A stretch of DNA of 64,000 nucleotides, from positions 320,001-384,000 of the forward strand of contig CAVYSY010000040.1 in assembly GCA_963771175.1 (NCBI GenBank), given 5' to 3'. How positions within the stretch are numbered: position 1 is the first letter of the stretch; each line of letters begins with the position of its first letter. Below are positions 1 through 64,000 of the stretch, piece after piece. Below the pieces are notes generated by a model. The model saw only the letters and a program-made list of their open reading frames with translations, did not search any database and had not been told where the DNA came from. Source of the stretch: an uncultured delta proteobacterium. GTDB taxonomy: Bacteria; Myxococcota; Myxococcia; Myxococcales; Myxococcaceae. Both the position numbers and the translations under genes were made by a program.

Positions 1-2
1 AG

Positions 3-1307
3 AGTTTCCGGAAGAAGACCATCCGGGGCGAGTACACGACGTTCAAGTCGGAACTGGTGCGCTGGCTGCGAGGTCAGCGCCAGCCCAAGCAGAAGCTCTT
101 CATCGACGGCCCTGCGCGGCATCAACCTCGCATCCCCAAGGGCAAGACGGTGGGCATCATCGGGCGCAACGGCTCGGGGAAGAGCACCCTGCTCAAGCTC
201 ATTACCGGCATCTATGCGCCGACCACGGGGAAGATCGACGTCAACGGGCGCATCTCCGCGCTGCTGGACCTGGGCGCGGGCTTCCACCCGGACTTCTCCG
301 GCCGGGAGAACATCCTCATCAACGGCATCATCCTCGGCATGTCGCGCGCCGAGGTGAGGGCGAAGATGGACGACATCATCGCCTTCAGCGAGTTGGGCGA
401 GTTCATCGACGAGCCGGTGCGCACCTACTCCAGCGGCATGTACATGCGCCTGGCCTTCTCGGTGGCCACGCACGTCGACCCGGACATCCTCATCGTCGAT
501 GAGATCCTCGCCGTGGGCGACGAGCACTTCGCCAAGAAGAGCATCGCGAAGATGACGGAGTTCAAGCAGCAGGGGAAGACGATCGTCCTGGTGACGCATG
601 ATCTGGGCACGGTCGAGCGCTGGTGTGATCTGGCGGCGTGGATCGACGGCGGCCGTATCCGTCGCGTGGGCACGCCAGCTGAAGTGGCTCAGGAGTACCG
701 CCAGGCCGTGGCGCTCGCCGAGCAGCAGTCCATGGTGATGCAGCCGCCGGCGCTGTCGGAGGATGGGGGCGGGCTGCCCCAGGTAGCCGAGGCCGTCGGG
801 CCGGTGAGCGGACCACAGGCCTCTCCGCAGCAGCGCTCGGGCAGTTTCCAGCTCGAGATCTCCCAGACGCGCCTGCTGGGGGCCGGGGGCGAGGAGCGCG
901 CGGAGCTGGACACCGAGGAGCCGCTGGAGGTGTCGCTCGACTTCCTGAGCAAGGCGCCGCTGTCCGGCGTGCACTTCGAGGTCGTCTTCCGCCGTGAGGA
1001 TGGCAGTCAGGTGTACACGACGGGGACTCGCGGGGCGGAGCTGGAACTGCCCTCGCCGCTACCCCAGCAAGGTTCCCTGCGGCTGCGGCTGGCACGGCTG
1101 AGCCTGCTGCCCGGCAACTACTTCGTGGACGTCTGTGCGCGCGGTACCAAGGACGAGGTGCTGGACTCCCAGCGGGGGCTGCACAGGCTGAAGATCTCCT
1201 CGCCCAGCTCCGAGGGGGGGCTCGTGCGGCCCGTCCATGAGTGGTCCTTCGAGCCACATGCGGTGAGCCCCCTCGTCCGGGAAGAACAGAGAAAGGTCAT
1301 CGCCTAG
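3..1307 (+). CDS. wzt: O-antigen ABC transporter ATP-binding subunit with C-terminal Wzt_C domain (5'-truncated by window)
   Basis: Walker A GRNGSGKST, signature YSSGM, Walker B ILIVDE, LGAGFHPDFSGRENI typical of Wzt/TagH; frame open from base 3. A compensating +1/-1 indel pair at ~108-131 hides the usual ALRGINL segment. Confidence 0.93.
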   Translation, partial: SFRKKTIRGEYTTFKSELVRWLRGQRQPKQKLFIDGPARHQPRIPKGKTVGIIGRNGSGKSTLLKLITGIYAPTTGKIDVNGRISALLDLGAGFHPDFSGRENILINGIILGMSRAEVRAKMDDIIAFSELGEFIDEPVRTYSSGMYMRLAFSVATHVDPDILIVDEILAVGDEHFAKKSIAKMTEFKQQGKTIVLVTHDLGTVERWCDLAAWIDGGRIRRVGTPAEVAQEYRQAVALAEQQSMVMQPPALSEDGGGLPQVAEAVGPVSGPQASPQQRSGSFQLEISQTRLLGAGGEERAELDTEEPLEVSLDFLSKAPLSGVHFEVVFRREDGSQVYTTGTRGAELELPSPLPQQGSLRLRLARLSLLPGNYFVDVCARGTKDEVLDSQRGLHRLKISSPSSEGGLVRPVHEWSFEPHAVSPLVREEQRKVIA

Positions 1308-1413
1308 GGCGGCTGGTGTACAACGGGCCGGAGGGAGTGTGCGGCGCCGGCGCGAGCTCCTCGGGCGGGGGGGGAAGTGCTGCCCGCTGTCCCAACATGC
1401 GAGGTATCTCGAC

Positions 1414-4400
1414 GTGCGCAGTGTGCTGGAAGAGCTTTCCGAAGGAGTGCCATCCAGGACGGAGCTGTCCGCGGATGCCGCCGCGTTGGCCGAGTTGGTG
1501 GCGCACCAGCGCGCGTTGGTGGAGCGGCTGCGTCCGTGCGCCGCGGAGCACTGTGCCGAGCTGACCGCACACGAGCGCATCCTCGAGTTGTTGCTCACCA
1601 CGCTGCACCGGGCGGCTCCGGCCACGGCGCCCCGGGGACATACCCCGCTGCAGAGCGCCTGGCAGCTCGTGGAACCCTTCCCCTTCTCCGTGCCCGAGTC
1701 CCACCGGCCTCGCGGCGGACGCGCGGTGACGGTGGCCAAGCGCGCTTTCGTCGAGGGCCTGTCGCCGCTGCACACCGAGGTGCTGCGCCCCCAGCGCGAG
1801 TTCAATCGGCGGCTGCTCGGGGTGTTGGAGCAGTTCTCCATCCATCGCACCCTGGGGTTGAAGGCCGAGCTGGGCGAGTGGATCTCCGGTCAGCTGGACG
1901 GAGTGGCGGAGCCCTTCCACTGGAAGGTGCGGTCGCACCGTACGGGGGCCGTGGGCACGGCGGTGATGCTGGTGAAGCGCTCCTACCTGTGGACGCTGGG
2001 GCCAGTGCTGCGGCGGGCGCTGGAGAGGCAGTCGCGCTTCAACCAGGGCATGGTGGAGGCGCTGTGCGTGCTCGCCTCCCCGGGGTCCGGAGTCGCCGAG
2101 GCCGAGCGGCGCGTGGCCTTGCTGGAGCGGCTGGCGGATCCCGTGGCAGGAGAGGATCGTCCGGCCTGGATGCGCGCCACGGTCCCCCTCTGGCGTGAGC
2201 TCCTGCGGCGGCAGGCCCGTTTCAATCAGGAGGCGGTGCTGGCGCTGGCGGACATCCTGGGCGTGCGCTCCGCGCCTCCGGCCCCTCCGTCGCTGGAGGG
2301 CTATGGGGAGTGGTGCGAGCGCCACGAGCCAGCCCAGGTGGAGGCGGCGGCCCGGGCGGCGGCTGCGTGCTCGGTGCGCCCACGCTTCTCGCTTGTCGTG
2401 CCGGTGCTGGACACGCCGGAGTCGCTGCTGCGTGCGTGTGTGGATTCGGTGCGGGCCCAGAACTACCCGGAGTGGGAGCTGGTGGTGGTGGTGGACGGCG
2501 GCGCGCCCCGCGTGTCGGCATCGCTGGAAGCGCTGGCCCGCGAGGATGCGCGCATCCGCGTGCTGCATCACGCAGGAGGCGTCGTTTCGATGACCCAGGC
2601 CGGTCTCGTCGCGGCCACGGGGGATTTCGTCACCTGTCTCGAGCCGGACGGCCAGCTCGCACCGCATGCTCTGGCCTCGGTGGCGGTGCGCCTGGCGCAG
2701 GAGCCGGAGGTGGAACTCGTTTATGCGGACGAGGATCGCCTCGATGCTGAGGGGCGGCGGCACACTCCGTTCTTCAAGCCGGACTGGTCTCCGGATCTGC
2801 TGCGCTCGGTGGATTACCTGGGCCGCTTCCTGGTTGTACGCCGTACGTTGATGGAGGAAGTGGGCGGGCTGCGGGAGGGCTTCGACGGCGCGCACGGCTA
2901 CGAGCTGGCGCTGCGGTTGAGCGAGCACTCGCGCCGCATTGCCCATGTGCCCCAGGTGCTGTCCCACGGACGGGCCCGGCCGGGTGCCGGCACGCCGGGG
3001 AGGGGTTGGACGGACGCGACCGAGGCTGGAGTGCGTGCCCTCCAGGAGCACCTCGCACGTCTGGGTGAAGCCGCGGCGGTGGAGCGCGCTGCCCCCGACG
3101 CGTATCGTGTCCGCTACGCGGTGAGGGGCCGGCCCAAGGTCTCCATCATCGTCCCCTTCAAGGACAGAGCGGACCTCCTCGACACGCTCACGCGTACCCT
3201 CCTGGGGAAGACGCGTTACGAGAACTACGAGCTGCTGCTGGTCTCCAACAACAGCACCCGGCCGGAGACGTACGCGCTGCTGGAGCGGCTGACGGACGCG
3301 CGCATCGTCAAGCTGCGGTGGGATCACCCCTTCAACTACCCGGCCATCAACAACTGGGCGGCGAAGCAGGCCACCGGGGAGCTGTTGCTCTTCCTCAACA
3401 ACGACATGGAGGTGGTGGACCCCGACTGGCTGGAGGAGCTCGTCTCCCAGGCCCAGCGTCCCGAGGTGGGCGCGGTGGGGGCGCGGCTGCTCTTCCCGGA
3501 GGGGACGCTGCAGCACGCGGGCGTGGTGGTGGGGCTCACCGGCTTCGCGGGGCACCCCTTCTGGCGGCTGCCGGACGGGGGCTGGTGGACGCCCTTCGGC
3601 CATGCGGACTGGACGCGCAACTACCTGTCCGTGACGAGCGCCTGCGTGGCGATGCGCCGCGAGCTCTTCGAGGAGCTGGGTGGCTTCGACGAGCGCTTCC
3701 AGGTGTGCGGCAGCGACGTGGAGATCGGCCTGCGGCTCAACGCCCGGGGCCTGCGTGTCGTCTACACCCCGTACGCCCGGCTCCTCCACCACGAGTCCGC
3801 CAGCCGCCGCGTGGACGCCATCCCCGAGACGGACTACTGGCTCTCCTACGCCGCCTACCGGCCCTACCTGCGCACGGGCGACCCCTTCTACAACCCCAAC
3901 CTCACGCTGCTGGGCACGGACTGCACGCCGCGCGAGGACGCACGCCGGGGTGAGGAGCTGGCCGTTCAGACCCTCTCGAGGGATCTGCCCGGCGCGCTCG
4001 AGCCCCAGGTCACCACCCGGGCCCGCCAGCAGCGTCACGTGGCCGAGCACCTGCTCGACGCGCTCGACCACACCCCGGAGCAGTCGCGGGCCTCGCGCGA
4101 GGAGGAGCCCCGGCGCCTCCAGGCGCTCCGGGCGCGTGGTCGGCTGGAGCGGGTGACGTGGTTCGTCCCCTCCTTCGGCCACCCCTTCGCTGGCATCCAC
4201 ACCATCTTCCGCTTCGCCGAGGGACTGGAGCGGCGCCACGGCGTGCGCAGCGACTTCGTGGTGTACGACAAGCCGGAGGCCCAGGCGTCGGAGTTCGCGG
4301 GGCGGGTGGCCCACATCCTCGGCCGGCCGGACGCGCCCTTCCGCGTGCTGAAGCGGCCCGAGGAGGTCGCGGAGCTGCCGGAGTGCGATCTGGCCATCGC

Positions 4401-5215
4401 CACCTGGTGGACGTCCGCCTACCGCGTGCTGCACCACCCGAGGGCGGCGGCTCGCGCCTACTTCGTCCAGGACTACGAGCCGCTCTTCATGCCCGCGGGC
4501 ACGTTGTCCGCGCTGTCCGAGCAGACGTACCGCCTGGGCTTCTACGGCATCTTCAACGCGCCCCGGCCTGAACGACTACGTCACCGCCCGCTACCCCATG
4601 ACGGGATGCGCCTTCGAGCCCACCGTGGACCACTCGCTCTTCCACGACCGGCGCCCCGTGCGCTCAGGGCCCGCGCGCGTCTTCTTCTACGGCCGGCCCG
4701 GCAATGACCGGAACGCCTTCGAGCTCGGCCTGGCGGCGCTCTCCCGCCTCAAGCGCGAGCTGGGCGCGGCGGTGGAGATCATCTCCGCCGGCGCGGCGTG
4801 GACGCCCGAGGACTATGGGGTGCGCGGCGTCATCCACAACCTCGGCGTCCTGCCGTACGAGCAGACCGCCACCCTCTACCGTGAGTGCGACGTGGGGCTG
4901 TGCTTCATGCTCACGCATCATCCTTCGTATCTGCCCCTGGAGATGATGGCCAGCGGCGTCACCGTGGTGACCAACGACAACCCTTCCAACCACTGGCTGC
5001 TCGAGGACGGGCGCAACTGCCTGCTCGCGGAGCCCACGGTGTCCGGTGTGGTGTCGGCCCTGCGCCGGGCCGTGACGGAGCCCTCGCTGCGGGCTCGACT
5101 GGGGACCGAGGCCTCGGCGCGCATCCACCGCACCACCTGGGATTCCGAGGTGGATTCCGTGATGGCCGCGCTGCTGGGCCACCCGGCTCGGTCCGTCCGT
5201 GCCGGCGCGCTTTGA
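1414..5215 (+). CDS. wbgA: Multidomain O-antigen glycosyltransferase (GT2-GT2-GT-B/WsaF-like), WbgA/RfbC type; frameshift in C run at 4561-4564
   Basis: Two GT-A domains (FSLVVPV..YADED..FKPDWSPD; VSIIVPFKD..FLNNDMEV) and a C-terminal GT-B (YFVQDYEP, FYGRPGNDRNAFELG, PSYLPLEMMASG). Removing one C joins ORF 1339-4707 to ORF 4598-5215 (FNAPGLNDYVTARYPMTGC), ~1266 aa; follows wzt. GTG 1414 chosen from GAGG RBS. Confidence 0.85.
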
Positions 5216-5457
5216 TACCTGTCGTGCGCTGGGAACACGGATTCCCGAGCGAGAGAGCGAGCGGGAAGGGCGGTCTGGCGCATTATTCCGCCTGTCATCC
5301 ATGCTTCCTTTCATCCAGAATGGGACGACGGTTTCATGCGGGACTACGTCATGGGCGCGGTGAATGACCTTGAGAAGTTGGCGGTGGTTTCGAGTGGTCG
5401 GACCTGTGCCTGGGGCGGGCTTGACCGGCACTTTGGGTGCAGATAGTTAGCCTCGCT

Positions 5458-5919
5458 ATGGCCAGCCCCAACGACTCGCGTCAGAACGTGCCTGTCAGCG
5501 CTCTCCACCTGCTTCGCGTTCTCGCTGAATTCGCGGATGCACGTCGCGGCATGCCCATCACTTCCCACCGGGGTGGCGTCGTGGGTTCCGCAATCGTGGG
5601 CACCAAGAAGCTCTTCCGGCGCGCGTTCCAGCCCTTCCTGAACGAGGCGCTGATGCGGCAGGCGAACTTCAACGAGCACCTGATGAATTGGGCGCACGCG
5701 ATGCATCGCGAGGTCCGGACGTTGGAGAGCGCCACCCTGGCCGTGCAATCGCGCCTCGACGGCCGTGTCCGTGCGCTGGAGGACCGGCTCGCCCGGATGG
5801 AGGCCGAGGTGGCCGCGAGCCGTGCCCAGTCCCCGGTCGATGGCGGCAACACGGTCGCGACGGCTTCCCTGGCCGGGACCTCCGAGGTGAACGGGCGGGC
5901 CTCACGGGTCGCCCGCTGA
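5458..5919 (+). CDS. Small hypothetical protein: SHR..KR..RQxxFN module plus coiled coil
   Basis: 153-aa ORF with ITSHRGGVVGSAIVGTKKLFRRAFQPFLNEALMRQANFN followed by heptad-like LDGRVRALEDRLARME; paralogous to 17440-17880. Confidence 0.8.
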   Translation: MASPNDSRQNVPVSALHLLRVLAEFADARRGMPITSHRGGVVGSAIVGTKKLFRRAFQPFLNEALMRQANFNEHLMNWAHAMHREVRTLESATLAVQSRLDGRVRALEDRLARMEAEVAASRAQSPVDGGNTVATASLAGTSEVNGRASRVAR

Positions 5920-5948
5920 AGGTGCACGGCCGCAGACAAGAGAGCACA

Positions 5949-7394
5949 ATGAGCCACAGCAACAGGAGTACTGCGGTGTCGGACCTCGAGCCAACCGACC
6001 CCCAGCACGATGAGCAGTCTCCGAAGGCCGAGCTCACCCCTCCCCATGCGAAGGCCTGGAATGGCCAGGAGGCCGTTCGCTGGATGCAGGAGGCCGCCAG
6101 GAGCGATGCCTCCGGGTTCGCTGTTCCCTCGCAGGCCGAGGAGTGGCTGAAGGCGCGGCTCGAGGCGCACCTCGCGCAGGGCCGGGACGAGGTGCGTGGC
6201 CTCCGGGCGCGCCTGGACGAAGTGCTCAAGGAAGTGAAGGAGCTCCGCCGCCCGCCGTCCCCGCCCTTCGTGGAGCCCTCGGCCTGGCTCAACCGGCTTC
6301 CGTTCCTGGGCCGCCGCGCCTCCGGGCAGACGCAGCCCGTGAGCGCGAAGCAGGCGGGCGCCCAGGTCCGCGAGCCGGAGAAGCTGAATCTTCCCTTCGG
6401 CGGTTTCGCGGCGCGTGCCTCGCACGGGACGCCGCTGGAGTTCGCGGAGGGCCGGCCGGAGGTGGTCTTGCTCTGCCACCCGGAGTGGCGTGGCATCCGG
6501 GCGGCGACCTACGGACAGGGCAGCCATGTCCTCGAGGTGCCCGGCATTGAAAGCGAGGAGCAGGCGGAACTGCTGGCCACGTTCCTGGAGCACTGCGGGA
6601 CCCGGCGGCTGGTCATCAACGGCTTCCCGCCGGGCTCCGGGCTGCTTGCGCGCACGATCCAGCGCCGCCAGACGGGCACCACGGTCGATCTCATCTACCA
6701 CGGCACTCCCGCGCAGGTTCACTTCCGCGAGGACACCGTCCTCGAACAGATGCTGCAGCTCGCCGATGAGGGCGCCCTGCGCAAGCTCGGCTTCGTCAAG
6801 GGCGGGCTCGCCGAGTTCTTCCGGGGCCTGGGCTATCGGGCGGAGTTCGTCATGAACTTCGCGCGCATCCCCACGCGGCCGGCGAATGTCATGCCTGGTC
6901 CGGACGGACGGCTCCACATCGGCGTGTTCGCCCCGAACATCAGCCACAAGAACGTCGAGACGCAGATCCTGGCGGCGTTGATGATCCCCGACGCGGTGGT
7001 GCACGTGTGCGAGATGCCGCCGATGGCCTATCTGCGGAATCGGGATCGCATCGTGGTGCACGGCATCCGCCCCCACGCGGAGTTCATCAAGCTGCTCGCG
7101 ACCATGCATGCGACGCTCTACGTGTCGCTCGTCGAGTGCTACCCGATGACGGTGCTCGAGAGTCTGGCCATGGGCGTGGTGTGCCTGACCAGTCACTCCT
7201 CCGTGCTCTTCGACAACGCGCCGGACCTGTTCCGCGAGCTGGTGGTCACGGATCACGACAATCCTCTCGCGATCGCCCGTAAGCTCTCCGCCGCGCTCGA
7301 GCGCCGCGGAGAGCTCGTGCCCAAGGCGCAGGAGCACCTCGTGCGCTTGAACGAGCTGGCCGAGCGGCGATGGCAGGAGTTCCTGGCCGAATGA
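5949..7394 (+). CDS. Glycosyltransferase (GT-B fold) with N-terminal coiled coil
   Basis: HKNVETQILAA and SLVECYPMTVLESLAMGV (EX7E-type motif of GT4-like enzymes); stop overlaps next start (ATGA). Confidence 0.8.
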   Translation: MSHSNRSTAVSDLEPTDPQHDEQSPKAELTPPHAKAWNGQEAVRWMQEAARSDASGFAVPSQAEEWLKARLEAHLAQGRDEVRGLRARLDEVLKEVKELRRPPSPPFVEPSAWLNRLPFLGRRASGQTQPVSAKQAGAQVREPEKLNLPFGGFAARASHGTPLEFAEGRPEVVLLCHPEWRGIRAATYGQGSHVLEVPGIESEEQAELLATFLEHCGTRRLVINGFPPGSGLLARTIQRRQTGTTVDLIYHGTPAQVHFREDTVLEQMLQLADEGALRKLGFVKGGLAEFFRGLGYRAEFVMNFARIPTRPANVMPGPDGRLHIGVFAPNISHKNVETQILAALMIPDAVVHVCEMPPMAYLRNRDRIVVHGIRPHAEFIKLLATMHATLYVSLVECYPMTVLESLAMGVVCLTSHSSVLFDNAPDLFRELVVTDHDNPLAIARKLSAALERRGELVPKAQEHLVRLNELAERRWQEFLAE

Positions 7395-8740
7395 AGCACG
7401 TTGTCTTCGTGACCTACGAATTCCACCCGGTGAATCCCGGCGGTGCCGGCGTGTTCATCGCCGGTGCGGTGCGGGAGCTCGCCCGTGCGGGCTACCGGTG
7501 CACCGCGCTGTGTGACCTGCCCGGGCGCGAGATCGACGCGGCCAACGCCAGCCTCGCTCGTGACGACCTGCGTCCCGGCTCGGTGCGCGCCGTCAGCGTG
7601 AATTCGCTCACCCCCTCCTGGCAGGGGAGCGCGGACCGGAGCATCTTCGAGGACAAGAGCGAGCGCTTCGCCGAGGCGGTGATCGCCCTGCACGCGCGTG
7701 ACCCGATCGATCTCGTCGAGCTCCCCGAGTACGCGGGCATGGCGCTCGGGACGCTGCGCCGGCGGCTGGTCGGCCGCGTCCTCCAGGACGTCCGGGTCGC
7801 GGTCCGCATCCACGGGTCGCTGGAGTTCATCGATCAGGCCGAAGGGCTCCCCCTGACCCATTCCCGGCTCCACATGCACCGGATGGAGCATCTGGGACTG
7901 AAGCTCGCGGACATGATCTTCGCGCCGTCCCGGTCCATGGGCAGGTGGTACGCCGACTATCACGGGTTCGATGCGGCGCGGCTGATCGAGTCGCCGCCGC
8001 CGATGAAGACGCTCCTGAAGGGATTTCACCGGACCGAGCGGCTCGTCGATCCAGGCCATTTCCTCTTCTACGGCAAGCTGCAGGAGGTGAAGGGCTGCGA
8101 TGTGTTCGCGGCCGCGGCGGCCTCCCTGCTGGCCACGCGCTCGGACCAGCACTGGCGTTTCACGTTCGTGGGGCGCGACATCCACTGCGAGGTCCACCAC
8201 CGGCCCATGTCGGCCTGTCTGCTGGAGATCCTCCCGCGCTCGCGACGGGACGCGTTCGAGTTCATCCCGGCGATCACGCGGGAGCAGCTCTTCGAGCTCG
8301 CGAGAACGCCCATCGCCGCGGTGGTCCCCTCCCGCTTCGAGACGTTCTGCCTGGCGGCCCACGAGCTCCGGGCGGTCGGCCTCCCGCTCCTGGTCCCGCG
8401 CATCGCGGGGTTCGTGGACTACCTCAATGAAGAGACGGGCTGTCTGACGTACGACGGCACGGCGAACGGACTCCTGCAGGCCATGCTGCGCATCCGGGAG
8501 GAACCCGGCCTTCATGAGAAGCTCTCCTCGCGGCCGACGTGCGTGATTCGTCCGTACGAGGACGCGTATGGCGTGGCGCTCGACCAGCCGCCTCGCGGAG
8601 ATCCGCTGGAGCTGGAGAGCTCCCTCCGGTTCCACGAGCTGCGTGCGCTCGATGCGTTGCGTGCGCCGCCGCCCCAGCCGCACCAGCCCCCTGGCGTCCT
8701 GCGGCGCATGAAGAACCGGCTGGGTCTGGGCCGCGAGTAG
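7391..8740 (+). CDS. Glycosyltransferase family 4-like
   Basis: MKHVVFVTYEFHP..GGAGVF N-terminus, FYGKLQEVKG, PSRFETFCLAAHE. Confidence 0.88.
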   Translation: MKHVVFVTYEFHPVNPGGAGVFIAGAVRELARAGYRCTALCDLPGREIDAANASLARDDLRPGSVRAVSVNSLTPSWQGSADRSIFEDKSERFAEAVIALHARDPIDLVELPEYAGMALGTLRRRLVGRVLQDVRVAVRIHGSLEFIDQAEGLPLTHSRLHMHRMEHLGLKLADMIFAPSRSMGRWYADYHGFDAARLIESPPPMKTLLKGFHRTERLVDPGHFLFYGKLQEVKGCDVFAAAAASLLATRSDQHWRFTFVGRDIHCEVHHRPMSACLLEILPRSRRDAFEFIPAITREQLFELARTPIAAVVPSRFETFCLAAHELRAVGLPLLVPRIAGFVDYLNEETGCLTYDGTANGLLQAMLRIREEPGLHEKLSSRPTCVIRPYEDAYGVALDQPPRGDPLELESSLRFHELRALDALRAPPPQPHQPPGVLRRMKNRLGLGRE

Positions 8741-8761
8741 CGGGGCGGGGACGCCTCGGTC

Positions 8762-10900
8762 TCAGCGGCGCCCGCGGCCCAGCTGCTCCGCCGTGCGGCG
8801 CAGCGCCTGGTGGACGAAGCCGATGCGCTGCTTCACGGCATCGTTCACCTTGTCCACCAGCCGGTAGCGCAGGGGCTTCTCCATCGCCTGGTGGAGCCGC
8901 TCCTGCTGCTTCTGCATCTCGCCGAGCTGGATGCGCAAGGTCCTGTTCGCCTCGGCCGGCAGCTTCGGGTGTTTCTGGTTGAGATAGGCGATCAGCGCGT
9001 GACGGGACCGCGTGGCCTCCGTGCGAGTCATCGAGTCCGGACGCATGCGGTAGTGGAAGAGGAACTCGGGGATGACCATGCCCTCGTAGCCGCGCTCCGC
9101 CATCGCGCAGAAGACGTCCCAGTCCTCGAACGAGGTCAGCCACTCGTCATAACCGCCGAGCTCCTCGACGAGCTTTCGCTCCATCAGCGCCGTGCAGGTG
9201 GAGGCCACGTTCTCCAGGCAGAGCGCGTCGCGCTCCATGCCCCAGGGCACCCAGCCGCCGATGGGCTTGCGCGGATCCTCGGTGAAGTAGGACACCAGGG
9301 CCGTCGTGTAGCCGACCTTCGGCGAGCGGCTCATCACGTCCACGGCCTTCTCGAGGAACGTGGGCGACAGCAGGTCGTCCGGATCCACCGGGAGGATCCA
9401 CCGTCCCCGGGATTCACGCAGGCCCGCGTTGCGCGCCGAGCTCAGCCCGCCGTTCGGCTTGCGGATGATGCGCAGCTTGGGCGTGCCCTCCAGCTCGTTC
9501 ACGAGCCGCTGGCTGGCGGGGTCCGTCGAGCCGTCATCCACCAGGACGATTTCGTAGTCCTCGAAGGTCTGCTCGCGCAGGGAGCGCAGCGTCTCCGGGA
9601 GGTAGCGCCCCATGTTGTAGTACGGGACGATGATGGAGACGTCCGGTGCCTGCCCCGGGGCCTTGCGGGGAGTGGGGCGCGGCGGCCGGGGCTGGCGGGA
9701 CGCGGCCAGACGCGCGAGGAGCTCCGCGCTCCGCGCGACGAACCGCTCGGGTGCGCAGTAGGTGGCGATGCGCCGCGGTGCCTCCTGGCGCACCGTGCGC
9801 CGCAGGGACTCGTCCGTCAGGGCCCGCTCCAGCACCTCGGCGAGCCGGGCCGCGTTCCCCGAGGGGAAGAGCAATCCGCTCCTTCCGTCCTCGATGAGCT
9901 CCCCCATGCCACCGGCATCGCTGCCGACGACGACGGCTCCCTCCGACATGGCCTCCAGGCATACGTTGGGGAAGTTCTCCCAGATGGAGGGGAAGCAGCA
10001 GACGGTGGTCTCGCGGATGGCGGGCAGCAGCCCGGCGCGGGGGCGCGGCGGTTCGAAGTGGAAGCGGTCCCTCCATGCCGCGGAGATGCGGCGCTCCAGC
10101 CACTGCTGCATCGAGCGGCCGAAGGGCCCGGTGGACGTGTCGGCCCCGATGAGTCGCACCTCCACGTCGAGCTGCTTCTCCAGCAGCCGCTGGGCCGCGT
10201 CGATGAGCACGTGAATACCCTTGCGGTACTCGATGCCGCCGAAGAAGAGGATGCTCGCCCGGCCCGTCCTTTCGTGCGCGGGCTCCGTCCGCGGGCTCGT
10301 GGCGGCCTCGGTGACGAAGGGGGAGGGGATGACCGCGCTCGGCTGCTGCAATCCCAGCCGCCGCGTCACCCGCTCCAGCAGCGAGTGCGTGGGGGACAGG
10401 ATGACGTCCGCCTCACGGAGGGACACCTCCTCCTGGTACTCCAGGGAGGCGCTCTCCATGTCGAGCGCCGCGATGTGATTGAGCTCCTGGCGGTCCCGGC
10501 TCGGCGTATGGAGCCGCACGGCGAGCAGCGCGGAGCCGAACTGTCCCAGCGTCCTCTTGGCCCGGATGGCGAAGGCGCCCTCGCCCCCGAGCTCCGGGAA
10601 CTCGATGAGCTCGAACGGGTGCCGGGCGTGGAGGTCCAGGAGCGTCTGATGGACGCTCATGGCGTACTGCATGGGGGCATTGCGGCATGCTCCAGGCGCG
10701 GCGGAGCCGTCGTACTTCACCAGGTGGACCCGCACCGAGGGATACAGCTCGCCTGCCTGCTGGAGGCCCGGAGGGAGATCGGTGAGGACGTGGACCTCAT
10801 GCCCGCCGGCCACGAGGGCCCGGCAGGCCTGTGCCACATAGGTACCGACTCCCTCTCCGTGGACGGGGGAGAACTCCTTGGAGACAAGACAGATACGCAC
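8762..10900 (-). CDS. Bifunctional glycosyltransferase GT4 + GT2
   Basis: MRICLVSKEF..GVGTY, GGIEYRKG, PSIWENFPNVCLEAM (GT4); VSIIVPYYN, LVDDGSTD, NGGLSSARN, DPDD, FEDWD (GT2). Confidence 0.92.
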   Translation of the reverse strand: MRICLVSKEFSPVHGEGVGTYVAQACRALVAGGHEVHVLTDLPPGLQQAGELYPSVRVHLVKYDGSAAPGACRNAPMQYAMSVHQTLLDLHARHPFELIEFPELGGEGAFAIRAKRTLGQFGSALLAVRLHTPSRDRQELNHIAALDMESASLEYQEEVSLREADVILSPTHSLLERVTRRLGLQQPSAVIPSPFVTEAATSPRTEPAHERTGRASILFFGGIEYRKGIHVLIDAAQRLLEKQLDVEVRLIGADTSTGPFGRSMQQWLERRISAAWRDRFHFEPPRPRAGLLPAIRETTVCCFPSIWENFPNVCLEAMSEGAVVVGSDAGGMGELIEDGRSGLLFPSGNAARLAEVLERALTDESLRRTVRQEAPRRIATYCAPERFVARSAELLARLAASRQPRPPRPTPRKAPGQAPDVSIIVPYYNMGRYLPETLRSLREQTFEDYEIVLVDDGSTDPASQRLVNELEGTPKLRIIRKPNGGLSSARNAGLRESRGRWILPVDPDDLLSPTFLEKAVDVMSRSPKVGYTTALVSYFTEDPRKPIGGWVPWGMERDALCLENVASTCTALMERKLVEELGGYDEWLTSFEDWDVFCAMAERGYEGMVIPEFLFHYRMRPDSMTRTEATRSRHALIAYLNQKHPKLPAEANRTLRIQLGEMQKQQERLHQAMEKPLRYRLVDKVNDAVKQRIGFVHQALRRTAEQLGRGRR

Positions 10901-11065
10901 GTTCGCCTCGCGACTGGATACGTCCTCCTACTAGGAAAGCCCCCCGCCTTCCCAGCGGAGCGATCCGGAGACGGACGCTTGCCTGCCTCATGCGGTGCCA
11001 CATGTGGAACGGCCTGGTCTCTTGGGCTATACGTCGCCCCCGTTTTCGGAGAAAGCCCCCCGCGA

Positions 11066-13276
11066 ATGACGTCCTCTTCTTCTGTTCCAGGCTCCAGATG
11101 GCCGCAGGGCCCGTGGCGTGCCGTTCCGTTCGTATTGGCGGTGGCGCTCGCGTGCTCGGTGACGTTGCGCCTGGGGCCGAGCGCCATTCGGAACTCCTCC
11201 CTGCGCTGGATCGTGATGGGGGCGCTGGCCCTCCTGCTGGTGCTGCCCGTCCGCTGGTTGGTGGAGCGCGTGCTCGTTCCGGGGTTGCGGCCGTACTCGT
11301 GGAAGGGGCGGAGCGCCTGGATCGTGGGGGCCCTGGCGGGAGCCCTGCTGCTGTGCGTGGCGATTCCGGTGAAGCCCCTTCGTCCGCGTGAGCTCCACCT
11401 GGAGATCACCGCCCTCGGGGAGAAGAATCCCTCCAGCCAGGGCACAGAGGTCTGGGTACACGGGCTGCTATCGAAAACCGATGGGCATCCCGTCTCCCTC
11501 GAGGCCAGGCGCACCGGCCAGTGGAAGGATGAGCAGGGCTCGCTGATTTCGACGGGAACGCCTCCCGCGACCCTGCGGTGGGATGGCTTCCTCGATCAGG
11601 ACTCGGAACTGGTGCTCACCCAGCATCCCTGGTCGGGGTTCGTCCGCATCACCCTGAACGGGGAGACCCAGCAGGTGGACCTCTTCTCCGCCTCGGCGGG
11701 GCAATGGGTGCTGCCCGTTCGGCCCGCTGCCGCCCCGGCCTTCACGGAGGGGTGGGTTCTGCGCCGGTTGAGCCGGCTGTCGGAGATTCTGGGGATCGCC
11801 CTCCTGTTGCTGCTCGCCGGCGTCGGCCTGTCCACCTGGTCAGGGCCCGCGCGTCAGGCCGAGCCGAGCCGTTGGAGCTGGGTGGCTCCCGCCGCCGTGT
11901 GCGCGGCGGTCTGGAGCGTCTTCCTGGTGGCGTTCTGGCCGGGTCTGCTGTCCTTCGACTCGGTCGTCCAATGGGGACAGATGGTCACGGGGCAGCTCAG
12001 CAACGGTCACCCGGCGCTCCACTCGATGATGATCTGGCTCGTGACGCGCGTCTGGCACTCGCCGGCCGCGGTGGCGCTGTGCCAGGTGTTGGCGCTGTCC
12101 CTCACCTTCGGTCTGGCCGTGCGCGAGATGGGACGTTGGGGCGTGCCGGCATGGGCCCGTGGGCTGGTGACGGTCCTCTTCGCGTTCTCGCCCGCCAATA
12201 CCGCGCTGAGCATCACCCTGTGGAAGGACGTGGCCTACAGCACCACGTTGCTGGCGGTTTCCACGATGCTGATGAGACTGGCCCGTACCCGGGGCGAGGC
12301 GCTGCGGTCGAAGGCCTTCGTCGGCGGGCTGACGGGGCTGCTCTCGCTCGCCATGCTGCTGCGCCACAACGGCCTGCCGGTCGCCGTGCTCCTGCTGGGG
12401 CTGCTGGCCATCATCGTGCCGCGTGAGCTGCGGCGCCGGGTGGGCGCGGTGGCGCTCGGCTGTATCGTGGCGTTCGCGCTGGTCACGGGCCCGTTCTACC
12501 GGGCGCTGGGCGTGGCGCCGATGCCGCGGGCCTTCGCGTACTCGCAGGTCTTCCACCAGATTGGTGCCATCGTCCACGCGGCGCCGGACTCCCTGTCGAA
12601 GGAGGATCGCGCGCTGCTCGAGTCCATGCAGCCCATGAAGATCTGGCGGGACGACTACGACAAGTTCTGCGTCAACTCGCTGATCTACAACAGCGAGCTC
12701 AAGTGGAATGTCTTCGACGACTCCCCCGAGCCGGGCCGCGCGCTCGTCCGTCTGTGGTTGAAGCTGCTGCCCCATCATCTGCCGACGGTGATCGAGCACC
12801 AGCTCGGTGCCAGCTCGCTCATCTGGCGGGTCCAGCAGGACGAACATGGGTACTCGTACCTGTACCAGTTCGATGTGCCCCCGAACGATTTCGGGTTGAA
12901 GCGGGACACCCTGTGGCCGCGAGGCGAGCGGGCGTTGATGCGGTGGCTGGAGGCCACGGTCGAGCTGAAGGTGTGGTTCTGGCGGCCGGCGCTCCTGCTG
13001 TACCTGAGCCTGTTCTGCGCGGTGATCGCCGCGGTGCGGCTGCGCCAGGGCTGGGTGGTGCTGGGCATCCTGCCGGCGGTGCTCAACTCGGCGGTCCTGA
13101 TGGGCCTGAGTCTGGCTCAGGACTTCCGTTACCAGTACCCGATGCACGTCGCGGGTCTGGTGTTTGTGTCGCTCCTGTTCGTACGGCGCGAGGCTCAGTC
13201 GGTGGTGGTCCCCGTGGCCCATCCCGAGCAGCCCGCGGCCGTCCCGGCCGGGTCTCCGTCGAAGATGGCGGTCTGA
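11066..13276 (+). CDS. Polytopic membrane protein, DUF6020-like, probable GT-C fold transferase
   Basis: Many hydrophobic segments; FWPGLLSFDSVVQWGQ..NGHPALH, TLWKDVAY, LRHNG, QDFRYQYP motifs; soluble beta-rich insert near N-terminus. Upstream part of the listed 1488-aa ORF is antisense shadow of the GT4+GT2 gene. Confidence 0.72.
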   Translation: MTSSSSVPGSRWPQGPWRAVPFVLAVALACSVTLRLGPSAIRNSSLRWIVMGALALLLVLPVRWLVERVLVPGLRPYSWKGRSAWIVGALAGALLLCVAIPVKPLRPRELHLEITALGEKNPSSQGTEVWVHGLLSKTDGHPVSLEARRTGQWKDEQGSLISTGTPPATLRWDGFLDQDSELVLTQHPWSGFVRITLNGETQQVDLFSASAGQWVLPVRPAAAPAFTEGWVLRRLSRLSEILGIALLLLLAGVGLSTWSGPARQAEPSRWSWVAPAAVCAAVWSVFLVAFWPGLLSFDSVVQWGQMVTGQLSNGHPALHSMMIWLVTRVWHSPAAVALCQVLALSLTFGLAVREMGRWGVPAWARGLVTVLFAFSPANTALSITLWKDVAYSTTLLAVSTMLMRLARTRGEALRSKAFVGGLTGLLSLAMLLRHNGLPVAVLLLGLLAIIVPRELRRRVGAVALGCIVAFALVTGPFYRALGVAPMPRAFAYSQVFHQIGAIVHAAPDSLSKEDRALLESMQPMKIWRDDYDKFCVNSLIYNSELKWNVFDDSPEPGRALVRLWLKLLPHHLPTVIEHQLGASSLIWRVQQDEHGYSYLYQFDVPPNDFGLKRDTLWPRGERALMRWLEATVELKVWFWRPALLLYLSLFCAVIAAVRLRQGWVVLGILPAVLNSAVLMGLSLAQDFRYQYPMHVAGLVFVSLLFVRREAQSVVVPVAHPEQPAAVPAGSPSKMAV

Positions 13277-13325
13277 GTCCGACCTTTGATAGCAACGCTG
13301 CTGCCTCGTCTCCGGAGTCCGTAGA

Positions 13326-14488
13326 ATGTCGCCGCTCTTCATCGCCGTCCTCGTTGGCTTCTTCGTGCTGGTGTTCTCCCAGTTCGGAGCTCGGCTAGCT
13401 GCCCGACACTCGGTCTCGTGGTACCTGGTCAGTGCCTTCATCTTCGTGGCGTCCGTGCGGCCCCAGTGGCTGCGGCCCCTGGCGGACCTGATGGGCATCC
13501 AGCTCATCAGCAACCTGGTGCTCGCGGTGCTGACGATGTTCCTGTTCGCGCAGATGCTCGAGCAGTACTCCGAGTCCACGCGCTCGCAGCGGCAGATGGT
13601 CCGGCTCGTGGCGTCCCTGGCCGCCCAGAACTTTCCGCTTCCCACCTCGGCCCGCTCCGAGCGCCTCCGGGTGCTGGTGGTGCTGCCCTGCTACAACGAG
13701 GCGGAGAACCTGCCCCACCTCGTGCCGCAGCTCACCGCCCTCAAGCGCTCCACCCCGGAGCTCGAGCTGGATTTCTGCATCGTCAACGATGGCTCCGTCG
13801 ACGCGACTCCGGTCCTCCTGCGGGAGCTGGCGCCCGCCAACCACGTCTCGCACCACACCAACATCGGCGTGGCCGGCGTGCTGCGGACCGGCTTCGAGAT
13901 CGCCCGGCGCATCGGCGCCGACTACGCCATCCAGTGCGACTCGGATGGCCAGCACCCCATCACGCGCATTCCCGCTCTCGTCCGCATCGCGCAGGAGCGG
14001 GGCGTGGACATGCTCATCGGTTCGCGCTTCGCCCCCGGAGGCGAGGGGGATGGGCTGGAGAGCACCACGAAGCTGCGGCGCCTGGGCGGCATCATGGTGA
14101 GCACCACCCTGCGGCTCTTCCGGGGCGCGCGGGTGGAGGATCCGACGTCCGGCTTCCGCGTCTACTCGCGCCGGGCCATGAACACGCTGCTGCGGCAGAT
14201 GCCGGACGAGTACCCCGAGCCCGAGGCCATCGCGCTGGTGGCGCTGGCGCGGCTGCGCATCGAGGAGACGCACGTCACCATGATGCCGCGCACGCTGGGC
14301 ACCTCGAGCATCAGCGGGCTCAAGAGCGCGCGCTTCATGACGAAGGTGACGTCGGCGCTGCTCGGGCTGCGGTTGCGCACACTCTTCCGTGACCGGGAGG
14401 CGCAGGTGCCCGCGCCCGCTCCGGTCACCTCGCTGAACCCGCGGCCCCGGCCAGCGCCCCCGTGGAGGAGCCTTCCGCCCGGGTCTGA
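13326..14488 (+). CDS. DUF2304 membrane domain fused to polyprenol-phosphate glycosyltransferase (GT2, DPM-synthase-like); 1-nt deletion near 14435-14440
   Basis: Three TM helices with LADLMGI..SNLV (DUF2304-like), then VLPCYNE, VNDGSVD, QCDSDGQH, IGSRF, DPTSGFRVY, DEYPEPE. Shifted frame gives PAAPASAPVEEPSARV-stop at 14486-14488, abutting the convergent gene. Confidence 0.82.
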
Positions 14489-14489
14489 G

Positions 14490-15578
14490 TCAGCGGCGAG
14501 TAGGGACGAGCCCCTCCAGCGTCACCGTCCCGCGCGTCAGCATCAGCAGGCCGAGCGCCACCTGGTGCAGCACGGTGGCCAGCCACATCACGTTGGCGAA
14601 GGCCAGGCCCGTGCCATTGAGCACGGCCGCGGGAACGAAGAGCGAGAGGCTCACCTTCACCCCCGCCTGGAAGGTGCCCGCCATGCCCGGTGCGGCGGGG
14701 ATCATGCCCCCCAGCACCGTGACGCCGAGCACGACGAAGCTCTGGAACACGTCCAGCCTGAGGGGCATGCAGCTGCCCGTCTCGCCCGCGCAGTCGAAGG
14801 CGTACGCGAGCACCAGGATGGCCACTCCGTTGACCACCCAGATGACCACCGTCATCACGGCCGTGGAGAGGAACTGCCGCAGCCCGGATACCTGGCGTAC
14901 GGCGCCCACGAACGAGTCCATCAGCCCGGCTACGCGCTCGGCGAGCCCCGGAGACAGCCAGCCCAGGCCGCGGCGCACCCAATGCACCGCCAGCGCCCGC
15001 TGCCAGTACGCCAGCAGCAGCACTGCCCACAGGCCGAGGAAGGCCGCCAGCATGAGGTGGGTGCCCCAACGCAGGTAGCGCAGCGTCTCGGTGGCGTCCC
15101 CGAGCCACCACAGCGTCCCCTCCAGCAGCAGCGCGATGGCGATGCCGTCGATGATGCGCTCCAGCACCACCGAGGTGAGCGCGGCGCTCGCGCGGATGGA
15201 GGAGCGGCGCGAGATGAGCACGGGCCGCGCGAACTCGCCCAGCCGCAGCGGCAGCAGGACGAAGAGCATGTTGCCCACCGCCGTGGCCTCGTTGAGGGGG
15301 CGGAAGGGCACGCGCTCCAGCCCCGACAGCAGGCTTCCCCAGCGCAGGGCCCGCAGCCAGTGGACGCACTGGAGGAGCACCACGTGGGGCACCAGCCAGA
15401 GGAAGTTGGCCGTCCTCAAGCTGGCCCACATGTCCGCCCAGCGCAGATCATGGAAGGCCCACCAGCCGAAGAGGCCCGTGAGCCCGAAGCTCAGCAGCAG
15501 GCGCGCCGCGGCGCGGCCCCGCCCCATTCCCTGTTCCACGGTGGCGGCGGCCGCGGCCGGAGGTGTCTCAGTAGGCAT
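14490..15578 (-). CDS. UPF0104 / LPG-synthase TM-region flippase-like membrane protein
   Basis: LRALRW, LPLRLGEFARP, VVLERIID, IPAAPGMAGTFQ motifs; multiple TM helices. Confidence 0.88.
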   Translation of the reverse strand: MPTETPPAAAAATVEQGMGRGRAAARLLLSFGLTGLFGWWAFHDLRWADMWASLRTANFLWLVPHVVLLQCVHWLRALRWGSLLSGLERVPFRPLNEATAVGNMLFVLLPLRLGEFARPVLISRRSSIRASAALTSVVLERIIDGIAIALLLEGTLWWLGDATETLRYLRWGTHLMLAAFLGLWAVLLLAYWQRALAVHWVRRGLGWLSPGLAERVAGLMDSFVGAVRQVSGLRQFLSTAVMTVVIWVVNGVAILVLAYAFDCAGETGSCMPLRLDVFQSFVVLGVTVLGGMIPAAPGMAGTFQAGVKVSLSLFVPAAVLNGTGLAFANVMWLATVLHQVALGLLMLTRGTVTLEGLVPTRR

Positions 15579-16428
15579 CGAAGTCGAGCGCACGGAAGCG
15601 CAGGCGCGACACGTCCAGGCTCGGACGCTTGCCGGTGAGATCCCGGTAGATGAGGTTCAGCGGCGAGGGCCGCAGCCGCTCCGGGATGGTCGGGTAGAGC
15701 GAGCGCTTGAAGTGGCGGCTCGGGTCGATGCCGAGCCACAGCCGCACCGGGTTGGGGCTGAAGGGCGCGGTGCGCTCCAGGGACGTGGGGCAGAGTGGCC
15801 GCGGGAAGTCTCCGAGGATGGCCTGGATGCCGGCCTTGCCCGTGGGTGCCTCCACCCGGACGGACTCGCCCCGCTGGCGCAGGCGGTAGGCCCGGCTGGG
15901 GTTGGCCAGACGCCAGGCCAGCAGCTCGCGATCCCAGAGCACCTCGAACTCGGAGGTGAAGCGCGGATCCTGGGAGGGCAGGGGGCCCACGCCCAGCCGG
16001 GCCTCGAGCGGCGACACGAGCTGGAAGCCCAGCTTGCGGGTGAAGCCCGGGGTGCTGTTGGCATTGGCCACGCCCACCACCAGCTCATATCCCTGCGAGG
16101 CGGCGTACTGGTATGTCGCGTCCGCCAGCTTCGTGAACAGCCCCTTGCCCTGGTGCTGCGGGTGGGTGGCAGTGTTGAGCGAGAGCAGCCCCTTGCAGGC
16201 GCGGCCCTCGAGCTGGACGCGGATGGGGAGCGTCACATAGTGCGCCGCGAGCGTCTCACCCGCGAAGGCGTTGAAGCCCACGGCGGGGCCGGCGGGGTTC
16301 CGCACGTACTGCCAGGTGAGGTAGGCCTGAGTGAACTGGGCCGCGGCGGAGGGGAATACCTCCGTCAACAGGCGGTGGTAGCTCTGGAGCGACGGCTCGC
16401 TCAGATCGATCTGCCGGAGGTCGTACAT
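15568..16428 (-). CDS. GNAT family N-acyltransferase
   Basis: YLTWQYVRNPAG, TATHPQHQGKGLF (acyl-CoA motif A), GVANANS..GF..KLGF. Confidence 0.88.
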   Translation of the reverse strand: MYDLRQIDLSEPSLQSYHRLLTEVFPSAAAQFTQAYLTWQYVRNPAGPAVGFNAFAGETLAAHYVTLPIRVQLEGRACKGLLSLNTATHPQHQGKGLFTKLADATYQYAASQGYELVVGVANANSTPGFTRKLGFQLVSPLEARLGVGPLPSQDPRFTSEFEVLWDRELLAWRLANPSRAYRLRQRGESVRVEAPTGKAGIQAILGDFPRPLCPTSLERTAPFSPNPVRLWLGIDPSRHFKRSLYPTIPERLRPSPLNLIYRDLTGKRPSLDVSRLRFRALDFDAY

Positions 16429-16435
16429 GGCGGGG

Positions 16436-17350
16436 TTATCTCTCGCCCACGGCGCGGGCCATGGCGGGGGGCTCCCAGTGGGGGAGGCTGACGGGGGTGA
16501 GGAGGGCACGGGCGTCCGCCACGCGCTGCGGCAGGGCCTCGAAGGGGCCGAACTGGCGCAGCAGGGCGGCGAGCCGCTCCTCGGTGCGGCGCAGTTGGAA
16601 GTAGTGAATGGTCCGCGCCACGAAGGAGGTGTAGGGCAGGTCTCGCGGCTGCTCCAGATCCAGCTCCCAGGGGTGGACGTAGAGCACGACGTTGCGCCCA
16701 GCGCCCAGGTTGCGCCGCACGAGCCACTCGGTCACCGTCAGCGGTAGCGCCCGCAGGTAGAAGCCACCGCCGAAGGGCACCTTCATGCCGCCCAACAGCG
16801 CCACCGACGGGGGAATCTCCACCAGGCCCGGCGTGAGCGCGTAGGGATCCACCGGCGCGTCCGGGATGCCATAGAGGTGGTTCTTCGTCGGGAAGATGCT
16901 GGAGTCCACCTCGAAGCCCGCGGCCTCCAGCCGCTCCACCGCCCAGAGGGAGGCGCGGGTGATGGACCAGCAGGGGGCGCGGTAGGTCGTCACTGGGGCG
17001 CCGCCGATGTCCTCCAGTTGCTGGCGTCCCGCGCGGATGGCGGCCTCGAAGGCGTCCGGCTGCTGGTTGTAGACGAGCCGGTGATCCATCCCGTGCAGGC
17101 CGATGTGGTGTCCCGCGGCTACCGCGCGCCGCACCATCTCCGGGTTGCGGCGTGCGCAGTCCACGAGGAAGAAGAGGGTGGCGCGCGCCTTGTGCTCCTC
17201 GAGCAGATCCAACAGCCGCTCCATGGGAGGGGCGACGCGCGAGGGTGCATCCGTCATGTCCGGGAAGTCGGCGGTCCAGTCTTCGACGTCGATGGTGAAG
17301 AAGGCTCGTCCGCTCCTGGGCGTGGAGTGAGGCGATGCGGTATCGGTCAT
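16436..17350 (-). CDS. Polysaccharide deacetylase (CE4, DUF3473-type)
   Basis: FTIDVEDW, ATLFF, IGLHGMDH, YRAPCWSI, DSSIFP, GGGFYLR, YVHPWELD. Confidence 0.9.
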   Translation of the reverse strand: MTDTASPHSTPRSGRAFFTIDVEDWTADFPDMTDAPSRVAPPMERLLDLLEEHKARATLFFLVDCARRNPEMVRRAVAAGHHIGLHGMDHRLVYNQQPDAFEAAIRAGRQQLEDIGGAPVTTYRAPCWSITRASLWAVERLEAAGFEVDSSIFPTKNHLYGIPDAPVDPYALTPGLVEIPPSVALLGGMKVPFGGGFYLRALPLTVTEWLVRRNLGAGRNVVLYVHPWELDLEQPRDLPYTSFVARTIHYFQLRRTEERLAALLRQFGPFEALPQRVADARALLTPVSLPHWEPPAMARAVGER

Positions 17351-17439
17351 GACGGTAGGCGCCCTCCGTGAGCGCAAGGCGGCCACGACGTATCCGAAAG
17401 AGTGGGGGGCATCAAGTCAGAGCCGTCCGGCGGCCCGCC

Positions 17440-17880
17440 TCAATCCCGCCGCCCTTCCAACCGGGCGAGCCGCTCCTCCACCTCCTTGCGCCAGAGGGCC
17501 TGGGTGCGGGCCTGGACCTGCTGGTGCTCGTAGACAGTGGCCAGCGAGTCGAGGATGGCCTCGTTGAACTCCACCTGGCGGCGCAGCACCTCGTTGATGA
17601 AGGGCTGGAAGGCGAGACGGAAGGCCCGCTTGGCCAGCACGAGCGCGGGGCCCACCACCGGGCGATGCGAAGTGGCGGGCTCCACGTAGCGGCTGTCCTT
17701 CTTGTTGCGTGGCGCCTGCAGGACGGGAGGCCACTCACGCTCGACGGGGGCCTGCTTGGAGGACTCCAGCTTGCGGCGCAGCGCCTCCAGCGCCTCGGGA
17801 GGGGGAGGGGGTAGCCGGGCCACCTCGGCGGCCACGGCCTCGGGGGTGGGCGAGCGGGTGAGCAGATCTTCAGCGTTCAT
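17440..17880 (-). CDS. Small hypothetical protein: SHR..KR..RQxxFN module plus coiled coil
   Basis: ATSHRPVVGPALVLAKRAFRLAFQPFINEVLRRQVEFN..VEERLARLE; start overlaps stop of upstream GT; paralog of 5458-5919. Confidence 0.82.
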   Translation of the reverse strand: MNAEDLLTRSPTPEAVAAEVARLPPPPPEALEALRRKLESSKQAPVEREWPPVLQAPRNKKDSRYVEPATSHRPVVGPALVLAKRAFRLAFQPFINEVLRRQVEFNEAILDSLATVYEHQQVQARTQALWRKEVEERLARLEGRRD

Positions 17881-19510
17881 GGGCTTCTCCGATGCGCGCG
17901 AGCAGCCCAGCGAGCCGGGCCGCGGTGGTGTCGGGGGACGAGGGCTTCAGCTCCAGCAGGCGGGTGCCGAGCGTGCGCCGGGCCTCCGCTCGGGAGGAGT
18001 CGGGCAGGGTGGAGTCCGCCACGCCCCAGGCGCGAGAGGGGAGGCGGGCGAGTAGCTCGCGGGCGCTCGCCGTCTCCACGCCCAGCAGCACTGGCACCGC
18101 CTCCGAGCCCACCACGGCCGTCTCCAGCGAGGAGGCTCCCGGCAGCTCCGCGGAGGGCTCGCGGGAGAGCGGCTCGTCCGGGGTGAAATGCCATGTCTCG
18201 ATGCCGCCAGCACACTCCACTTCGGGCGCCGGGCGGGGCGAGGGCACGCCGGGACGAAGTGTCAGCAGGCGAACATGGCCGAGCTTCTCCGCCACGCGCC
18301 GGGCCAGCCTCGCCATGTCCGAGCCGGGGTGGGGTCCGAGGGCGGGGCACACCAGATCCACCGGAGCCGGGGCCGCGGGGGCCCGGGGTGCCTCGAGCGA
18401 GCCCTCGATGAAGGGGCGCAGGGCCTGCTTCCACCGCGTGGCCACCGTGTCCTGCCCGAGCGCCGCCAGCCGCGCGCGCTGCGCCTCCAGCACCTGCCCG
18501 CGCAGGCCCGCGTTGCGCTCCACCACGGCCAGCAGCCCGGCCACCTCCAAGGGGTCCCGCGAGAGCGTGGTGAGCCCCGCGCCTCCCATCGTCTCGGGGA
18601 CGGCGGCGGCGCCGTAGGCCACCACGGGGACGCCGCGGTGCATGGCCTCCAGGAGCGGGACGCCGAAGCCCTCGTGCCGGCTCATGGAGAGGTAGGCGGT
18701 GGCGGTGGCGAAGCACGCGGAGAGCTGCGCGGCGCTCACCCGCCCGAGGAAGAGGACGCGCTCGGGGCCCAGTGCGTCCCGCAGCCCATGGAGGAAGCCC
18801 CCGTAGGGCGTCTCGCGGTTGAGGTAGCCGGCCACGACGAGCCGGCTGCGGGGCTGGTACAGCCGCTGGTACGCGGTGAAGGCGCGCAGCACGTCGTCCA
18901 CGCGCTTGTGCGGCACGGCGCGGCCCACGAAGAGGACGTTGGCGCACCCGTCCTCCAGCTCGGCGCGCAGCACCGGATCCGCGGGGGCGTCGAAGGCGCT
19001 CCAGTCCATCGCGAAGGGCAGCACGGACACGTGGGGGACGCCCGCGGCCACCAGCTCCTCGGCGCTGAAGCCCGAGTACGCATACGCGCACTCCACCAGG
19101 GGGCGCAAGGCGAGCAGCTCCTCGCGCGCCGCGGTGCACGCCTGGGCCACCTTGCGCTCGAAGCCCTCGAAGAGCCGGGCGGGAGTGATGTTGTGGTACA
19201 CGAGTGCCTTGCGGCCGGGCGAGCGGGCCACCAGCGGCACCATCCGTGATTCGAAGCTGTGGTGGATGAGCAGCGCGCTGTCCGTGTCCGCCTCCCGGGG
19301 ATAGTCCCTCGCCGGGCGGACCTGCTGGCGGCACTCCTCGTCCCACTGCTCGGCGTAGATCTCCGAGGCGTAACCCCAGCTCCGGAGGAGCGCTCGCAGG
19401 TAGCGAGCCTGGTTGCCCACCGCGTCGCCCCAGGCCAGGCGCGGCACGAGTTGGTGCACTGCTCGGGCTGGCGATGGCCCGGCGGGCCGTTTGCTTCTTG
19501 GGATGTTCAC
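17870..19510 (-). CDS. Glycosyltransferase family 4 with C-terminal extension
   Basis: GDAVGNQ, YHNITP, LFVGRAVPHKR, SRHEGFGVPLLEAM. Confidence 0.9.
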   Translation of the reverse strand: MNIPRSKRPAGPSPARAVHQLVPRLAWGDAVGNQARYLRALLRSWGYASEIYAEQWDEECRQQVRPARDYPREADTDSALLIHHSFESRMVPLVARSPGRKALVYHNITPARLFEGFERKVAQACTAAREELLALRPLVECAYAYSGFSAEELVAAGVPHVSVLPFAMDWSAFDAPADPVLRAELEDGCANVLFVGRAVPHKRVDDVLRAFTAYQRLYQPRSRLVVAGYLNRETPYGGFLHGLRDALGPERVLFLGRVSAAQLSACFATATAYLSMSRHEGFGVPLLEAMHRGVPVVAYGAAAVPETMGGAGLTTLSRDPLEVAGLLAVVERNAGLRGQVLEAQRARLAALGQDTVATRWKQALRPFIEGSLEAPRAPAAPAPVDLVCPALGPHPGSDMARLARRVAEKLGHVRLLTLRPGVPSPRPAPEVECAGGIETWHFTPDEPLSREPSAELPGASSLETAVVGSEAVPVLLGVETASARELLARLPSRAWGVADSTLPDSSRAEARRTLGTRLLELKPSSPDTTAARLAGLLARIGEAHER

Positions 19511-19625
19511 GATTCCCCTGGCCTCTACCCTCGCGTCAGTTGTTGCACAAGGTCACTATTGACGACGCGGGGCCCCTCCACTACTCACGCCGTACCCCCT
19601 CCCCATTTCGTCGAGCGTGTCGTCC

Positions 19626-20645
19626 ATGAACGTACTGGTCACTGGCGGCTGCGGTTTCATCGGCTCCAATCTCATCAAGTACTTGCGCCGCGTGCGGCCG
19701 GACTGGACGCTCGTCAACCTCGACAAGCTCACGTACGCGGGCAACCTGGAGAACCTCAAGGAGCTCGAGGGAGACCCCCGGCACGTCTTCGTGCGCGGGG
19801 ACGTGGCCAACCGGGAGCTCGTCGAGCACCTGATGGCCGTGCACCGCATCGACGCGGTGATGCACCTGGCCGCCGAGAGCCACGTGGACCGCTCCATCCT
19901 CGGCCCCGAGGCCTTCATCCAGGCCAACGTGTTGGGCACCCAGCAATTGCTGGAGGCGAGCCGCCAGCAGGGGGTGACGCGCTTCCTGATGGTCTCCACC
20001 GACGAGGTGTACGGCTCCCTCGGGCCCACCGGGTACTTCACCGAGACCTCGCCCCTGCAGCCCTCCAGCCCCTACTCGGCGTCCAAGACGAGCGCGGATC
20101 TGCTGGCACTGGCCTGGCACCACACCTTCGGCATGGACGTGGTGGTGACGCGCTGCTCCAACAACTACGGCCGCTACCAGTTCCCCGAGAAGCTCATTCC
20201 CCTCATGGTGGTCAACGCCCTGCACGACAAGCCGCTGCCCGTCTACGGCGACGGCGGCAACGTGCGCGATTGGCTCCACGTGGAGGACCACTGTGCGGCG
20301 CTGCTGGTCGCGCTGGAGAAGGGGCGCTCCGGGCAGGTCTACAACATCGGCGGCAACTCCGAGCGCAAGAACATCGAGATCGTCAAGGCGATCCTCGGCC
20401 TGCTCGGAAAACCCGAGTCCCTCATCAAGTTCGTGAAGGATCGGCCGGGGCACGACCGGCGCTACGCCATCGACGCCACGCGGATGCGCACGGAGCTGGG
20501 CTGGGTGCCGGCGCACACCTTCGAGCAGGGCCTGAAGGAGACGGTGGGCTGGTACGTGGACAACCCGGCCTGGTGGGATCGGGTGATGAGCGGCGCCTAC
20601 CGCCAATACTTCGACACGCAGTACCGCACGCGGCTCAACGGTTGA
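19626..20645 (+). CDS. rmlB: dTDP-glucose 4,6-dehydratase
   Basis: VTGGCGFIGSN, DKLTYAGN, AAESHVDRSI, STDEVYG, YSASK, RCSNNYG, DRPGHDRRY. Confidence 0.97.
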   Translation: MNVLVTGGCGFIGSNLIKYLRRVRPDWTLVNLDKLTYAGNLENLKELEGDPRHVFVRGDVANRELVEHLMAVHRIDAVMHLAAESHVDRSILGPEAFIQANVLGTQQLLEASRQQGVTRFLMVSTDEVYGSLGPTGYFTETSPLQPSSPYSASKTSADLLALAWHHTFGMDVVVTRCSNNYGRYQFPEKLIPLMVVNALHDKPLPVYGDGGNVRDWLHVEDHCAALLVALEKGRSGQVYNIGGNSERKNIEIVKAILGLLGKPESLIKFVKDRPGHDRRYAIDATRMRTELGWVPAHTFEQGLKETVGWYVDNPAWWDRVMSGAYRQYFDTQYRTRLNG

Positions 20646-20658
20646 GGGAGGGTTCCCG

Positions 20659-21555
20659 ATGCGATTCCTCGTCACGGGTTCCAATGGACTGGTGGGCAGC
20701 CGCGTGTGCACGCTGCTGGAGCAACGGGGCCACGAGGTGGTGGGGCTCGGCCGGGGTCCGCGGCGCACCGGGGGCATGTACCGCTATGTCTCGTGCGACT
20801 TCACGCGCGAGCAGGACGTGGCTACGGCCATCACGGAAGCGGCGCCGGAGGCCATCGTCAACTGCGCCTCGATGACCGAGGTGGATCTGTGCGAGCGCGA
20901 GCCGGAGCTGGCCTATGCGGCCAACGTCACGGGCGCGGCGGCGGTGGCTCGCGGGGCGAAGGCAGTGGGGGCGCACCTGGTGCACGTGTCCACGGATTAC
21001 GTGTTCGACGGGGAGGCGGGCCCCTATGACGAGCAGTCGCTGCCCAACCCGCGGGGCGTCTACGCGCTCACCAAGCACATGGGAGAGCAGGCCGTGCGCG
21101 TGTTCGCTCCCGGGGCCGCTATCGCGCGCACCGCGGTGGTGTATGGCTGGCCGGCGGCGGGCCGGCTCAACTTCGGCGCGTGGCTGGTGAGCACGCTGTC
21201 CCAGGGACAGCCGGTGAAGCTCTTCGAGGACCAGCTCATCTCTCCGAGCTTCGCGGACAACGTGGCGGAGATGCTGGTGGAGCTGGGCGAGCGCAAGCTG
21301 GGCGGGGTGTGGAACACCTGTGGCGCGGAGGTCGTGGACCGCGTCACCTTCGGCCGCGCGCTGTGCGAGCTGTTCGGGTTCGACCCCAAGCTCATCACCT
21401 CGGTGAAGATGGCCGAGCTGAAGCTGGCCAGTCCACGGCCCTTACGCAGCGGTTTGAAGGTGGACAAGGCGCGGGCGAACCTGCTTGCCCGTCCACTCGG
21501 GCTCCACGAATCGTTGGCCCGGTTCCATGCAGCCTGGAGGGCACGGACGTCATGA
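20659..21555 (+). CDS. rmlD: dTDP-4-dehydrorhamnose reductase
   Basis: [29 protein letters not shown]; between rmlB and rmlA. Confidence 0.93.
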
Positions 21556-22433
21556 AGGGAATCGTGCTGGCAGGTGGTTCGGGTACGCGGCTGTATCCGC
21601 TGACGCGCGTCGTCAGCAAGCAGCTGCTGCCCGTCTACGACAAGCCGATGGTGTATTACCCGCTCACCACGCTGATGCTGGCGGGCATCCGGGACATCCT
21701 CCTCATCTCCACGCCCACGGATCTGCCTCGCTTCGAGGAGCTGCTGGGCAATGGCGAGCAGTGGGGCATGCGCTTCCAGTACGCCGTGCAGCCGCGCCCG
21801 GAGGGGCTCGCGCAGGCCTTCGTCATCGGCCGCGAGTTCGTGGGGAAGGATCGGGTGTCGCTCATCCTCGGCGACAACATCTTCTACGGCCACGGGCTGA
21901 GCGACCTGATGCAGCGGGCCGCGGCGCGCGAGTCGGGCGCCACCGTCTTCGGCTACTACGTGAGGGATCCGGAGCGCTACGGCGTGGTCGAGCTGGACGC
22001 TCGGAACCGGGCCATGAGCATCGAGGAGAAGCCGGCCCAGCCCCGGTCCAACTACGCGGTGACGGGCCTGTACTTCTACGACAACCAGGTGCTGGACATC
22101 GCAGCGGAGCTGAAGCCCTCCAAGCGCGGCGAGCTGGAGATTACCGACGTCAACGCGGAGTACCTGCGACGCGGGCAGCTAGACGTGGAGCTCATGGGCC
22201 GCGGCTACGCGTGGCTGGACACGGGCACCCACGAGTCGCTGATGCAGGCCTCCAGCTTCATCCAGATCATCGAGGAGCGGCAGGGGCTCAAGGTGGCCTG
22301 TCCCGAGGAGATCGCCTGGCGGATGGGCTACATCGACGCGGAGCAGGTGGCGAGGCTCGCCGAGCCCATGCGCAAGAACGAGTACGGGCAGTACCTGCTG
22401 CGGCTCCTGGAGAACAAGGGAGCACGAGGGTGA
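21552..22433 (+). CDS. rmlA: Glucose-1-phosphate thymidylyltransferase
   Basis: [49 protein letters not shown]. Confidence 0.98.
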
Positions 22434-22981
22434 AGGTTCTCGAGACGGAACTGCCGGGCGTCCTCCTCCTCGAGCCCGCGCGCTTTGGTGACGAGCGTGG
22501 CTTCTTCATGGAGCTGTTCCACGCGCGGCGCTATGCGGAGGCGGGCATCCCGGGTCCCTTCGTGCAGGACAACTTCTCGCGCTCGGGGAGGGGCACCCTG
22601 CGGGGGCTGCACTTCCAGGAGCCGAACGCGCAGGGGAAGCTGGTGCAGGTGCTGGCGGGCGCCGTCTATGACGTGGCGGTGGACGTGCGCCGGGGCTCGC
22701 CGACCTTCGGCCGGTGGGTGGGCGTGGAGCTGTCCGCGGACAACCGGCGCCAGTTCTGGGTGCCGCCGGGCTTCGCCCACGGCTTCTGCGTCCTCTCCGA
22801 GCGCGCGGACTTCCTCTACAAGTGCACGGACTTCTACGCGCCCACCTCCGAGCGGAGCATCGCCTGGAATGACCCGGAGCTGGCCATCCCCTGGCCGGTG
22901 TCCACTCCTCTGCTGTCTCCCAAGGACGCCGCGGCGCCGCACCTGAAGGACGCGCCGGTGCTGCCCGTGTTCGCGGGCTAG
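22430..22981 (+). CDS. rmlC: dTDP-4-dehydrorhamnose 3,5-epimerase
   Basis: [40 protein letters not shown] overlap with rmlA. Confidence 0.97.
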
Positions 22982-23012
22982 TCTGGCCGCCGTGCAAGGG
23001 GAGGGAGGGGCG

Positions 23013-24101
23013 ATGTTCTGCTCGCTTCCATTCGTGCCCGTGTTGCTGCTGTCCGCCCTGCTCGCCACGGGCTGTGTCTCGACCTCTGGCGTCCGGAGTG
23101 ACTCCCGGGCCGAGTCCCTGCGCATCCAGACGGACGACGGCTGGGGCCTGGCGATGCGGCGCATCGCTCCCGAGGGGCCGGTACGCGGGCGCCCGGTGCT
23201 GCTCGTGCCTGGGCTGGCATCGGGCGACGTGAGCCTGGTGCTGGAGCCGGAGCACAGCCTGGGCTGGTGGCTGGCGGCCCACGGGCGCGAGGTGTGGACG
23301 GTGGCGCTGCGCGGCACGGGGAACTCGGATCGCACGGACGCGGCCGCGGGGCGCCCGCCGGGCTACGGCTTCGACACGCTCTGGCGGGAGGATCTGCGCG
23401 CGGCCCTGCACACCGTGCGCGCGCGCACCGGGGCGGACGAGGTGGACGTCGTCGCCTACAGCCTGGGAGCGCTGCTCCTCTATGCCTACCTCGCCGAGGA
23501 TGGAGATGGCATCGCGGCGGCGGTGGCCCTGGCCGCGCCCACGCGGATGGACCGGAGCGGGACGTGGTTGAAGGTCCTCGCGAAGGTGGGCGACCGCTGG
23601 GTGTCTCGCGAGGACACGCTCGACATGGGCTTCCTGGCCTCGCTGACGGCCCCGGTGCAGGCGTACCTGCGCGGCAACCCGGTGGAGCGCATCGCCCTCA
23701 ACGCGCGCAACACGCCGCGCGAGCGGTGGCGGCGCTTCGTGGGGTGCGTCTTCGGCGAGCTCTCCGGGGGCGTGGTGAGGGATCTCATCCGCATGCAGCG
23801 AACCGGGCGCTTCACCAACCCGGACGGGAGCCGCGACTACCGGGCGGGCCTCGGGCACGTGCGCGTGCCGGTGCTGGTGATGGCGGGCGAGGGAGACCTG
23901 ATCGCTCCCGTGGACGCGGTGCGGGACGGGTACCTCGCGCTCGGCGGCCCCAAGGCGTGGCGACTGCTGGGCACCAGCGAGGGGCTCGCGGCGGACTATG
24001 GCCACGTGGACGTGCTCATCGGCGAGCGCGCCCCCTACGAGGTGTGGGCGCCGCTGCTCGAGTTCCTGGACCGGGCCGCTGCTGGCCGCGCCGTGCAGTG
24101 A
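23013..24101 (+). CDS. Alpha/beta-hydrolase lipoprotein (lipase-like)
   Basis: Lipobox-like LATGC; LLVPGL oxyanion region, AYSLG nucleophile elbow, GDLIAP, YGHVD. Confidence 0.82.
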   Translation: MFCSLPFVPVLLLSALLATGCVSTSGVRSDSRAESLRIQTDDGWGLAMRRIAPEGPVRGRPVLLVPGLASGDVSLVLEPEHSLGWWLAAHGREVWTVALRGTGNSDRTDAAAGRPPGYGFDTLWREDLRAALHTVRARTGADEVDVVAYSLGALLLYAYLAEDGDGIAAAVALAAPTRMDRSGTWLKVLAKVGDRWVSREDTLDMGFLASLTAPVQAYLRGNPVERIALNARNTPRERWRRFVGCVFGELSGGVVRDLIRMQRTGRFTNPDGSRDYRAGLGHVRVPVLVMAGEGDLIAPVDAVRDGYLALGGPKAWRLLGTSEGLAADYGHVDVLIGERAPYEVWAPLLEFLDRAAAGRAVQ

Positions 24102-24200
24102 GCGACGGGGCGCCGCTGCCTCGGGTGCTCCGAGGGTAGACGGGCGAGCACGCTCCCTCCGGAATGCGCATCCTTGGTCTGCCACCTGCAAGGAGGCGTG

Positions 24201-25238
24201 ATGGTTCTCCCAGGCAAGGGGATGAGCTGGAAGGAGTTCTTCACCGAGCTGAAGAACGAGTACAAGAACGACAAGATCAGCAACGTCGCTGGCGCGGTGA
24301 CGTTCTTCGTCGTGCTGGCGCTGTTTCCCTTCCTCCTGTTCCTCGTGGCGCTGGCGGGCCTCATCATCGATCCCGCCCAGGCCGAGGTGCTGATCCAGGA
24401 GTTGGGCCGGGTGGCCCCGGAGGCGGTGACGCAGATCATCGGCCAGCGCCTGCATGACCTGGCGTCGAGCGACAGCGTGGGGCTGCTGACGGTGGGCGCC
24501 GTGGGCGCGGTGTGGGCGGCCTCGGGCGGAGTGGTGGCGGCGATGCATGCGCTCAACACCGTCTATGACGTGGAGGAGTCGCGGCCCTTCTGGAAGGTGC
24601 GCGGCATCGCCCTCCTGGTGACGCTGGGCGGCGCGGTGCTCTCCATCCTCGCCTCGCTGGCCATGGTGGGCATGCCCGCCGTCGCGAAGTGGCTGGGTGA
24701 GCCACTCGGCACCGTGGTGATGTGGTTGCGCCTGCCGGTCGCCGGCCTGCTGATGATGCTGGTGTGGGCGTTCATCTACTACCTGCTGCCCGACGTGAAG
24801 CAGACGTTCAGGTTCATCACGCCCGGCTCGGTGGTGGGCGTCATCATCTGGTTGGTCGCGTCCTGGGGCTTCTCGATGTACGTGCGCAACTTCGGCAAGT
24901 ACGACGCGAACTATGGCGCGCTCGGCGGCGTCATCGTGATGCTGCTGTGGATGTGGATCTCCTCGCAGGTCGTCCTGCTGGGCGCGGAAGTCAACGCCGT
25001 GCTCGAGCACCGCTCGCCCGAGGGCAAGTCACCGGGGCAGAAGCGGCCGGGCCAGGGGGGCCCCGCGATGACCAAGGGCCAGAAGCGGCAGCAGGAGCAG
25101 AAGGAACTGGAAGAGCGCCTGCGTCCCCAGCTTCCGCCCCGGCCCGAGCCGGCCCGGATGACGCCGCTGGGGGCGGCGGCCACCTGGGCCTCGGGCTTCG
25201 GGCTGGGGCTGTTGCTGTTGCGCCGCTCCAACCGCTAG
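24201..25238 (+). CDS. YihY / BrkB family membrane protein
   Basis: AGAVTFF..LALFP, ALNTVYDVEESRPFW, YGALGGVIVMLLW, LLGAEVN; AGGAGG RBS. Confidence 0.92.
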   Translation: MVLPGKGMSWKEFFTELKNEYKNDKISNVAGAVTFFVVLALFPFLLFLVALAGLIIDPAQAEVLIQELGRVAPEAVTQIIGQRLHDLASSDSVGLLTVGAVGAVWAASGGVVAAMHALNTVYDVEESRPFWKVRGIALLVTLGGAVLSILASLAMVGMPAVAKWLGEPLGTVVMWLRLPVAGLLMMLVWAFIYYLLPDVKQTFRFITPGSVVGVIIWLVASWGFSMYVRNFGKYDANYGALGGVIVMLLWMWISSQVVLLGAEVNAVLEHRSPEGKSPGQKRPGQGGPAMTKGQKRQQEQKELEERLRPQLPPRPEPARMTPLGAAATWASGFGLGLLLLRRSNR

Positions 25239-25259
25239 CGGCACGACTCCACCTGCCGC

Positions 25260-26858
25260 CTAACGGCGCTGGGCGGCGTGGTAGGGGTTCTTCTCGAGGA
25301 ACTCGGCGAAGTTGCCGTTGAAGTCGCTGATGGGCTTGCCCTCATCCAGGCTCCAGATGCGGGTGGCCACCTCGGAGATGAGCTCCTGGTCGTGCGTCAC
25401 GACGATGACGGTGCCCTCGTACTTCTGCAGGCCCTCGGCCAGCGCGCTGATGGACTCCAGGTCCAGGTGGTTGGTGGGCTCGTCGAGCACCAGCACGTTG
25501 TCCATGTTGAGCATCAGCTTGCAGAGCAGCAGGCGCACCGTCTCACCACCGGACAGGGTGTCGGTGGGCTTCATCCGCTCCTCGCCCGAGAAGAGCATCC
25601 GGCCCATCACGCCGGAGATCTCCTCGTTGGTGAGCTTGGTGTTGATGTCGCGCAGCCACTCGAAGGCGGTGGTGCCCTTGCGGATGGTGCCGTGGTGGTC
25701 CTGCGGCAGGTAGCCCAGGGAGGCCTGGTGGCCCAGGGTGATCTTCCCCGCGTCCGGCTCGAGCTGCCCGGCGAGCATCTTCACCAGCGTGGACTTGCCC
25801 ACGCCGTTGCGGCCGATGACGCAGATCTTCTCGCCCTTGCACACCAGTCCGGTGAAGGGCTGGACGACCTTCTGGCCGTCGTAGCTCTTGGCGAGGCCCT
25901 CGAACTGCAGCGTCTGCTTGCCGCTGGCCTGCTTCTGGTCGAAGCGGATGAAGGGGCGCGCGATGTTCGAGCGCTTGAGGTCATCGGTCTTCAGCTTGTC
26001 GATCTGCTTGATGCGGCTCTGCACCTGGGAGGCGCGCGTGCCGGCGTGGAAGCGGGCGACGAAGTCCTGGAGCTGGGCGATCTTCTTCTTCTTCTCGGAG
26101 ACCTCGGACTCGACCCGGCTGCGCAGCTGGGACTTCTGCCTCACCATGTCGTCGTAGCCACCGTTGTACTGGATGATGGTCTCGTAATCGATGTCCGCGA
26201 TGTGCGTGCAGATGGAGTTGAGGAAGTGCCGGTCGTGGCTGATGGTGATGAGCACGCCCTCGAACGCCATGAGGAACGTCTCCAGCCAGCGGATGGAGTC
26301 GATGTCCAGGTTGTTGGTGGGCTCGTCGAGCAGCAGGCCCTGGGGCTTGCCGAAGAGCGCCTGGGCGAGCAGCACGCGCAGCTTGAGGCCGCCGGTGAGC
26401 TGCTTCATCGGCCCCTCGTGGGAGGCCGCCGGAATGCCGAGGCCCTCGAGCAGCGCGGCCGCCTCGGACTCGGCGCTGTAGCCGTCCTCCTCGGCGATGA
26501 CCATCTCCAGCTCGCCCAGCCGGTTGCCGTCCTCGTCGGTGATGTCGGGCTTGGCGAGGATGGTGTCCTTCTCCTTCATGGCCTCCCACAGGCCCTTGTT
26601 GCCCATGAGGACGACGTCGAGGACGCGGTCGTCCTCGTAGCGGAAGTGGTCCTGGCGGAGGATGCCCAGCTTCTTGGGGCGGGAGATGGTGCCCATGTCC
26701 GCCTCCTCGTCTCCGGCGAGGATCTTCATGAACGTGGACTTGCCCGCCCCGTTGGGGCCGGTGAGGCCGTAGCGGCGGCCGGGCGAGAAGGCGACGTTGA
26801 CCTCCTCGAAGAGCTTCTTGGGCCCGTAGGCCTTGGAGACGTTGACGATGGTGAACAT
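25260..26858 (-). CDS. ABC-F family ATPase (YbiT/YkpA-like)
   Basis: Two NBDs (GPNGAGKST, GRNGVGKST), LLLDEPTNNLD and LDEPTNHLD, SHDRHFL, no TM segments. Confidence 0.95.
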   Translation of the reverse strand: MFTIVNVSKAYGPKKLFEEVNVAFSPGRRYGLTGPNGAGKSTFMKILAGDEEADMGTISRPKKLGILRQDHFRYEDDRVLDVVLMGNKGLWEAMKEKDTILAKPDITDEDGNRLGELEMVIAEEDGYSAESEAAALLEGLGIPAASHEGPMKQLTGGLKLRVLLAQALFGKPQGLLLDEPTNNLDIDSIRWLETFLMAFEGVLITISHDRHFLNSICTHIADIDYETIIQYNGGYDDMVRQKSQLRSRVESEVSEKKKKIAQLQDFVARFHAGTRASQVQSRIKQIDKLKTDDLKRSNIARPFIRFDQKQASGKQTLQFEGLAKSYDGQKVVQPFTGLVCKGEKICVIGRNGVGKSTLVKMLAGQLEPDAGKITLGHQASLGYLPQDHHGTIRKGTTAFEWLRDINTKLTNEEISGVMGRMLFSGEERMKPTDTLSGGETVRLLLCKLMLNMDNVLVLDEPTNHLDLESISALAEGLQKYEGTVIVVTHDQELISEVATRIWSLDEGKPISDFNGNFAEFLEKNPYHAAQRR

Positions 26859-27116
26859 GGGGGGCGCTTTCTAGCGGAAGGGGTAGGCGGCCGGAAGGCG
26901 CGCGACACGTTGAATTCGCAGGGACCGGCGGTGCGGACCCCTTGTAACCCCTGAAGGCACGAATTCATGCCGCCGAAGGGGCGGAACTCGGCTCCCGGAC
27001 AGGTATCGATGTAGGACACCGACCATCGACCGGGGCCCTGGATGCCCGCCTGGAGGGCTGGGAGAGGCTTGCGCGGCCGATGGGCGAGCCAGCGACAGAG
27101 GGGGCGTTGCGCGAGC

Positions 27117-27547
27117 CTAGGCCAGTGCCAGGGGTTCGGGGGAGATGAGGTCCGTGCCGTTGAAGATCCTTCCGTTCAAGCGGCGCGCCAGTTCCAGCGC
27201 GGCTTTCAGGAAGACATCCTCGGAGAGAACGTCGGAGGTTCCCACGACGCCGACCAACCACTTGGTCTGTGCCACGAAGTCCAAGCAACTCCTTCCTGAC
27301 GGATTCGGGAAGATCCTGGCGCCGCCCGAAGTAGCTGTAGCTACCGAGGATGATCTTGCCGAACGGATCCATCGGTCCGGTGAACTCCAGGGAATTGAAC
27401 GTGAGCGTTCCCTGGGCGCTCGTGAAGCTCGCGGAACTCCACCGCTCAGGTTCGCCCTCCCAGTGCAGCAACCACCCGGGAAGGACATTCCGCACGGACC
27501 TCGACGGCCTGATGAGCAACGACCGGGCTGTAGATGGTGCAACGCAC
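27117..27547 (-). pseudogene. Fragmented hypothetical protein (two apparent frameshifts), lower GC
   Basis: Protein-like text passes through three frames: VRCTIYSPVVAHQAVEV / RNVLPGWLLHWEGEPERW..GSYSYF / LDFVAQTKWLVGVVG..RLNGRIFNGTDLI; purine-rich RBS before GTG 27547. Confidence 0.45.
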
Positions 27548-27692
27548 GTTTTCCCCTCTCTTTACTTGGTACGTCCACCGGAGATTTCCCGGCCTCCAGA
27601 ATGGCCCGTTCTGGTCAGGATGCGTGTCCCACTCATCGCTCACCGCGCTCAGGCGGCCTCGGCGGGGATCCGCGTTCGTCTACACTGGGTGC

Positions 27693-28520
27693 GTGCCGCT
27701 CCACTCCGAGCAGAGTCCCCCCTCGGGGGTCCGCGCCAGGCTCCACGAGGTCATCTTCGAGTCGAAGACCCCGGCGGGGAAGGCGTTCGACGTGGCGCTG
27801 CTGTGGGCCATCCTGCTCAGCGTCCTCGCGGTGATGTTGGAGAGCGTGGGCCCCATCCGCGCGAGGTACGGGGCGTTCATCCGCATCACGGAGTGGGTCT
27901 TCACCGCCCTCTTCACCCTGGAGTACGTGCTGCGGCTCATCGCCGTCGGGCGCCCCCTGCTCTACGCGCGGAGCTTCTTCGGCCTGGTGGATCTGCTGGC
28001 CATCCTGCCCTCCTTCGTGAGCCTGCTGCTGCCCGGGACGCAGTCGCTGCTGGTGGTCCGGGTGCTGCGCCTGTTGCGCGTCTTCCGCGTGCTCAAGCTG
28101 GTGAGCTTCCTCGGGCAGGCCGAGATCCTCCTCACCGCCCTGCGCGCGAGCCGGCCGAAGATCACCGTCTTCCTGGGCGCGGTGCTGAGCACGGTCGTCA
28201 TCGCGGGCGCGGTGATGTACATGGTGGAGGGCGAGGAGAGTGGCTTCGACAGCATCCCGCGTGGGATGTACTGGGCCATCGTCACCATGACGACGGTGGG
28301 CTTTGGCGACATCACCCCCAAGACGGTCCCCGGGCAGTTCATCGCGTCGGTGCTGATGATCATGGGCTACGGCGTCATCGCGGTCCCCACGGGCATCGTG
28401 TCGGTGGAGCTCGTGGCGGCCTCCCGGCAGGGCCTCAACCCCGAGGCCTGCCCCGGCTGTGGTGCCGAGGGTCATGACCTGGACGCGGTGTACTGCAAGC
28501 GTTGCGGCACCCACCTCTGA
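27693..28520 (+). CDS. Voltage-gated potassium channel (Ion_trans) with C-terminal Zn-ribbon-like tail
   Basis: S4 RVLRLLRVFRVLK, pore YWAIVTMTTVGFGD, tail CPGC..CKRC. Confidence 0.93.
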   Translation: MPLHSEQSPPSGVRARLHEVIFESKTPAGKAFDVALLWAILLSVLAVMLESVGPIRARYGAFIRITEWVFTALFTLEYVLRLIAVGRPLLYARSFFGLVDLLAILPSFVSLLLPGTQSLLVVRVLRLLRVFRVLKLVSFLGQAEILLTALRASRPKITVFLGAVLSTVVIAGAVMYMVEGEESGFDSIPRGMYWAIVTMTTVGFGDITPKTVPGQFIASVLMIMGYGVIAVPTGIVSVELVAASRQGLNPEACPGCGAEGHDLDAVYCKRCGTHL

Positions 28521-28656
28521 CCCGACTTTCCTGATGAATAAGAGGCTCTCCAGCCCCCAACGGGAGGGGGTCCTACACGGTGGGATGCCGGGCAGGGGGG
28601 CGGCCATGCGGATAGCGGGCATGTCCCGTGCCCGTCGCGGGTATAAGGCGGCGTCA

Positions 28657-29835
<1,179 letters not shown>

Positions 29836-29839
29836 GCGC

Positions 29840-30689
29840 GTGGACTCCCAGAATCCTCGTGATGGCGACTTCGAGCTGGTGACGTTGCGCAACGGCTCGC
29901 GGGCGGTGCGGCACCTCGGACATGGCGAGGTGATGCACCCCGTCGGTGGGCCCGTGGCAGGAGGCGCTGCGTCTCTACGTGGAGCAGCCGCGTCTGGCCG
30001 AGCGCCTGCGCACCCCGGGAGCCCCCCTGGTCATCCACGACGTGGGCCTGGGCGCGGCCACCAACGCGGTGGCGGCGCTCACCTGCGCGCGCGAGCTGGG
30101 CGCCGAGCGCCGGCGGGCACTGGAGCTGGTGAGCTTCGAGGTGGACCTGGCGCCGTTGCGGCTCGCGCTGGCGGACGCGGCGGGCTTCCCCTTCCTGCAA
30201 CCCTTCCGCGAGGCGGCCGAGGCCCTCATGCGCGACGGCGTGTGGGAAGGGGAGGGCGTGCGCTGGAGGCTGCACCTGGGGGATGCGCAGGGGCTGCTCC
30301 GGGCGGAGCTGCCGAAGGCGGACCTGGTGTTCTTCGACCCGTTCTCCCCGGCGTCCAACCCGGAGATGTGGACGACGGCGGTGCTGTCGCGGGTGAGGGA
30401 GTGCTGCCGGGAGGACGAGGAGGGGGCGCTGCTGCTGACGTACAGCGCGGCCACCCCCACGCGAGTCACGCTGCTGCTCGCGGGCTTCTACGTGGGCGCG
30501 GGGTTGTCCACGGGGACGAAGGGGGAGACCACGGTGGCGGCCACTCGCCGCGAGTCCCTGGCCTCACCCCTGGGCGAGCGCTGGCTGGAGCGGTGGCGCC
30601 GCTCCTCGTCCCGCGCTCCCCACGGTGGGTCGCTTACGCCGGAGGTCGAGACGCGGGTGCTTGCCCACCCGCAGTGGTCCGCGCGGTGA
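29840..30689 (+). CDS. MnmC/MnmD-like SAM-dependent methyltransferase; +1 frameshift in C run at 29938-29941
   Basis: GEVMHP(SVGP)WQEA..LYV, DVGLGAATNA, VFFDPFSPASNPEMWT, TYSAAT, GTKGETT; begins 4 nt after tgt stop. Confidence 0.82.
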
Positions 30690-31267
30690 GCCCGGGCGTC
30701 GGCCACGGCCTCGGTCTGCTCGGACCAGCGGACGTGGAAGGTGGCGGACTGGCCGTCGAAGCCCTCGGGGACGACGGCGACCCGCTGACCGCCCGTCAGC
30801 TCCACCACGCGGGCCAGTACCCCGGCCGCGAAGGTCGGCTGCTCCGCCATGATGTCGTTCAGCCACACCTCCATGAAGGTGGGCCCCCGCTCCACGATGC
30901 GCACCTCGCAGCAATTGGTGCTGCTGCGGAAGCCGAGCCGGGCCTGCGCCAGGGCCCTCCGGGGACCCGCCAGCCGGACCATCCCGAGCAGCGCGCGACC
31001 GAAGAGGGTGGAGAAGTAGCCATCGATGAAGCGCTCGCCGAGCGAGTAATACGCGGCCTCGGCGGGCATCCCCGCGTAGACGTGATCCGCCGCGACGCGG
31101 AGGAACTGCCTCCACTGCTCACGCGTGTAGGTGGGAGACAGCTTCTGGTCGAGGTCGAGTCCGGCCTCACGCAGGCGCATGCGGCACGAGGGCGTGAGTC
31201 GGTTCTCGAGTGCCTTGAGGAAGAGCGCCTCGACGGTCCCTGCATAGACGAGCTTTTCGCCGGCCAT
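30488..31267 (-). CDS. DUF2378 family (Myxococcales-restricted) protein
   Basis: EKLVY..TVEALF, RLREAGLDL..L..TY..W, LGERFIDGY.ST.FGRA, GPRRAL pattern. 3' end uncertain (overlaps methyltransferase by ~200 nt). Confidence 0.82.
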   Translation of the reverse strand: MAGEKLVYAGTVEALFLKALENRLTPSCRMRLREAGLDLDQKLSPTYTREQWRQFLRVAADHVYAGMPAEAAYYSLGERFIDGYFSTLFGRALLGMVRLAGPRRALAQARLGFRSSTNCCEVRIVERGPTFMEVWLNDIMAEQPTFAAGVLARVVELTGGQRVAVVPEGFDGQSATFHVRWSEQTEAVADARAHRADHCGWASTRVSTSGVSDPPWGARDEERRHRSSQRSPRGEARDSRRVAATVVSPFVPVDNPAPT

Positions 31268-31462
31268 AGGGTTGTTGGTATACCCGGTCGGCAGCCCTCC
31301 GCGCTACATGCTCGTCCAGGGCCCATGCACTTGTGCACAACTGGTGAACAAAAATCAGGGATTACAGTGGGGATGAGCAACTCCGGGTGCGGTTCGGGCT
31401 CACGCGGGGAACGCGGAAACTGCTGAAATGTGGGACATGCACCCCAGAGGCAGACTCCTTAT

Positions 31463-31504
31463 GGTCTGATAGAAGGACTGAATTCAGACCGATTCAAGGT
31501 CTGT
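31463..31504. promoter_or_regulatory. Probable antitoxin operator array
   Basis: Near-perfect palindrome GGACTGAATTCAGACC (31475-31490) flanked by half-sites GGTCTGA (31463) and GGTCTGT (31498), just upstream of the Phd-family gene. Confidence 0.6.
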
Positions 31505-31520
31505 TCACGGAGGTGTACCG

Positions 31521-31814
31521 ATGCGCTCCCTGCGAGTGTCCGAAGACATTGTTCCAGTCAGCGACTTCAAGGCCCAGGCGTCCGAGTGGCTTCGGCGCAT
31601 CGGGGAGTCCGGACAGCCACTCGTCATCACCCAGAATGGCAAGCCAGCGGGTGTCCTTCTCTCTCCCCGGTCGTTCGATAGCCTGATGGAACGCGCTCGT
31701 TTCCTGGCGGCCGTCGAGGAGGGGCTCGCGGATGCGGAGGCCGGACGGGTTCACTCACATGAGGCCGTCGTGGCCGAGATGAAGGCGCGTTTCCAGAAGC
31801 GCGCGCCGAAGTGA
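31521..31814 (+). CDS. Phd/YefM family antitoxin
   Basis: DIVPVSDFKAQASEWL..PLVITQNGKPAGVLLS; C-terminal EGLADAEAGRVHSHE; GGAGG RBS. Confidence 0.9.
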   Translation: MRSLRVSEDIVPVSDFKAQASEWLRRIGESGQPLVITQNGKPAGVLLSPRSFDSLMERARFLAAVEEGLADAEAGRVHSHEAVVAEMKARFQKRAPK

Positions 31815-31958
31815 GCCACCGGAAGTCAGGACGACGATTGAGCGAACCGGAATGGGAGGCGGTGACCCTTCGTTGCCCTCTGATGGTTCTGGACGCCGCC
31901 GTGAACTTTTCCCGGATGGCCACCCGGCCTACCGCCTAGAGTCCTCACCGTGATGGAA

Positions 31959-34513
31959 ATGACCGATACCCGCGCGCCCCTGGCGGCGCTTCTGCCCGAC
32001 CGCTCGCAGGGCCCCCTGGACTCCGATGAGATCCTCAGCCGCTTCGTCGGCTGGGTGGAGTCCACGGGCTGTCGCTCTACCCGGCGCAGGAGGAGGCCAT
32101 CCTCGAGCTGCTCGCGGGCAAGCACCTGGTCCTCAAGACGCCCACCGGCTCGGGCAAGTCGCTGGTGGCCACGGCGCTGCACTTCAAGGCCATGGCCGAG
32201 GGCAAGGCGTCCTTCTACACCTGCCCCATCAAGGCGCTGGTCAACGAGAAGTTCTTCGCGCTGTGCGAGGCCTTCGGCCCGGAGAACGTGGGCCTGATGA
32301 CCGGCGACGCGACCATCAACCGCGAGGCGCCCATCCTCTGCTGCACGGCGGAGATCCTCGCCAACCTGGCCCTGCGCGACGCCACGCCGCGCGCGGACTA
32401 CGTGGTGATGGACGAGTTCCACTACTACGCGGACCGCGAGCGCGGCATCGCCTGGCAGATTCCGCTGCATCACCCTGCCGGGCACCACGTTCCTGCTGAT
32501 GTCGGCGACGCTGGGGGACACGCACCTCATCGAGGAGCGGCTGCAGGAGCTCACCGGCCGCGAGGTGGCCAGCGTGCGCAGCGCGCAGCGCCCGGTGCCG
32601 CTGGACTTCGAGTACCGCGAGACGCCGCTGCACGAGACCATCGCAGGACCTGATCGCGCCTGGGGAAGGCGCCCATCTACCTGGTGAACTTCACGCAGCG
32701 CGCCGCGGCCGAGCAGGCGCAGAACCTGATGAGCGTGGACTTCTCCACCAAGGAGGAGAAGGAGGCCATCCGGCAGGCGCTGATGGAGGCTCCGCTTCGA
32801 CACGCCCTACGGCAAGGACTTCCAGCGCTTCCTGCGCCACGGCATCGGCATGCACCACGCGGGTCTGCTGCCCAAGTACCGGCTGCTGGTGGAGCGGCTG
32901 GCGCAGACAGGGCCTGCTCAAGGTCATCAGCGGCACGGACACGCTGGGCGTGGGGGTGAACATCCCCATCCGCACGGTGCTCTTCACGCAGCTCTTCAAG
33001 TTCGACGGCGAGAAGCTGGCCACGCTGAGCGTGCGCGACTTCCAGCAGATCGCCGGCCGCGCGGGCCGCAAGGGCTTCGACACGCAGGGCAGCGTGGTGG
33101 CGCAGGCCCCCGAGCACGTCATCGAGAACGTGAAGATCGCCCAGAAGGAGGCGAAGGGCGGGAAGCGATGCCCCGCAAGCCGCCTCCGCAGAAGGGCTTC
33201 GTCAGCTACGACAAGAACACCTTCGAGCGCCTGCAGACCGGGCTCCCCGAGCCGCTGGAGTCCCGCTTCGAGGTGACGCACGGCTTGCTGCTCAACCTGC
33301 TGCAGAGCGAGATGGTGGGCGGGGCCGAGGGCTACCAGCGCCTGGTGCGGCTCATCTTCCGCTCGCACGGCTCGGACTACATCAAGCGCCGCAACCTGAA
33401 GGAGGCGGCGGCGTGCTTCCGCACCCTGCGCAACGCGGGCCTGGTGCTCGTGCACAAGGGCGAGGGGGGCTCGGGCGCGACGGTGTCGGTGGCGCCGGGG
33501 CTGCAGCGCGACTTCTCGCTCAACCAGACGCTGTCGCTCTACCTGCTGGACACGCTCAACAAGCTGGACCACGAGGCGGAGACGTACGCGCTGGACGTGG
33601 TGACGCTGGTGGAGTCCATCCTGCGAGAACCCCGAGGTGGTGCTCTACGCCCAGCTGCACGAGCTCAAGGGCGAGAAGATCGACGAGCTGAAGGCCCAGG
33701 GCATGGAGTACGACGAGCGGATGGAGGAGCTGGACAAGCTCGAGTGGCCCAAGCCCAACCGGGACTTCATCTACACCACCTTCAACGCCTTCGCGGAGAA
33801 GCACCCCTGGGTGGGCGCGGAGAACATCCGGCCCAAGTCCATCGTCCGCGACATGTTCGAGCGGTACCTGTCCTTCCACGACTACGTGCGCGAGTACGGC
33901 CTGCAGCGCAGCGAGGGCGTGCTGCTGCGCTACCTCGGAGACGTCTACAAGGCGCTCACCCAGACGGTGCCCGAGCGCTACCGCAACCAGGAGGTCAACG
34001 AGATCATCGAATGGATGCGCGCGATGATCCGCTACGTCGACCAGAGCCTGCTGGAGGAGTGGGAGCGGATGAAGAACCCGGGCGAGGTGGTCGTCCGCCG
34101 GGCCGAGGCGCCGGACCGGCGGCCGCAGGACCTCACGGACGATCCGCGGGCCTTCACGGCGCACGTGCGCAACGAGCTGCACCGGCTGCTGCGGGCGCTC
34201 GCGTACAGGCGCTACGCCGGATGCGCTGGCGCTGCTGCGGCTGGACGCGGGAGGGGAGGAGTGGACGGTGGCGAAGCTGGAGGAGGCGATGACGCCCTAC
34301 TTCGAGGAGCACGCGAGCGTGGTGCTCACCCCGCAGGCGCGTCGGCCGGCCAACACCTTCCTCAAGGAGACGGGCCCTCGGCAGTGGGAGGCCCAGCAGC
34401 GGATTCTCGACCCCGAGGGCCATGGCGACTGGATGCTCGACTGCGCCATCGACCTCACCGGCCGCAAGGTGGACGACGGTCCGCTGCTCACCCTGCGCCG
34501 CATCGGGACGTGA
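31959..34513 (+). CDS. Ski2/HelY-like DEAD/DEAH RNA helicase with DUF3516 domain; about 8-9 frameshifts as assembled
   Basis: Motifs in order across frames: [108 protein letters not shown]. Confidence 0.88.
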
Positions 34514-34514
34514 C

Positions 34515-37181
34515 ATGCGTCCCACTCGTTACGTCGATCCGCATCTGCGCAGGGATGTCCGGCTCCTGGGCCGGATGCTCGGGGACGTCCTCATCGAGCA
34601 GGAGGGGCAGGCCCTCTTCGATCTGGAGGAGCGCGTCCGGCGCCTCTCCAAGGAGCGCAGGCGTGGACCGAAGTCCGGGCGCCGGGCGGCCGCCTCGGAG
34701 CTGGCCGCGCTGCTCCGGGAGATGCCCCTGGGCCAGGCCGAGCCCGTGCTGCGCGCCTTCTCCACGTACTTCCGCCTCGTCAACCTCGCCGAGCAGCACC
34801 ACCGCATCCGCCGCACCCGCGAGCACGCCATCAGCCGCCAGGGTTCCCAGCGTGGCTCTCTGGAAGCGGTGATGCAGTCGCTGCGGCAGGCCGGCATTCC
34901 CGCCTCCCGGGTGCGGGAGCTGCTCATGTCCATGCGGGTGACGCTCACCCTCACCGCGCACCCGACCCAGGCCGCGCGCCGCACGGTGCTGGAGAAGACC
35001 TACCGCCTCGCCCGACTGCTCGAGGAGCGCGATCGCTGTTCCCTCACCCCGCGCGAGAAGGCCGATACCCGCGTGTCCATGCTCGAGGAGATCACCGCCC
35101 TCTGGCAGACGGACGAGCTGCGCCGCGAGCGGCCCACCGTGGGCGACGAGGTGAAGAACATCCTCTGGTACGTGGAGGAGGTGCTCGCCGAGCAGCTCGC
35201 GCTCATGCCGGAGACGCTCGACTGGTCCTTCGAGCGGGCCTTCGGCGAGCCGCTGGGAGTGCTCGCCACGCCCGTGCGCCTGCACTCGTGGGTGGGCGGG
35301 GACATGGATGGCAATCCGCTGGTGACGCCGGACGTGCTGGCGGACACGCTGCGCGCCCACCGGGCCCGCGGCCTTCGCGCGTTGATGACCGAGGTGTCCA
35401 GATTGGGCTGGGTGCTCACCCAGTCCGGGACCCATGCGTTCATCTCGAAGGAGCTGAAGGCCTCGCTCGAGAAGGACGCCGCGGAGCTGCCGGAGGTGAT
35501 GGCCCGGTATGGCCCGCGCACCGTGGGCGAGCCCTGGCGCCGCAAGCTGCGCTTCATCGAGGCCCGGCTCCAGGCCGCCCTGGTGTACGTCGAGGGCCGT
35601 CGCGCCGGTCGCACCGAGCCCCTCTCTCCCACCGCGTACCGCTCGCCCGCGGACTTCCTGGCGGACCTGGGCATCCTCGAGCGCTCGCTCATCGAGGCCA
35701 AGGCGCGGCAGGCCGGGCTGCGGAAGGTGCGCCGCCTCATGTCCCGGGTCCATGCCATGGGCTTCCACCTGGCGGAGCTGGAGGTGCGCGCGCCCGCCGA
35801 CGACGCGCGCAGCGCCGCCACTTCGTTGGAGGGTGGGCCCGCGCCGACGGAAGGTGGAGCGCGGCTGCTGGCCGTGCTGCAGCGGATGCGAGAGGCCCAG
35901 GCCGAGTCCGGCGAGGGGAGCTGCCGCACGCTCATCCTCTCCATGGCCTCCAGCGCCGAGGACGTGCTCGCGGCCTTCACCTGCGCGCGCCGCTCCGGCC
36001 TGTGGGACGAGGCGCGCGGGTGCGCCACCGTGGACGTGGTGCCCCTGTTCGAGCAGCTCGGCGCGCTCGACGACGGCCCCCGCATCCTGCGCGAGCTGTT
36101 CGCCCACCCCGAATACCGCCGGCACCTCCAGGCCCGGGGCGTCCAGGAGGTGATGGTGGGCTACAGCGACTCGGGCAAGGAGGTGGGGCTGCTCGCCGCG
36201 AGCGCCGCGCTCTACCGCGCCCAGTCCGCTCTCACCCAGGTGGCCCACGAGGCCGGTGTGCAACTGCGCCTCTTCCATGGTCGCGGCGAGACGGTGGCCC
36301 GAGGCGGCGGTCCCGCGCACGAGGCCATTCTCGCGCTCCCGCCCGGCAGTGTCGGCGGCACGTACAAGGCCACCGAGCAGGGCGAGGCGCTGGACCACAA
36401 GTACGCCCGGCCCGAGCTGGCCCGGCGCACGTTGGAGCTGGTGCTCGGCGGGGTGCTGCTGCACTCGCTCGATGCGCAGCCGCGCGTGTCGAGCGATGCG
36501 GAGGCCCCGTTCCGTGCCGCCTTCGATGAGCTGGCGGAGATGGGTCGCCGCGCCTACCGCTCGCTCGTGTGGGAGGACCCTGAGTTCGTCCCGTTCTTCC
36601 AGGCCGCCACGCCCATCGAGCAGATCGCCGCGTTGCCCATCGGCTCGCGGCCCAGCAAGCGCGCCGCTGGAGGACTGGAGTCCCTGCGCGCCATTCCCTG
36701 GGTCTTCGCCTGGACGCAGAACCGCGCCATCGTCCCGGGCTGGTATGGCGTGGGCACCGCGCTGGAGGAGTTCGGCTCCCGGCCCGAGGGCCTCGAGCTG
36801 CTCAAGCGCATGTATCGCCAGTGGCCCTTCTTCCACACCGTCATCGACAACGTGGCCATGGTGCTGGCGAAGGCGGACATGGCGATCGCCTCGCGCTATG
36901 CGGCGCTGGCGCCCGACTCCACGCGCCCGTTGTGGGAGCGCATCCGCGCCGAGTACTCGCGCACCCGCCGCTGGGTGAAGCGCGTGACGGGCGAGTCGCG
37001 CCTCCTGGAGGGAAACCAGCAGCTCCGGCAGAGCATCGCCCTGCGCAACCCCTACGTGGACCCCATCTCCTTCCTCCAGGTGGAGCTGCTCCGCAGGAAG
37101 AGGGCGGGGTGCGACAATTGCGATCGGCCGCTCCTGCTATCTCTGGCCGGAATCGCCGCGGGCATGCGCAACACCGGGTGA
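34515..37181 (+). CDS. ppc: Phosphoenolpyruvate carboxylase
   Basis: LTAHPTQ, WVGGDMDGNP, VPLFE, QEVMVGYSDSGK, FHGRGETVARGGGP, IGSRPSKR, LRAIPWVFAWTQ, IAAGMRNTG C-terminus. Confidence 0.97.
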   Translation: MRPTRYVDPHLRRDVRLLGRMLGDVLIEQEGQALFDLEERVRRLSKERRRGPKSGRRAAASELAALLREMPLGQAEPVLRAFSTYFRLVNLAEQHHRIRRTREHAISRQGSQRGSLEAVMQSLRQAGIPASRVRELLMSMRVTLTLTAHPTQAARRTVLEKTYRLARLLEERDRCSLTPREKADTRVSMLEEITALWQTDELRRERPTVGDEVKNILWYVEEVLAEQLALMPETLDWSFERAFGEPLGVLATPVRLHSWVGGDMDGNPLVTPDVLADTLRAHRARGLRALMTEVSRLGWVLTQSGTHAFISKELKASLEKDAAELPEVMARYGPRTVGEPWRRKLRFIEARLQAALVYVEGRRAGRTEPLSPTAYRSPADFLADLGILERSLIEAKARQAGLRKVRRLMSRVHAMGFHLAELEVRAPADDARSAATSLEGGPAPTEGGARLLAVLQRMREAQAESGEGSCRTLILSMASSAEDVLAAFTCARRSGLWDEARGCATVDVVPLFEQLGALDDGPRILRELFAHPEYRRHLQARGVQEVMVGYSDSGKEVGLLAASAALYRAQSALTQVAHEAGVQLRLFHGRGETVARGGGPAHEAILALPPGSVGGTYKATEQGEALDHKYARPELARRTLELVLGGVLLHSLDAQPRVSSDAEAPFRAAFDELAEMGRRAYRSLVWEDPEFVPFFQAATPIEQIAALPIGSRPSKRAAGGLESLRAIPWVFAWTQNRAIVPGWYGVGTALEEFGSRPEGLELLKRMYRQWPFFHTVIDNVAMVLAKADMAIASRYAALAPDSTRPLWERIRAEYSRTRRWVKRVTGESRLLEGNQQLRQSIALRNPYVDPISFLQVELLRRKRAGCDNCDRPLLLSLAGIAAGMRNTG

Positions 37182-37268
37182 GCCGAAACAACCAGGGCCG
37201 GAGCCCTTGTCTTCAGTGGCTTCCGGCCCCGGGTCGCGCCCCCCCGACTCATGGAAGGGGGAGAGGCT

Positions 37269-38165
37269 TTACTGCACGCAGGCCCCCACTCCCGCGAAGT
37301 CCCGCAGTGGCTCGCAGCGTCCGGACGCGCAGCCCGGTTCGCCCGAGGGGCTGCGGCACAGCCGGTGGCACGTCAGTCCGGCTCCGTCGTTCACGCACGC
37401 GCTCCCCGGCCGGCAGTCGTTCGAGTACGTGCAGGGGGAGCCATCCTCCACCGCTCCCGCCGTGACGCACACCGGCCCGCTCGTCGGCGAGGGGTAGCAC
37501 CCCAGCGAGCTCGCGCAGCCCTGTGCCAGCGGATCGCACCTGGGCCCCGGCTCCGCGCACACCCTTGGCAGCTCGTCCGAGCCCGTGAAGCGCAGCACCT
37601 CGATGCAGTCGCCCGGCGCCGTGCATTGCGTGCTCGCGTGGCAGAACTTCTCGCACACGAAGGTCGTGCCCCCGTCCGGTGCCGGCTGATCCACGCAGTA
37701 CAGCCCCGCCTTGCACGTATCGTGGAAGTCGCCCTCCGGTGTCGCGGTGCTCTGGCAGGCCCCGCCCTCCGTCACCGTCCCGTCCGGGACGCAGCGGCGG
37801 CTCGTCGCGCCCCCCTGGCGCACGTAGGTGCACTTCTTCCCCGTCGGACAGTCCTGCGCTACCGGATCGCACTCGCCCGGGAAGCAGAGGTTGCCCTGCC
37901 CACCGTCCTCCTGCACACCGCGCAGGCAGAGCGCACCGGCGTCACAGCCCCGCTGACGCGCCACGTCGCAGCCCGAGGCCGTCTCCCCCGCATCGTCCTG
38001 GCCCCCGTCCCGGCCCGGCGTGCTCCCATTCGTCGTGTCCCGCCCGCCATCGGCCCCGGGGCCGTTCCCCGAGTCGCCGCGGCCCTGGCCGTTGCCATTC
38101 CGGCAGGCGCCCAGCAAGCCGCTGATAATGAGGATACTGGTCAAAAGAAGGACGTTCGCCCGCAT
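37269..38165 (-). CDS. Cysteine-rich lipoprotein
   Basis: Signal peptide with LLGAC lipobox, DGG-rich linker, repeated Cys modules (CDVARQRGC, CDPVAQDC, CDPLAQGC). Confidence 0.85.
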   Translation of the reverse strand: MRANVLLLTSILIISGLLGACRNGNGQGRGDSGNGPGADGGRDTTNGSTPGRDGGQDDAGETASGCDVARQRGCDAGALCLRGVQEDGGQGNLCFPGECDPVAQDCPTGKKCTYVRQGGATSRRCVPDGTVTEGGACQSTATPEGDFHDTCKAGLYCVDQPAPDGGTTFVCEKFCHASTQCTAPGDCIEVLRFTGSDELPRVCAEPGPRCDPLAQGCASSLGCYPSPTSGPVCVTAGAVEDGSPCTYSNDCRPGSACVNDGAGLTCHRLCRSPSGEPGCASGRCEPLRDFAGVGACVQ

Positions 38166-38350
38166 TCCAATCCCCGGCTGGAGTGACGAACGTGACTAAT
38201 AAGACGTCCGTGTAGAAACGGGCCCCCCTTGAACAAGACATGGAGGACAGCGGACACTTGCCGGGACAATCAAGCTGTCGCGAGGTCCTCGACCTGCCGC
38301 GTCATCTTCGTGCTTCCCACCCAGCAGAGAGCCCGAGGAATCGAGTGCGC

Positions 38351-38713
38351 ATGACCATGAAGACGGCCGAAGCCGCGGAGTCGCCGGATATGGTGTTCGC
38401 CAACAGGAGGGCCCATGAGCGGGTGTCCGCCACGTTCGATGTTCGCTTCCTGGATGCCCGGGACGCGGCGCGAGCGCTGCGCGCCTACTCGCTCAATCTG
38501 TCGGCGGGGGGGCTGTGCCTGCGCACGCGCCGCTCCTACGACGTGGGCGCGCGCGTGCGCCTGCAGCTGAGCGTGAGCGGAGAGGACTTCGAGCTCGAGG
38601 GCATCATCTCCTGGGTGCGGGACGATGCCGAGGCGATCGGCGTGCGGTTCGTCGACGTCAGCGATGCGGACCAGTCCCGCCTGCAGCGCGTGGTGACCAG
38701 CTTCAAGCGCTGA
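38351..38713 (+). CDS. Stand-alone PilZ domain protein (Myxococcales type)
   Basis: RRAHERV (RxxxR) and NLSAGG (D/NxSxxG) c-di-GMP motifs, IGVRF. Confidence 0.88.
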   Translation: MTMKTAEAAESPDMVFANRRAHERVSATFDVRFLDARDAARALRAYSLNLSAGGLCLRTRRSYDVGARVRLQLSVSGEDFELEGIISWVRDDAEAIGVRFVDVSDADQSRLQRVVTSFKR

Positions 38714-38727
38714 GTGCCGGGGCTGTG

Positions 38728-38754
38728 ACCCCGGGGCTTTCGTGGCCCCGGGGT
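38728..38754. terminator. GC hairpin between convergent genes
   Basis: ACCCCGGGGC-TTTCGTG-GCCCCGGGGT perfect 10-bp stem between PilZ and GNAT stops; no clear U tract. Confidence 0.5.
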
Positions 38755-38763
38755 GGCGCGCGA

Positions 38764-39251
38764 CTAGCGGTGCTGACCCTCCAGCTTCTCGTAGCGCATC
38801 ACCATGTTGTCCACCCGGACGAAGCCGCGGGCCTCGAAGAAGGAGGCCAGCTCTTCCAGGGCGTAGGCGCTCACCTCCACCCGCTTCACGCTCAGGGCCC
38901 GCTCGCCGCAACGGTCGAGCACATGCTCCATGAGCGCCTTGCCCACGCCGCGGCAGCGCCAGGTCTCCGTCACCACCAGCTCGTCCACGGTCGCGATGCG
39001 TCCGCGCAGCCGGAGCTGCGGCCGGTGCGACAGCGACACCATGCCCACGGGCCTGTCCTGCGGGTCCGCCGCCACGAAGATCTCGATCTCCGGGTGGCTG
39101 ATCACCCAGTGGACCGTCTGGGCATCCGAGCCGTGGGCGTAGCCCAGCTCGCGCAGGAGCGTGGCGAGGCTCTCGGCATCACCGCGGCGAGCGCGGCGAA
39201 TGCGGAAGGGGGGGCGTCCGGGGCGGGAGTTCTCGATGGCGTCGATTGCAC
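38764..39251 (-). CDS. GNAT family acetyltransferase; probable frameshift in G7 run 39208-39214
   Basis: FRIRRARRGDAESLATLLRELGY, VDELVV..WRCRGVGKALM, FFEARGF; GGAG RBS + GTG 39251 joins the frame only if the run gains one base. Confidence 0.8.
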
Positions 39252-39356
39252 GGCTGCTCCAGTCTACAGGGGGGCGCCCACATCGAAAAGGGACAGGGCG
39301 GCTCCGGACACGAATCCGGGCCGCCCCGTGCTTGACGACTTCTCGCGGAGTGAGAA

Positions 39357-40412
39357 CTACGGCTGCTCGGACGCCAGGGAGCGGATGGCCGAGGTGATGT
39401 CACCCTGCTGGGGCACCGAGGCCATCTCCAGCGTGTCGGCCAGGCCGATGCCCGGCACGAACTTGCCGGCCAGCAGCCGGGGCGCCGCTACCAGCTTGTA
39501 GAAGAGCTCCTCCACCGCGCGGCGCATCAGGTGCTCACCGAAGTTGGTGACCTCGGTGTCCTCGTTGACGAAGAGCACGCGGCCCGTCTTCTCGATGGAG
39601 CCCTTGATGAGCTCCCAGTCGTAGGGCCACAGGGTGCGCATGTCGATGACCTCGGCGTCCACGCCCTCGCTGGCCAGGTCGTCCGCGGCCTTCTTGCACA
39701 GCGGCAGCGTGCGGCCGTAGCTCACCACCGTCACCTGCGAGCCCGAGCGCACCACCTTGCCCTTGCCGATGGGCACCGCGTACGCCTCGAGCTGCGGCCA
39801 CTGCGGCTTCCACTGCGAGCGGTCGCCCAGCGGCGCGTCGATCATCTTCGACAGCAGCTTCTCGTCCTCCGGCTCGCCCGGAATCCGCTCCTCGCCCTTG
39901 ATGCGCAGCAGCGCCTTGGGCTCCAGGTACATGACGGGGTTGATCTCCTGGCAGGCGGAGATCATCAGGCCGTACGCATCCAGCGGATTGGAGGGGATGA
40001 CGATCTTCCAGCCCGGGATGTGGGTGGCCGTCGCGTCGAAGGAATGCGAGTGGTAGATGGAGCCGCGGATGCCGCTGCCCACCGGGGTCTTCACCACCAT
40101 GGGCAGGTTCCAGTCCCCGTTGGTGGCCCAGCAGGTGTTGCCGGCGATCTTCAGCAGATCGATGGTGTTGTAGATGTAGTCGGCGAACTGGATCTCCGCG
40201 ACGGGCCGGGAGCCGGCCATGGCCAGACCGATGGCCATGCCGATGATGCCGCGCTCGTCCAGGGGCGAGTTCCACGCCTTCTCGAGGCCCTGCGTGGCGG
40301 TGAAGACGCCGCCCAGGGGGGCGCCCACGTCCTCACCGAAGATGTCGGTGACGCCGAGGTGCTGCTCGGCGTAGTGGAGGGCCATGCGAACGGCCTGTGC
40401 CATGTTGGCCAT
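39357..40412 (-). CDS. bkdB: 2-oxoacid dehydrogenase E1 beta subunit (branched-chain type)
   Basis: FGEDVG..GGVF..T, PLDERGIIG, PVAEIQFADY, YHSHS, EPKAL, EVIDMRTL; substrate class inferred from myxobacterial esg/bkd pair. Confidence 0.88.
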   Translation of the reverse strand: MANMAQAVRMALHYAEQHLGVTDIFGEDVGAPLGGVFTATQGLEKAWNSPLDERGIIGMAIGLAMAGSRPVAEIQFADYIYNTIDLLKIAGNTCWATNGDWNLPMVVKTPVGSGIRGSIYHSHSFDATATHIPGWKIVIPSNPLDAYGLMISACQEINPVMYLEPKALLRIKGEERIPGEPEDEKLLSKMIDAPLGDRSQWKPQWPQLEAYAVPIGKGKVVRSGSQVTVVSYGRTLPLCKKAADDLASEGVDAEVIDMRTLWPYDWELIKGSIEKTGRVLFVNEDTEVTNFGEHLMRRAVEELFYKLVAAPRLLAGKFVPGIGLADTLEMASVPQQGDITSAIRSLASEQP

Positions 40413-40415
40413 GGG

Positions 40416-41423
40416 TTACTTCCTCTCCGCGAAGATGTGGTTCCAGATGGTCTCGGGGGCCGGCAGCGGCTCCTCGCGGACCTGACGGGCCATGGCGGCC
40501 ATGTCCTCGGTGTAGCGGTTGCGCAGGTCGTCCATCTCCTTGCGCGAGAGGACGCCGTGCTTCTCCAGGCGCGTCTCGAACTGCGCCAGGCAGTCCTGCT
40601 CGTTGCCCACGAAGTTGGCGCCGGACGCCGAGGAGTGCCCGTACAGGCGCGACACCATGGCCTCCATCAGGAACGGCTTGCGCTCCTTGCGCACGTACTC
40701 CATCGCCTCCTGCAGCTCCTGGTAGGCGTTGATGGGATCGTTGCCGTCGATCGTCTTCGTGCGGATGTTGAAGGCCTTGCCGCGATCCGCCACGTGGGTC
40801 TCGCCGTGCTGGGTGTCCGCCGACGTGGAGATGCCCCACTTGTTGTTGGTGACGATGATGAGGAGGGGCAGCTCGCTGCCCGGGCGCGAGCTCCACACCA
40901 GGCACGAGGCGAAATCGCCCTCGGCCGTGCCCGCGTCACCGCCGGTGACGATGGTGATGCCGTCGCCGCCGTGGCGCTTCTGCGCCAGCGCCGTGCCCGG
41001 GGCCATCACGTACTGGACCTCGATGGGGGAGGACACCGGCGCGATGTTCCACTCGCGCTTGGAGAAGTGGCCCGCGAAGTTGCGGCCGCCGGAGTAGGGG
41101 TCCGCCGCCACGTTCTTCATCTGCCGCAGCGCCCCGATGGGCTCCTCGCCCAGCGCCATCATCGTGGCCGACTGGCGGTAGTGCGCGTGCAGGTAGTCGT
41201 AGGCCGGGCCCTGGCCCTTCTTCATGAGCAGGCCGAGCGGGACGTTGAAGGCCTCCTCGCCGGGGCCGCCGATCCAGAAGTACCCGTGGCCCTGCTTGTA
41301 CATCTGGATGAGGCGCTCTTCGAGGACGCGCGCCTTCACCATCAGGTCGTGCATCCGGACCAGGAGCTCCCGATCGAGTGGGAGCGAGTCTTCTTCGCGA
41401 TTGAGGAGGCGGGGTTTTGGCAC
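40416..41423 (-). CDS. bkdA: 2-oxoacid dehydrogenase E1 alpha subunit (branched-chain type)
   Basis: TPP motif GDAGTAEGDF..NNKWGIS, RLYGHSSA; directly upstream of beta subunit. Confidence 0.88.
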   Translation of the reverse strand: MPKPRLLNREEDSLPLDRELLVRMHDLMVKARVLEERLIQMYKQGHGYFWIGGPGEEAFNVPLGLLMKKGQGPAYDYLHAHYRQSATMMALGEEPIGALRQMKNVAADPYSGGRNFAGHFSKREWNIAPVSSPIEVQYVMAPGTALAQKRHGGDGITIVTGGDAGTAEGDFASCLVWSSRPGSELPLLIIVTNNKWGISTSADTQHGETHVADRGKAFNIRTKTIDGNDPINAYQELQEAMEYVRKERKPFLMEAMVSRLYGHSSASGANFVGNEQDCLAQFETRLEKHGVLSRKEMDDLRNRYTEDMAAMARQVREEPLPAPETIWNHIFAERK

Positions 41424-41806
41424 GCGCGTCTCTCTGGGTTGAAATAGGGGGATGAGCGGGGCCCCTCATACCCCAAAGGTGCCCCGAATACTCAAGGGCC
41501 CCGTGCCGGATCCGCCGTCCCGATTTTGCCGCGCTGCGGCGTGCGCAACCCCCTGTTCGCGGCCGACTTGCCGCCTCGTGCCGCACGCCTGGGAAGGTGA
41601 GGCTGCTGGACGTGAGTAGGGTGTTTGATGGTGGGGTTGTCCGAGGACAGCGACGCCAGATGGACTGGCGGCGGGGGCCAATACCCGAAGTGGAGCCGCT
41701 CCCGCACATCCAGGCGGATCCAGCTACCCTCTAGGTTTCTCATGGAGTTGCGCTAAAGTGGGTCTCCCCACTTTACTTATCCGTAGCGCGGTCCCAGCCG
41801 CTCCGG

Positions 41807-43579
41807 GTGTGCCCCTTGTCGAAATCCAACCTGTCGCCCAGACCCGAATCCGCGCCCGAGCCTGAAGCGGATGGTTCCTCCGCGCCGCTCAGTGCGAGTG
41901 ACTTCACTGCCACGCACACGAAGATGGCCGGCTACACCGCCACCTCCCTGTCCCCGCTGCATCCCGAGGCGACCGGCACCATCGTCGCTCCTCTAGAGGC
42001 GGGTGAGTTGCCCGACGTGGCCGCCGTGCGCGGGCTCCGGCTGGATCAGATCCTCCTCTTCACCACGGGTACGCTGCTGGTGCTGGTGGTGGGGCTGCTG
42101 GCCTTCGTGGCCACCGTGTCCAGCAAGAGCCAGTTCGAGGAGACCTCCGAGCGCTTCAAGCTGCGCATCCAGGATCAGGCTCGCGAGCTGGGCCAGACGC
42201 TCAGCCACACCCTGGCCCTCACGTCGGCCACGTCCCTGCGCGACAACAACTACGCCTTCCTCGGCGAGGTGGCGCGCTCCATCATCTCCGACAACCCCAA
42301 CATCCTCCGCGTGCAGATGTACGACGCGGAGGGGTTGCTGGTGGCGGACTCGAAGGAGGACGCGAAGCTGGGCGAGTCCACCGAGCGCAAGCCGGAGCGG
42401 CGCTGGGTGAGCGCGCTGTATGGTGGCAAGCCCATCATCGAGTACCAGGAGCCCATCGACTACGGTGCCCAGATTGGCAAGGGCATGGTCGTCATCAGCT
42501 ACTCGCTGGACGCGCTGCAGACGATGCTGCACGAGCTGGAGACCACGCGCACCGAGGCGCTGCGCCGCAACACCCTCACCATGGCCGGGCTGGGCGTGGG
42601 CTTCGTGCTGCTGGCCGGCATCCTGGTGGCCTTCCAGAGCCGGCGCATCACCCGACCGCTGGGCGTGCTCACCGTCAAGGTGATGCAGCTCGCCGCCGGT
42701 GACCTGAACGCGCGCGCCGAGCCGGCCCGCGGCGCTGGACGCGAGGTGCTCACGCTCGGCGTGGTGTTCAACCACATGGCCGAGCGCATCCGCGTGCTGC
42801 TGGACGACGTGCGCGCCAAGGCGCAGCTCGAGCGCGACGTGTCGCTCGCTCGCACCGTGCAGGAGACGCTGCTGCCGGGCCGCGAGGGCTACCAGGTGGG
42901 GCCCCTGCGCATCGCCGGGCTCGTGGTCACCGCGGATGCCTGCGGCGGTGACTGGTGGACGCGCTCCGCCCTGGACGAGCGGCGCGTGGTGGTGGGCATC
43001 GGCGACGTCACCGGCCACGGTCTGGCCACCGCGCTCGTGGCCACCAGCGCCACCAGCGGTTTCGCCGCCGCGATGACGATGCGCCATCCGGAGGAGATCT
43101 CCGCCCAGGGCCTCATCTCCTCGCTCAACGTCACCCTGGCCAACATCGGCCGGGGCGAGCACCAGATGTCCAGCGCGCTGGCCGTCATGGACGTGCAGAC
43201 GGGCGTCATCGATTACGCGAGCGGCGGTCACCCCAGCCCCATCGTCTACAGCCGCTCCACGCGCCAGGTGGCCTCGCTGCCCGCGCGCGGCGCGCTGCTG
43301 GGCGCCTCGGTGAACTCGCAGTACGCCTCGCGCCAGGCGCAGCTCCGGCCGGGCGACATCATCGTCTGGTACACGGACGGCCTCACCGAGTCGCGCGACG
43401 CCGCCCAGAAGCAGTACGGGACCCAGCGCCTGGCCGCCGCCATCCAGGCCCACGCCCACCTCTCCGCCGAAGCCCTGCGGGACGCCATCCTCGCCGATGC
43501 GCGTGCCTTCAGTGCTGGCCAGCCCGCGCACGATGACATCACCGTCGTCGTCGCCGAATTCGCTCCCGCCTCCCCATGA
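41807..43579 (+). CDS. Membrane sensor PP2C (SpoIIE/RsbU-type) phosphatase: TM-periplasmic domain-TM-HAMP-PP2C
   Basis: Two TM helices, HAMP (ITRPL..L..GDL..E..L..FNHM), AR.VQETLLP, GGDWW, IGDVTGHG, SGGHP, YTDGLTE, HDDIT. Start uncertain. Confidence 0.93.
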   Translation: MCPLSKSNLSPRPESAPEPEADGSSAPLSASDFTATHTKMAGYTATSLSPLHPEATGTIVAPLEAGELPDVAAVRGLRLDQILLFTTGTLLVLVVGLLAFVATVSSKSQFEETSERFKLRIQDQARELGQTLSHTLALTSATSLRDNNYAFLGEVARSIISDNPNILRVQMYDAEGLLVADSKEDAKLGESTERKPERRWVSALYGGKPIIEYQEPIDYGAQIGKGMVVISYSLDALQTMLHELETTRTEALRRNTLTMAGLGVGFVLLAGILVAFQSRRITRPLGVLTVKVMQLAAGDLNARAEPARGAGREVLTLGVVFNHMAERIRVLLDDVRAKAQLERDVSLARTVQETLLPGREGYQVGPLRIAGLVVTADACGGDWWTRSALDERRVVVGIGDVTGHGLATALVATSATSGFAAAMTMRHPEEISAQGLISSLNVTLANIGRGEHQMSSALAVMDVQTGVIDYASGGHPSPIVYSRSTRQVASLPARGALLGASVNSQYASRQAQLRPGDIIVWYTDGLTESRDAAQKQYGTQRLAAAIQAHAHLSAEALRDAILADARAFSAGQPAHDDITVVVAEFAPASP

Positions 43580-43584
43580 GTCTC

Positions 43585-46110
43585 ATGAGACGTCCTCCTC
43601 GTCCCCTGGTGCGCCGCCTTACGGCGGCGCTGGTCCTCATCAACTCGCTGGCTGGCACGGCCTCGTTCGCCCAGTACCGCCCACCGCCCATGACCGAGTC
43701 CCAGCGGCTCGTGCGTGAGGGTGAGTCGGCCCAGGTGGACGCGAGCTCCGCGGCCACCTCCGGCGACAAGAAGCGCGCCGACGCCAAGTACCGCAAGGCC
43801 CTGGAGCTCTTCGGCAAGGCGCTCGCCGAGGAGCCCGGCTCCGTCGAGGCCGCCGCCGGCCTCGGCGCGGTGGGCGTCGCGCTGCAGGAGCACGCCCTCG
43901 TGGTGGAGAAGGTGGGCCCCGTGTACGCCGCCCACCAGGACTCGCTCGACCTGGCCTACCCGCTGGGCATCTCGCTCTTCAAGCTGCGCCGCTATGACGA
44001 GGCGGTGCCGGTGATGCAGCAGGTGTCCGCCGCCAACAAGCCCGAGCACCTGCTCGTCCACTACTACCTGGGCAACTACTACGTCCTGGGCTCCGCGAGC
44101 GGCGACGAGGCCGTGGTCGAGCTGCAGACGTACCTGGCGCAGCGCCCGGACAAGATCGCCGCCAACGACTACCAGATCCACGAGCTGCTCGGCCGCGCCC
44201 ACCTGATGCGCGGTGACGCGGCGGCGGCGCGGCTCTCCTTCGAGCGCGCCCAGGCGGGCCGCACGGAGTCCGTCTCCATCCAGATGGGCCTGGCCCTGGT
44301 GCTGGAGATGGAGGAGCGGATGGGCGAGGCCATGGCCCTGCTCTCGGGCCTCACCGTGCGCTTCCCCAATGTGCCCGAGGCGAAGGAGCGCCTGGGTCGG
44401 CTGCTGCTGGCCTCGTCGGATCTGCCGGGCGCCGAGGCGCAGGCGCTGGCCCAGGTGAAGCTGGGCAGCACGCCCACCGCGCACATGCTGCTGGGTGACG
44501 TGCGCATGGCCCAGGGCCGTGCCGCCGACGCCGAGGCCGAGTACCGCAAGGTGCTGGAGCTGGCCCCGGGCGACGTGGCCGCGCAGATGGCCGTGGGCCT
44601 CGCGCTGCAGAAGCAGAACCGCAACGAGGAGGCCATTTCCTTCCTGGATGCCGCCGTGCAGTCCGGCGCCGACAGCCTGGAGCTGTGGGCCGCACTCGGC
44701 TCGGCGAACCGCCGCGCCGGCCGCTACCAGCGCGCCGTCGAGGTGCACCGCCGCGTGGTGGAGATGGCGCCCAATCTGGCCTACGGCCACCTGCTGCTCG
44801 GCGCGGACCACTTCGTCACGGGCCAGTGGGACCAGGCCATTGACGACTACGGCAACGCGCTCAAGGCCGAGCCCGAGCACGCCGAGGCCAGCAAGTGGCT
44901 GGCCCGCGCGTTGGCCTTCCGCGCGAGGGAGCGCGCCGGGGCGAACCGGATGGATGACGCCGTGCGCGACCTGCGTCGCGCCTTCGACCTGGAGCGCGAC
45001 GCGGCCATGGCCCGCCGGTTGGGCGCGGCCCTGCTGGAGCAGGGGGCCCACGCCGAGGCCCGCATGGTGCTGGAGCAGGGCGTGAAGTTGCCGGACGTCA
45101 CCTGGCGCGAGCACCTGCTGCTGGGTTACGCGCGGCTGGGCTCGGGCAATGCGCAGGAGGCCCTCGCGGCCTTCGAGCAGGCCGGGCAGATGGCCCCGGA
45201 CGTGGCCTCGCTGTCGGACGTGGCGGCGGGCACCGCGCTGGCGGAGATGGAGCTGGGCCGCACGGACGAGGCGCTCAAGCGGCTGGCCGAGCCGGGCAAT
45301 TCCAAGCGCGCCATCCAGGTGACCAAGGCCAACCTCTCGCGCGCGCACCTGCGCCGGGCCTTCTCCCGCCTGGAGTCCGGTGACGCCGCGGGCGCCCGCC
45401 AGGACGTGGAAGCCTCCGAGCGTGCCGGCATCAACTCGCAGGCCGAGCTGGGCCGCCTGGCGCAGTTCGCCAAGGCGCTCGTGCAGGTCGAGGAGGGGCG
45501 CTTCGCGGACGCCAGCGCGGGCCTCAAGCGCGCGCTCAGCCCGACCCCAGCGTGGAGCCGGCCCAACACCCGCCAGCTCGCCGACGCCTACGTCTTCTAC
45601 CGCCGCGACATGATGCCCCATGCGCGCAGGCTGCTGACGACGGCCGCCAAGCGCTCCATCCCGGAGCAGTCGCAGTGGCAGAACGCCCTCACCAGCGCCC
45701 TCCACCGCCGCGAGGCCGAGCGCGCGTACAACTCCGGCAACATGCGGGCGGCGGAGAAGGCCCTCAAGGCCGCGCTGGCCCTCGCGCCGGACAGCGCCGC
45801 CCTGCAGCACAACCTCGCTTGCGTGGCCTACCGCGGCGGCAAGTCCGCCGACGCCGTGGCCACCTGGAAGCGGCTGGAGGGCGCCGTCCCCCAGGCCACG
45901 CTCAACCTCGGCATCGACGCCCAGGAGCGCCGTCGCAGCGTGGGCGAAGCCGTGGATGCCTACCGCCGCTACGTCGCCACCGGCGGCCCGCGTGCGGCCG
46001 TCGTGCGCGAGTGGAAGGAGCGGCTCCAGATGCTCTACGGCTTGTCCGACCCCGCCCCCACTTCCAACCCCGAGCCCTCCAGCGCCACCGCTTCGGACAC
46101 CACGCCATGA
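43585..46110 (+). CDS. Large secreted TPR-repeat protein
   Basis: Signal peptide ending ASFA-Q; many TPR-like units (AHMLLGDV..AEAEYRKVLELAP, ELWAALG, ALQHNLACV). Confidence 0.9.
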   Translation: MRRPPRPLVRRLTAALVLINSLAGTASFAQYRPPPMTESQRLVREGESAQVDASSAATSGDKKRADAKYRKALELFGKALAEEPGSVEAAAGLGAVGVALQEHALVVEKVGPVYAAHQDSLDLAYPLGISLFKLRRYDEAVPVMQQVSAANKPEHLLVHYYLGNYYVLGSASGDEAVVELQTYLAQRPDKIAANDYQIHELLGRAHLMRGDAAAARLSFERAQAGRTESVSIQMGLALVLEMEERMGEAMALLSGLTVRFPNVPEAKERLGRLLLASSDLPGAEAQALAQVKLGSTPTAHMLLGDVRMAQGRAADAEAEYRKVLELAPGDVAAQMAVGLALQKQNRNEEAISFLDAAVQSGADSLELWAALGSANRRAGRYQRAVEVHRRVVEMAPNLAYGHLLLGADHFVTGQWDQAIDDYGNALKAEPEHAEASKWLARALAFRARERAGANRMDDAVRDLRRAFDLERDAAMARRLGAALLEQGAHAEARMVLEQGVKLPDVTWREHLLLGYARLGSGNAQEALAAFEQAGQMAPDVASLSDVAAGTALAEMELGRTDEALKRLAEPGNSKRAIQVTKANLSRAHLRRAFSRLESGDAAGARQDVEASERAGINSQAELGRLAQFAKALVQVEEGRFADASAGLKRALSPTPAWSRPNTRQLADAYVFYRRDMMPHARRLLTTAAKRSIPEQSQWQNALTSALHRREAERAYNSGNMRAAEKALKAALALAPDSAALQHNLACVAYRGGKSADAVATWKRLEGAVPQATLNLGIDAQERRRSVGEAVDAYRRYVATGGPRAAVVREWKERLQMLYGLSDPAPTSNPEPSSATASDTTP

Positions 46111-47015
46111 AATTCCTTCGCTCGCTCATCCTGGGTCTCGCGCTCGTCGGCGCGGGGGCTCCTGTTGCTGGCGCGGCCCCCAAGAAGGCCACCCTGGGCG
46201 TCTTCCTGCCCACCACCCTCAACGAGGGCCAGCAGCGCTTCCAGTACGCCGAGGCGCTCGCCGAGAAGCTGTCCACGGCGACCGGCCGGCCCACGGCGGC
46301 CAAGAGCTTCGCCCGCTACGAGGACTTCTCGAAGGCCGTCTCCGAGGGCATCGTCGACTTCGCCGTCGTGGACTCCTGGGCGGCCGTGCAGCTCGGCAAC
46401 AAGGCCACCCCGGTGGCGCTCGCGCAGCTGTCCGGTGAGACGTCCCAGCGCTGGGCCATCGTCTCCACCTCGAAGAGCTCGGTGAAGGAGCTGGCCGGCG
46501 CGCGACTCGCCATCGTCAAGGGCGCGGGCGCGACGGATCCCAAGTTCGTCACCAACGTGGTGCTGGCCGGTGACCTGGACGCCAAGAAGCACTTCAAGCT
46601 CACCTCCGTGCCCAACGTGGAGTCCGCCCTCAAGATGCTGGAGGCCAAGGGCGCCGAGGCGGCCCTGGTGCCGCTGACGCACGTGCCGCAGGGCGTCAAG
46701 GTGCTCTACCGCAGCAGCAAGGTGCCGGGCGCCGTGCTCATGGGCATGCGCGGGGATGCGGATGACCTGAAGGAGAACCTGAAGAAGCTCGATGCGGTGG
46801 CCCCCTTCGGGGCCTTCGTCGCCGTGCAGGGCAAGGAGCTGGAGGACTTCGGCAAGCTGCTCCAGCGCGGCCCGCCCCGCCGTCAGCCAATGTTGGTGGA
46901 ATCCGGTTCGCTCAAAGTGGAGACGAAGGCCTTCCTCGATCCCCAGTCGCTCCAGCCCGTTCTGCCCTCCTTCGCCGATGCCCTGGATGTGTCCGCGGAA
47001 CAGCCGGATGACTGA
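46107..47015 (+). CDS. Periplasmic binding-protein-like (PhnD/phosphonate-bd fold) protein
   Basis: Signal peptide, YEDFSKAVSEGIVDFAVV, SVKELAGARLAI, GAEAALV pattern of type 2 periplasmic binding proteins; ATGA overlap with TPR gene. Confidence 0.7.
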   Translation: MKFLRSLILGLALVGAGAPVAGAAPKKATLGVFLPTTLNEGQQRFQYAEALAEKLSTATGRPTAAKSFARYEDFSKAVSEGIVDFAVVDSWAAVQLGNKATPVALAQLSGETSQRWAIVSTSKSSVKELAGARLAIVKGAGATDPKFVTNVVLAGDLDAKKHFKLTSVPNVESALKMLEAKGAEAALVPLTHVPQGVKVLYRSSKVPGAVLMGMRGDADDLKENLKKLDAVAPFGAFVAVQGKELEDFGKLLQRGPPRRQPMLVESGSLKVETKAFLDPQSLQPVLPSFADALDVSAEQPDD

Positions 47016-47186
47016 CGGGGTAGGGGGCGCGACTCCTGCTTCATGAAGAGATAGAGTAGTTACAATTCAACAACCCGGGCGTGAGGGACCGTCCGCCAAT
47101 CCTGGCGGCGGAGGCGTGTTGCGGCGGGCAACCACCGGACACGGACTCGAGCGGCTCTCACCCAATTCGTGGGACGTCAGAGAACG

Positions 47187-49508
47187 ATGCACTCGACTCG
47201 AATCGGTTGGCTGCGGAGCAAGGCTCTCTTGGGGCTGATGTGCGGCGTGGTCGCCGGGAGCGCCGCCGCGCAGACGAAGTCCTCCCCGTCGGCCTCATCG
47301 CGGGCCGCCGTCAAGGGAGCCTCGAAGGAGGAGCAGGTCGCCGCGGCGGAGCCGATGACGGATTCTCCGCGCGCGCCCAAGGGGCAGAAGTCGAAGCTGC
47401 CGATGCCGACGCGTGGCGCGGCCCTGCCCGATGCGGCTCCGCCCAGCAACGTGCCGCAGCGCTCGCCCTTCACTGGCCCGGTCAGCACGCGCGCCCTGCC
47501 TCCGCCCTCGAGCCTCGCCGGCCTGGACATCCCGGAGCCGGTCGCCGCCCAGGAGGGGGGCGCCTCCCTCGAGGAGTCCGTGCAGCAGCTCCTGAGCGAG
47601 GTCATGGTCTCCACCGCGTCCAAGCGCAACCAGCGCATCGTGGACGTGCCGATGACGGTGTCCTGGATTTCCGCCGAGGAGCTGGAGGGCACCGGCCAGT
47701 TCACCCTGTGTGAGGCCATCCAGTACTTCCCCGGCATGGAGTGCCGTCGCGGCTCCATGCGCAAGGCGGCGGTGAGCGCGCGCGGCCTGGGCTCCAACTA
47801 CCTGTCCAACCGGCTCCTGCTGCTCAAGGATGGCCGGCCGCTGACGGACCCCTGGACGGGTCAGTTCTACGCGGACGAGACCACGCCGCTGAGCAACCTC
47901 AAGCAGGTGGAAGTCATCCGCGGCCCGGGTTCCTCGCTGTACGGCTCCAACGCCTTCAGCGGCGTCATCAACATCATCGAGCGCCAGCCGTCGGACCTGA
48001 TGAAGGATGGGCGTGACTGGGGCGTGGACGCGCGCCTGCTGGCCGGCCAGAACAGGACCTGGCGGGCGCAGGCCACCGCGGCGGGTCGCGGCGGCCCGGT
48101 GGAGGCGCTGGTCAGCTACTACGGCCTGAGCTCGGACGGCCCGCAGCTCTTCAACGACCCGCAGAAGGGCATCACGGACAAGAACGAGGACTCGCTGGTG
48201 CACCAGGTGAGCGGCAAGGTGCGCGTGAAGAGCGTGTCGCTGGACGCCGACTTCACCAGCGCGGAGATCGGCCGGCCGGGTGGCAAGCAGATCACCACCA
48301 CCGGCAACTGCGGCCGCTGCCACTACACGCCCAACGACGTGGAGCGCGTGCAGAACCTCAACGCGAGCGCGCAGGTGGACCAGCAGGTGACGGACAACCT
48401 GCGGGTGTTCGCCCAGGGCTATGCCTTCTTCAAGCGCCGCACGGTGGATCAGGAGAACATGATCACCGGCGACCTCCAGGCCGCGCTCGGCAAGCGCCGC
48501 CGGCTGGGGGCCGAGGCCCGCGCGCTGCTCTCCCTGGGGGACCTCTCCGTCACCTTCGGCGGTGACTTCAAGAACGACCTGGTCAACAACCAGAACGTCC
48601 TGTCCGGCCTGACCGCGGACGACACCACCCAGGACATCCTCGGTGGCTTCGTGGACGCGGAGTACCGGCCCTTCAGCAAGCTGGTGCTCGGCGCGGGTGC
48701 CCGCTACGACCGGTACATCATCCCGGAGAAGGTCTGGGCCATGCGCACGGACCAGCTCTCCCCGCGCGCCAGCGTGGTGTTCCACGCGCTGCCCGCGCTC
48801 ACCCTGCGCGCCAACTACGGCCGCGCCTTCCGCGCGCCCACGCTCGCGGAGCTGGCCATCAACCAGCAGATGTACGGTGCCACGCTGCTCGGCAGCCCGA
48901 ACCTGCGCGCGGAGACGCTGGACACGGTCGAGGCCTCGGTGGACTTCTGGCCGTTCGACCGCAAGGTCCGCATGACGGGCACGGGCTTCATCAACTACGC
49001 GAAGAACTTCATCAACCAGGAGTACCTCTTCGGCTCCACGTCGCAGTTCAAGAACATCGGCAACGCGCAGGTGCGCGGCTTCGAGCTGGAGGCGGCGGCA
49101 CAGGTGGCCGCCATCAACTCCTCGTTCGACGTGGCCTACCAGTTCCTGGATGCGCGCGCGCTGGCCTTCGATGGCAGCACGTCGGGGCCGCTGGACTACG
49201 CGCCCAAGCACCGCATCTACGCACGCGGCCGGACGAACTTCGGCAAGGTCGCCTTCGCCGAGGTGTACGGCCTGTTCGTGGGTGAGCGCTTCGATCCGGG
49301 CTTCCAGGTGGACTCCACCACCGGCGAGGCCAAGCGCGTGTCGCTGCCCAGCTACGTCACCGCCACCGCGCGCGTGGGAGCCAACATCACCGAGGGCCTG
49401 TCGGTCTCGCTGCTCGGCTCCAACCTCTTCAATGCGCAGTACGAGGAGTCCCACGGCTTCCCGGCCCCCCCGCTGAGCGTCTTCAGCGAGATCAAGTACC
49501 AGTACTGA
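47187..49508 (+). CDS. TonB-dependent receptor
   Basis: Signal peptide, VSTASK, ISAEEL, LLLKDGRP, QVEVIRGPGSSLYGSNAFSGVINII plug motif, GRAFRAPT, NLFNAQY, C-terminal IKYQY. Confidence 0.95.
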   Translation: MHSTRIGWLRSKALLGLMCGVVAGSAAAQTKSSPSASSRAAVKGASKEEQVAAAEPMTDSPRAPKGQKSKLPMPTRGAALPDAAPPSNVPQRSPFTGPVSTRALPPPSSLAGLDIPEPVAAQEGGASLEESVQQLLSEVMVSTASKRNQRIVDVPMTVSWISAEELEGTGQFTLCEAIQYFPGMECRRGSMRKAAVSARGLGSNYLSNRLLLLKDGRPLTDPWTGQFYADETTPLSNLKQVEVIRGPGSSLYGSNAFSGVINIIERQPSDLMKDGRDWGVDARLLAGQNRTWRAQATAAGRGGPVEALVSYYGLSSDGPQLFNDPQKGITDKNEDSLVHQVSGKVRVKSVSLDADFTSAEIGRPGGKQITTTGNCGRCHYTPNDVERVQNLNASAQVDQQVTDNLRVFAQGYAFFKRRTVDQENMITGDLQAALGKRRRLGAEARALLSLGDLSVTFGGDFKNDLVNNQNVLSGLTADDTTQDILGGFVDAEYRPFSKLVLGAGARYDRYIIPEKVWAMRTDQLSPRASVVFHALPALTLRANYGRAFRAPTLAELAINQQMYGATLLGSPNLRAETLDTVEASVDFWPFDRKVRMTGTGFINYAKNFINQEYLFGSTSQFKNIGNAQVRGFELEAAAQVAAINSSFDVAYQFLDARALAFDGSTSGPLDYAPKHRIYARGRTNFGKVAFAEVYGLFVGERFDPGFQVDSTTGEAKRVSLPSYVTATARVGANITEGLSVSLLGSNLFNAQYEESHGFPAPPLSVFSEIKYQY

Positions 49509-49517
49509 GTCGTTCCC

Positions 49518-50375
49518 TTGAGATTCGCCCTACACCCGGAGGCCGCCCCCGGCCTCCAACTCATCGCAGATGTCTCCCTGGCTCCCGCCGTGCTGGAGCA
49601 GGCCGCGCCCGCGCTCGTGCGCAGCGGTCTGCCCCTGGTGTCGGGGGCGGGGAGCTCGCGTGTCCCGGCGCGCGAGTTGGTACTTTTCGACGGTCGCCTG
49701 GGTCCGTCCCACGCCGCCCTGCTGGAGCGGGACCCTCCGGCCCTGCTGCTGGCCACTCGTGAGGCGGGGGGCACCCCGTCCGAGTGGGAGGCTCGGGTGC
49801 TGGCCTCGCTCGTGCGGGGCGAGTCGCTGCTGCCCCCGGACGCGGCGGGGGCGAAGCTGTGGCTCGAGCGGGTGGCTGATCTCAAGGTCGCCTCATCCGA
49901 GGTGGCCGCGCTGGTGGAGTCTTCCGGGGGCAGCCGGAGCGCGGCGAACCTCGCGGCCGACGTGATGCACGAGCTGGCGGCCAACGCGCTGCTGGACGCG
50001 CCGGCGGATGCCCAGGGCACGCCGTACTACGCCCACCAGCGCGATTCGGTGGTGGCCGTGGCCCCCGAGCACGTCTGCCAGGTGTCGATGGCGGTGGGGG
50101 AGGGCGGCATCTACCTGGAGGCGGTGGATCTCTTCGGGCGGTTGACGCCGGAGCCCATCGCGAGGGCGGTCTCCTCGCTGGGCGGGCGAGCGCAAGTGAA
50201 CGCTTCCGGGGGTGGGGCGGGGCTGGGAATGCGCCGCATCCTGGAGCACTGTGATCTGATAGCCGTACGCGTGGTGCCCGGGAAGGAAACCCGGATGCTG
50301 GGCGTGGTCGGTTTCGGGGAGGCGCGACGCCGCGCCGCGTTCCCCAAGTCGTTGCTGTACTTCAAGTCGGAATGA
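49518..50375 (+). CDS. Stand-alone HATPase-like protein (RsbW/SpoIIAB-like candidate)
   Basis: HELAANALLDAP (N box), VDLFGRL (G1), GGGAGLGM (G2); no HisKA H-box seen. Start uncertain. Confidence 0.65.
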   Translation: MRFALHPEAAPGLQLIADVSLAPAVLEQAAPALVRSGLPLVSGAGSSRVPARELVLFDGRLGPSHAALLERDPPALLLATREAGGTPSEWEARVLASLVRGESLLPPDAAGAKLWLERVADLKVASSEVAALVESSGGSRSAANLAADVMHELAANALLDAPADAQGTPYYAHQRDSVVAVAPEHVCQVSMAVGEGGIYLEAVDLFGRLTPEPIARAVSSLGGRAQVNASGGGAGLGMRRILEHCDLIAVRVVPGKETRMLGVVGFGEARRRAAFPKSLLYFKSE

Positions 50376-50386
50376 GGAGCGGGACC

Positions 50387-53300
50387 GTGGAGACGCAGTC
50401 TTCCAACGCCACTATCAGCCGCGTGCGAGTGGGTACCATCAACCACGTTCGCATCGCTGGCGTCATCGACGAGACGTTCCCGCTGACGGCATCCTCTCCG
50501 GACCTCGGTGGGCTCATCATCGTCGACCTGGGCCAGGTGGAGCGCATCAGCTCCTTCGGCGTGCGGCGGTGGATCGAGTTCGCCAGCAAGATGCCCCCCG
50601 GGGGCATTGGCTCTACGTGGTCAACGCGCCACCGGTGATGGTCGACCAGCTCAACATGGTGGAGGGCTTCTCCGGCGTGGCGCGGGTGCTGTCGGTGCTG
50701 GCGCCCTACACGTGCCGCGCCTGCGACGAGGATCGGCTGCGCCTGGTGGATCTGCAGGCGGAGGCCGCGGTCATCGCCGACGGCCGCGCGCCGGAGCACT
50801 CCTGCCCGGTGTGTGCCGGCAAGCTGGAGTTCGCGGATCTCCCCGAGCGAGTTCTTCGACTCACGCCAGGCGCCAGCAGTTCGGCACGGTGGATCCGGTG
50901 GTGATGCGCTACCTGCGCGCCACCACGCCGAGCGCGCCCGCCGCGCTCACCACGCACCTGAAGATCATCCAGGACGACATCACGTTCATCTCCCTGGCCA
51001 GCGAGCTGAAGGGGGACCTGAACGTGCGCCGGCTGGCCTCGGGCCTGGAGGGGCGCGTCGCCTTCGACTTCGCGCACGTCACCAAGGTGGAGCCGGAGGC
51101 CGTCGGCAAGCTGGAGCAGGTGCTGGCCACGGCGGCGCAGGGGGCCAAGGAGGTGGTGCTGTGCCGGCTGCCACCGCCGGCGCTCAATCGCCCTGGCGCG
51201 CTTCACCCGGCCGCTCACCGCGAAGATCGCCACGTTGTGGCTGCCGTGCGAGTGCCGCAACTGCGGCCATGAGCACCAGCAGCGCGCCCTCGCTTCCGAG
51301 TACCTCGCCAAGCTGCGCGCCAACGCCAGCCCGGAGCGCGAGTGCCCCATCTGCGGTGGCACCGCGCGCCTTCCCTCCGTCCCCCAGCTCCTGCCGCTGC
51401 TTGGACGCTCGGCGCTGGTGGACCGGCCGATGGACGACATCGAGGCGCTCGAGCCGCGCGCCCTCAGTCAGTACCTCTTCGGCTCCACCAACGTGGACCC
51501 GAGCGCCAACAAGGGCACCACCTCGGACATCAGCAGCTCCATCGACAACAAGCTGCAGATCATCCGCCGGCTGGGCCAGGGTGGCATGGCGGAGGTGTTC
51601 CTCGCCAAGCAGGTGGGCGTGAAGGGGTTCGAGAAGTTCGTGGTGATGAAGAAGATTCTCCCGCAGTTCGCGGAGAACTCTGAGTTCGTCGACATGCTCT
51701 TCGCCGAGGCGCGGGCCAACGCGCGCCTCACGCACCCCAACGTCGTGCAGACGTTCGACGTGGGCATGTCCGGTGGCGTGGCGTACATCCTCATGGAGTA
51801 CGTCCGCGGCCCGGACCTCAAGAAGCTGCTGAACGAGCTGCGGCGCAAGGGGGTCGCCCTGCCGCTGGAGCACGCGCTGCGCATCGTCGCCGAGACGGCC
51901 GCGGGCCTGCACTACGCGCACAGCTACGTGGATCCCGCCGGCGTGCCCCACCCGGTGGTGCACCGCGACGTCAGCCCGCACAACGTCCTCATCTCGCTCG
52001 ACGGTGCCATCAAGCTGAGCGACTTCGGCATCGCCAAGGTCCAGGGCGAGGAGAACACCCAGGCGGGCGTGCTCAAGGGGAAGATCTCCTACATCTCCCC
52101 GGAGGCGGCGGCCGGCCGGCCCCTGGACGCGCGCAACGACGTGTTCGCCCTGGGCGTGGTGCTCTTCGAGCTGCTCACCGGCCAGCTGCCCTTCAAGCGG
52201 GACCACGACGCGGCCACGCTCAACGCGATCGTTCGCGAGCCGGCGCCCATACCCTCGCAGCTCAGGCCGACCATCCCCCAGGACGTGTCGGACCTCATCC
52301 TGCGTGCCCTGGTGAAGGATCCGGCGCGCCGCACGCCGTCCGCCGCGGCCATGCGCGAGGAGATCGAGGCGGTGATGGCCCACCACCGGCTCAACTCGTC
52401 GCCGGCGGCGGTGGCCCAGTTCTTCAAGGTGACGCTGGGCGAGCGGCTGGCGGAGTTCGGCCCCGTCACCAGCGGCCCTCATACCGGCTCGTACCCGAGT
52501 GCGGGCACGGGCAGCGGTGCTCGTCCGTTGGCCCCGGGAGGAACGGGGGAGATGATGGCACCCGCGGACTCGTCCCTGCGGTCCGGGACGGGCTCGCGGC
52601 CCAGCGCGAGCGGCACCGGGCAGTATGGCGGCTCCGTGCCTCCGCCGCCTCCTTCGGCGGCAGCGCGTCCGGTGGCGCCTCCACCGCCCGCTTCAGGGTT
52701 CCCCACGGAGGATCGTACCGAGGTCTACCGGCCCGTGCAGCAGGGCCTCATCGCCCAAAACGCGATGTCGCCCGAGCCTCCGAGGGCGAACCCGGCGGCC
52801 CCGCCCGCGAGGCCCTCGCAGTCCGGCATGCCTCCCATTCCGCCTCCGCCTCCGCCCACTGTGGCGTCGCGTCCGGCGGTCACGGCTCCGCCCGTTGGTG
52901 CTCAGGGCGTGCCCATGGCGTCGCGGCCCTCCGGCTCCGGGCCGGTGGCGCCGCCCCGTCCGTCCGGGCCCGCGTTGCAGCCGGCGATCCCGGTGGACAC
53001 CCGCACGACGACCCAGACGGTCCCCGCGTCCGTTCCCGTGGCCGCTCCTCCTGCTGCCCACAAGGCTCCGGCGGCCCCCAAGGCTCCGGTCGCGGCGGCT
53101 CCGGCCCCATCCGCACCATTGCCCGCCGCGAAGTCCTCGGCGTCCAAGTGGATCGTCATGGGCATCACCGGGCTCCTGCTGCTCGCCGGTGCCGGCGTGG
53201 TGGTCTCGAAGATGGGCTCCGGGAGCGGCATCGAGGTGATCAACCTCGAGGCGGGTGAGCAACTCTACGTGTCCGGCGTCCAGACGGATCCGAAGAACGT

Positions 53301-53640
53301 GAGTCTGGAAGGCTCCGGCATGTACGTCATCTCCACCGCCATGAACGGCCGCCTGCGCCGCTTCGGGACGACGTCGCCCAAGGATGTCATCGACGTGCGC
53401 ACCCTCCCCGAGGCGATGCCTCAGCAGGGGAGCACGGGGACGGTGCACATTGGCGGAAAGGCTGGCTGCTACGTGAAGGTGGGCACGGAGATGCTCTCCG
53501 GTTCGACGCCGGTGAAGGCCAACATCGAGGCCGGCCGCGAGCTGGAGATCACCGTGACCTGCCCCGGTCAGTCCCTGTGGATTCAGCGGGTGCTGGCGGT
53601 GCCAGGGCAGGAGCTGGAACTCACGCCCACGCCCCAGTAA
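50387..53640 (+). CDS. Membrane Ser/Thr kinase with two N-terminal STAS-like + Zn-ribbon modules; ~4 indels at ~50600, 50845, 50862, 51186
   Basis: GVIDE..VDLGQVERISSFGV (STAS), CRAC..CPVC, second module DFAHVTKVEPEAV with CRNC..CPIC; kinase LGQGGMAEV, VVMKKI, HRDVSPHN, SDFG, GKISYISPE; Pro-rich linker; TM WIVMGITGLLLLAGAGVVV; C-terminal PEGA-like domain. Confidence 0.88.
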
Positions 53641-53731
53641 TCATCGTGGAGTCGCTTCGCGGTGCCGTGCTCGGATGTGGTATGCGCGCGTCCGGGCCAG
53701 AAGTGACTGGCCGAAAGAAAGGCTTGGTTCG

Positions 53732-54172
53732 ATGGCATCACTCACCGAGGCACTCACCAGCGGAACCAGGAAGGCGGCGGTCATCGACGACTGCTGCGCC
53801 CTCATCGACGCCGAGGTCGCCGACAAGGGCGGCATCTCGGGCTTCGCCATCAAGGCGGGCTACAGCGCCGTCAAGGGCATCAAGCCCGGCTTCATCCGGC
53901 ATGCCGTGGAGGATCTCCTCCCCGAGTTCGCCAAGGCGCTCGAGCCGCTCTACCAGGAGGCCAAGGCGGGCGGAAAGCCGGTGGCTTCCCACATCACGTC
54001 GAACGCGGCGCGCGCCGCTGACGCCCTCCTCTCCATCACCGACACGAAGGTGCGCCACGCGCAGAGCGGCCTGGTGAAGGGGACGTACGACAAGCTGCGC
54101 GGCACGGCGAAGAAGAACGTCGAGTCCGCCATCCCCCGCATCGGCAAGCTCATCGAGAAGCACGCGAGCTGA
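53732..54172 (+). CDS. Conserved hypothetical protein (DUF6918-like)
   Basis: LIDAEVADKGGISG..K.GY..VKGIKPG, ADALLSITD, Y.KLRG.AKKNV pattern; good codon bias. Confidence 0.75.
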   Translation: MASLTEALTSGTRKAAVIDDCCALIDAEVADKGGISGFAIKAGYSAVKGIKPGFIRHAVEDLLPEFAKALEPLYQEAKAGGKPVASHITSNAARAADALLSITDTKVRHAQSGLVKGTYDKLRGTAKKNVESAIPRIGKLIEKHAS

Positions 54173-54256
54173 GCGCGGCTTTTCTCCGTCCGCGAGTGTA
54201 GCGTCCCGCTCTTGATGGAGCGGGGCGGGCTGGCCGGGAGCAGGACCTCACGCACA

Positions 54257-55170
54257 TCACCGATGAGGATCGCGAGGGGGTCGGCATCGAGTTCTATGCC
54301 GTCGTCCTGGAGAAACGGTAGCGGACCCCTCGGAGGGGGGACCGAAGCCCCCCGGAATGTGCTCGAAGGACACCACGCTCTGCGTCAGTGCCGGGAAGCC
54401 CAGCTCGCGTGAGAGTCGCCAGAGCTGTTGCCGGAACACGGGCTCGGAGGGCACCGGCTCCTGGGTGCCCACCAGGATCAGATTGTTGCTCTCCGCGGTG
54501 CCGCGCAGCAGGGCGCAGTCCTCGAAGGCCCGGGCGAAGGTCTCGATGCGCGAGGCCACGGTTCGGGGATCCTCGAACGCGACGTTGCGCACCGCGACGC
54601 CTCCGGGGGCGAGCCTGTGCCGGACGTCCTCGAAGAAGCGCGAGTTAGTCAGGTGCTCCGGAGCCCCGCTGTCGGAGAAGGCGTCGAGGAGGATGAGATC
54701 GTAGCGAGGCCCCTCTTGTTCCATGAAGCGGGCCCCATCCTCCTCCACGATGCGAAGCCGGGGATCCTCGGGGACGCCGAAGAAGCGATGGGCGACCTCC
54801 ACCACCACCGGATTGAGCTCCACCACCTCCACCACCATCTGGGGCAGGCGCTGGTGCAGCATCAGGGGAAACGAGCCCCCGCCCAGGCCCACCACCAGGG
54901 CGCGGGAGCGGCCCTCGGTGAGCGCGAGCCCGGCGATGGCCCGGCGCACATAGTTCAACGGGATCGCCCGGGGGTCGCTCTTGATGAGGACGCTCTGGCA
55001 AGCCCCCTCGGGGCTGCCGAAGTGGAGCGAGCGCAGGTCGCCCTCGTCCACCACGAACACGGGACCGAAAGGGGATGGGGCCTCGTGGACAACCATCAGG
55101 GCGCCTGGGTCGGAACGGGGTCAAGGGCCCGGTTGTGGAGAGCGAACAACCCGAGAGTCCTACGTGACAT
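54257..55170 (-). CDS. Spermidine-synthase-like class I SAM-dependent transferase
   Basis: ALVVGLGGGS, VVELNPVV, EDGARF, YDLILLDAF, LAPGGV. GAGGAG RBS + ATG 55170 joins the 55096 ORF if a C run gains one base; otherwise start 55096. Confidence 0.8.
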
Positions 55171-55247
55171 GGTCTCCTCGTGAATGGGGGTCGCCCACCA
55201 TAGCGGTTCCTGCAAGGAGGGGTGGGAACTCCGAGGCGATACGCGGC

Positions 55248-56453
55248 TCATCCCGGGGACGGGGAAGTGTCGTCCGGGGCGGCGGGCAGCTGGACGCGGA
55301 AGCAGGTGCCCTTGCCCACGGTGCTCTCCACGGAGATCTCCCCCTTCATCCCGGTGACGATGCCGTGGCAGATGGCGAGCCCCAGGCCTGTCCCCACGCC
55401 CACGGGCCGGGTGGTGAAGAACGGATCGAAGATGCGCTCCAGGTTCTCCTGGGCAATGCCCTGGCCGGTGTCCCGGATTTCGATCACCACCTTGTCGCCC
55501 TCCGCCCTCAGGTGGGCCTCCACGGTGTTCCGCTCGGGAGCGCCCTCCGGGATGGCCTGGGCGGCGTTGAGCAGCAGGTTGAGGAACACCTGCCCCAGCC
55601 TCGACTCGTTGCCGAGCGCCGGCGGCGCGTCCGCGATGTGTCGGACCAGCCGGGCCCGCGACCGGAGCTCCGGCATGGCCATGTTGATCGACGTCTCCAG
55701 CGCCCGCCGGACATCCGCCTGCCCCTCGGAGAAGCCCGAGTCCTCGCCTCGCGCGAACATCTTCAGGTCGCCCACCACGTCGCGGATGCGCGTGGTGCCC
55801 TGCCGTGCATCGGTGAGCGCCTCCACGCACTCCTCCAGCGTACGCTCCAGCCGGGCGAGGTCCGACGGCCCCTTCGCGCCGCCCAGGGCCTGCCGCAGCT
55901 CCTCCAGTCCTTCCGCGACGAAGTTGAGGTTGGAGGAGATGTAGCCCAGGGGGTTGCTCACCTCGTGCGCCACCCCGGCGGCCAGCGTGCCCAGCGCCGC
56001 CAGCCGATCCGCCTGGAGCAGGCGCAGCTCGAGCGTCTTCCTCTGGGTGATGTCCCGGACGAGGCAGGCCACGCTCGCGCGCTGGGGCACCGGCAGCGCA
56101 TCGGCGCCGAACCAGCGGCGCCCGCCCGGCATGTCCAGCGAGTACTCGAAGTGCTCGGCCTCGCCCGTGGTCAGCACGCGCTGGATGCACGCCTGGAACG
56201 GCACGCCGATCTGTGGGCCGACGACCTCGGTGATGGTCCGTCCCAGTATCGTCTCGCGAGGCGCGGCCAGCATCGCGTCGGAGCGGGTGAACACCGCGAG
56301 GTAGCGGCCGTCCACGTCGAACTCGAAGACGATGCTCTCGGTGAGGCCGAGCACCACGCGCAGCCGTTCCTCGGCTGCTTCCAGTTGGAGGGGCAGGGCC
56401 TCATCGGGAAGCGGCGGGGGGGCGCTCGCTCGGGGGTCGGTAGAATCACCCAT
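55248..56453 (-). CDS. Cytoplasmic PAS sensor histidine kinase
   Basis: PAS (FEFDVDGRY..RDITQRK), H box GVAHEVSNPL, QVFLNLLLNA, DTGQGI, FDPFFTT, GTGLGL. Confidence 0.95.
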   Translation of the reverse strand: MGDSTDPRASAPPPLPDEALPLQLEAAEERLRVVLGLTESIVFEFDVDGRYLAVFTRSDAMLAAPRETILGRTITEVVGPQIGVPFQACIQRVLTTGEAEHFEYSLDMPGGRRWFGADALPVPQRASVACLVRDITQRKTLELRLLQADRLAALGTLAAGVAHEVSNPLGYISSNLNFVAEGLEELRQALGGAKGPSDLARLERTLEECVEALTDARQGTTRIRDVVGDLKMFARGEDSGFSEGQADVRRALETSINMAMPELRSRARLVRHIADAPPALGNESRLGQVFLNLLLNAAQAIPEGAPERNTVEAHLRAEGDKVVIEIRDTGQGIAQENLERIFDPFFTTRPVGVGTGLGLAICHGIVTGMKGEISVESTVGKGTCFRVQLPAAPDDTSPSPG

Positions 56454-56645
56454 GGATGTATTGTCGCGATTTCCGCGACAATTCACGAGGCCTCCCCCTG
56501 GCTCCAGGGCTCGGCTGGTGGCCTGCTCTGCGAGTTGCCCTTTGCGCCCCAATTACCAAAAGCCGTGGAGGTCAGGAGGGCTGTGCTCGAGGCGAAGACG
56601 CCGGGGCTGCACGAAAGGCTCGTTTAGGGGAGACTGAGGGCGTCC

Positions 56646-57704
56646 ATGAGCACCTCGGCTCCGGGAGAGTCCCCGGTCCTGTCCTTCCGACACCTGCTGT
56701 CCGACGCGGTCGGCTCGTTCCTCCATGAAGCCGGGCTGGCGCCCGCGCAGGTGGGGGACGCACTCAGTGAGCTCATCGTGACGCTGTCTCGCTACCGCGA
56801 GGAGGGCGAGCCGCTCTTCCCCGTGGCCTTCCTGGGCGACGACCTGGAAGAGATGCTGCGCGTGCTGGGCGGGAGCGAGCCGGTGTCCATTGGAGTGGGC
56901 CCTCGGACGCGGGAGACGATCCAACGGGCACTCAAGCAGTGCGCGCCCCTGGGGCAGGGGCGGTGGTGGGGGCTGTACGTGCTGCTGGTGCCGGAGGGCT
57001 TCGCCTACGGCGTCTTCCGGACGGACCCCTCGCCGCTGGTGGAGACGCCCCTGGAGCGGATGCGGCGGGCCGGAGATCGCTCGCTGCGCATGGTGGGCGT
57101 GCTGCAACTGGCGGAGAACGTCATCGAGCTGCGCGGCATGGGAGGCCTGTATCGGCACGTCTTCCTGTCCGGCGCGCGGTTGGAGTCCTCGCTGCCCACG
57201 GTGGCGATGGACGAGCTGGCGCTGTCGCTCACCGCGGACGTGTTGGAGCCGGCGCGGAGCCTGACGCGGGACTTCTACCGGCGGGTGCTCTTCGAGGCCA
57301 TGCAGGCCAAGCACGGCACGCTGGTGGCGGTGCTGCCGAAGGGCAGCGGTGACTCGCCGTTGTTCGTGGATGGTGTGCTGCTGGCGCAGCCGATCGACAT
57401 GGTGGCGCGGGTGATGCGCTACCACGAGAGCCCGGACGTGGAGGCGGCCTCGGCGGTGAGCGCGGCGGCGCAGCTCCTGCGCGGGATGATGGCCACGGAC
57501 GGCATCACCGTGCTGCGCTCGGACGGGTTCATCCTCGGCTACAACGTCTTCATCCGGCACCCGGAGACGCTGATGCGTGCGCCGGGCCGCGTGGGCGGCG
57601 CGCGGCGGCGGACCTACGAGGTGCTCAGCGCCTGGGTGGGGCGGGAGCTGACGGCGGCCTTCTTCCGCTCCCAGGACGGCGCCGTGGCCTGCTGCCGGGA
57701 CTGA
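56646..57704 (+). CDS. Divergent diadenylate-cyclase (DisA_N/DAC)-fold protein with uncharacterised N-terminal domain
   Basis: HGTLVAV, TDGITVL..ILGY, GGARRRT, RSQDG match the order of DAC motifs (HGA-LI, DGA, GTRHR, SE/QDG). Confidence 0.6.
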   Translation: MSTSAPGESPVLSFRHLLSDAVGSFLHEAGLAPAQVGDALSELIVTLSRYREEGEPLFPVAFLGDDLEEMLRVLGGSEPVSIGVGPRTRETIQRALKQCAPLGQGRWWGLYVLLVPEGFAYGVFRTDPSPLVETPLERMRRAGDRSLRMVGVLQLAENVIELRGMGGLYRHVFLSGARLESSLPTVAMDELALSLTADVLEPARSLTRDFYRRVLFEAMQAKHGTLVAVLPKGSGDSPLFVDGVLLAQPIDMVARVMRYHESPDVEAASAVSAAAQLLRGMMATDGITVLRSDGFILGYNVFIRHPETLMRAPGRVGGARRRTYEVLSAWVGRELTAAFFRSQDGAVACCRD

Positions 57705-57705
57705 G

Positions 57706-58605
<900 letters not shown>

Positions 58606-58616
58606 GGGGCGACTCC

Positions 58617-59264
58617 CTAGGGTTGGGGTGGAGAAGCGAAGGCGCGACGGGCGAACTGGACCAGCAGCGCGAGCATCTGCCGGTGATCGGGATTGGCGGG
58701 GAGCGCCACGCCTCCGACGGCCGCGCCCTGCACGGCGTTGAGGATGAGCTCGATGATGGCGTCGAAGTCGGGGTGGGTGGCGGCGACGTCGGGGAAGAGC
58801 TCGCTCGCGACGCGGTGGAGGTGGCGGCGGTGGGGCGGGTCCACTCCGCTCAGCGCCGAGGCCAGCTCCGGATCGGTGCGCGCGGCGACGTACAGCTCGA
58901 CGGCGGCGAGCAGCTCCGGGCGCTGGTAGATGGACCACAGCCGCTCGATGGCCTGGGTCACGCGCTCCTCCTCCGGAAGCGAGGTGACATCGAGCCCGTC
59001 GCGGTACTCGGCGATGAGGCGGGGGAAGAGGTGCTCGACGGCGGCCCCGAGCAGCTCGGCCTTGGTGGGGAAGTGCTTGAAGAGGGCGCCCTGGGAGATG
59101 CCGGCACGCTGGGCGATCGCGATGGTGGTCGTCTGCGCGTGGCCGAGCTCCACCAGGCACTCGACGGTGGCTTCGAGCAGCTTGAGGCGGGTGGCATCCC
59201 GCCGTTCCTGCTGGGTGCGCCGGACGCGGGGCGCGGCCGCCGGAGCCGGAGACGGGTCGGACAT
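58617..59264 (-). CDS. TetR/AcrR family regulator
   Basis: RRTQQERR..LLEATVECL..IAQRAGISQGALFKHFPTKAELL; 11 nt upstream of the hydroxylase. Confidence 0.94.
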   Translation of the reverse strand: MSDPSPAPAAAPRVRRTQQERRDATRLKLLEATVECLVELGHAQTTTIAIAQRAGISQGALFKHFPTKAELLGAAVEHLFPRLIAEYRDGLDVTSLPEEERVTQAIERLWSIYQRPELLAAVELYVAARTDPELASALSGVDPPHRRHLHRVASELFPDVAATHPDFDAIIELILNAVQGAAVGGVALPANPDHRQMLALLVQFARRAFASPPQP

Positions 59265-59294
59265 GCCAAGACTGTAGTAATCCCACTTCGAAAA

Positions 59295-59316
59295 AGAAAG
59301 TGACTGGTCACTTTCT
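59295..59316. promoter_or_regulatory. Probable TetR operator
   Basis: Perfect inverted repeat AGAAAGTGAC-TG-GTCACTTTCT 30 nt upstream of the tetR start. Confidence 0.8.
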
Positions 59317-59376
59317 AAGTTCACAAAGGATGCTTCCCCAAGGGGAGAGCGGGGAGGCAACCCCTCCCTCTGGTGC

Positions 59377-60666
59377 CTATCCCTCGGTGAGTGCGTGCTC
59401 GGGGTGGGCCTCGGCGGAGGCGCGGGTGGCCTGGAAGAGCTTCCGAGCATCCTCGGCGGAGACACCCCGGAGGAAGTACGCGCGGGCGGCGGCGCCGAGG
59501 GCCAGGGTGCCGGCGAAGGCGACGGCGCCGGAGACGACACTTCCCCCTCCGGGGAAGACGAACTTGATGAGGGCCCGCGCCGTCTCGCGCAGGGCGAAGG
59601 CGGCACCGACGTTGATGCCCAGGGCGGTGAGGAACTCGCTGGAGGCCTTGAAGTCGAGCTGCCGGCCGGAGATCCACGCGATGCCGACGATGAGGCTCAC
59701 CTGGGCCGAGGTGATGGGGACGATGTCGGCCATGGGGATGGGCACGACGGCGATGCCCATGCAGAGGGTGGCCACGGCGCGGGTGAGGGTGGTGGCCAGC
59801 TCCTCCTGGAGGGCGCGCACGCGCGTCACGCGGGCGAGGACGAGCCGTCCCTGCTCCGGCAGCTCGCGAAACAGCACCTGGGCGAGCTCGCCCAGCCTCC
59901 ATCGCTCGTCCGAGCGGATGCTGCCGTCCGTGCGCCAGGACAGGTAGGTGGAGACGCCCATCACGGTGACGAGCTCGCCGCGCAGCTCCTCGCGGGAGCG
60001 GAGCTTCTCGCGCAGCTGGCGCTCGACGGCCTCGACGTGGCGGAGCTTCTCCTGGAGCTCGGCGGGATCCTGCGCCTCGGGCCGGTGGAGGTCGGTGCGC
60101 TTGGGCTCCAGCAAGTCACAGTGCGTGGCGACGCCGAGCAGGGGCGGGCGCGTGCCGTGGGCCTGCTCGACGGCGGAGACGATCTGCGCGAGCACATCCA
60201 GGTCGGCGTCGATGGCGGCATCCACCTCGGTGGCCTTGACGAGGAAGAGGAGTGCATCGGGCGCCTTGCGGCGGACCTCGGCGAGGATGGAGTCGAGAGG
60301 GGTGTCGGCCTCATCGGCCTCCTCGGGGCGCGAGCCCTCCTGGATGCCGCGCGTGTCGAGGATGGACAGGGTGCCGAGCTCGCCCTGGACGTCGAACCAG
60401 CGCCCGCGGCCCGTCTGCGACTTCACATGGCCCACCTCGGCGACCCGGGCGCCAAAGAAGGCGTTGATGAGGGACGACTTGCCGGCGCCGCGACGGCCGA
60501 CCAGCACCAGGTTGGGCGAACGCTGCTCCAACAGCAGGGCCCGCAAGTGGGCGATCTTCTGGCGGATCTCCCGGGCAAGCGGATCCGGGACCCGGTCCAG
60601 CAGCTCCTCGAGCCGACGGATCGCCTCGGCGATCTCCTGGAACGTGGGTTCGTTCGGGTCTGCCAT
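59377..60666 (-). CDS. Era/YfjP-like GTPase with C-terminal DUF697-like hydrophobic domain
   Basis: G1 GRRGAGKSS, G3 DTRG, G4-position THCD; C-terminal VPIPMADIVPITSAQ and Gly/Ala-rich helices. Confidence 0.85.
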   Translation of the reverse strand: MADPNEPTFQEIAEAIRRLEELLDRVPDPLAREIRQKIAHLRALLLEQRSPNLVLVGRRGAGKSSLINAFFGARVAEVGHVKSQTGRGRWFDVQGELGTLSILDTRGIQEGSRPEEADEADTPLDSILAEVRRKAPDALLFLVKATEVDAAIDADLDVLAQIVSAVEQAHGTRPPLLGVATHCDLLEPKRTDLHRPEAQDPAELQEKLRHVEAVERQLREKLRSREELRGELVTVMGVSTYLSWRTDGSIRSDERWRLGELAQVLFRELPEQGRLVLARVTRVRALQEELATTLTRAVATLCMGIAVVPIPMADIVPITSAQVSLIVGIAWISGRQLDFKASSEFLTALGINVGAAFALRETARALIKFVFPGGGSVVSGAVAFAGTLALGAAARAYFLRGVSAEDARKLFQATRASAEAHPEHALTEG

Positions 60667-60876
60667 GGGTCCCCTTCTGGATGCGGCCATACCAAACGAT
60701 ATGGATGTTGCACGTGCCACCAGGGCTGAGCCTTTCCGGCAATGCGCGTTTTTCGCTAGGGTAATCACTGCGCAACATTCGGACAGGGTCGCAAGACAAT
60801 GTCTGCAGAGGGGGGGGGAGTCCAGTTCCTCCTTGAAGAACAGTCCAAGCAGTTTTCCAAAAGGAGCAGGTGGGTC

Positions 60877-63800
60877 ATGAAGATCAATTCCGGCAATCCG
60901 GTTCGTCACACGTCCATCACGGGTCCGAAGCACGACTCGAGCGCCTTGATGGCCATGGGCGAGCTGAGCCTGATGTCGCCTCCCATCTCGGGTGAGGCGA
61001 TGAAGAACGCCATCCTCAAGGGCATCGCCGACGGGGACAACAAGGCGGCGTCGGGCGAGTTCAAGGTCGTCCAGCAGTGGGTGGACAAGAACGGGGACAA
61101 GCTGTCGCCCGAGGCGCGGAAGATGTTCGACGTCTACGCGTCCTATGCGGGCCGCGCGCAGGCCGCTGGCCACCCGGGACTGTCCCAGGCCGAGATGAGC
61201 CGGATGCAGGCGGACATGAACCGCACGCTGGTGTCGGGTAACACGGGCTGGGTCCCGCCCACGCACACCGAGATTCCGCCCGGTGGCATCATCCGCCGCG
61301 ACTTCGACGCGAGCGCGGCGGCGGCTCTGGGCAAGCTGGACAAGACGCCGGGGATGATCAACGGCGACGAGATGATGGAAGCCATCAAGGAGGGCATCCA
61401 GGACCCCGATGGCCACGGCGCCTCGTCCGAGTTCAAGCAGTTCATGGACTGGGCGAAGAAGAACCAGAGCCGCCTGTCGCCCGAGGCGAAGCAGGTCCTG
61501 GGCATCTATCAGCGGCACGCCGTCATGGCGAAGCTGACGGGCCAGGAGGGCATCCCCGCCGCTGACTACAAGCGGATGATCGACCAGATGAAGAACGTCC
61601 AGGATGCCAGCGTCGCGTCCACGCTGGGCGAGCTGGACAAGACGCAGGGCCCCATCAACGGGGACCAGATGGCGGCGGCCATCGAGAAGGGCGTGCAGGA
61701 CCTGGACGGCAAGGGCGCCACCGACGAGCTCAAGCAGTTCATGGACTGGGCGAAGAAGAACGAGAGCCGCCTGTCGCCCGAGGCGAAGCAGACGCTGGCC
61801 ATCTACGAGAAGTACGGCAAGGCGGCGCAGGCCAAGGGCCAGAGCGGTATCAGCATCGGTGACTTCAAGAAGATGGTCGCCGAGATGAAGAACGTGAAGG
61901 ACGCCAGCGTCACGGCGGCCCTCGGCGGGCTGGACAAGACGCAGGGCCCCATCAACGGGGACCAGATGGCGGCGGCCATCGAGAAGGGCGTGCAGGACCT
62001 GGACGGCAAGGGCGCCACGGACGAGTTCAAGCAGTTCGCCGACTGGGCCAAGAAGAACGAGTCGCGCCTGTCGCCCGAGGCCAAGGAGGTGCTGGCCACC
62101 TACGAGAAGTACGCCAAGGCGGCCCAGGCCAAGGGGCAGAGCGGCATCTCCGTGGCGGACTTCCAGAAGATGACCGCGGAGATGCACGCGGTGAAGGACG
62201 CCAGCGTGTCGGCGGCCCTGTCCCAGCTCGACCGCGGCTTTGGCCCCATCAACGGGGACCAGATGGCGGCGGCCATCGAGCAGGGCGTGCGCGACCTGGA
62301 CGGCAAGGGCGCCACGGACGAGTTCAAGCAGTTCGCTGACTGGGCGAAGAAGAACGAGTCGCGCCTGTCGCCCGAGGCCAAGGAGGTGCTGGCCACCTAC
62401 GAGAAGTACGCCAAGGCGGCCCAGGCCAAGGGGCAGAGCGGCATCTCGCTGGGTGACTTCTCTCGGATGGTCGCCGAGATGAAGAACGTGAAGGACGCCA
62501 GCGTGTCGGCCGAGCTGTCGCGGTTGGACCGCATGCCGGGCCCCATCAACGGGGACCAGATGGCGGCGGCCATCGAGCGCGGCGTCAGCGACTTCGACGG
62601 CAAGTCGGCCACGGACGAGTTCAAGCAGTTCGCTGACTGGGCCAAGGCCAACCCGAACAAGCTGTCGCCCGAGGCCAAGCAGGTGCTGGGCGTCTACGAG
62701 AAGTACGCCAAGGCGGCCCAGGCCAAGGGCCAGAGCGGCATGGCCCTGGTCGACTTCAAGAAGATGGTCGCCGAGATGAAGAACGTGAAGGACGCGAGCG
62801 TCAGCGCGGCCCTCGGCGAGCTCGACAAGGCCAAGGGCCCCATCAATGGGGACCAGATGGCGGCGGCCATCGAGAAGGGCGTGCGCGACCTGGACGGCAA
62901 GGCGGCCACCGACGAGTTCAAGCAGTTCGCCGACTGGGCGAAGAAGAACGAGTCGCGTCTGTCGCCCGAGGCCAAGCAGGTGCTGGGCGTCTACGAGAAG
63001 TACGCCAAGGCGGCCCAGGCCAAGGGCCAGAGCGGTATCTCCGTGGCGGACTTCAAGAAGATGACCGCGGAGATGAACGCGGTGAAGGACGCCAGCGTGT
63101 CGGCGGCCCTGGCGCAGCTCGACAGCCAGAAGGGCCCCATCAACGGGGACCAGATGGCGGCGGCCATCCAGAAGGGCATGCAGCGACCCGGACAACAAGG
63201 CGGCCACCGACGAGTTCAAGCAGTTCGCCGACTGGGCCAAGAAGAACCAGAGCAAGCTGTCGCCCGAGGCCAAGCAGGTGCTGGGCGTCTACGAGAAGTA
63301 CGCCAAGGCGGCCCAGGCCAAGGGCCAGAGCGGTATCTCCGTGGCGGACTTCAAGAAGATGACCGCGGAGATGCACGCGGTGAAGGACGCCAGCGTGTCG
63401 GCGGCCCTGGCGCAGCTCGACAACCAGAAGGGCCCCATCAACGGGGACCAGATGGCGGCGGCCATCCAGAAGGGCATCAGCGACCCGGACAACAAGGCGG
63501 CCACCGACGAGTTCAAGCAGTTCGCCGACTGGGCCAAGAAGAACCAGAGCAAGCTGTCGCCCGAGGCCAAGCAGGTGCTGGGCGTCTACGAGAAGTACGC
63601 CAAGGCGGCCCAGGCCAAGGGCCAGAGCGGCATCTCCGTGGCGGACTTCAAGAAGATGACCGCGGAGATGAACGCGGTGAAGGACGCGAGCGTCAGCGCG
63701 GCCCTGGCGCAGCTCGACAACCAGAAGGGCCCCATCAACGGGGACCAGATGGCGGCGGCCATCCAGAAGGGCGTGCAGGACCTGGACGGCAAGGCGGCCA

Positions 63801-64000
63801 CCGACGAGTTCAAGCAGTTCGCCGACTGGGCCAAGAAGAACGAGTCGCGCCTGTCGCCCGAGGCCAAGCAGGTGCTGGGCGTCTACGAGAAGTACGCCAA
63901 GACGGCTCAGGCCCGCGGCGAGTCCGGCATCCCGCTCAGCGAGTTCAAGCAGATGGTCGCCGAGATGAAGGGCGTCCAGGACGCCGGTGCGACGAAGGAG
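60877..64000 (+). CDS. Large tandem-repeat protein (99-aa helical units), 3'-truncated; +1 indel at ~63180
   Basis: AAGGAG/AGGT upstream, MKINSGNPVRH start, open with strong GC3 bias; absent from ORF track because no stop is reached. Extra G in GGCATGCAGCGAC versus GGCATCAGCGAC in next repeat. Confidence 0.9.
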   Translation, partial: MKINSGNPVRHTSITGPKHDSSALMAMGELSLMSPPISGEAMKNAILKGIADGDNKAASGEFKVVQQWVDKNGDKLSPEARKMFDVYASYAGRAQAAGHPGLSQAEMSRMQADMNRTLVSGNTGWVPPTHTEIPPGGIIRRDFDASAAAALGKLDKTPGMINGDEMMEAIKEGIQDPDGHGASSEFKQFMDWAKKNQSRLSPEAKQVLGIYQRHAVMAKLTGQEGIPAADYKRMIDQMKNVQDASVASTLGELDKTQGPINGDQMAAAIEKGVQDLDGKGATDELKQFMDWAKKNESRLSPEAKQTLAIYEKYGKAAQAKGQSGISIGDFKKMVAEMKNVKDASVTAALGGLDKTQGPINGDQMAAAIEKGVQDLDGKGATDEFKQFADWAKKNESRLSPEAKEVLATYEKYAKAAQAKGQSGISVADFQKMTAEMHAVKDASVSAALSQLDRGFGPINGDQMAAAIEQGVRDLDGKGATDEFKQFADWAKKNESRLSPEAKEVLATYEKYAKAAQAKGQSGISLGDFSRMVAEMKNVKDASVSAELSRLDRMPGPINGDQMAAAIERGVSDFDGKSATDEFKQFADWAKANPNKLSPEAKQVLGVYEKYAKAAQAKGQSGMALVDFKKMVAEMKNVKDASVSAALGELDKAKGPINGDQMAAAIEKGVRDLDGKAATDEFKQFADWAKKNESRLSPEAKQVLGVYEKYAKAAQAKGQSGISVADFKKMTAEMNAVKDASVSAALAQLDSQKGPINGDQMAAAIQKGMQRPGQQGGHRRVQAVRRLGQEEPEQAVARGQAGAGRLREVRQGGPGQGPERYLRGGLQEDDRGDARGEGRQRVGGPGAARQPEGPHQRGPDGGGHPEGHQRPGQQGGHRRVQAVRRLGQEEPEQAVARGQAGAGRLREVRQGGPGQGPERHLRGGLQEDDRGDERGEGRERQRGPGAARQPEGPHQRGPDGGGHPEGRAGPGRQGGHRRVQAVRRLGQEERVAPVARGQAGAGRLREVRQDGSGPRRVRHPAQRVQADGRRDEGRPGRRCDEG
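60934..64000 (+). repeat. 297-bp coding tandem repeat, 10 complete units plus start of an 11th
   Basis: Unit starts (D-A/S-S codons) at 60934 (degenerate), 61306, 61603, 61900, 62197, 62494, 62791, 63088, 63386, 63683, 63980. Confidence 0.95.

Follow-up and report, generated by a model that had tools for sequence, protein, structure and literature searches.

The closest described relatives of the system considered here are partner switches. The SpoIIE-SpoIIAA-SpoIIAB and RsbU-RsbV-RsbW systems share with it the three catalytic and substrate folds and a serine at a conserved loop (PMC8256260, in part), and chlamydial RsbU carries a periplasmic sensor domain with which it senses a periplasmic metabolite (PMC11619594, in part). 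Partner switches that have a membrane PP2C and no sigma factor have been described before: SiaABCD of Pseudomonas aeruginosa comprises the membrane PP2C SiaA, the GHKL kinase SiaB and the STAS-like phospho-switch SiaC, each with a likeness here, and SiaC controls an enzyme and not a sigma factor (PMC8457831, in part). Hanks kinases number about a hundred in Myxococcus xanthus (96 according to PMC2887360, in part), and an upstream signal is known for few of them. The same paper, as excerpted, lists a single SpoIIE-like phosphatase for M. xanthus, MXAN_4562, names its HAMP domain, and reports anti-anti-sigma domains fused to eukaryote-like kinases in S. cellulosum; its excerpts do not name MXAN_4558 as a kinase and mention neither the STAS-ribbon of MXAN_4557 nor the operon as a pathway.

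We analyzed a window of 64,000 nucleotides from an uncultured member of the Myxococcaceae (contig CAVYSY010000040.1), in which six genes form an operon (Table) whose M. xanthus orthologues are, in order, MXAN_4562-4557. We consider it moderately probable that this cluster specifies a sigma-less partner-switching pathway with periplasmic input and with output through a fused kinase. All six genes are real and conserved. A preliminary description had reported six co-directional, mostly abutting genes, as we find, and had suggested RT-PCR across the gap at 47016-47186; judged from coordinates, the M. xanthus counterpart of this gap measures only 22 nt. At 6 h of predation, M. xanthus shows all six genes down together (log2FC -0.68 to -1.08; PMC9548883, in part). 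Our literature search found no description of the cluster as a pathway, in M. xanthus or elsewhere, in keeping with the preliminary description, which knew of no such account of the combination.

Table. Features of the operon (window coordinates).
Feature	Position	Strand	Basis or remark
Operon of six genes	41807-53640	+	Co-directional, abutting or overlapping (ORF inspection)
Inner-membrane sensor phosphatase (MXAN_4562): TM1, periplasmic Cache-like domain, TM2, HAMP, SpoIIE-type PP2C	41807-43579	+	Start codon uncertain
RDNNY motif (residues 145-149) in the periplasmic domain	42239-42253	+	Centre of predicted binding-protein contact
TPR protein, 844 aa (MXAN_4561)	43576-46110	+	Pfam TPR; export judged by eye from N-terminus
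PF12974-type periplasmic binding protein (MXAN_4560)	46110-47015	+	Pfam E 7e-11
TonB-dependent receptor (MXAN_4559)	47169-49508	+	Plug and barrel; start may be ATG at 47187
Receiver-like domain and Bergerat-fold (SpoIIAB/RsbW/SiaB-like) putative serine kinase (MXAN_4558)	49518-50375	+	
STAS1, Cys4 ribbon, STAS2, Cys4 ribbon, Hanks kinase, Pro-rich linker, TM, outer domain (MXAN_4557)	50372-53640	+	
Ser61 codon in STAS1, predicted phospho-acceptor	50552-50554	+	Invariance and alignment
Predicted transmembrane helix of the kinase	53152-53208	+	Hydropathy scan

The product of the first gene matches SpoIIE (E 1.5e-41; PF07228, 142.9 bits against a cut-off of 25) and HAMP (E 1.9e-9) in Pfam, with weak matches to SMP_2/dCache; sCache_3_2 was detected in its homologues L087 and L179. 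Its transmembrane helices at residues 82-100 and 257-275 and its metal motifs GGDWW, IGDVTGHG, YTDGL and HDDIT bear out an inner-membrane PP2C with intact metal-binding Asp motifs. In genome G000 this protein carries the sole full-length SpoIIE domain found.

The 285-aa protein specified from position 49518 has no Pfam or NCBIfam match, and we therefore assigned it by fold and motifs only. Its AF2 model (pLDDT 87.9) was matched by VIA to SpoIIAB (Z 12.3, rmsd 2.9, 135 aligned), UsfX (11.3), SiaB (10.8) and RsbW (10.3), histidine kinases scoring at most 6.3, and LvrC was also a fold match (Foldseek E 1.7e-4, VIA Z 9.7). The ATP site is preserved across the family: N-box E and N and the GxGxG motif in all 95 members, the G1 Asp in 94 of 95. 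The protein has the SpoIIAB/RsbW fold of a GHKL serine kinase and no DHp or H-box. What had been described as a stand-alone HATPase without an H-box is thus a GHKL protein of the anti-sigma-kinase fold, as presumed, and is not bare, having about 110 additional N-terminal residues. In the AF2 model these residues form a beta-alpha repeat structure, from which we infer a receiver-like domain; PF00072 is found in two paralogues, above cut-off in one, and the domain is degenerate, with the receiver phospho-acceptor Asp in 33 of 95 members.

The candidate substrate lies in the last gene. In STAS1 the Ser, Gly and Trp are invariant (97/97), and a Cys4 motif follows in 93 of 97; of the two STAS repeats only the first has Ser at the phospho-acceptor position, STAS2 having none. 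In the profile alignment of STAS1 this Ser coincides with the serine that TM1442 and 4hyl have in their DSAG/SSAG motif; against the phospho-switch reading, prestin STAS domains also have Ser at the equivalent position. Foldseek matched the STAS domain with probability 1.0 to SpoIIAA, RsbV and 4hyl (E 3e-3 to 2e-2), and VIA gave middling Z scores of 7-8 for the STAS fold, mapped on the second repeat. These are the features of a STAS-fold substrate with a conserved phospho-acceptor Ser. The Hanks domain scores 144.8 bits to PF00069, and its motifs (Gly loop, HRD, DFG, APE-like, subdomain IX) are present in the relative L005 and in the window frame 51235-53640. A Hanks kinase starting with STAS, as first described, is correct as far as it goes; the N-terminus comprises two STAS-Cys4 repeats, and a membrane helix and outer domain lie at the C-terminus. 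The sequences score too low for every Pfam model of HATPase_c_2 and, in most cases, of STAS, and because both score below Pfam, the substrate and opposing kinase that the operon supplies as candidates for the only SpoIIE-like phosphatase of M. xanthus stayed hidden.

In the window, the first 900 nt of the kinase gene are spread over four frames, with single-base indels near 50607, 50841-45, 50860-62 and 51188 relative to five of five aligned relatives; in all nine translated relatives the same start opens one frame of 1066-1125 aa. Contigs from public runs lack the indels (all four sites covered in three of four runs, three sites in the fourth), and one near-identical public contig covers the entire 3 kb, differs at 31 letters and has none of them. 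As rpoB of the same genome is also split over three frames, the indels are most likely assembly errors. The preliminary description mentioned neither the frameshifts nor the zinc ribbons.

Several observations bear on whether the switch controls a sigma factor. Sigma region 2 occurs within 6 kb in only one of 162 loci, against about six expected from genome density, and a simple motif test, directed at the ATPase only, detected no signature of an ABC ATPase in loci with all six genes; the earlier claim of neither a sigma factor nor an ABC ATPase is therefore upheld within those limits. The 161 loci without sigma linkage argue against a canonical switch, in which the GHKL protein would be the anti-sigma factor for a sigma encoded elsewhere, STAS1 its antagonist, and the kinase fusion would only tether or co-regulate STAS1. 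We think this rather unlikely, even though the best fold matches (SpoIIAB, UsfX, RsbW) are anti-sigma factors, stand-alone STAS-ribbon proteins occur, G000 has 33 sigma region 2 matches, and an anti-sigma role, with a sigma that is unknown and unlinked, has been proposed for the Rec-Bergerat protein LvrC (PMC13269768, in part). SiaB, which ranks third among the fold matches, lacks a sigma partner, and fusions of the STAS-ribbon to Hanks kinases (58 ORFs) and to other effectors recur, which suggests control in cis.

The linkage of the genes is well conserved. Of 92 genomes with an orthologue of the HATPase, 88 also carry one of the binding protein, within 4.5 kb in 78, so that a failure to co-occur, named beforehand as refuting the proposal, was not seen. 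The components recur in deep Myxococcota lineages in three gene orders, whose constant core is Cache-HAMP-PP2C, TPR protein, binding protein, STAS-ribbon and GHKL kinase. The Hanks fusion belongs to one of the three orders and the receptor to two; in arrangements 2 and 3 PP2C, STAS-ribbon and GHKL kinase are present and no Hanks kinase is fused, and the alternative outputs are a stand-alone STAS-ribbon or an adjacent PAS histidine kinase. Of the earlier view that a kinase with its own STAS switch is the output, the invariant Ser at the canonical site is supported; the Hanks kinase is one of several outputs, and its control through STAS1 phosphorylation is a candidate mechanism. Among 45 loci of more distant HATPase paralogues, a STAS-ribbon lies within 5 kb in 36, a PP2C in 17 and either in 41. 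The STAS-ribbon and GHKL pair recurs in many Myxococcota families with varied inputs and outputs, and so looks like a reusable module. G000 has a single member of each of the HATPase, STAS-ribbon and PP2C families, all three in the operon. Against the proposed switch, it also has other STAS proteins on which the PP2C could act (5 PF01740 and 6 PF13466 matches).

Cys4 ribbons can sense metal or redox state. It is conceivable, if quite improbable, that the STAS-ribbon is such a sensor or a structural element, its Ser not regulated, and that the PP2C mainly acts on the Hanks kinase or on what that kinase phosphorylates. In paralogous loci a PP2C is often found paired with, or fused to, a Hanks kinase, and in the closed genome G217 the STAS-ribbon kinase survives with its Ser after loss of the other five genes, so the kinase can persist without the switch. 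This reading would leave the GHKL kinase without a substrate and is at odds with arrangements 2 and 3; moreover, the phosphatase is of the SpoIIE subtype, known to act on STAS proteins (PMC2887360 and PMC8256260, in part).

With regard to input, the preliminary description's two exported proteins are both present as genes. The TPR gene lies immediately 5' of the binding-protein gene in all three arrangements, and the TPR proteins, probable periplasmic scaffolds, share a C-terminal motif. The binding protein has a hydrophobic N-terminal signal and a conserved C-terminal PDD tail. We ran the structure prediction that had been suggested for it with the PP2C periplasmic domain, and docking on the sensor was supported: the complex model scored 0.71, against 0.41 for the best of three controls, runs shared at least 95% of contacts, and partner pLDDT was at least 79. 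The score mark is passed by 116 of 157 solved pairs and 2 of 215 mismatched pairs, counts that apply only roughly to a three-chain job with its own alignments, and the model may pass through likeness to solved binding protein-sensor complexes. Of the 29 residues that the binding protein contributes to the interface 20 are invariant, compared with 56 of its 249 other residues; these counts are not independent because the sequences are kin. The sensor side is not more conserved than the remaining domain (9/20 against 55/136), and its DNN motif decays in the third lineage.

The receptor has a low-complexity N-terminal extension, a TonB-box-like stretch, and Plug and barrel domains only, with no Pfam signalling (STN) domain; its M. 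xanthus orthologue occurs in outer-membrane and vesicle proteomes. Having no N-terminal signalling domain and no sigma or FecR-like gene among the six, it does not belong to the FecA-type transducers. The receptors of arrangements 1 and 2 are weakly alike (one the best G000 match, the other second-best in a near tie), and the third arrangement yielded none in 80 metagenome loci, of which 25 were at least 10 kb long; the receptor reported earlier is present here and is not a constant part.

Receptor, TPR and binding protein might instead be an uptake or envelope module whose permease is unlinked, with the phosphatase-kinase-STAS triad a separate function. PF12974 proteins are mostly ABC solute-binding proteins (PMC10942540, in part), the triad occurs without envelope genes in many paralogous loci and, with another PP2C, in G224 and G288, and the two halves are unlinked in G210, G160 and G218. 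We regard such a division as unlikely: where the operon is split (L081, L083, L037), as in all three gene orders, TPR and binding protein remain beside the sensor PP2C; no orthologue of sensor, binding protein or receptor was found in G010, G193, G217, G224 and G288, a joint loss; and the complex model and the ABC ATPase result above also speak against it.

In the partner-switching pathway that we favor, which would resemble SiaABCD in its logic and take its input from a periplasmic protein of the AioX/XAC2383 type, the binding protein would dock on the periplasmic Cache-like domain of the PP2C. The binding of ligand, or else a change that the TPR protein passes on, would act through TM2 and HAMP to set phosphatase activity, as in HAMP sensors. 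The GHKL kinase would phosphorylate STAS1 Ser61 and the PP2C would remove the phosphate, as folds, invariant residues and linkage suggest. The state of STAS1, with the zinc ribbon and the Ser-less STAS2, would then control the effector: in Myxococcaceae presumably the Hanks kinase, which is fused to it and anchored in the membrane, and in another lineage probably the PAS histidine kinase encoded next door. Where present, the TonB receptor most likely supplies the binding protein with ligand by bringing it into the periplasm; the receptor would transport, and the system would sense arrivals without import into the cytoplasm. More tentatively, the locus may represent an undescribed, phylum-wide class of partner switch missed by Pfam, pairing a STAS-zinc-ribbon substrate with a receiver-like/Bergerat kinase, of which the myxococcal form would be a surface-to-kinase relay (TonB receptor to binding protein to Cache-HAMP-PP2C to STAS1-Ser to fused Hanks kinase). 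A lipid ligand such as the branched-chain E-signal comes to mind because esgAB lies next to the operon in divergent orientation in 19 of 29 orthologous loci, and because the one protein of solved structure that the binding protein matches in sequence binds sterols; we consider it highly improbable. The operon gives one Hanks kinase a complete candidate input, and the whole proposal, with its named residues, is directly testable in the genetically tractable M. xanthus.

Compared with SiaABCD, the switch here is a STAS-Cys4 ribbon rather than DUF1987 and is fused to a Hanks kinase, the GHKL kinase has an extra N-terminal domain, and a TPR protein, binding protein and TonB receptor are linked. 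We did not assign the operon to SiaABCD: the NCBIfam SiaA match of the phosphatase (E 1.2e-15, 57 bits) is below the cut-off of 700, Pfam found no DUF1987 or GGDEF among the six genes, and no diguanylate cyclase was found beside them. LvrC of Leptospira likewise joins a receiver domain to a Bergerat anti-sigma-type domain (PMC13269768, in part), whereas here the N-terminal domain is degenerate and STAS substrate and phosphatase are linked. The sterol-binding protein BstB of Methylococcus (7t1m; PMC10942540, in part) gives the one convincing match when the binding protein's sequence is compared with the PDB (E 4.3e-5); about 90 residues are matched, the NCBIfam BstB score is 26 bits against a cut-off of 350, BstA and BstC are absent, and the ligand is not transferable. 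The YfiNR analogy drawn earlier concerned the periplasmic partner with a HAMP sensor, but the PF12974 proteins AioX and XAC2383, the latter placed in that family by a table of PMC10942540 (in part), are closer than YfiR. As in signalling proteins of this type, the PF12974 protein here is encoded together with an inner-membrane HAMP sensor, and the motif search for the ATPase revealed no ABC partner. Unlike AioX-AioS (PMC5908839, in part) and XAC2383-XAC2382 (PMC10380989, in part), the output here is a SpoIIE phosphatase and not a histidine kinase or cyclase, and a TPR partner and TonB receptor are present. Unlike the SpoIIE/Rsb systems, there is no linked sigma factor, the STAS is not a STAS-only protein, and a separate binding protein appears to mediate sensing. 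If the proposal is true, the coupling of a partner switch to a Hanks kinase in cis, and the gating of a PP2C by a binding protein, would extend two known signalling designs.

The six-gene operon is real and conserved, and its genes probably act as one signalling system, a form of partner switching in which both input and output are out of the ordinary. In M. xanthus, the supplement rows for MXAN_4562–4557 repeat all six annotations without a change of order and with no gap longer than 23 nt (PMC9548883, PMC6791715), and MXAN_4558 (P0081) is 56% identical to the 49518 protein, the product of the fifth gene. The nearest named relatives are Archangium. A search of positions 41300–54400 gave no sigma-70 promoter, and terminators were not in excess there. 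The DUF6918 gene at 53675 was found in no fetched locus and was therefore set apart from the operon.

Features of the operon and its surroundings in the window
Feature	Position	Strand	Basis
Stand-alone PilZ protein	38240–38713	+	Pfam
Branched-chain keto acid dehydrogenase E1 alpha and E1 beta genes	39357–41423	-	
HAMP and SpoIIE phosphatase	41807–43579	+	Pfam/NCBIfam
TPR protein	43576–46110	+	Pfam/NCBIfam
Phosphonate-bd binding protein	46110–47015	+	Pfam/NCBIfam
Conserved E-x-P-D-D tail of the binding protein, beyond the PF12974 fold	46989–47015		
Plug and TonB barrel receptor	47169–49508	+	Pfam/NCBIfam
49518 protein	49518–50375	+	no Pfam/NCBIfam match
Pkinase protein	50372–53640	+	Pfam/NCBIfam
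DUF6918 protein	53675–54172	+	Pfam
Spermidine-synthase-like methyltransferase	54257–55096	-	Pfam
352-aa protein	56646–57704	+	no Pfam match

In the assembly containing the window (G000; 58 contigs, completeness 81.7%), the 5' part of the kinase gene carries four single-base indels relative to all five aligned relatives. Kinase orthologues occupy one frame, of 1066–1125 aa, in nine of nine relatives, and the indels are absent from public contigs of near-identical organisms; the gene is disrupted in this assembly alone. These intact relatives and indel-free contigs, together with an rpoB gene that is also split in G000 (into three frames; G000:C25:96748–100856), led us to reject a pseudogene. 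The assembly has many indel errors, and its broken genes deserve distrust. We analysed the kinase through its intact relative at locus L005, which comprises, from N- to C-terminus, STAS1, a Cys4 ribbon, STAS2, a second Cys4 ribbon, the Hanks kinase, a Pro-rich linker, a membrane helix and an outer domain. A model of the STAS-ribbon unit (pLDDT 91.6) matched SpoIIAA, RsbV, RsbS and 4hyl with modest scores. The predicted acceptor Ser of STAS1 was present in 97 of 97 domains (loci L001–L080, at least 60 bits) and aligns with a Ser of TM1442, of 4hyl and also of prestin; STAS2 has no Ser at this position. Zinc-finger matches to the STAS-ribbon profile were rejected as artefacts of Cys spacing.

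Sequence searches of PDB and Pfam returned no match for the 49518 family, whose placement came from fold search alone. Modelled with AF2 (pLDDT 87.9), the 49518 protein matched SpoIIAB (Foldseek E 3e-6; VIA Z 12.3, rmsd 2.9, 135 residues aligned), followed by UsfX, SiaB, RsbW, LvrC and Rv1364c (Z 9.5–11.3), whereas histidine kinases reached at most Z 6.3; a GHKL fold is supported for this protein, previously called HATPase-like. The N-box Glu and Asn, like three G2-box Gly, do not vary across the 95 members of the family, and 94 of them have the G1 Asp; the protein is therefore predicted to bind ATP. Residues 13–100 form a beta-alpha repeat in the model and appear receiver-like, with the receiver Asp present in 33 of the 95 members. 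By our own profiles, G000 encodes one member of each triad family, all inside the operon, as well as several ordinary STAS proteins; it has one full SpoIIE domain and three partial matches.

On the input side, one binding protein was modelled together with two sensor domains; the complex scored 0.71 over three runs, against 0.41 for the best of three controls, with at least 95% contact agreement and partner pLDDT of at least 79. Of 157 solved pairs 116 attain the score mark, as do 2 of 215 mismatched ones, figures that apply here only roughly, and likeness to solved complexes may explain the pass. The modelled contact sets the sensor RDNNY motif (145–149) against the VPNxES helix of the binding protein, whose interface is invariant at 20 of 29 residues vs 56 of 249 elsewhere; the sensor-side interface showed no enrichment in conservation. 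The E-x-P-D-D tail is a possible TPR-binding or docking motif. XAC2383 reportedly signals to a membrane sensor. PF12974 takes in both XAC2383 and AioX, according to a table in PMC10942540, and AioX is described as signalling to a membrane sensor in PMC5908839.

The HATPase profile matched in 125 genomes among G000 and 400 sampled from the phylum, a tally that counts one unpublished genome (G209). With G000 and G209 left out, and at 200 bits or more and one copy per genome, 92 genomes had a HATPase orthologue, 89 a binding-protein orthologue and 88 both; the two lay at most 4.5 kb apart in 78 genomes and on separate contigs in eight. All these genomes belong to the window's own family and are thereby kin. 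The conservation of neighbourhood proposed as a check in the preliminary description was found within the window's group: all six genes occurred in 23 of its 35 fetched loci, 22 in the window's order and one (L037) rearranged. The remaining 12 comprised nine partial loci, two ended by a contig edge and one chance match (L004, rejected as an operon relative).

Two further gene orders were recovered. The second comes from a different class, where two of 19 genomes have it (L087, L100), and runs TPR, binding protein, GHKL kinase, stand-alone STAS-ribbon, Cache-HAMP-PP2C and TonB receptor. By hhalign its sensor (98.6%) and binding protein (95.6%) are homologues of those in the window; as a query in the metagenome scan, this binding protein found no match. 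The third was found via one tight STAS-ribbon subfamily, with 80 of 158 metagenome loci kept. There the binding protein lies immediately upstream of the STAS-ribbon (54 of 69 loci with room), preceded by PP2C and, in long loci, TPR (18 of 19), with a PAS histidine kinase immediately downstream (35 of 35) and a GHKL family member about 7 kb off in five loci. L115 (4037–4726) and similar loci carry a small ORF on the opposite strand, PAS-like by eye, that separates PP2C from a STAS-ribbon gene upstream. In a tree of 43 PP2C domains the arrangements formed three supported groups with unsettled mutual relations; the analysis neither rejected a single origin (p-AU 0.308, the group having been altered by adding L039 after the tree was seen) nor demonstrated one. 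PMC2887360 states orthology of sce8427 and adeh0917.

Distant GHKL paralogues occupy 45 loci, a good many of them on short contigs; a STAS-ribbon lay within 5 kb in 36 and PP2C in 17. Weak binding-protein matches (L088–L099, L185–L190), mostly without a linked triad by our profiles, were left out of counts, as were L183, where other genes separate binding protein and HAMP-PP2C by 4 kb, and L184, with a divergent TPR. Other architectures included proteins of about 1500 aa with a C-terminal GHKL family domain (L070:9565–14133, L072:1249–6024), the former beginning with a PilZ domain that makes c-di-GMP input to the switch possible; a 2234-aa protein that joins a Hanks kinase and three FIST pairs to a STAS-ribbon, followed by GHKL kinase and PP2C (L052:2346–9047); clusters that pack several STAS-ribbon proteins, kinases with a STAS-ribbon and as many as three GHKL paralogues into 20 kb (L043, L050, L051, L056, L073); and large Hanks kinase-PP2C fusions or neighbours facing a GHKL gene (L062, L068, L020). 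Of 162 loci, one had sigma region 2 at a distance of 6 kb or less, vs about 6 expected from its density in G000. An anti-sigma output instead of the fused kinase is unlikely.

The HATPase, binding protein, receptor, sensor and STAS-ribbon were all missing from G010 and G193. In G224 and G288, which lacked sensor, binding protein and receptor, both the GHKL kinase and the STAS kinase persisted, accompanied by a different PP2C, and four genomes (G160, G218, G384, G274) kept a receptor orthologue (52–67%) with the binding protein, even where unlinked. From these patterns the envelope parts are inherited and lost together. A TonB receptor was found in 0 of 80 third-order metagenome loci. In the closed genome G217 five of the genes are gone and the kinase alone is left, now adjoining esgAB and with its Ser present, so the kinase is not strictly dependent on the envelope parts. 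Two Arg are altered in this orphan (L191:2962–5964), one following the Ser motif of STAS1 and the other in HRD, perhaps through relaxed selection.

The analysis directly shows which genes are present, the folds of their products, the conservation of catalytic and acceptor residues, and that the genes are linked and lost together. We lean modestly towards a sigma-less partner switch with periplasmic input and output via the fused kinase: ligand would enter through the TonB receptor, the binding protein would dock on the sensor domain as modelled, HAMP would control PP2C, the GHKL kinase would phosphorylate STAS1, and the switch would control the fused Hanks kinase. That uptake and signalling are separate functions is quite unlikely. 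That PP2C acts directly on the Hanks kinase is very unlikely.

The branched-chain keto acid dehydrogenase genes, esgAB in M. xanthus (MXAN_4564/4565), are oriented divergently to the operon at 19 of 29 orthologous loci, most with only 2.3–3.6 kb of upstream DNA, and were absent upstream in three deeper-branching loci with at least 5 kb. E-signal lipids act extracellularly, as described in PMC3950526, and the binding protein weakly matched the sterol binder BstB. We give hardly any credence to a lipid ligand such as E-signal; the adjacency may be plain inherited synteny.

Full-text searching by the six locus tags turned up four papers. PMC2887360 describes MXAN_4562 as the sole SpoIIE-like phosphatase of M. 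xanthus, and proteomes of the outer membrane and of vesicles list MXAN_4559 (PMC3222651, PMC4158809). In PMC4902038, MXAN_4561 is the outermost gene of a predicted cluster; the lantipeptide-cluster label on the operon's genes reflects a region boundary (MXAN_4545–4561) in a table of predicted clusters and implies no function. In supplement rows, all six genes decrease jointly at 6 h of predation (PMC9548883) and are about flat in development RNA-seq, with MXAN_4560 alone placed in a group (PMC6791715); four supplements of PMC8844925, consulted for TSS data, do not name them. A literature search by concept, its scope lying outside subscription journals and book chapters, found no description of the pathway, and an older name for MXAN_4557 may exist in print. 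Membership tests placed the operon outside both SiaABCD and FecA-type signalling. Sigma-less partner switches are already known, among them SiaABCD, BgrSTUWV and HptB-HsbA (as covered in PMC8457831), and it is these that the operon resembles in its working.
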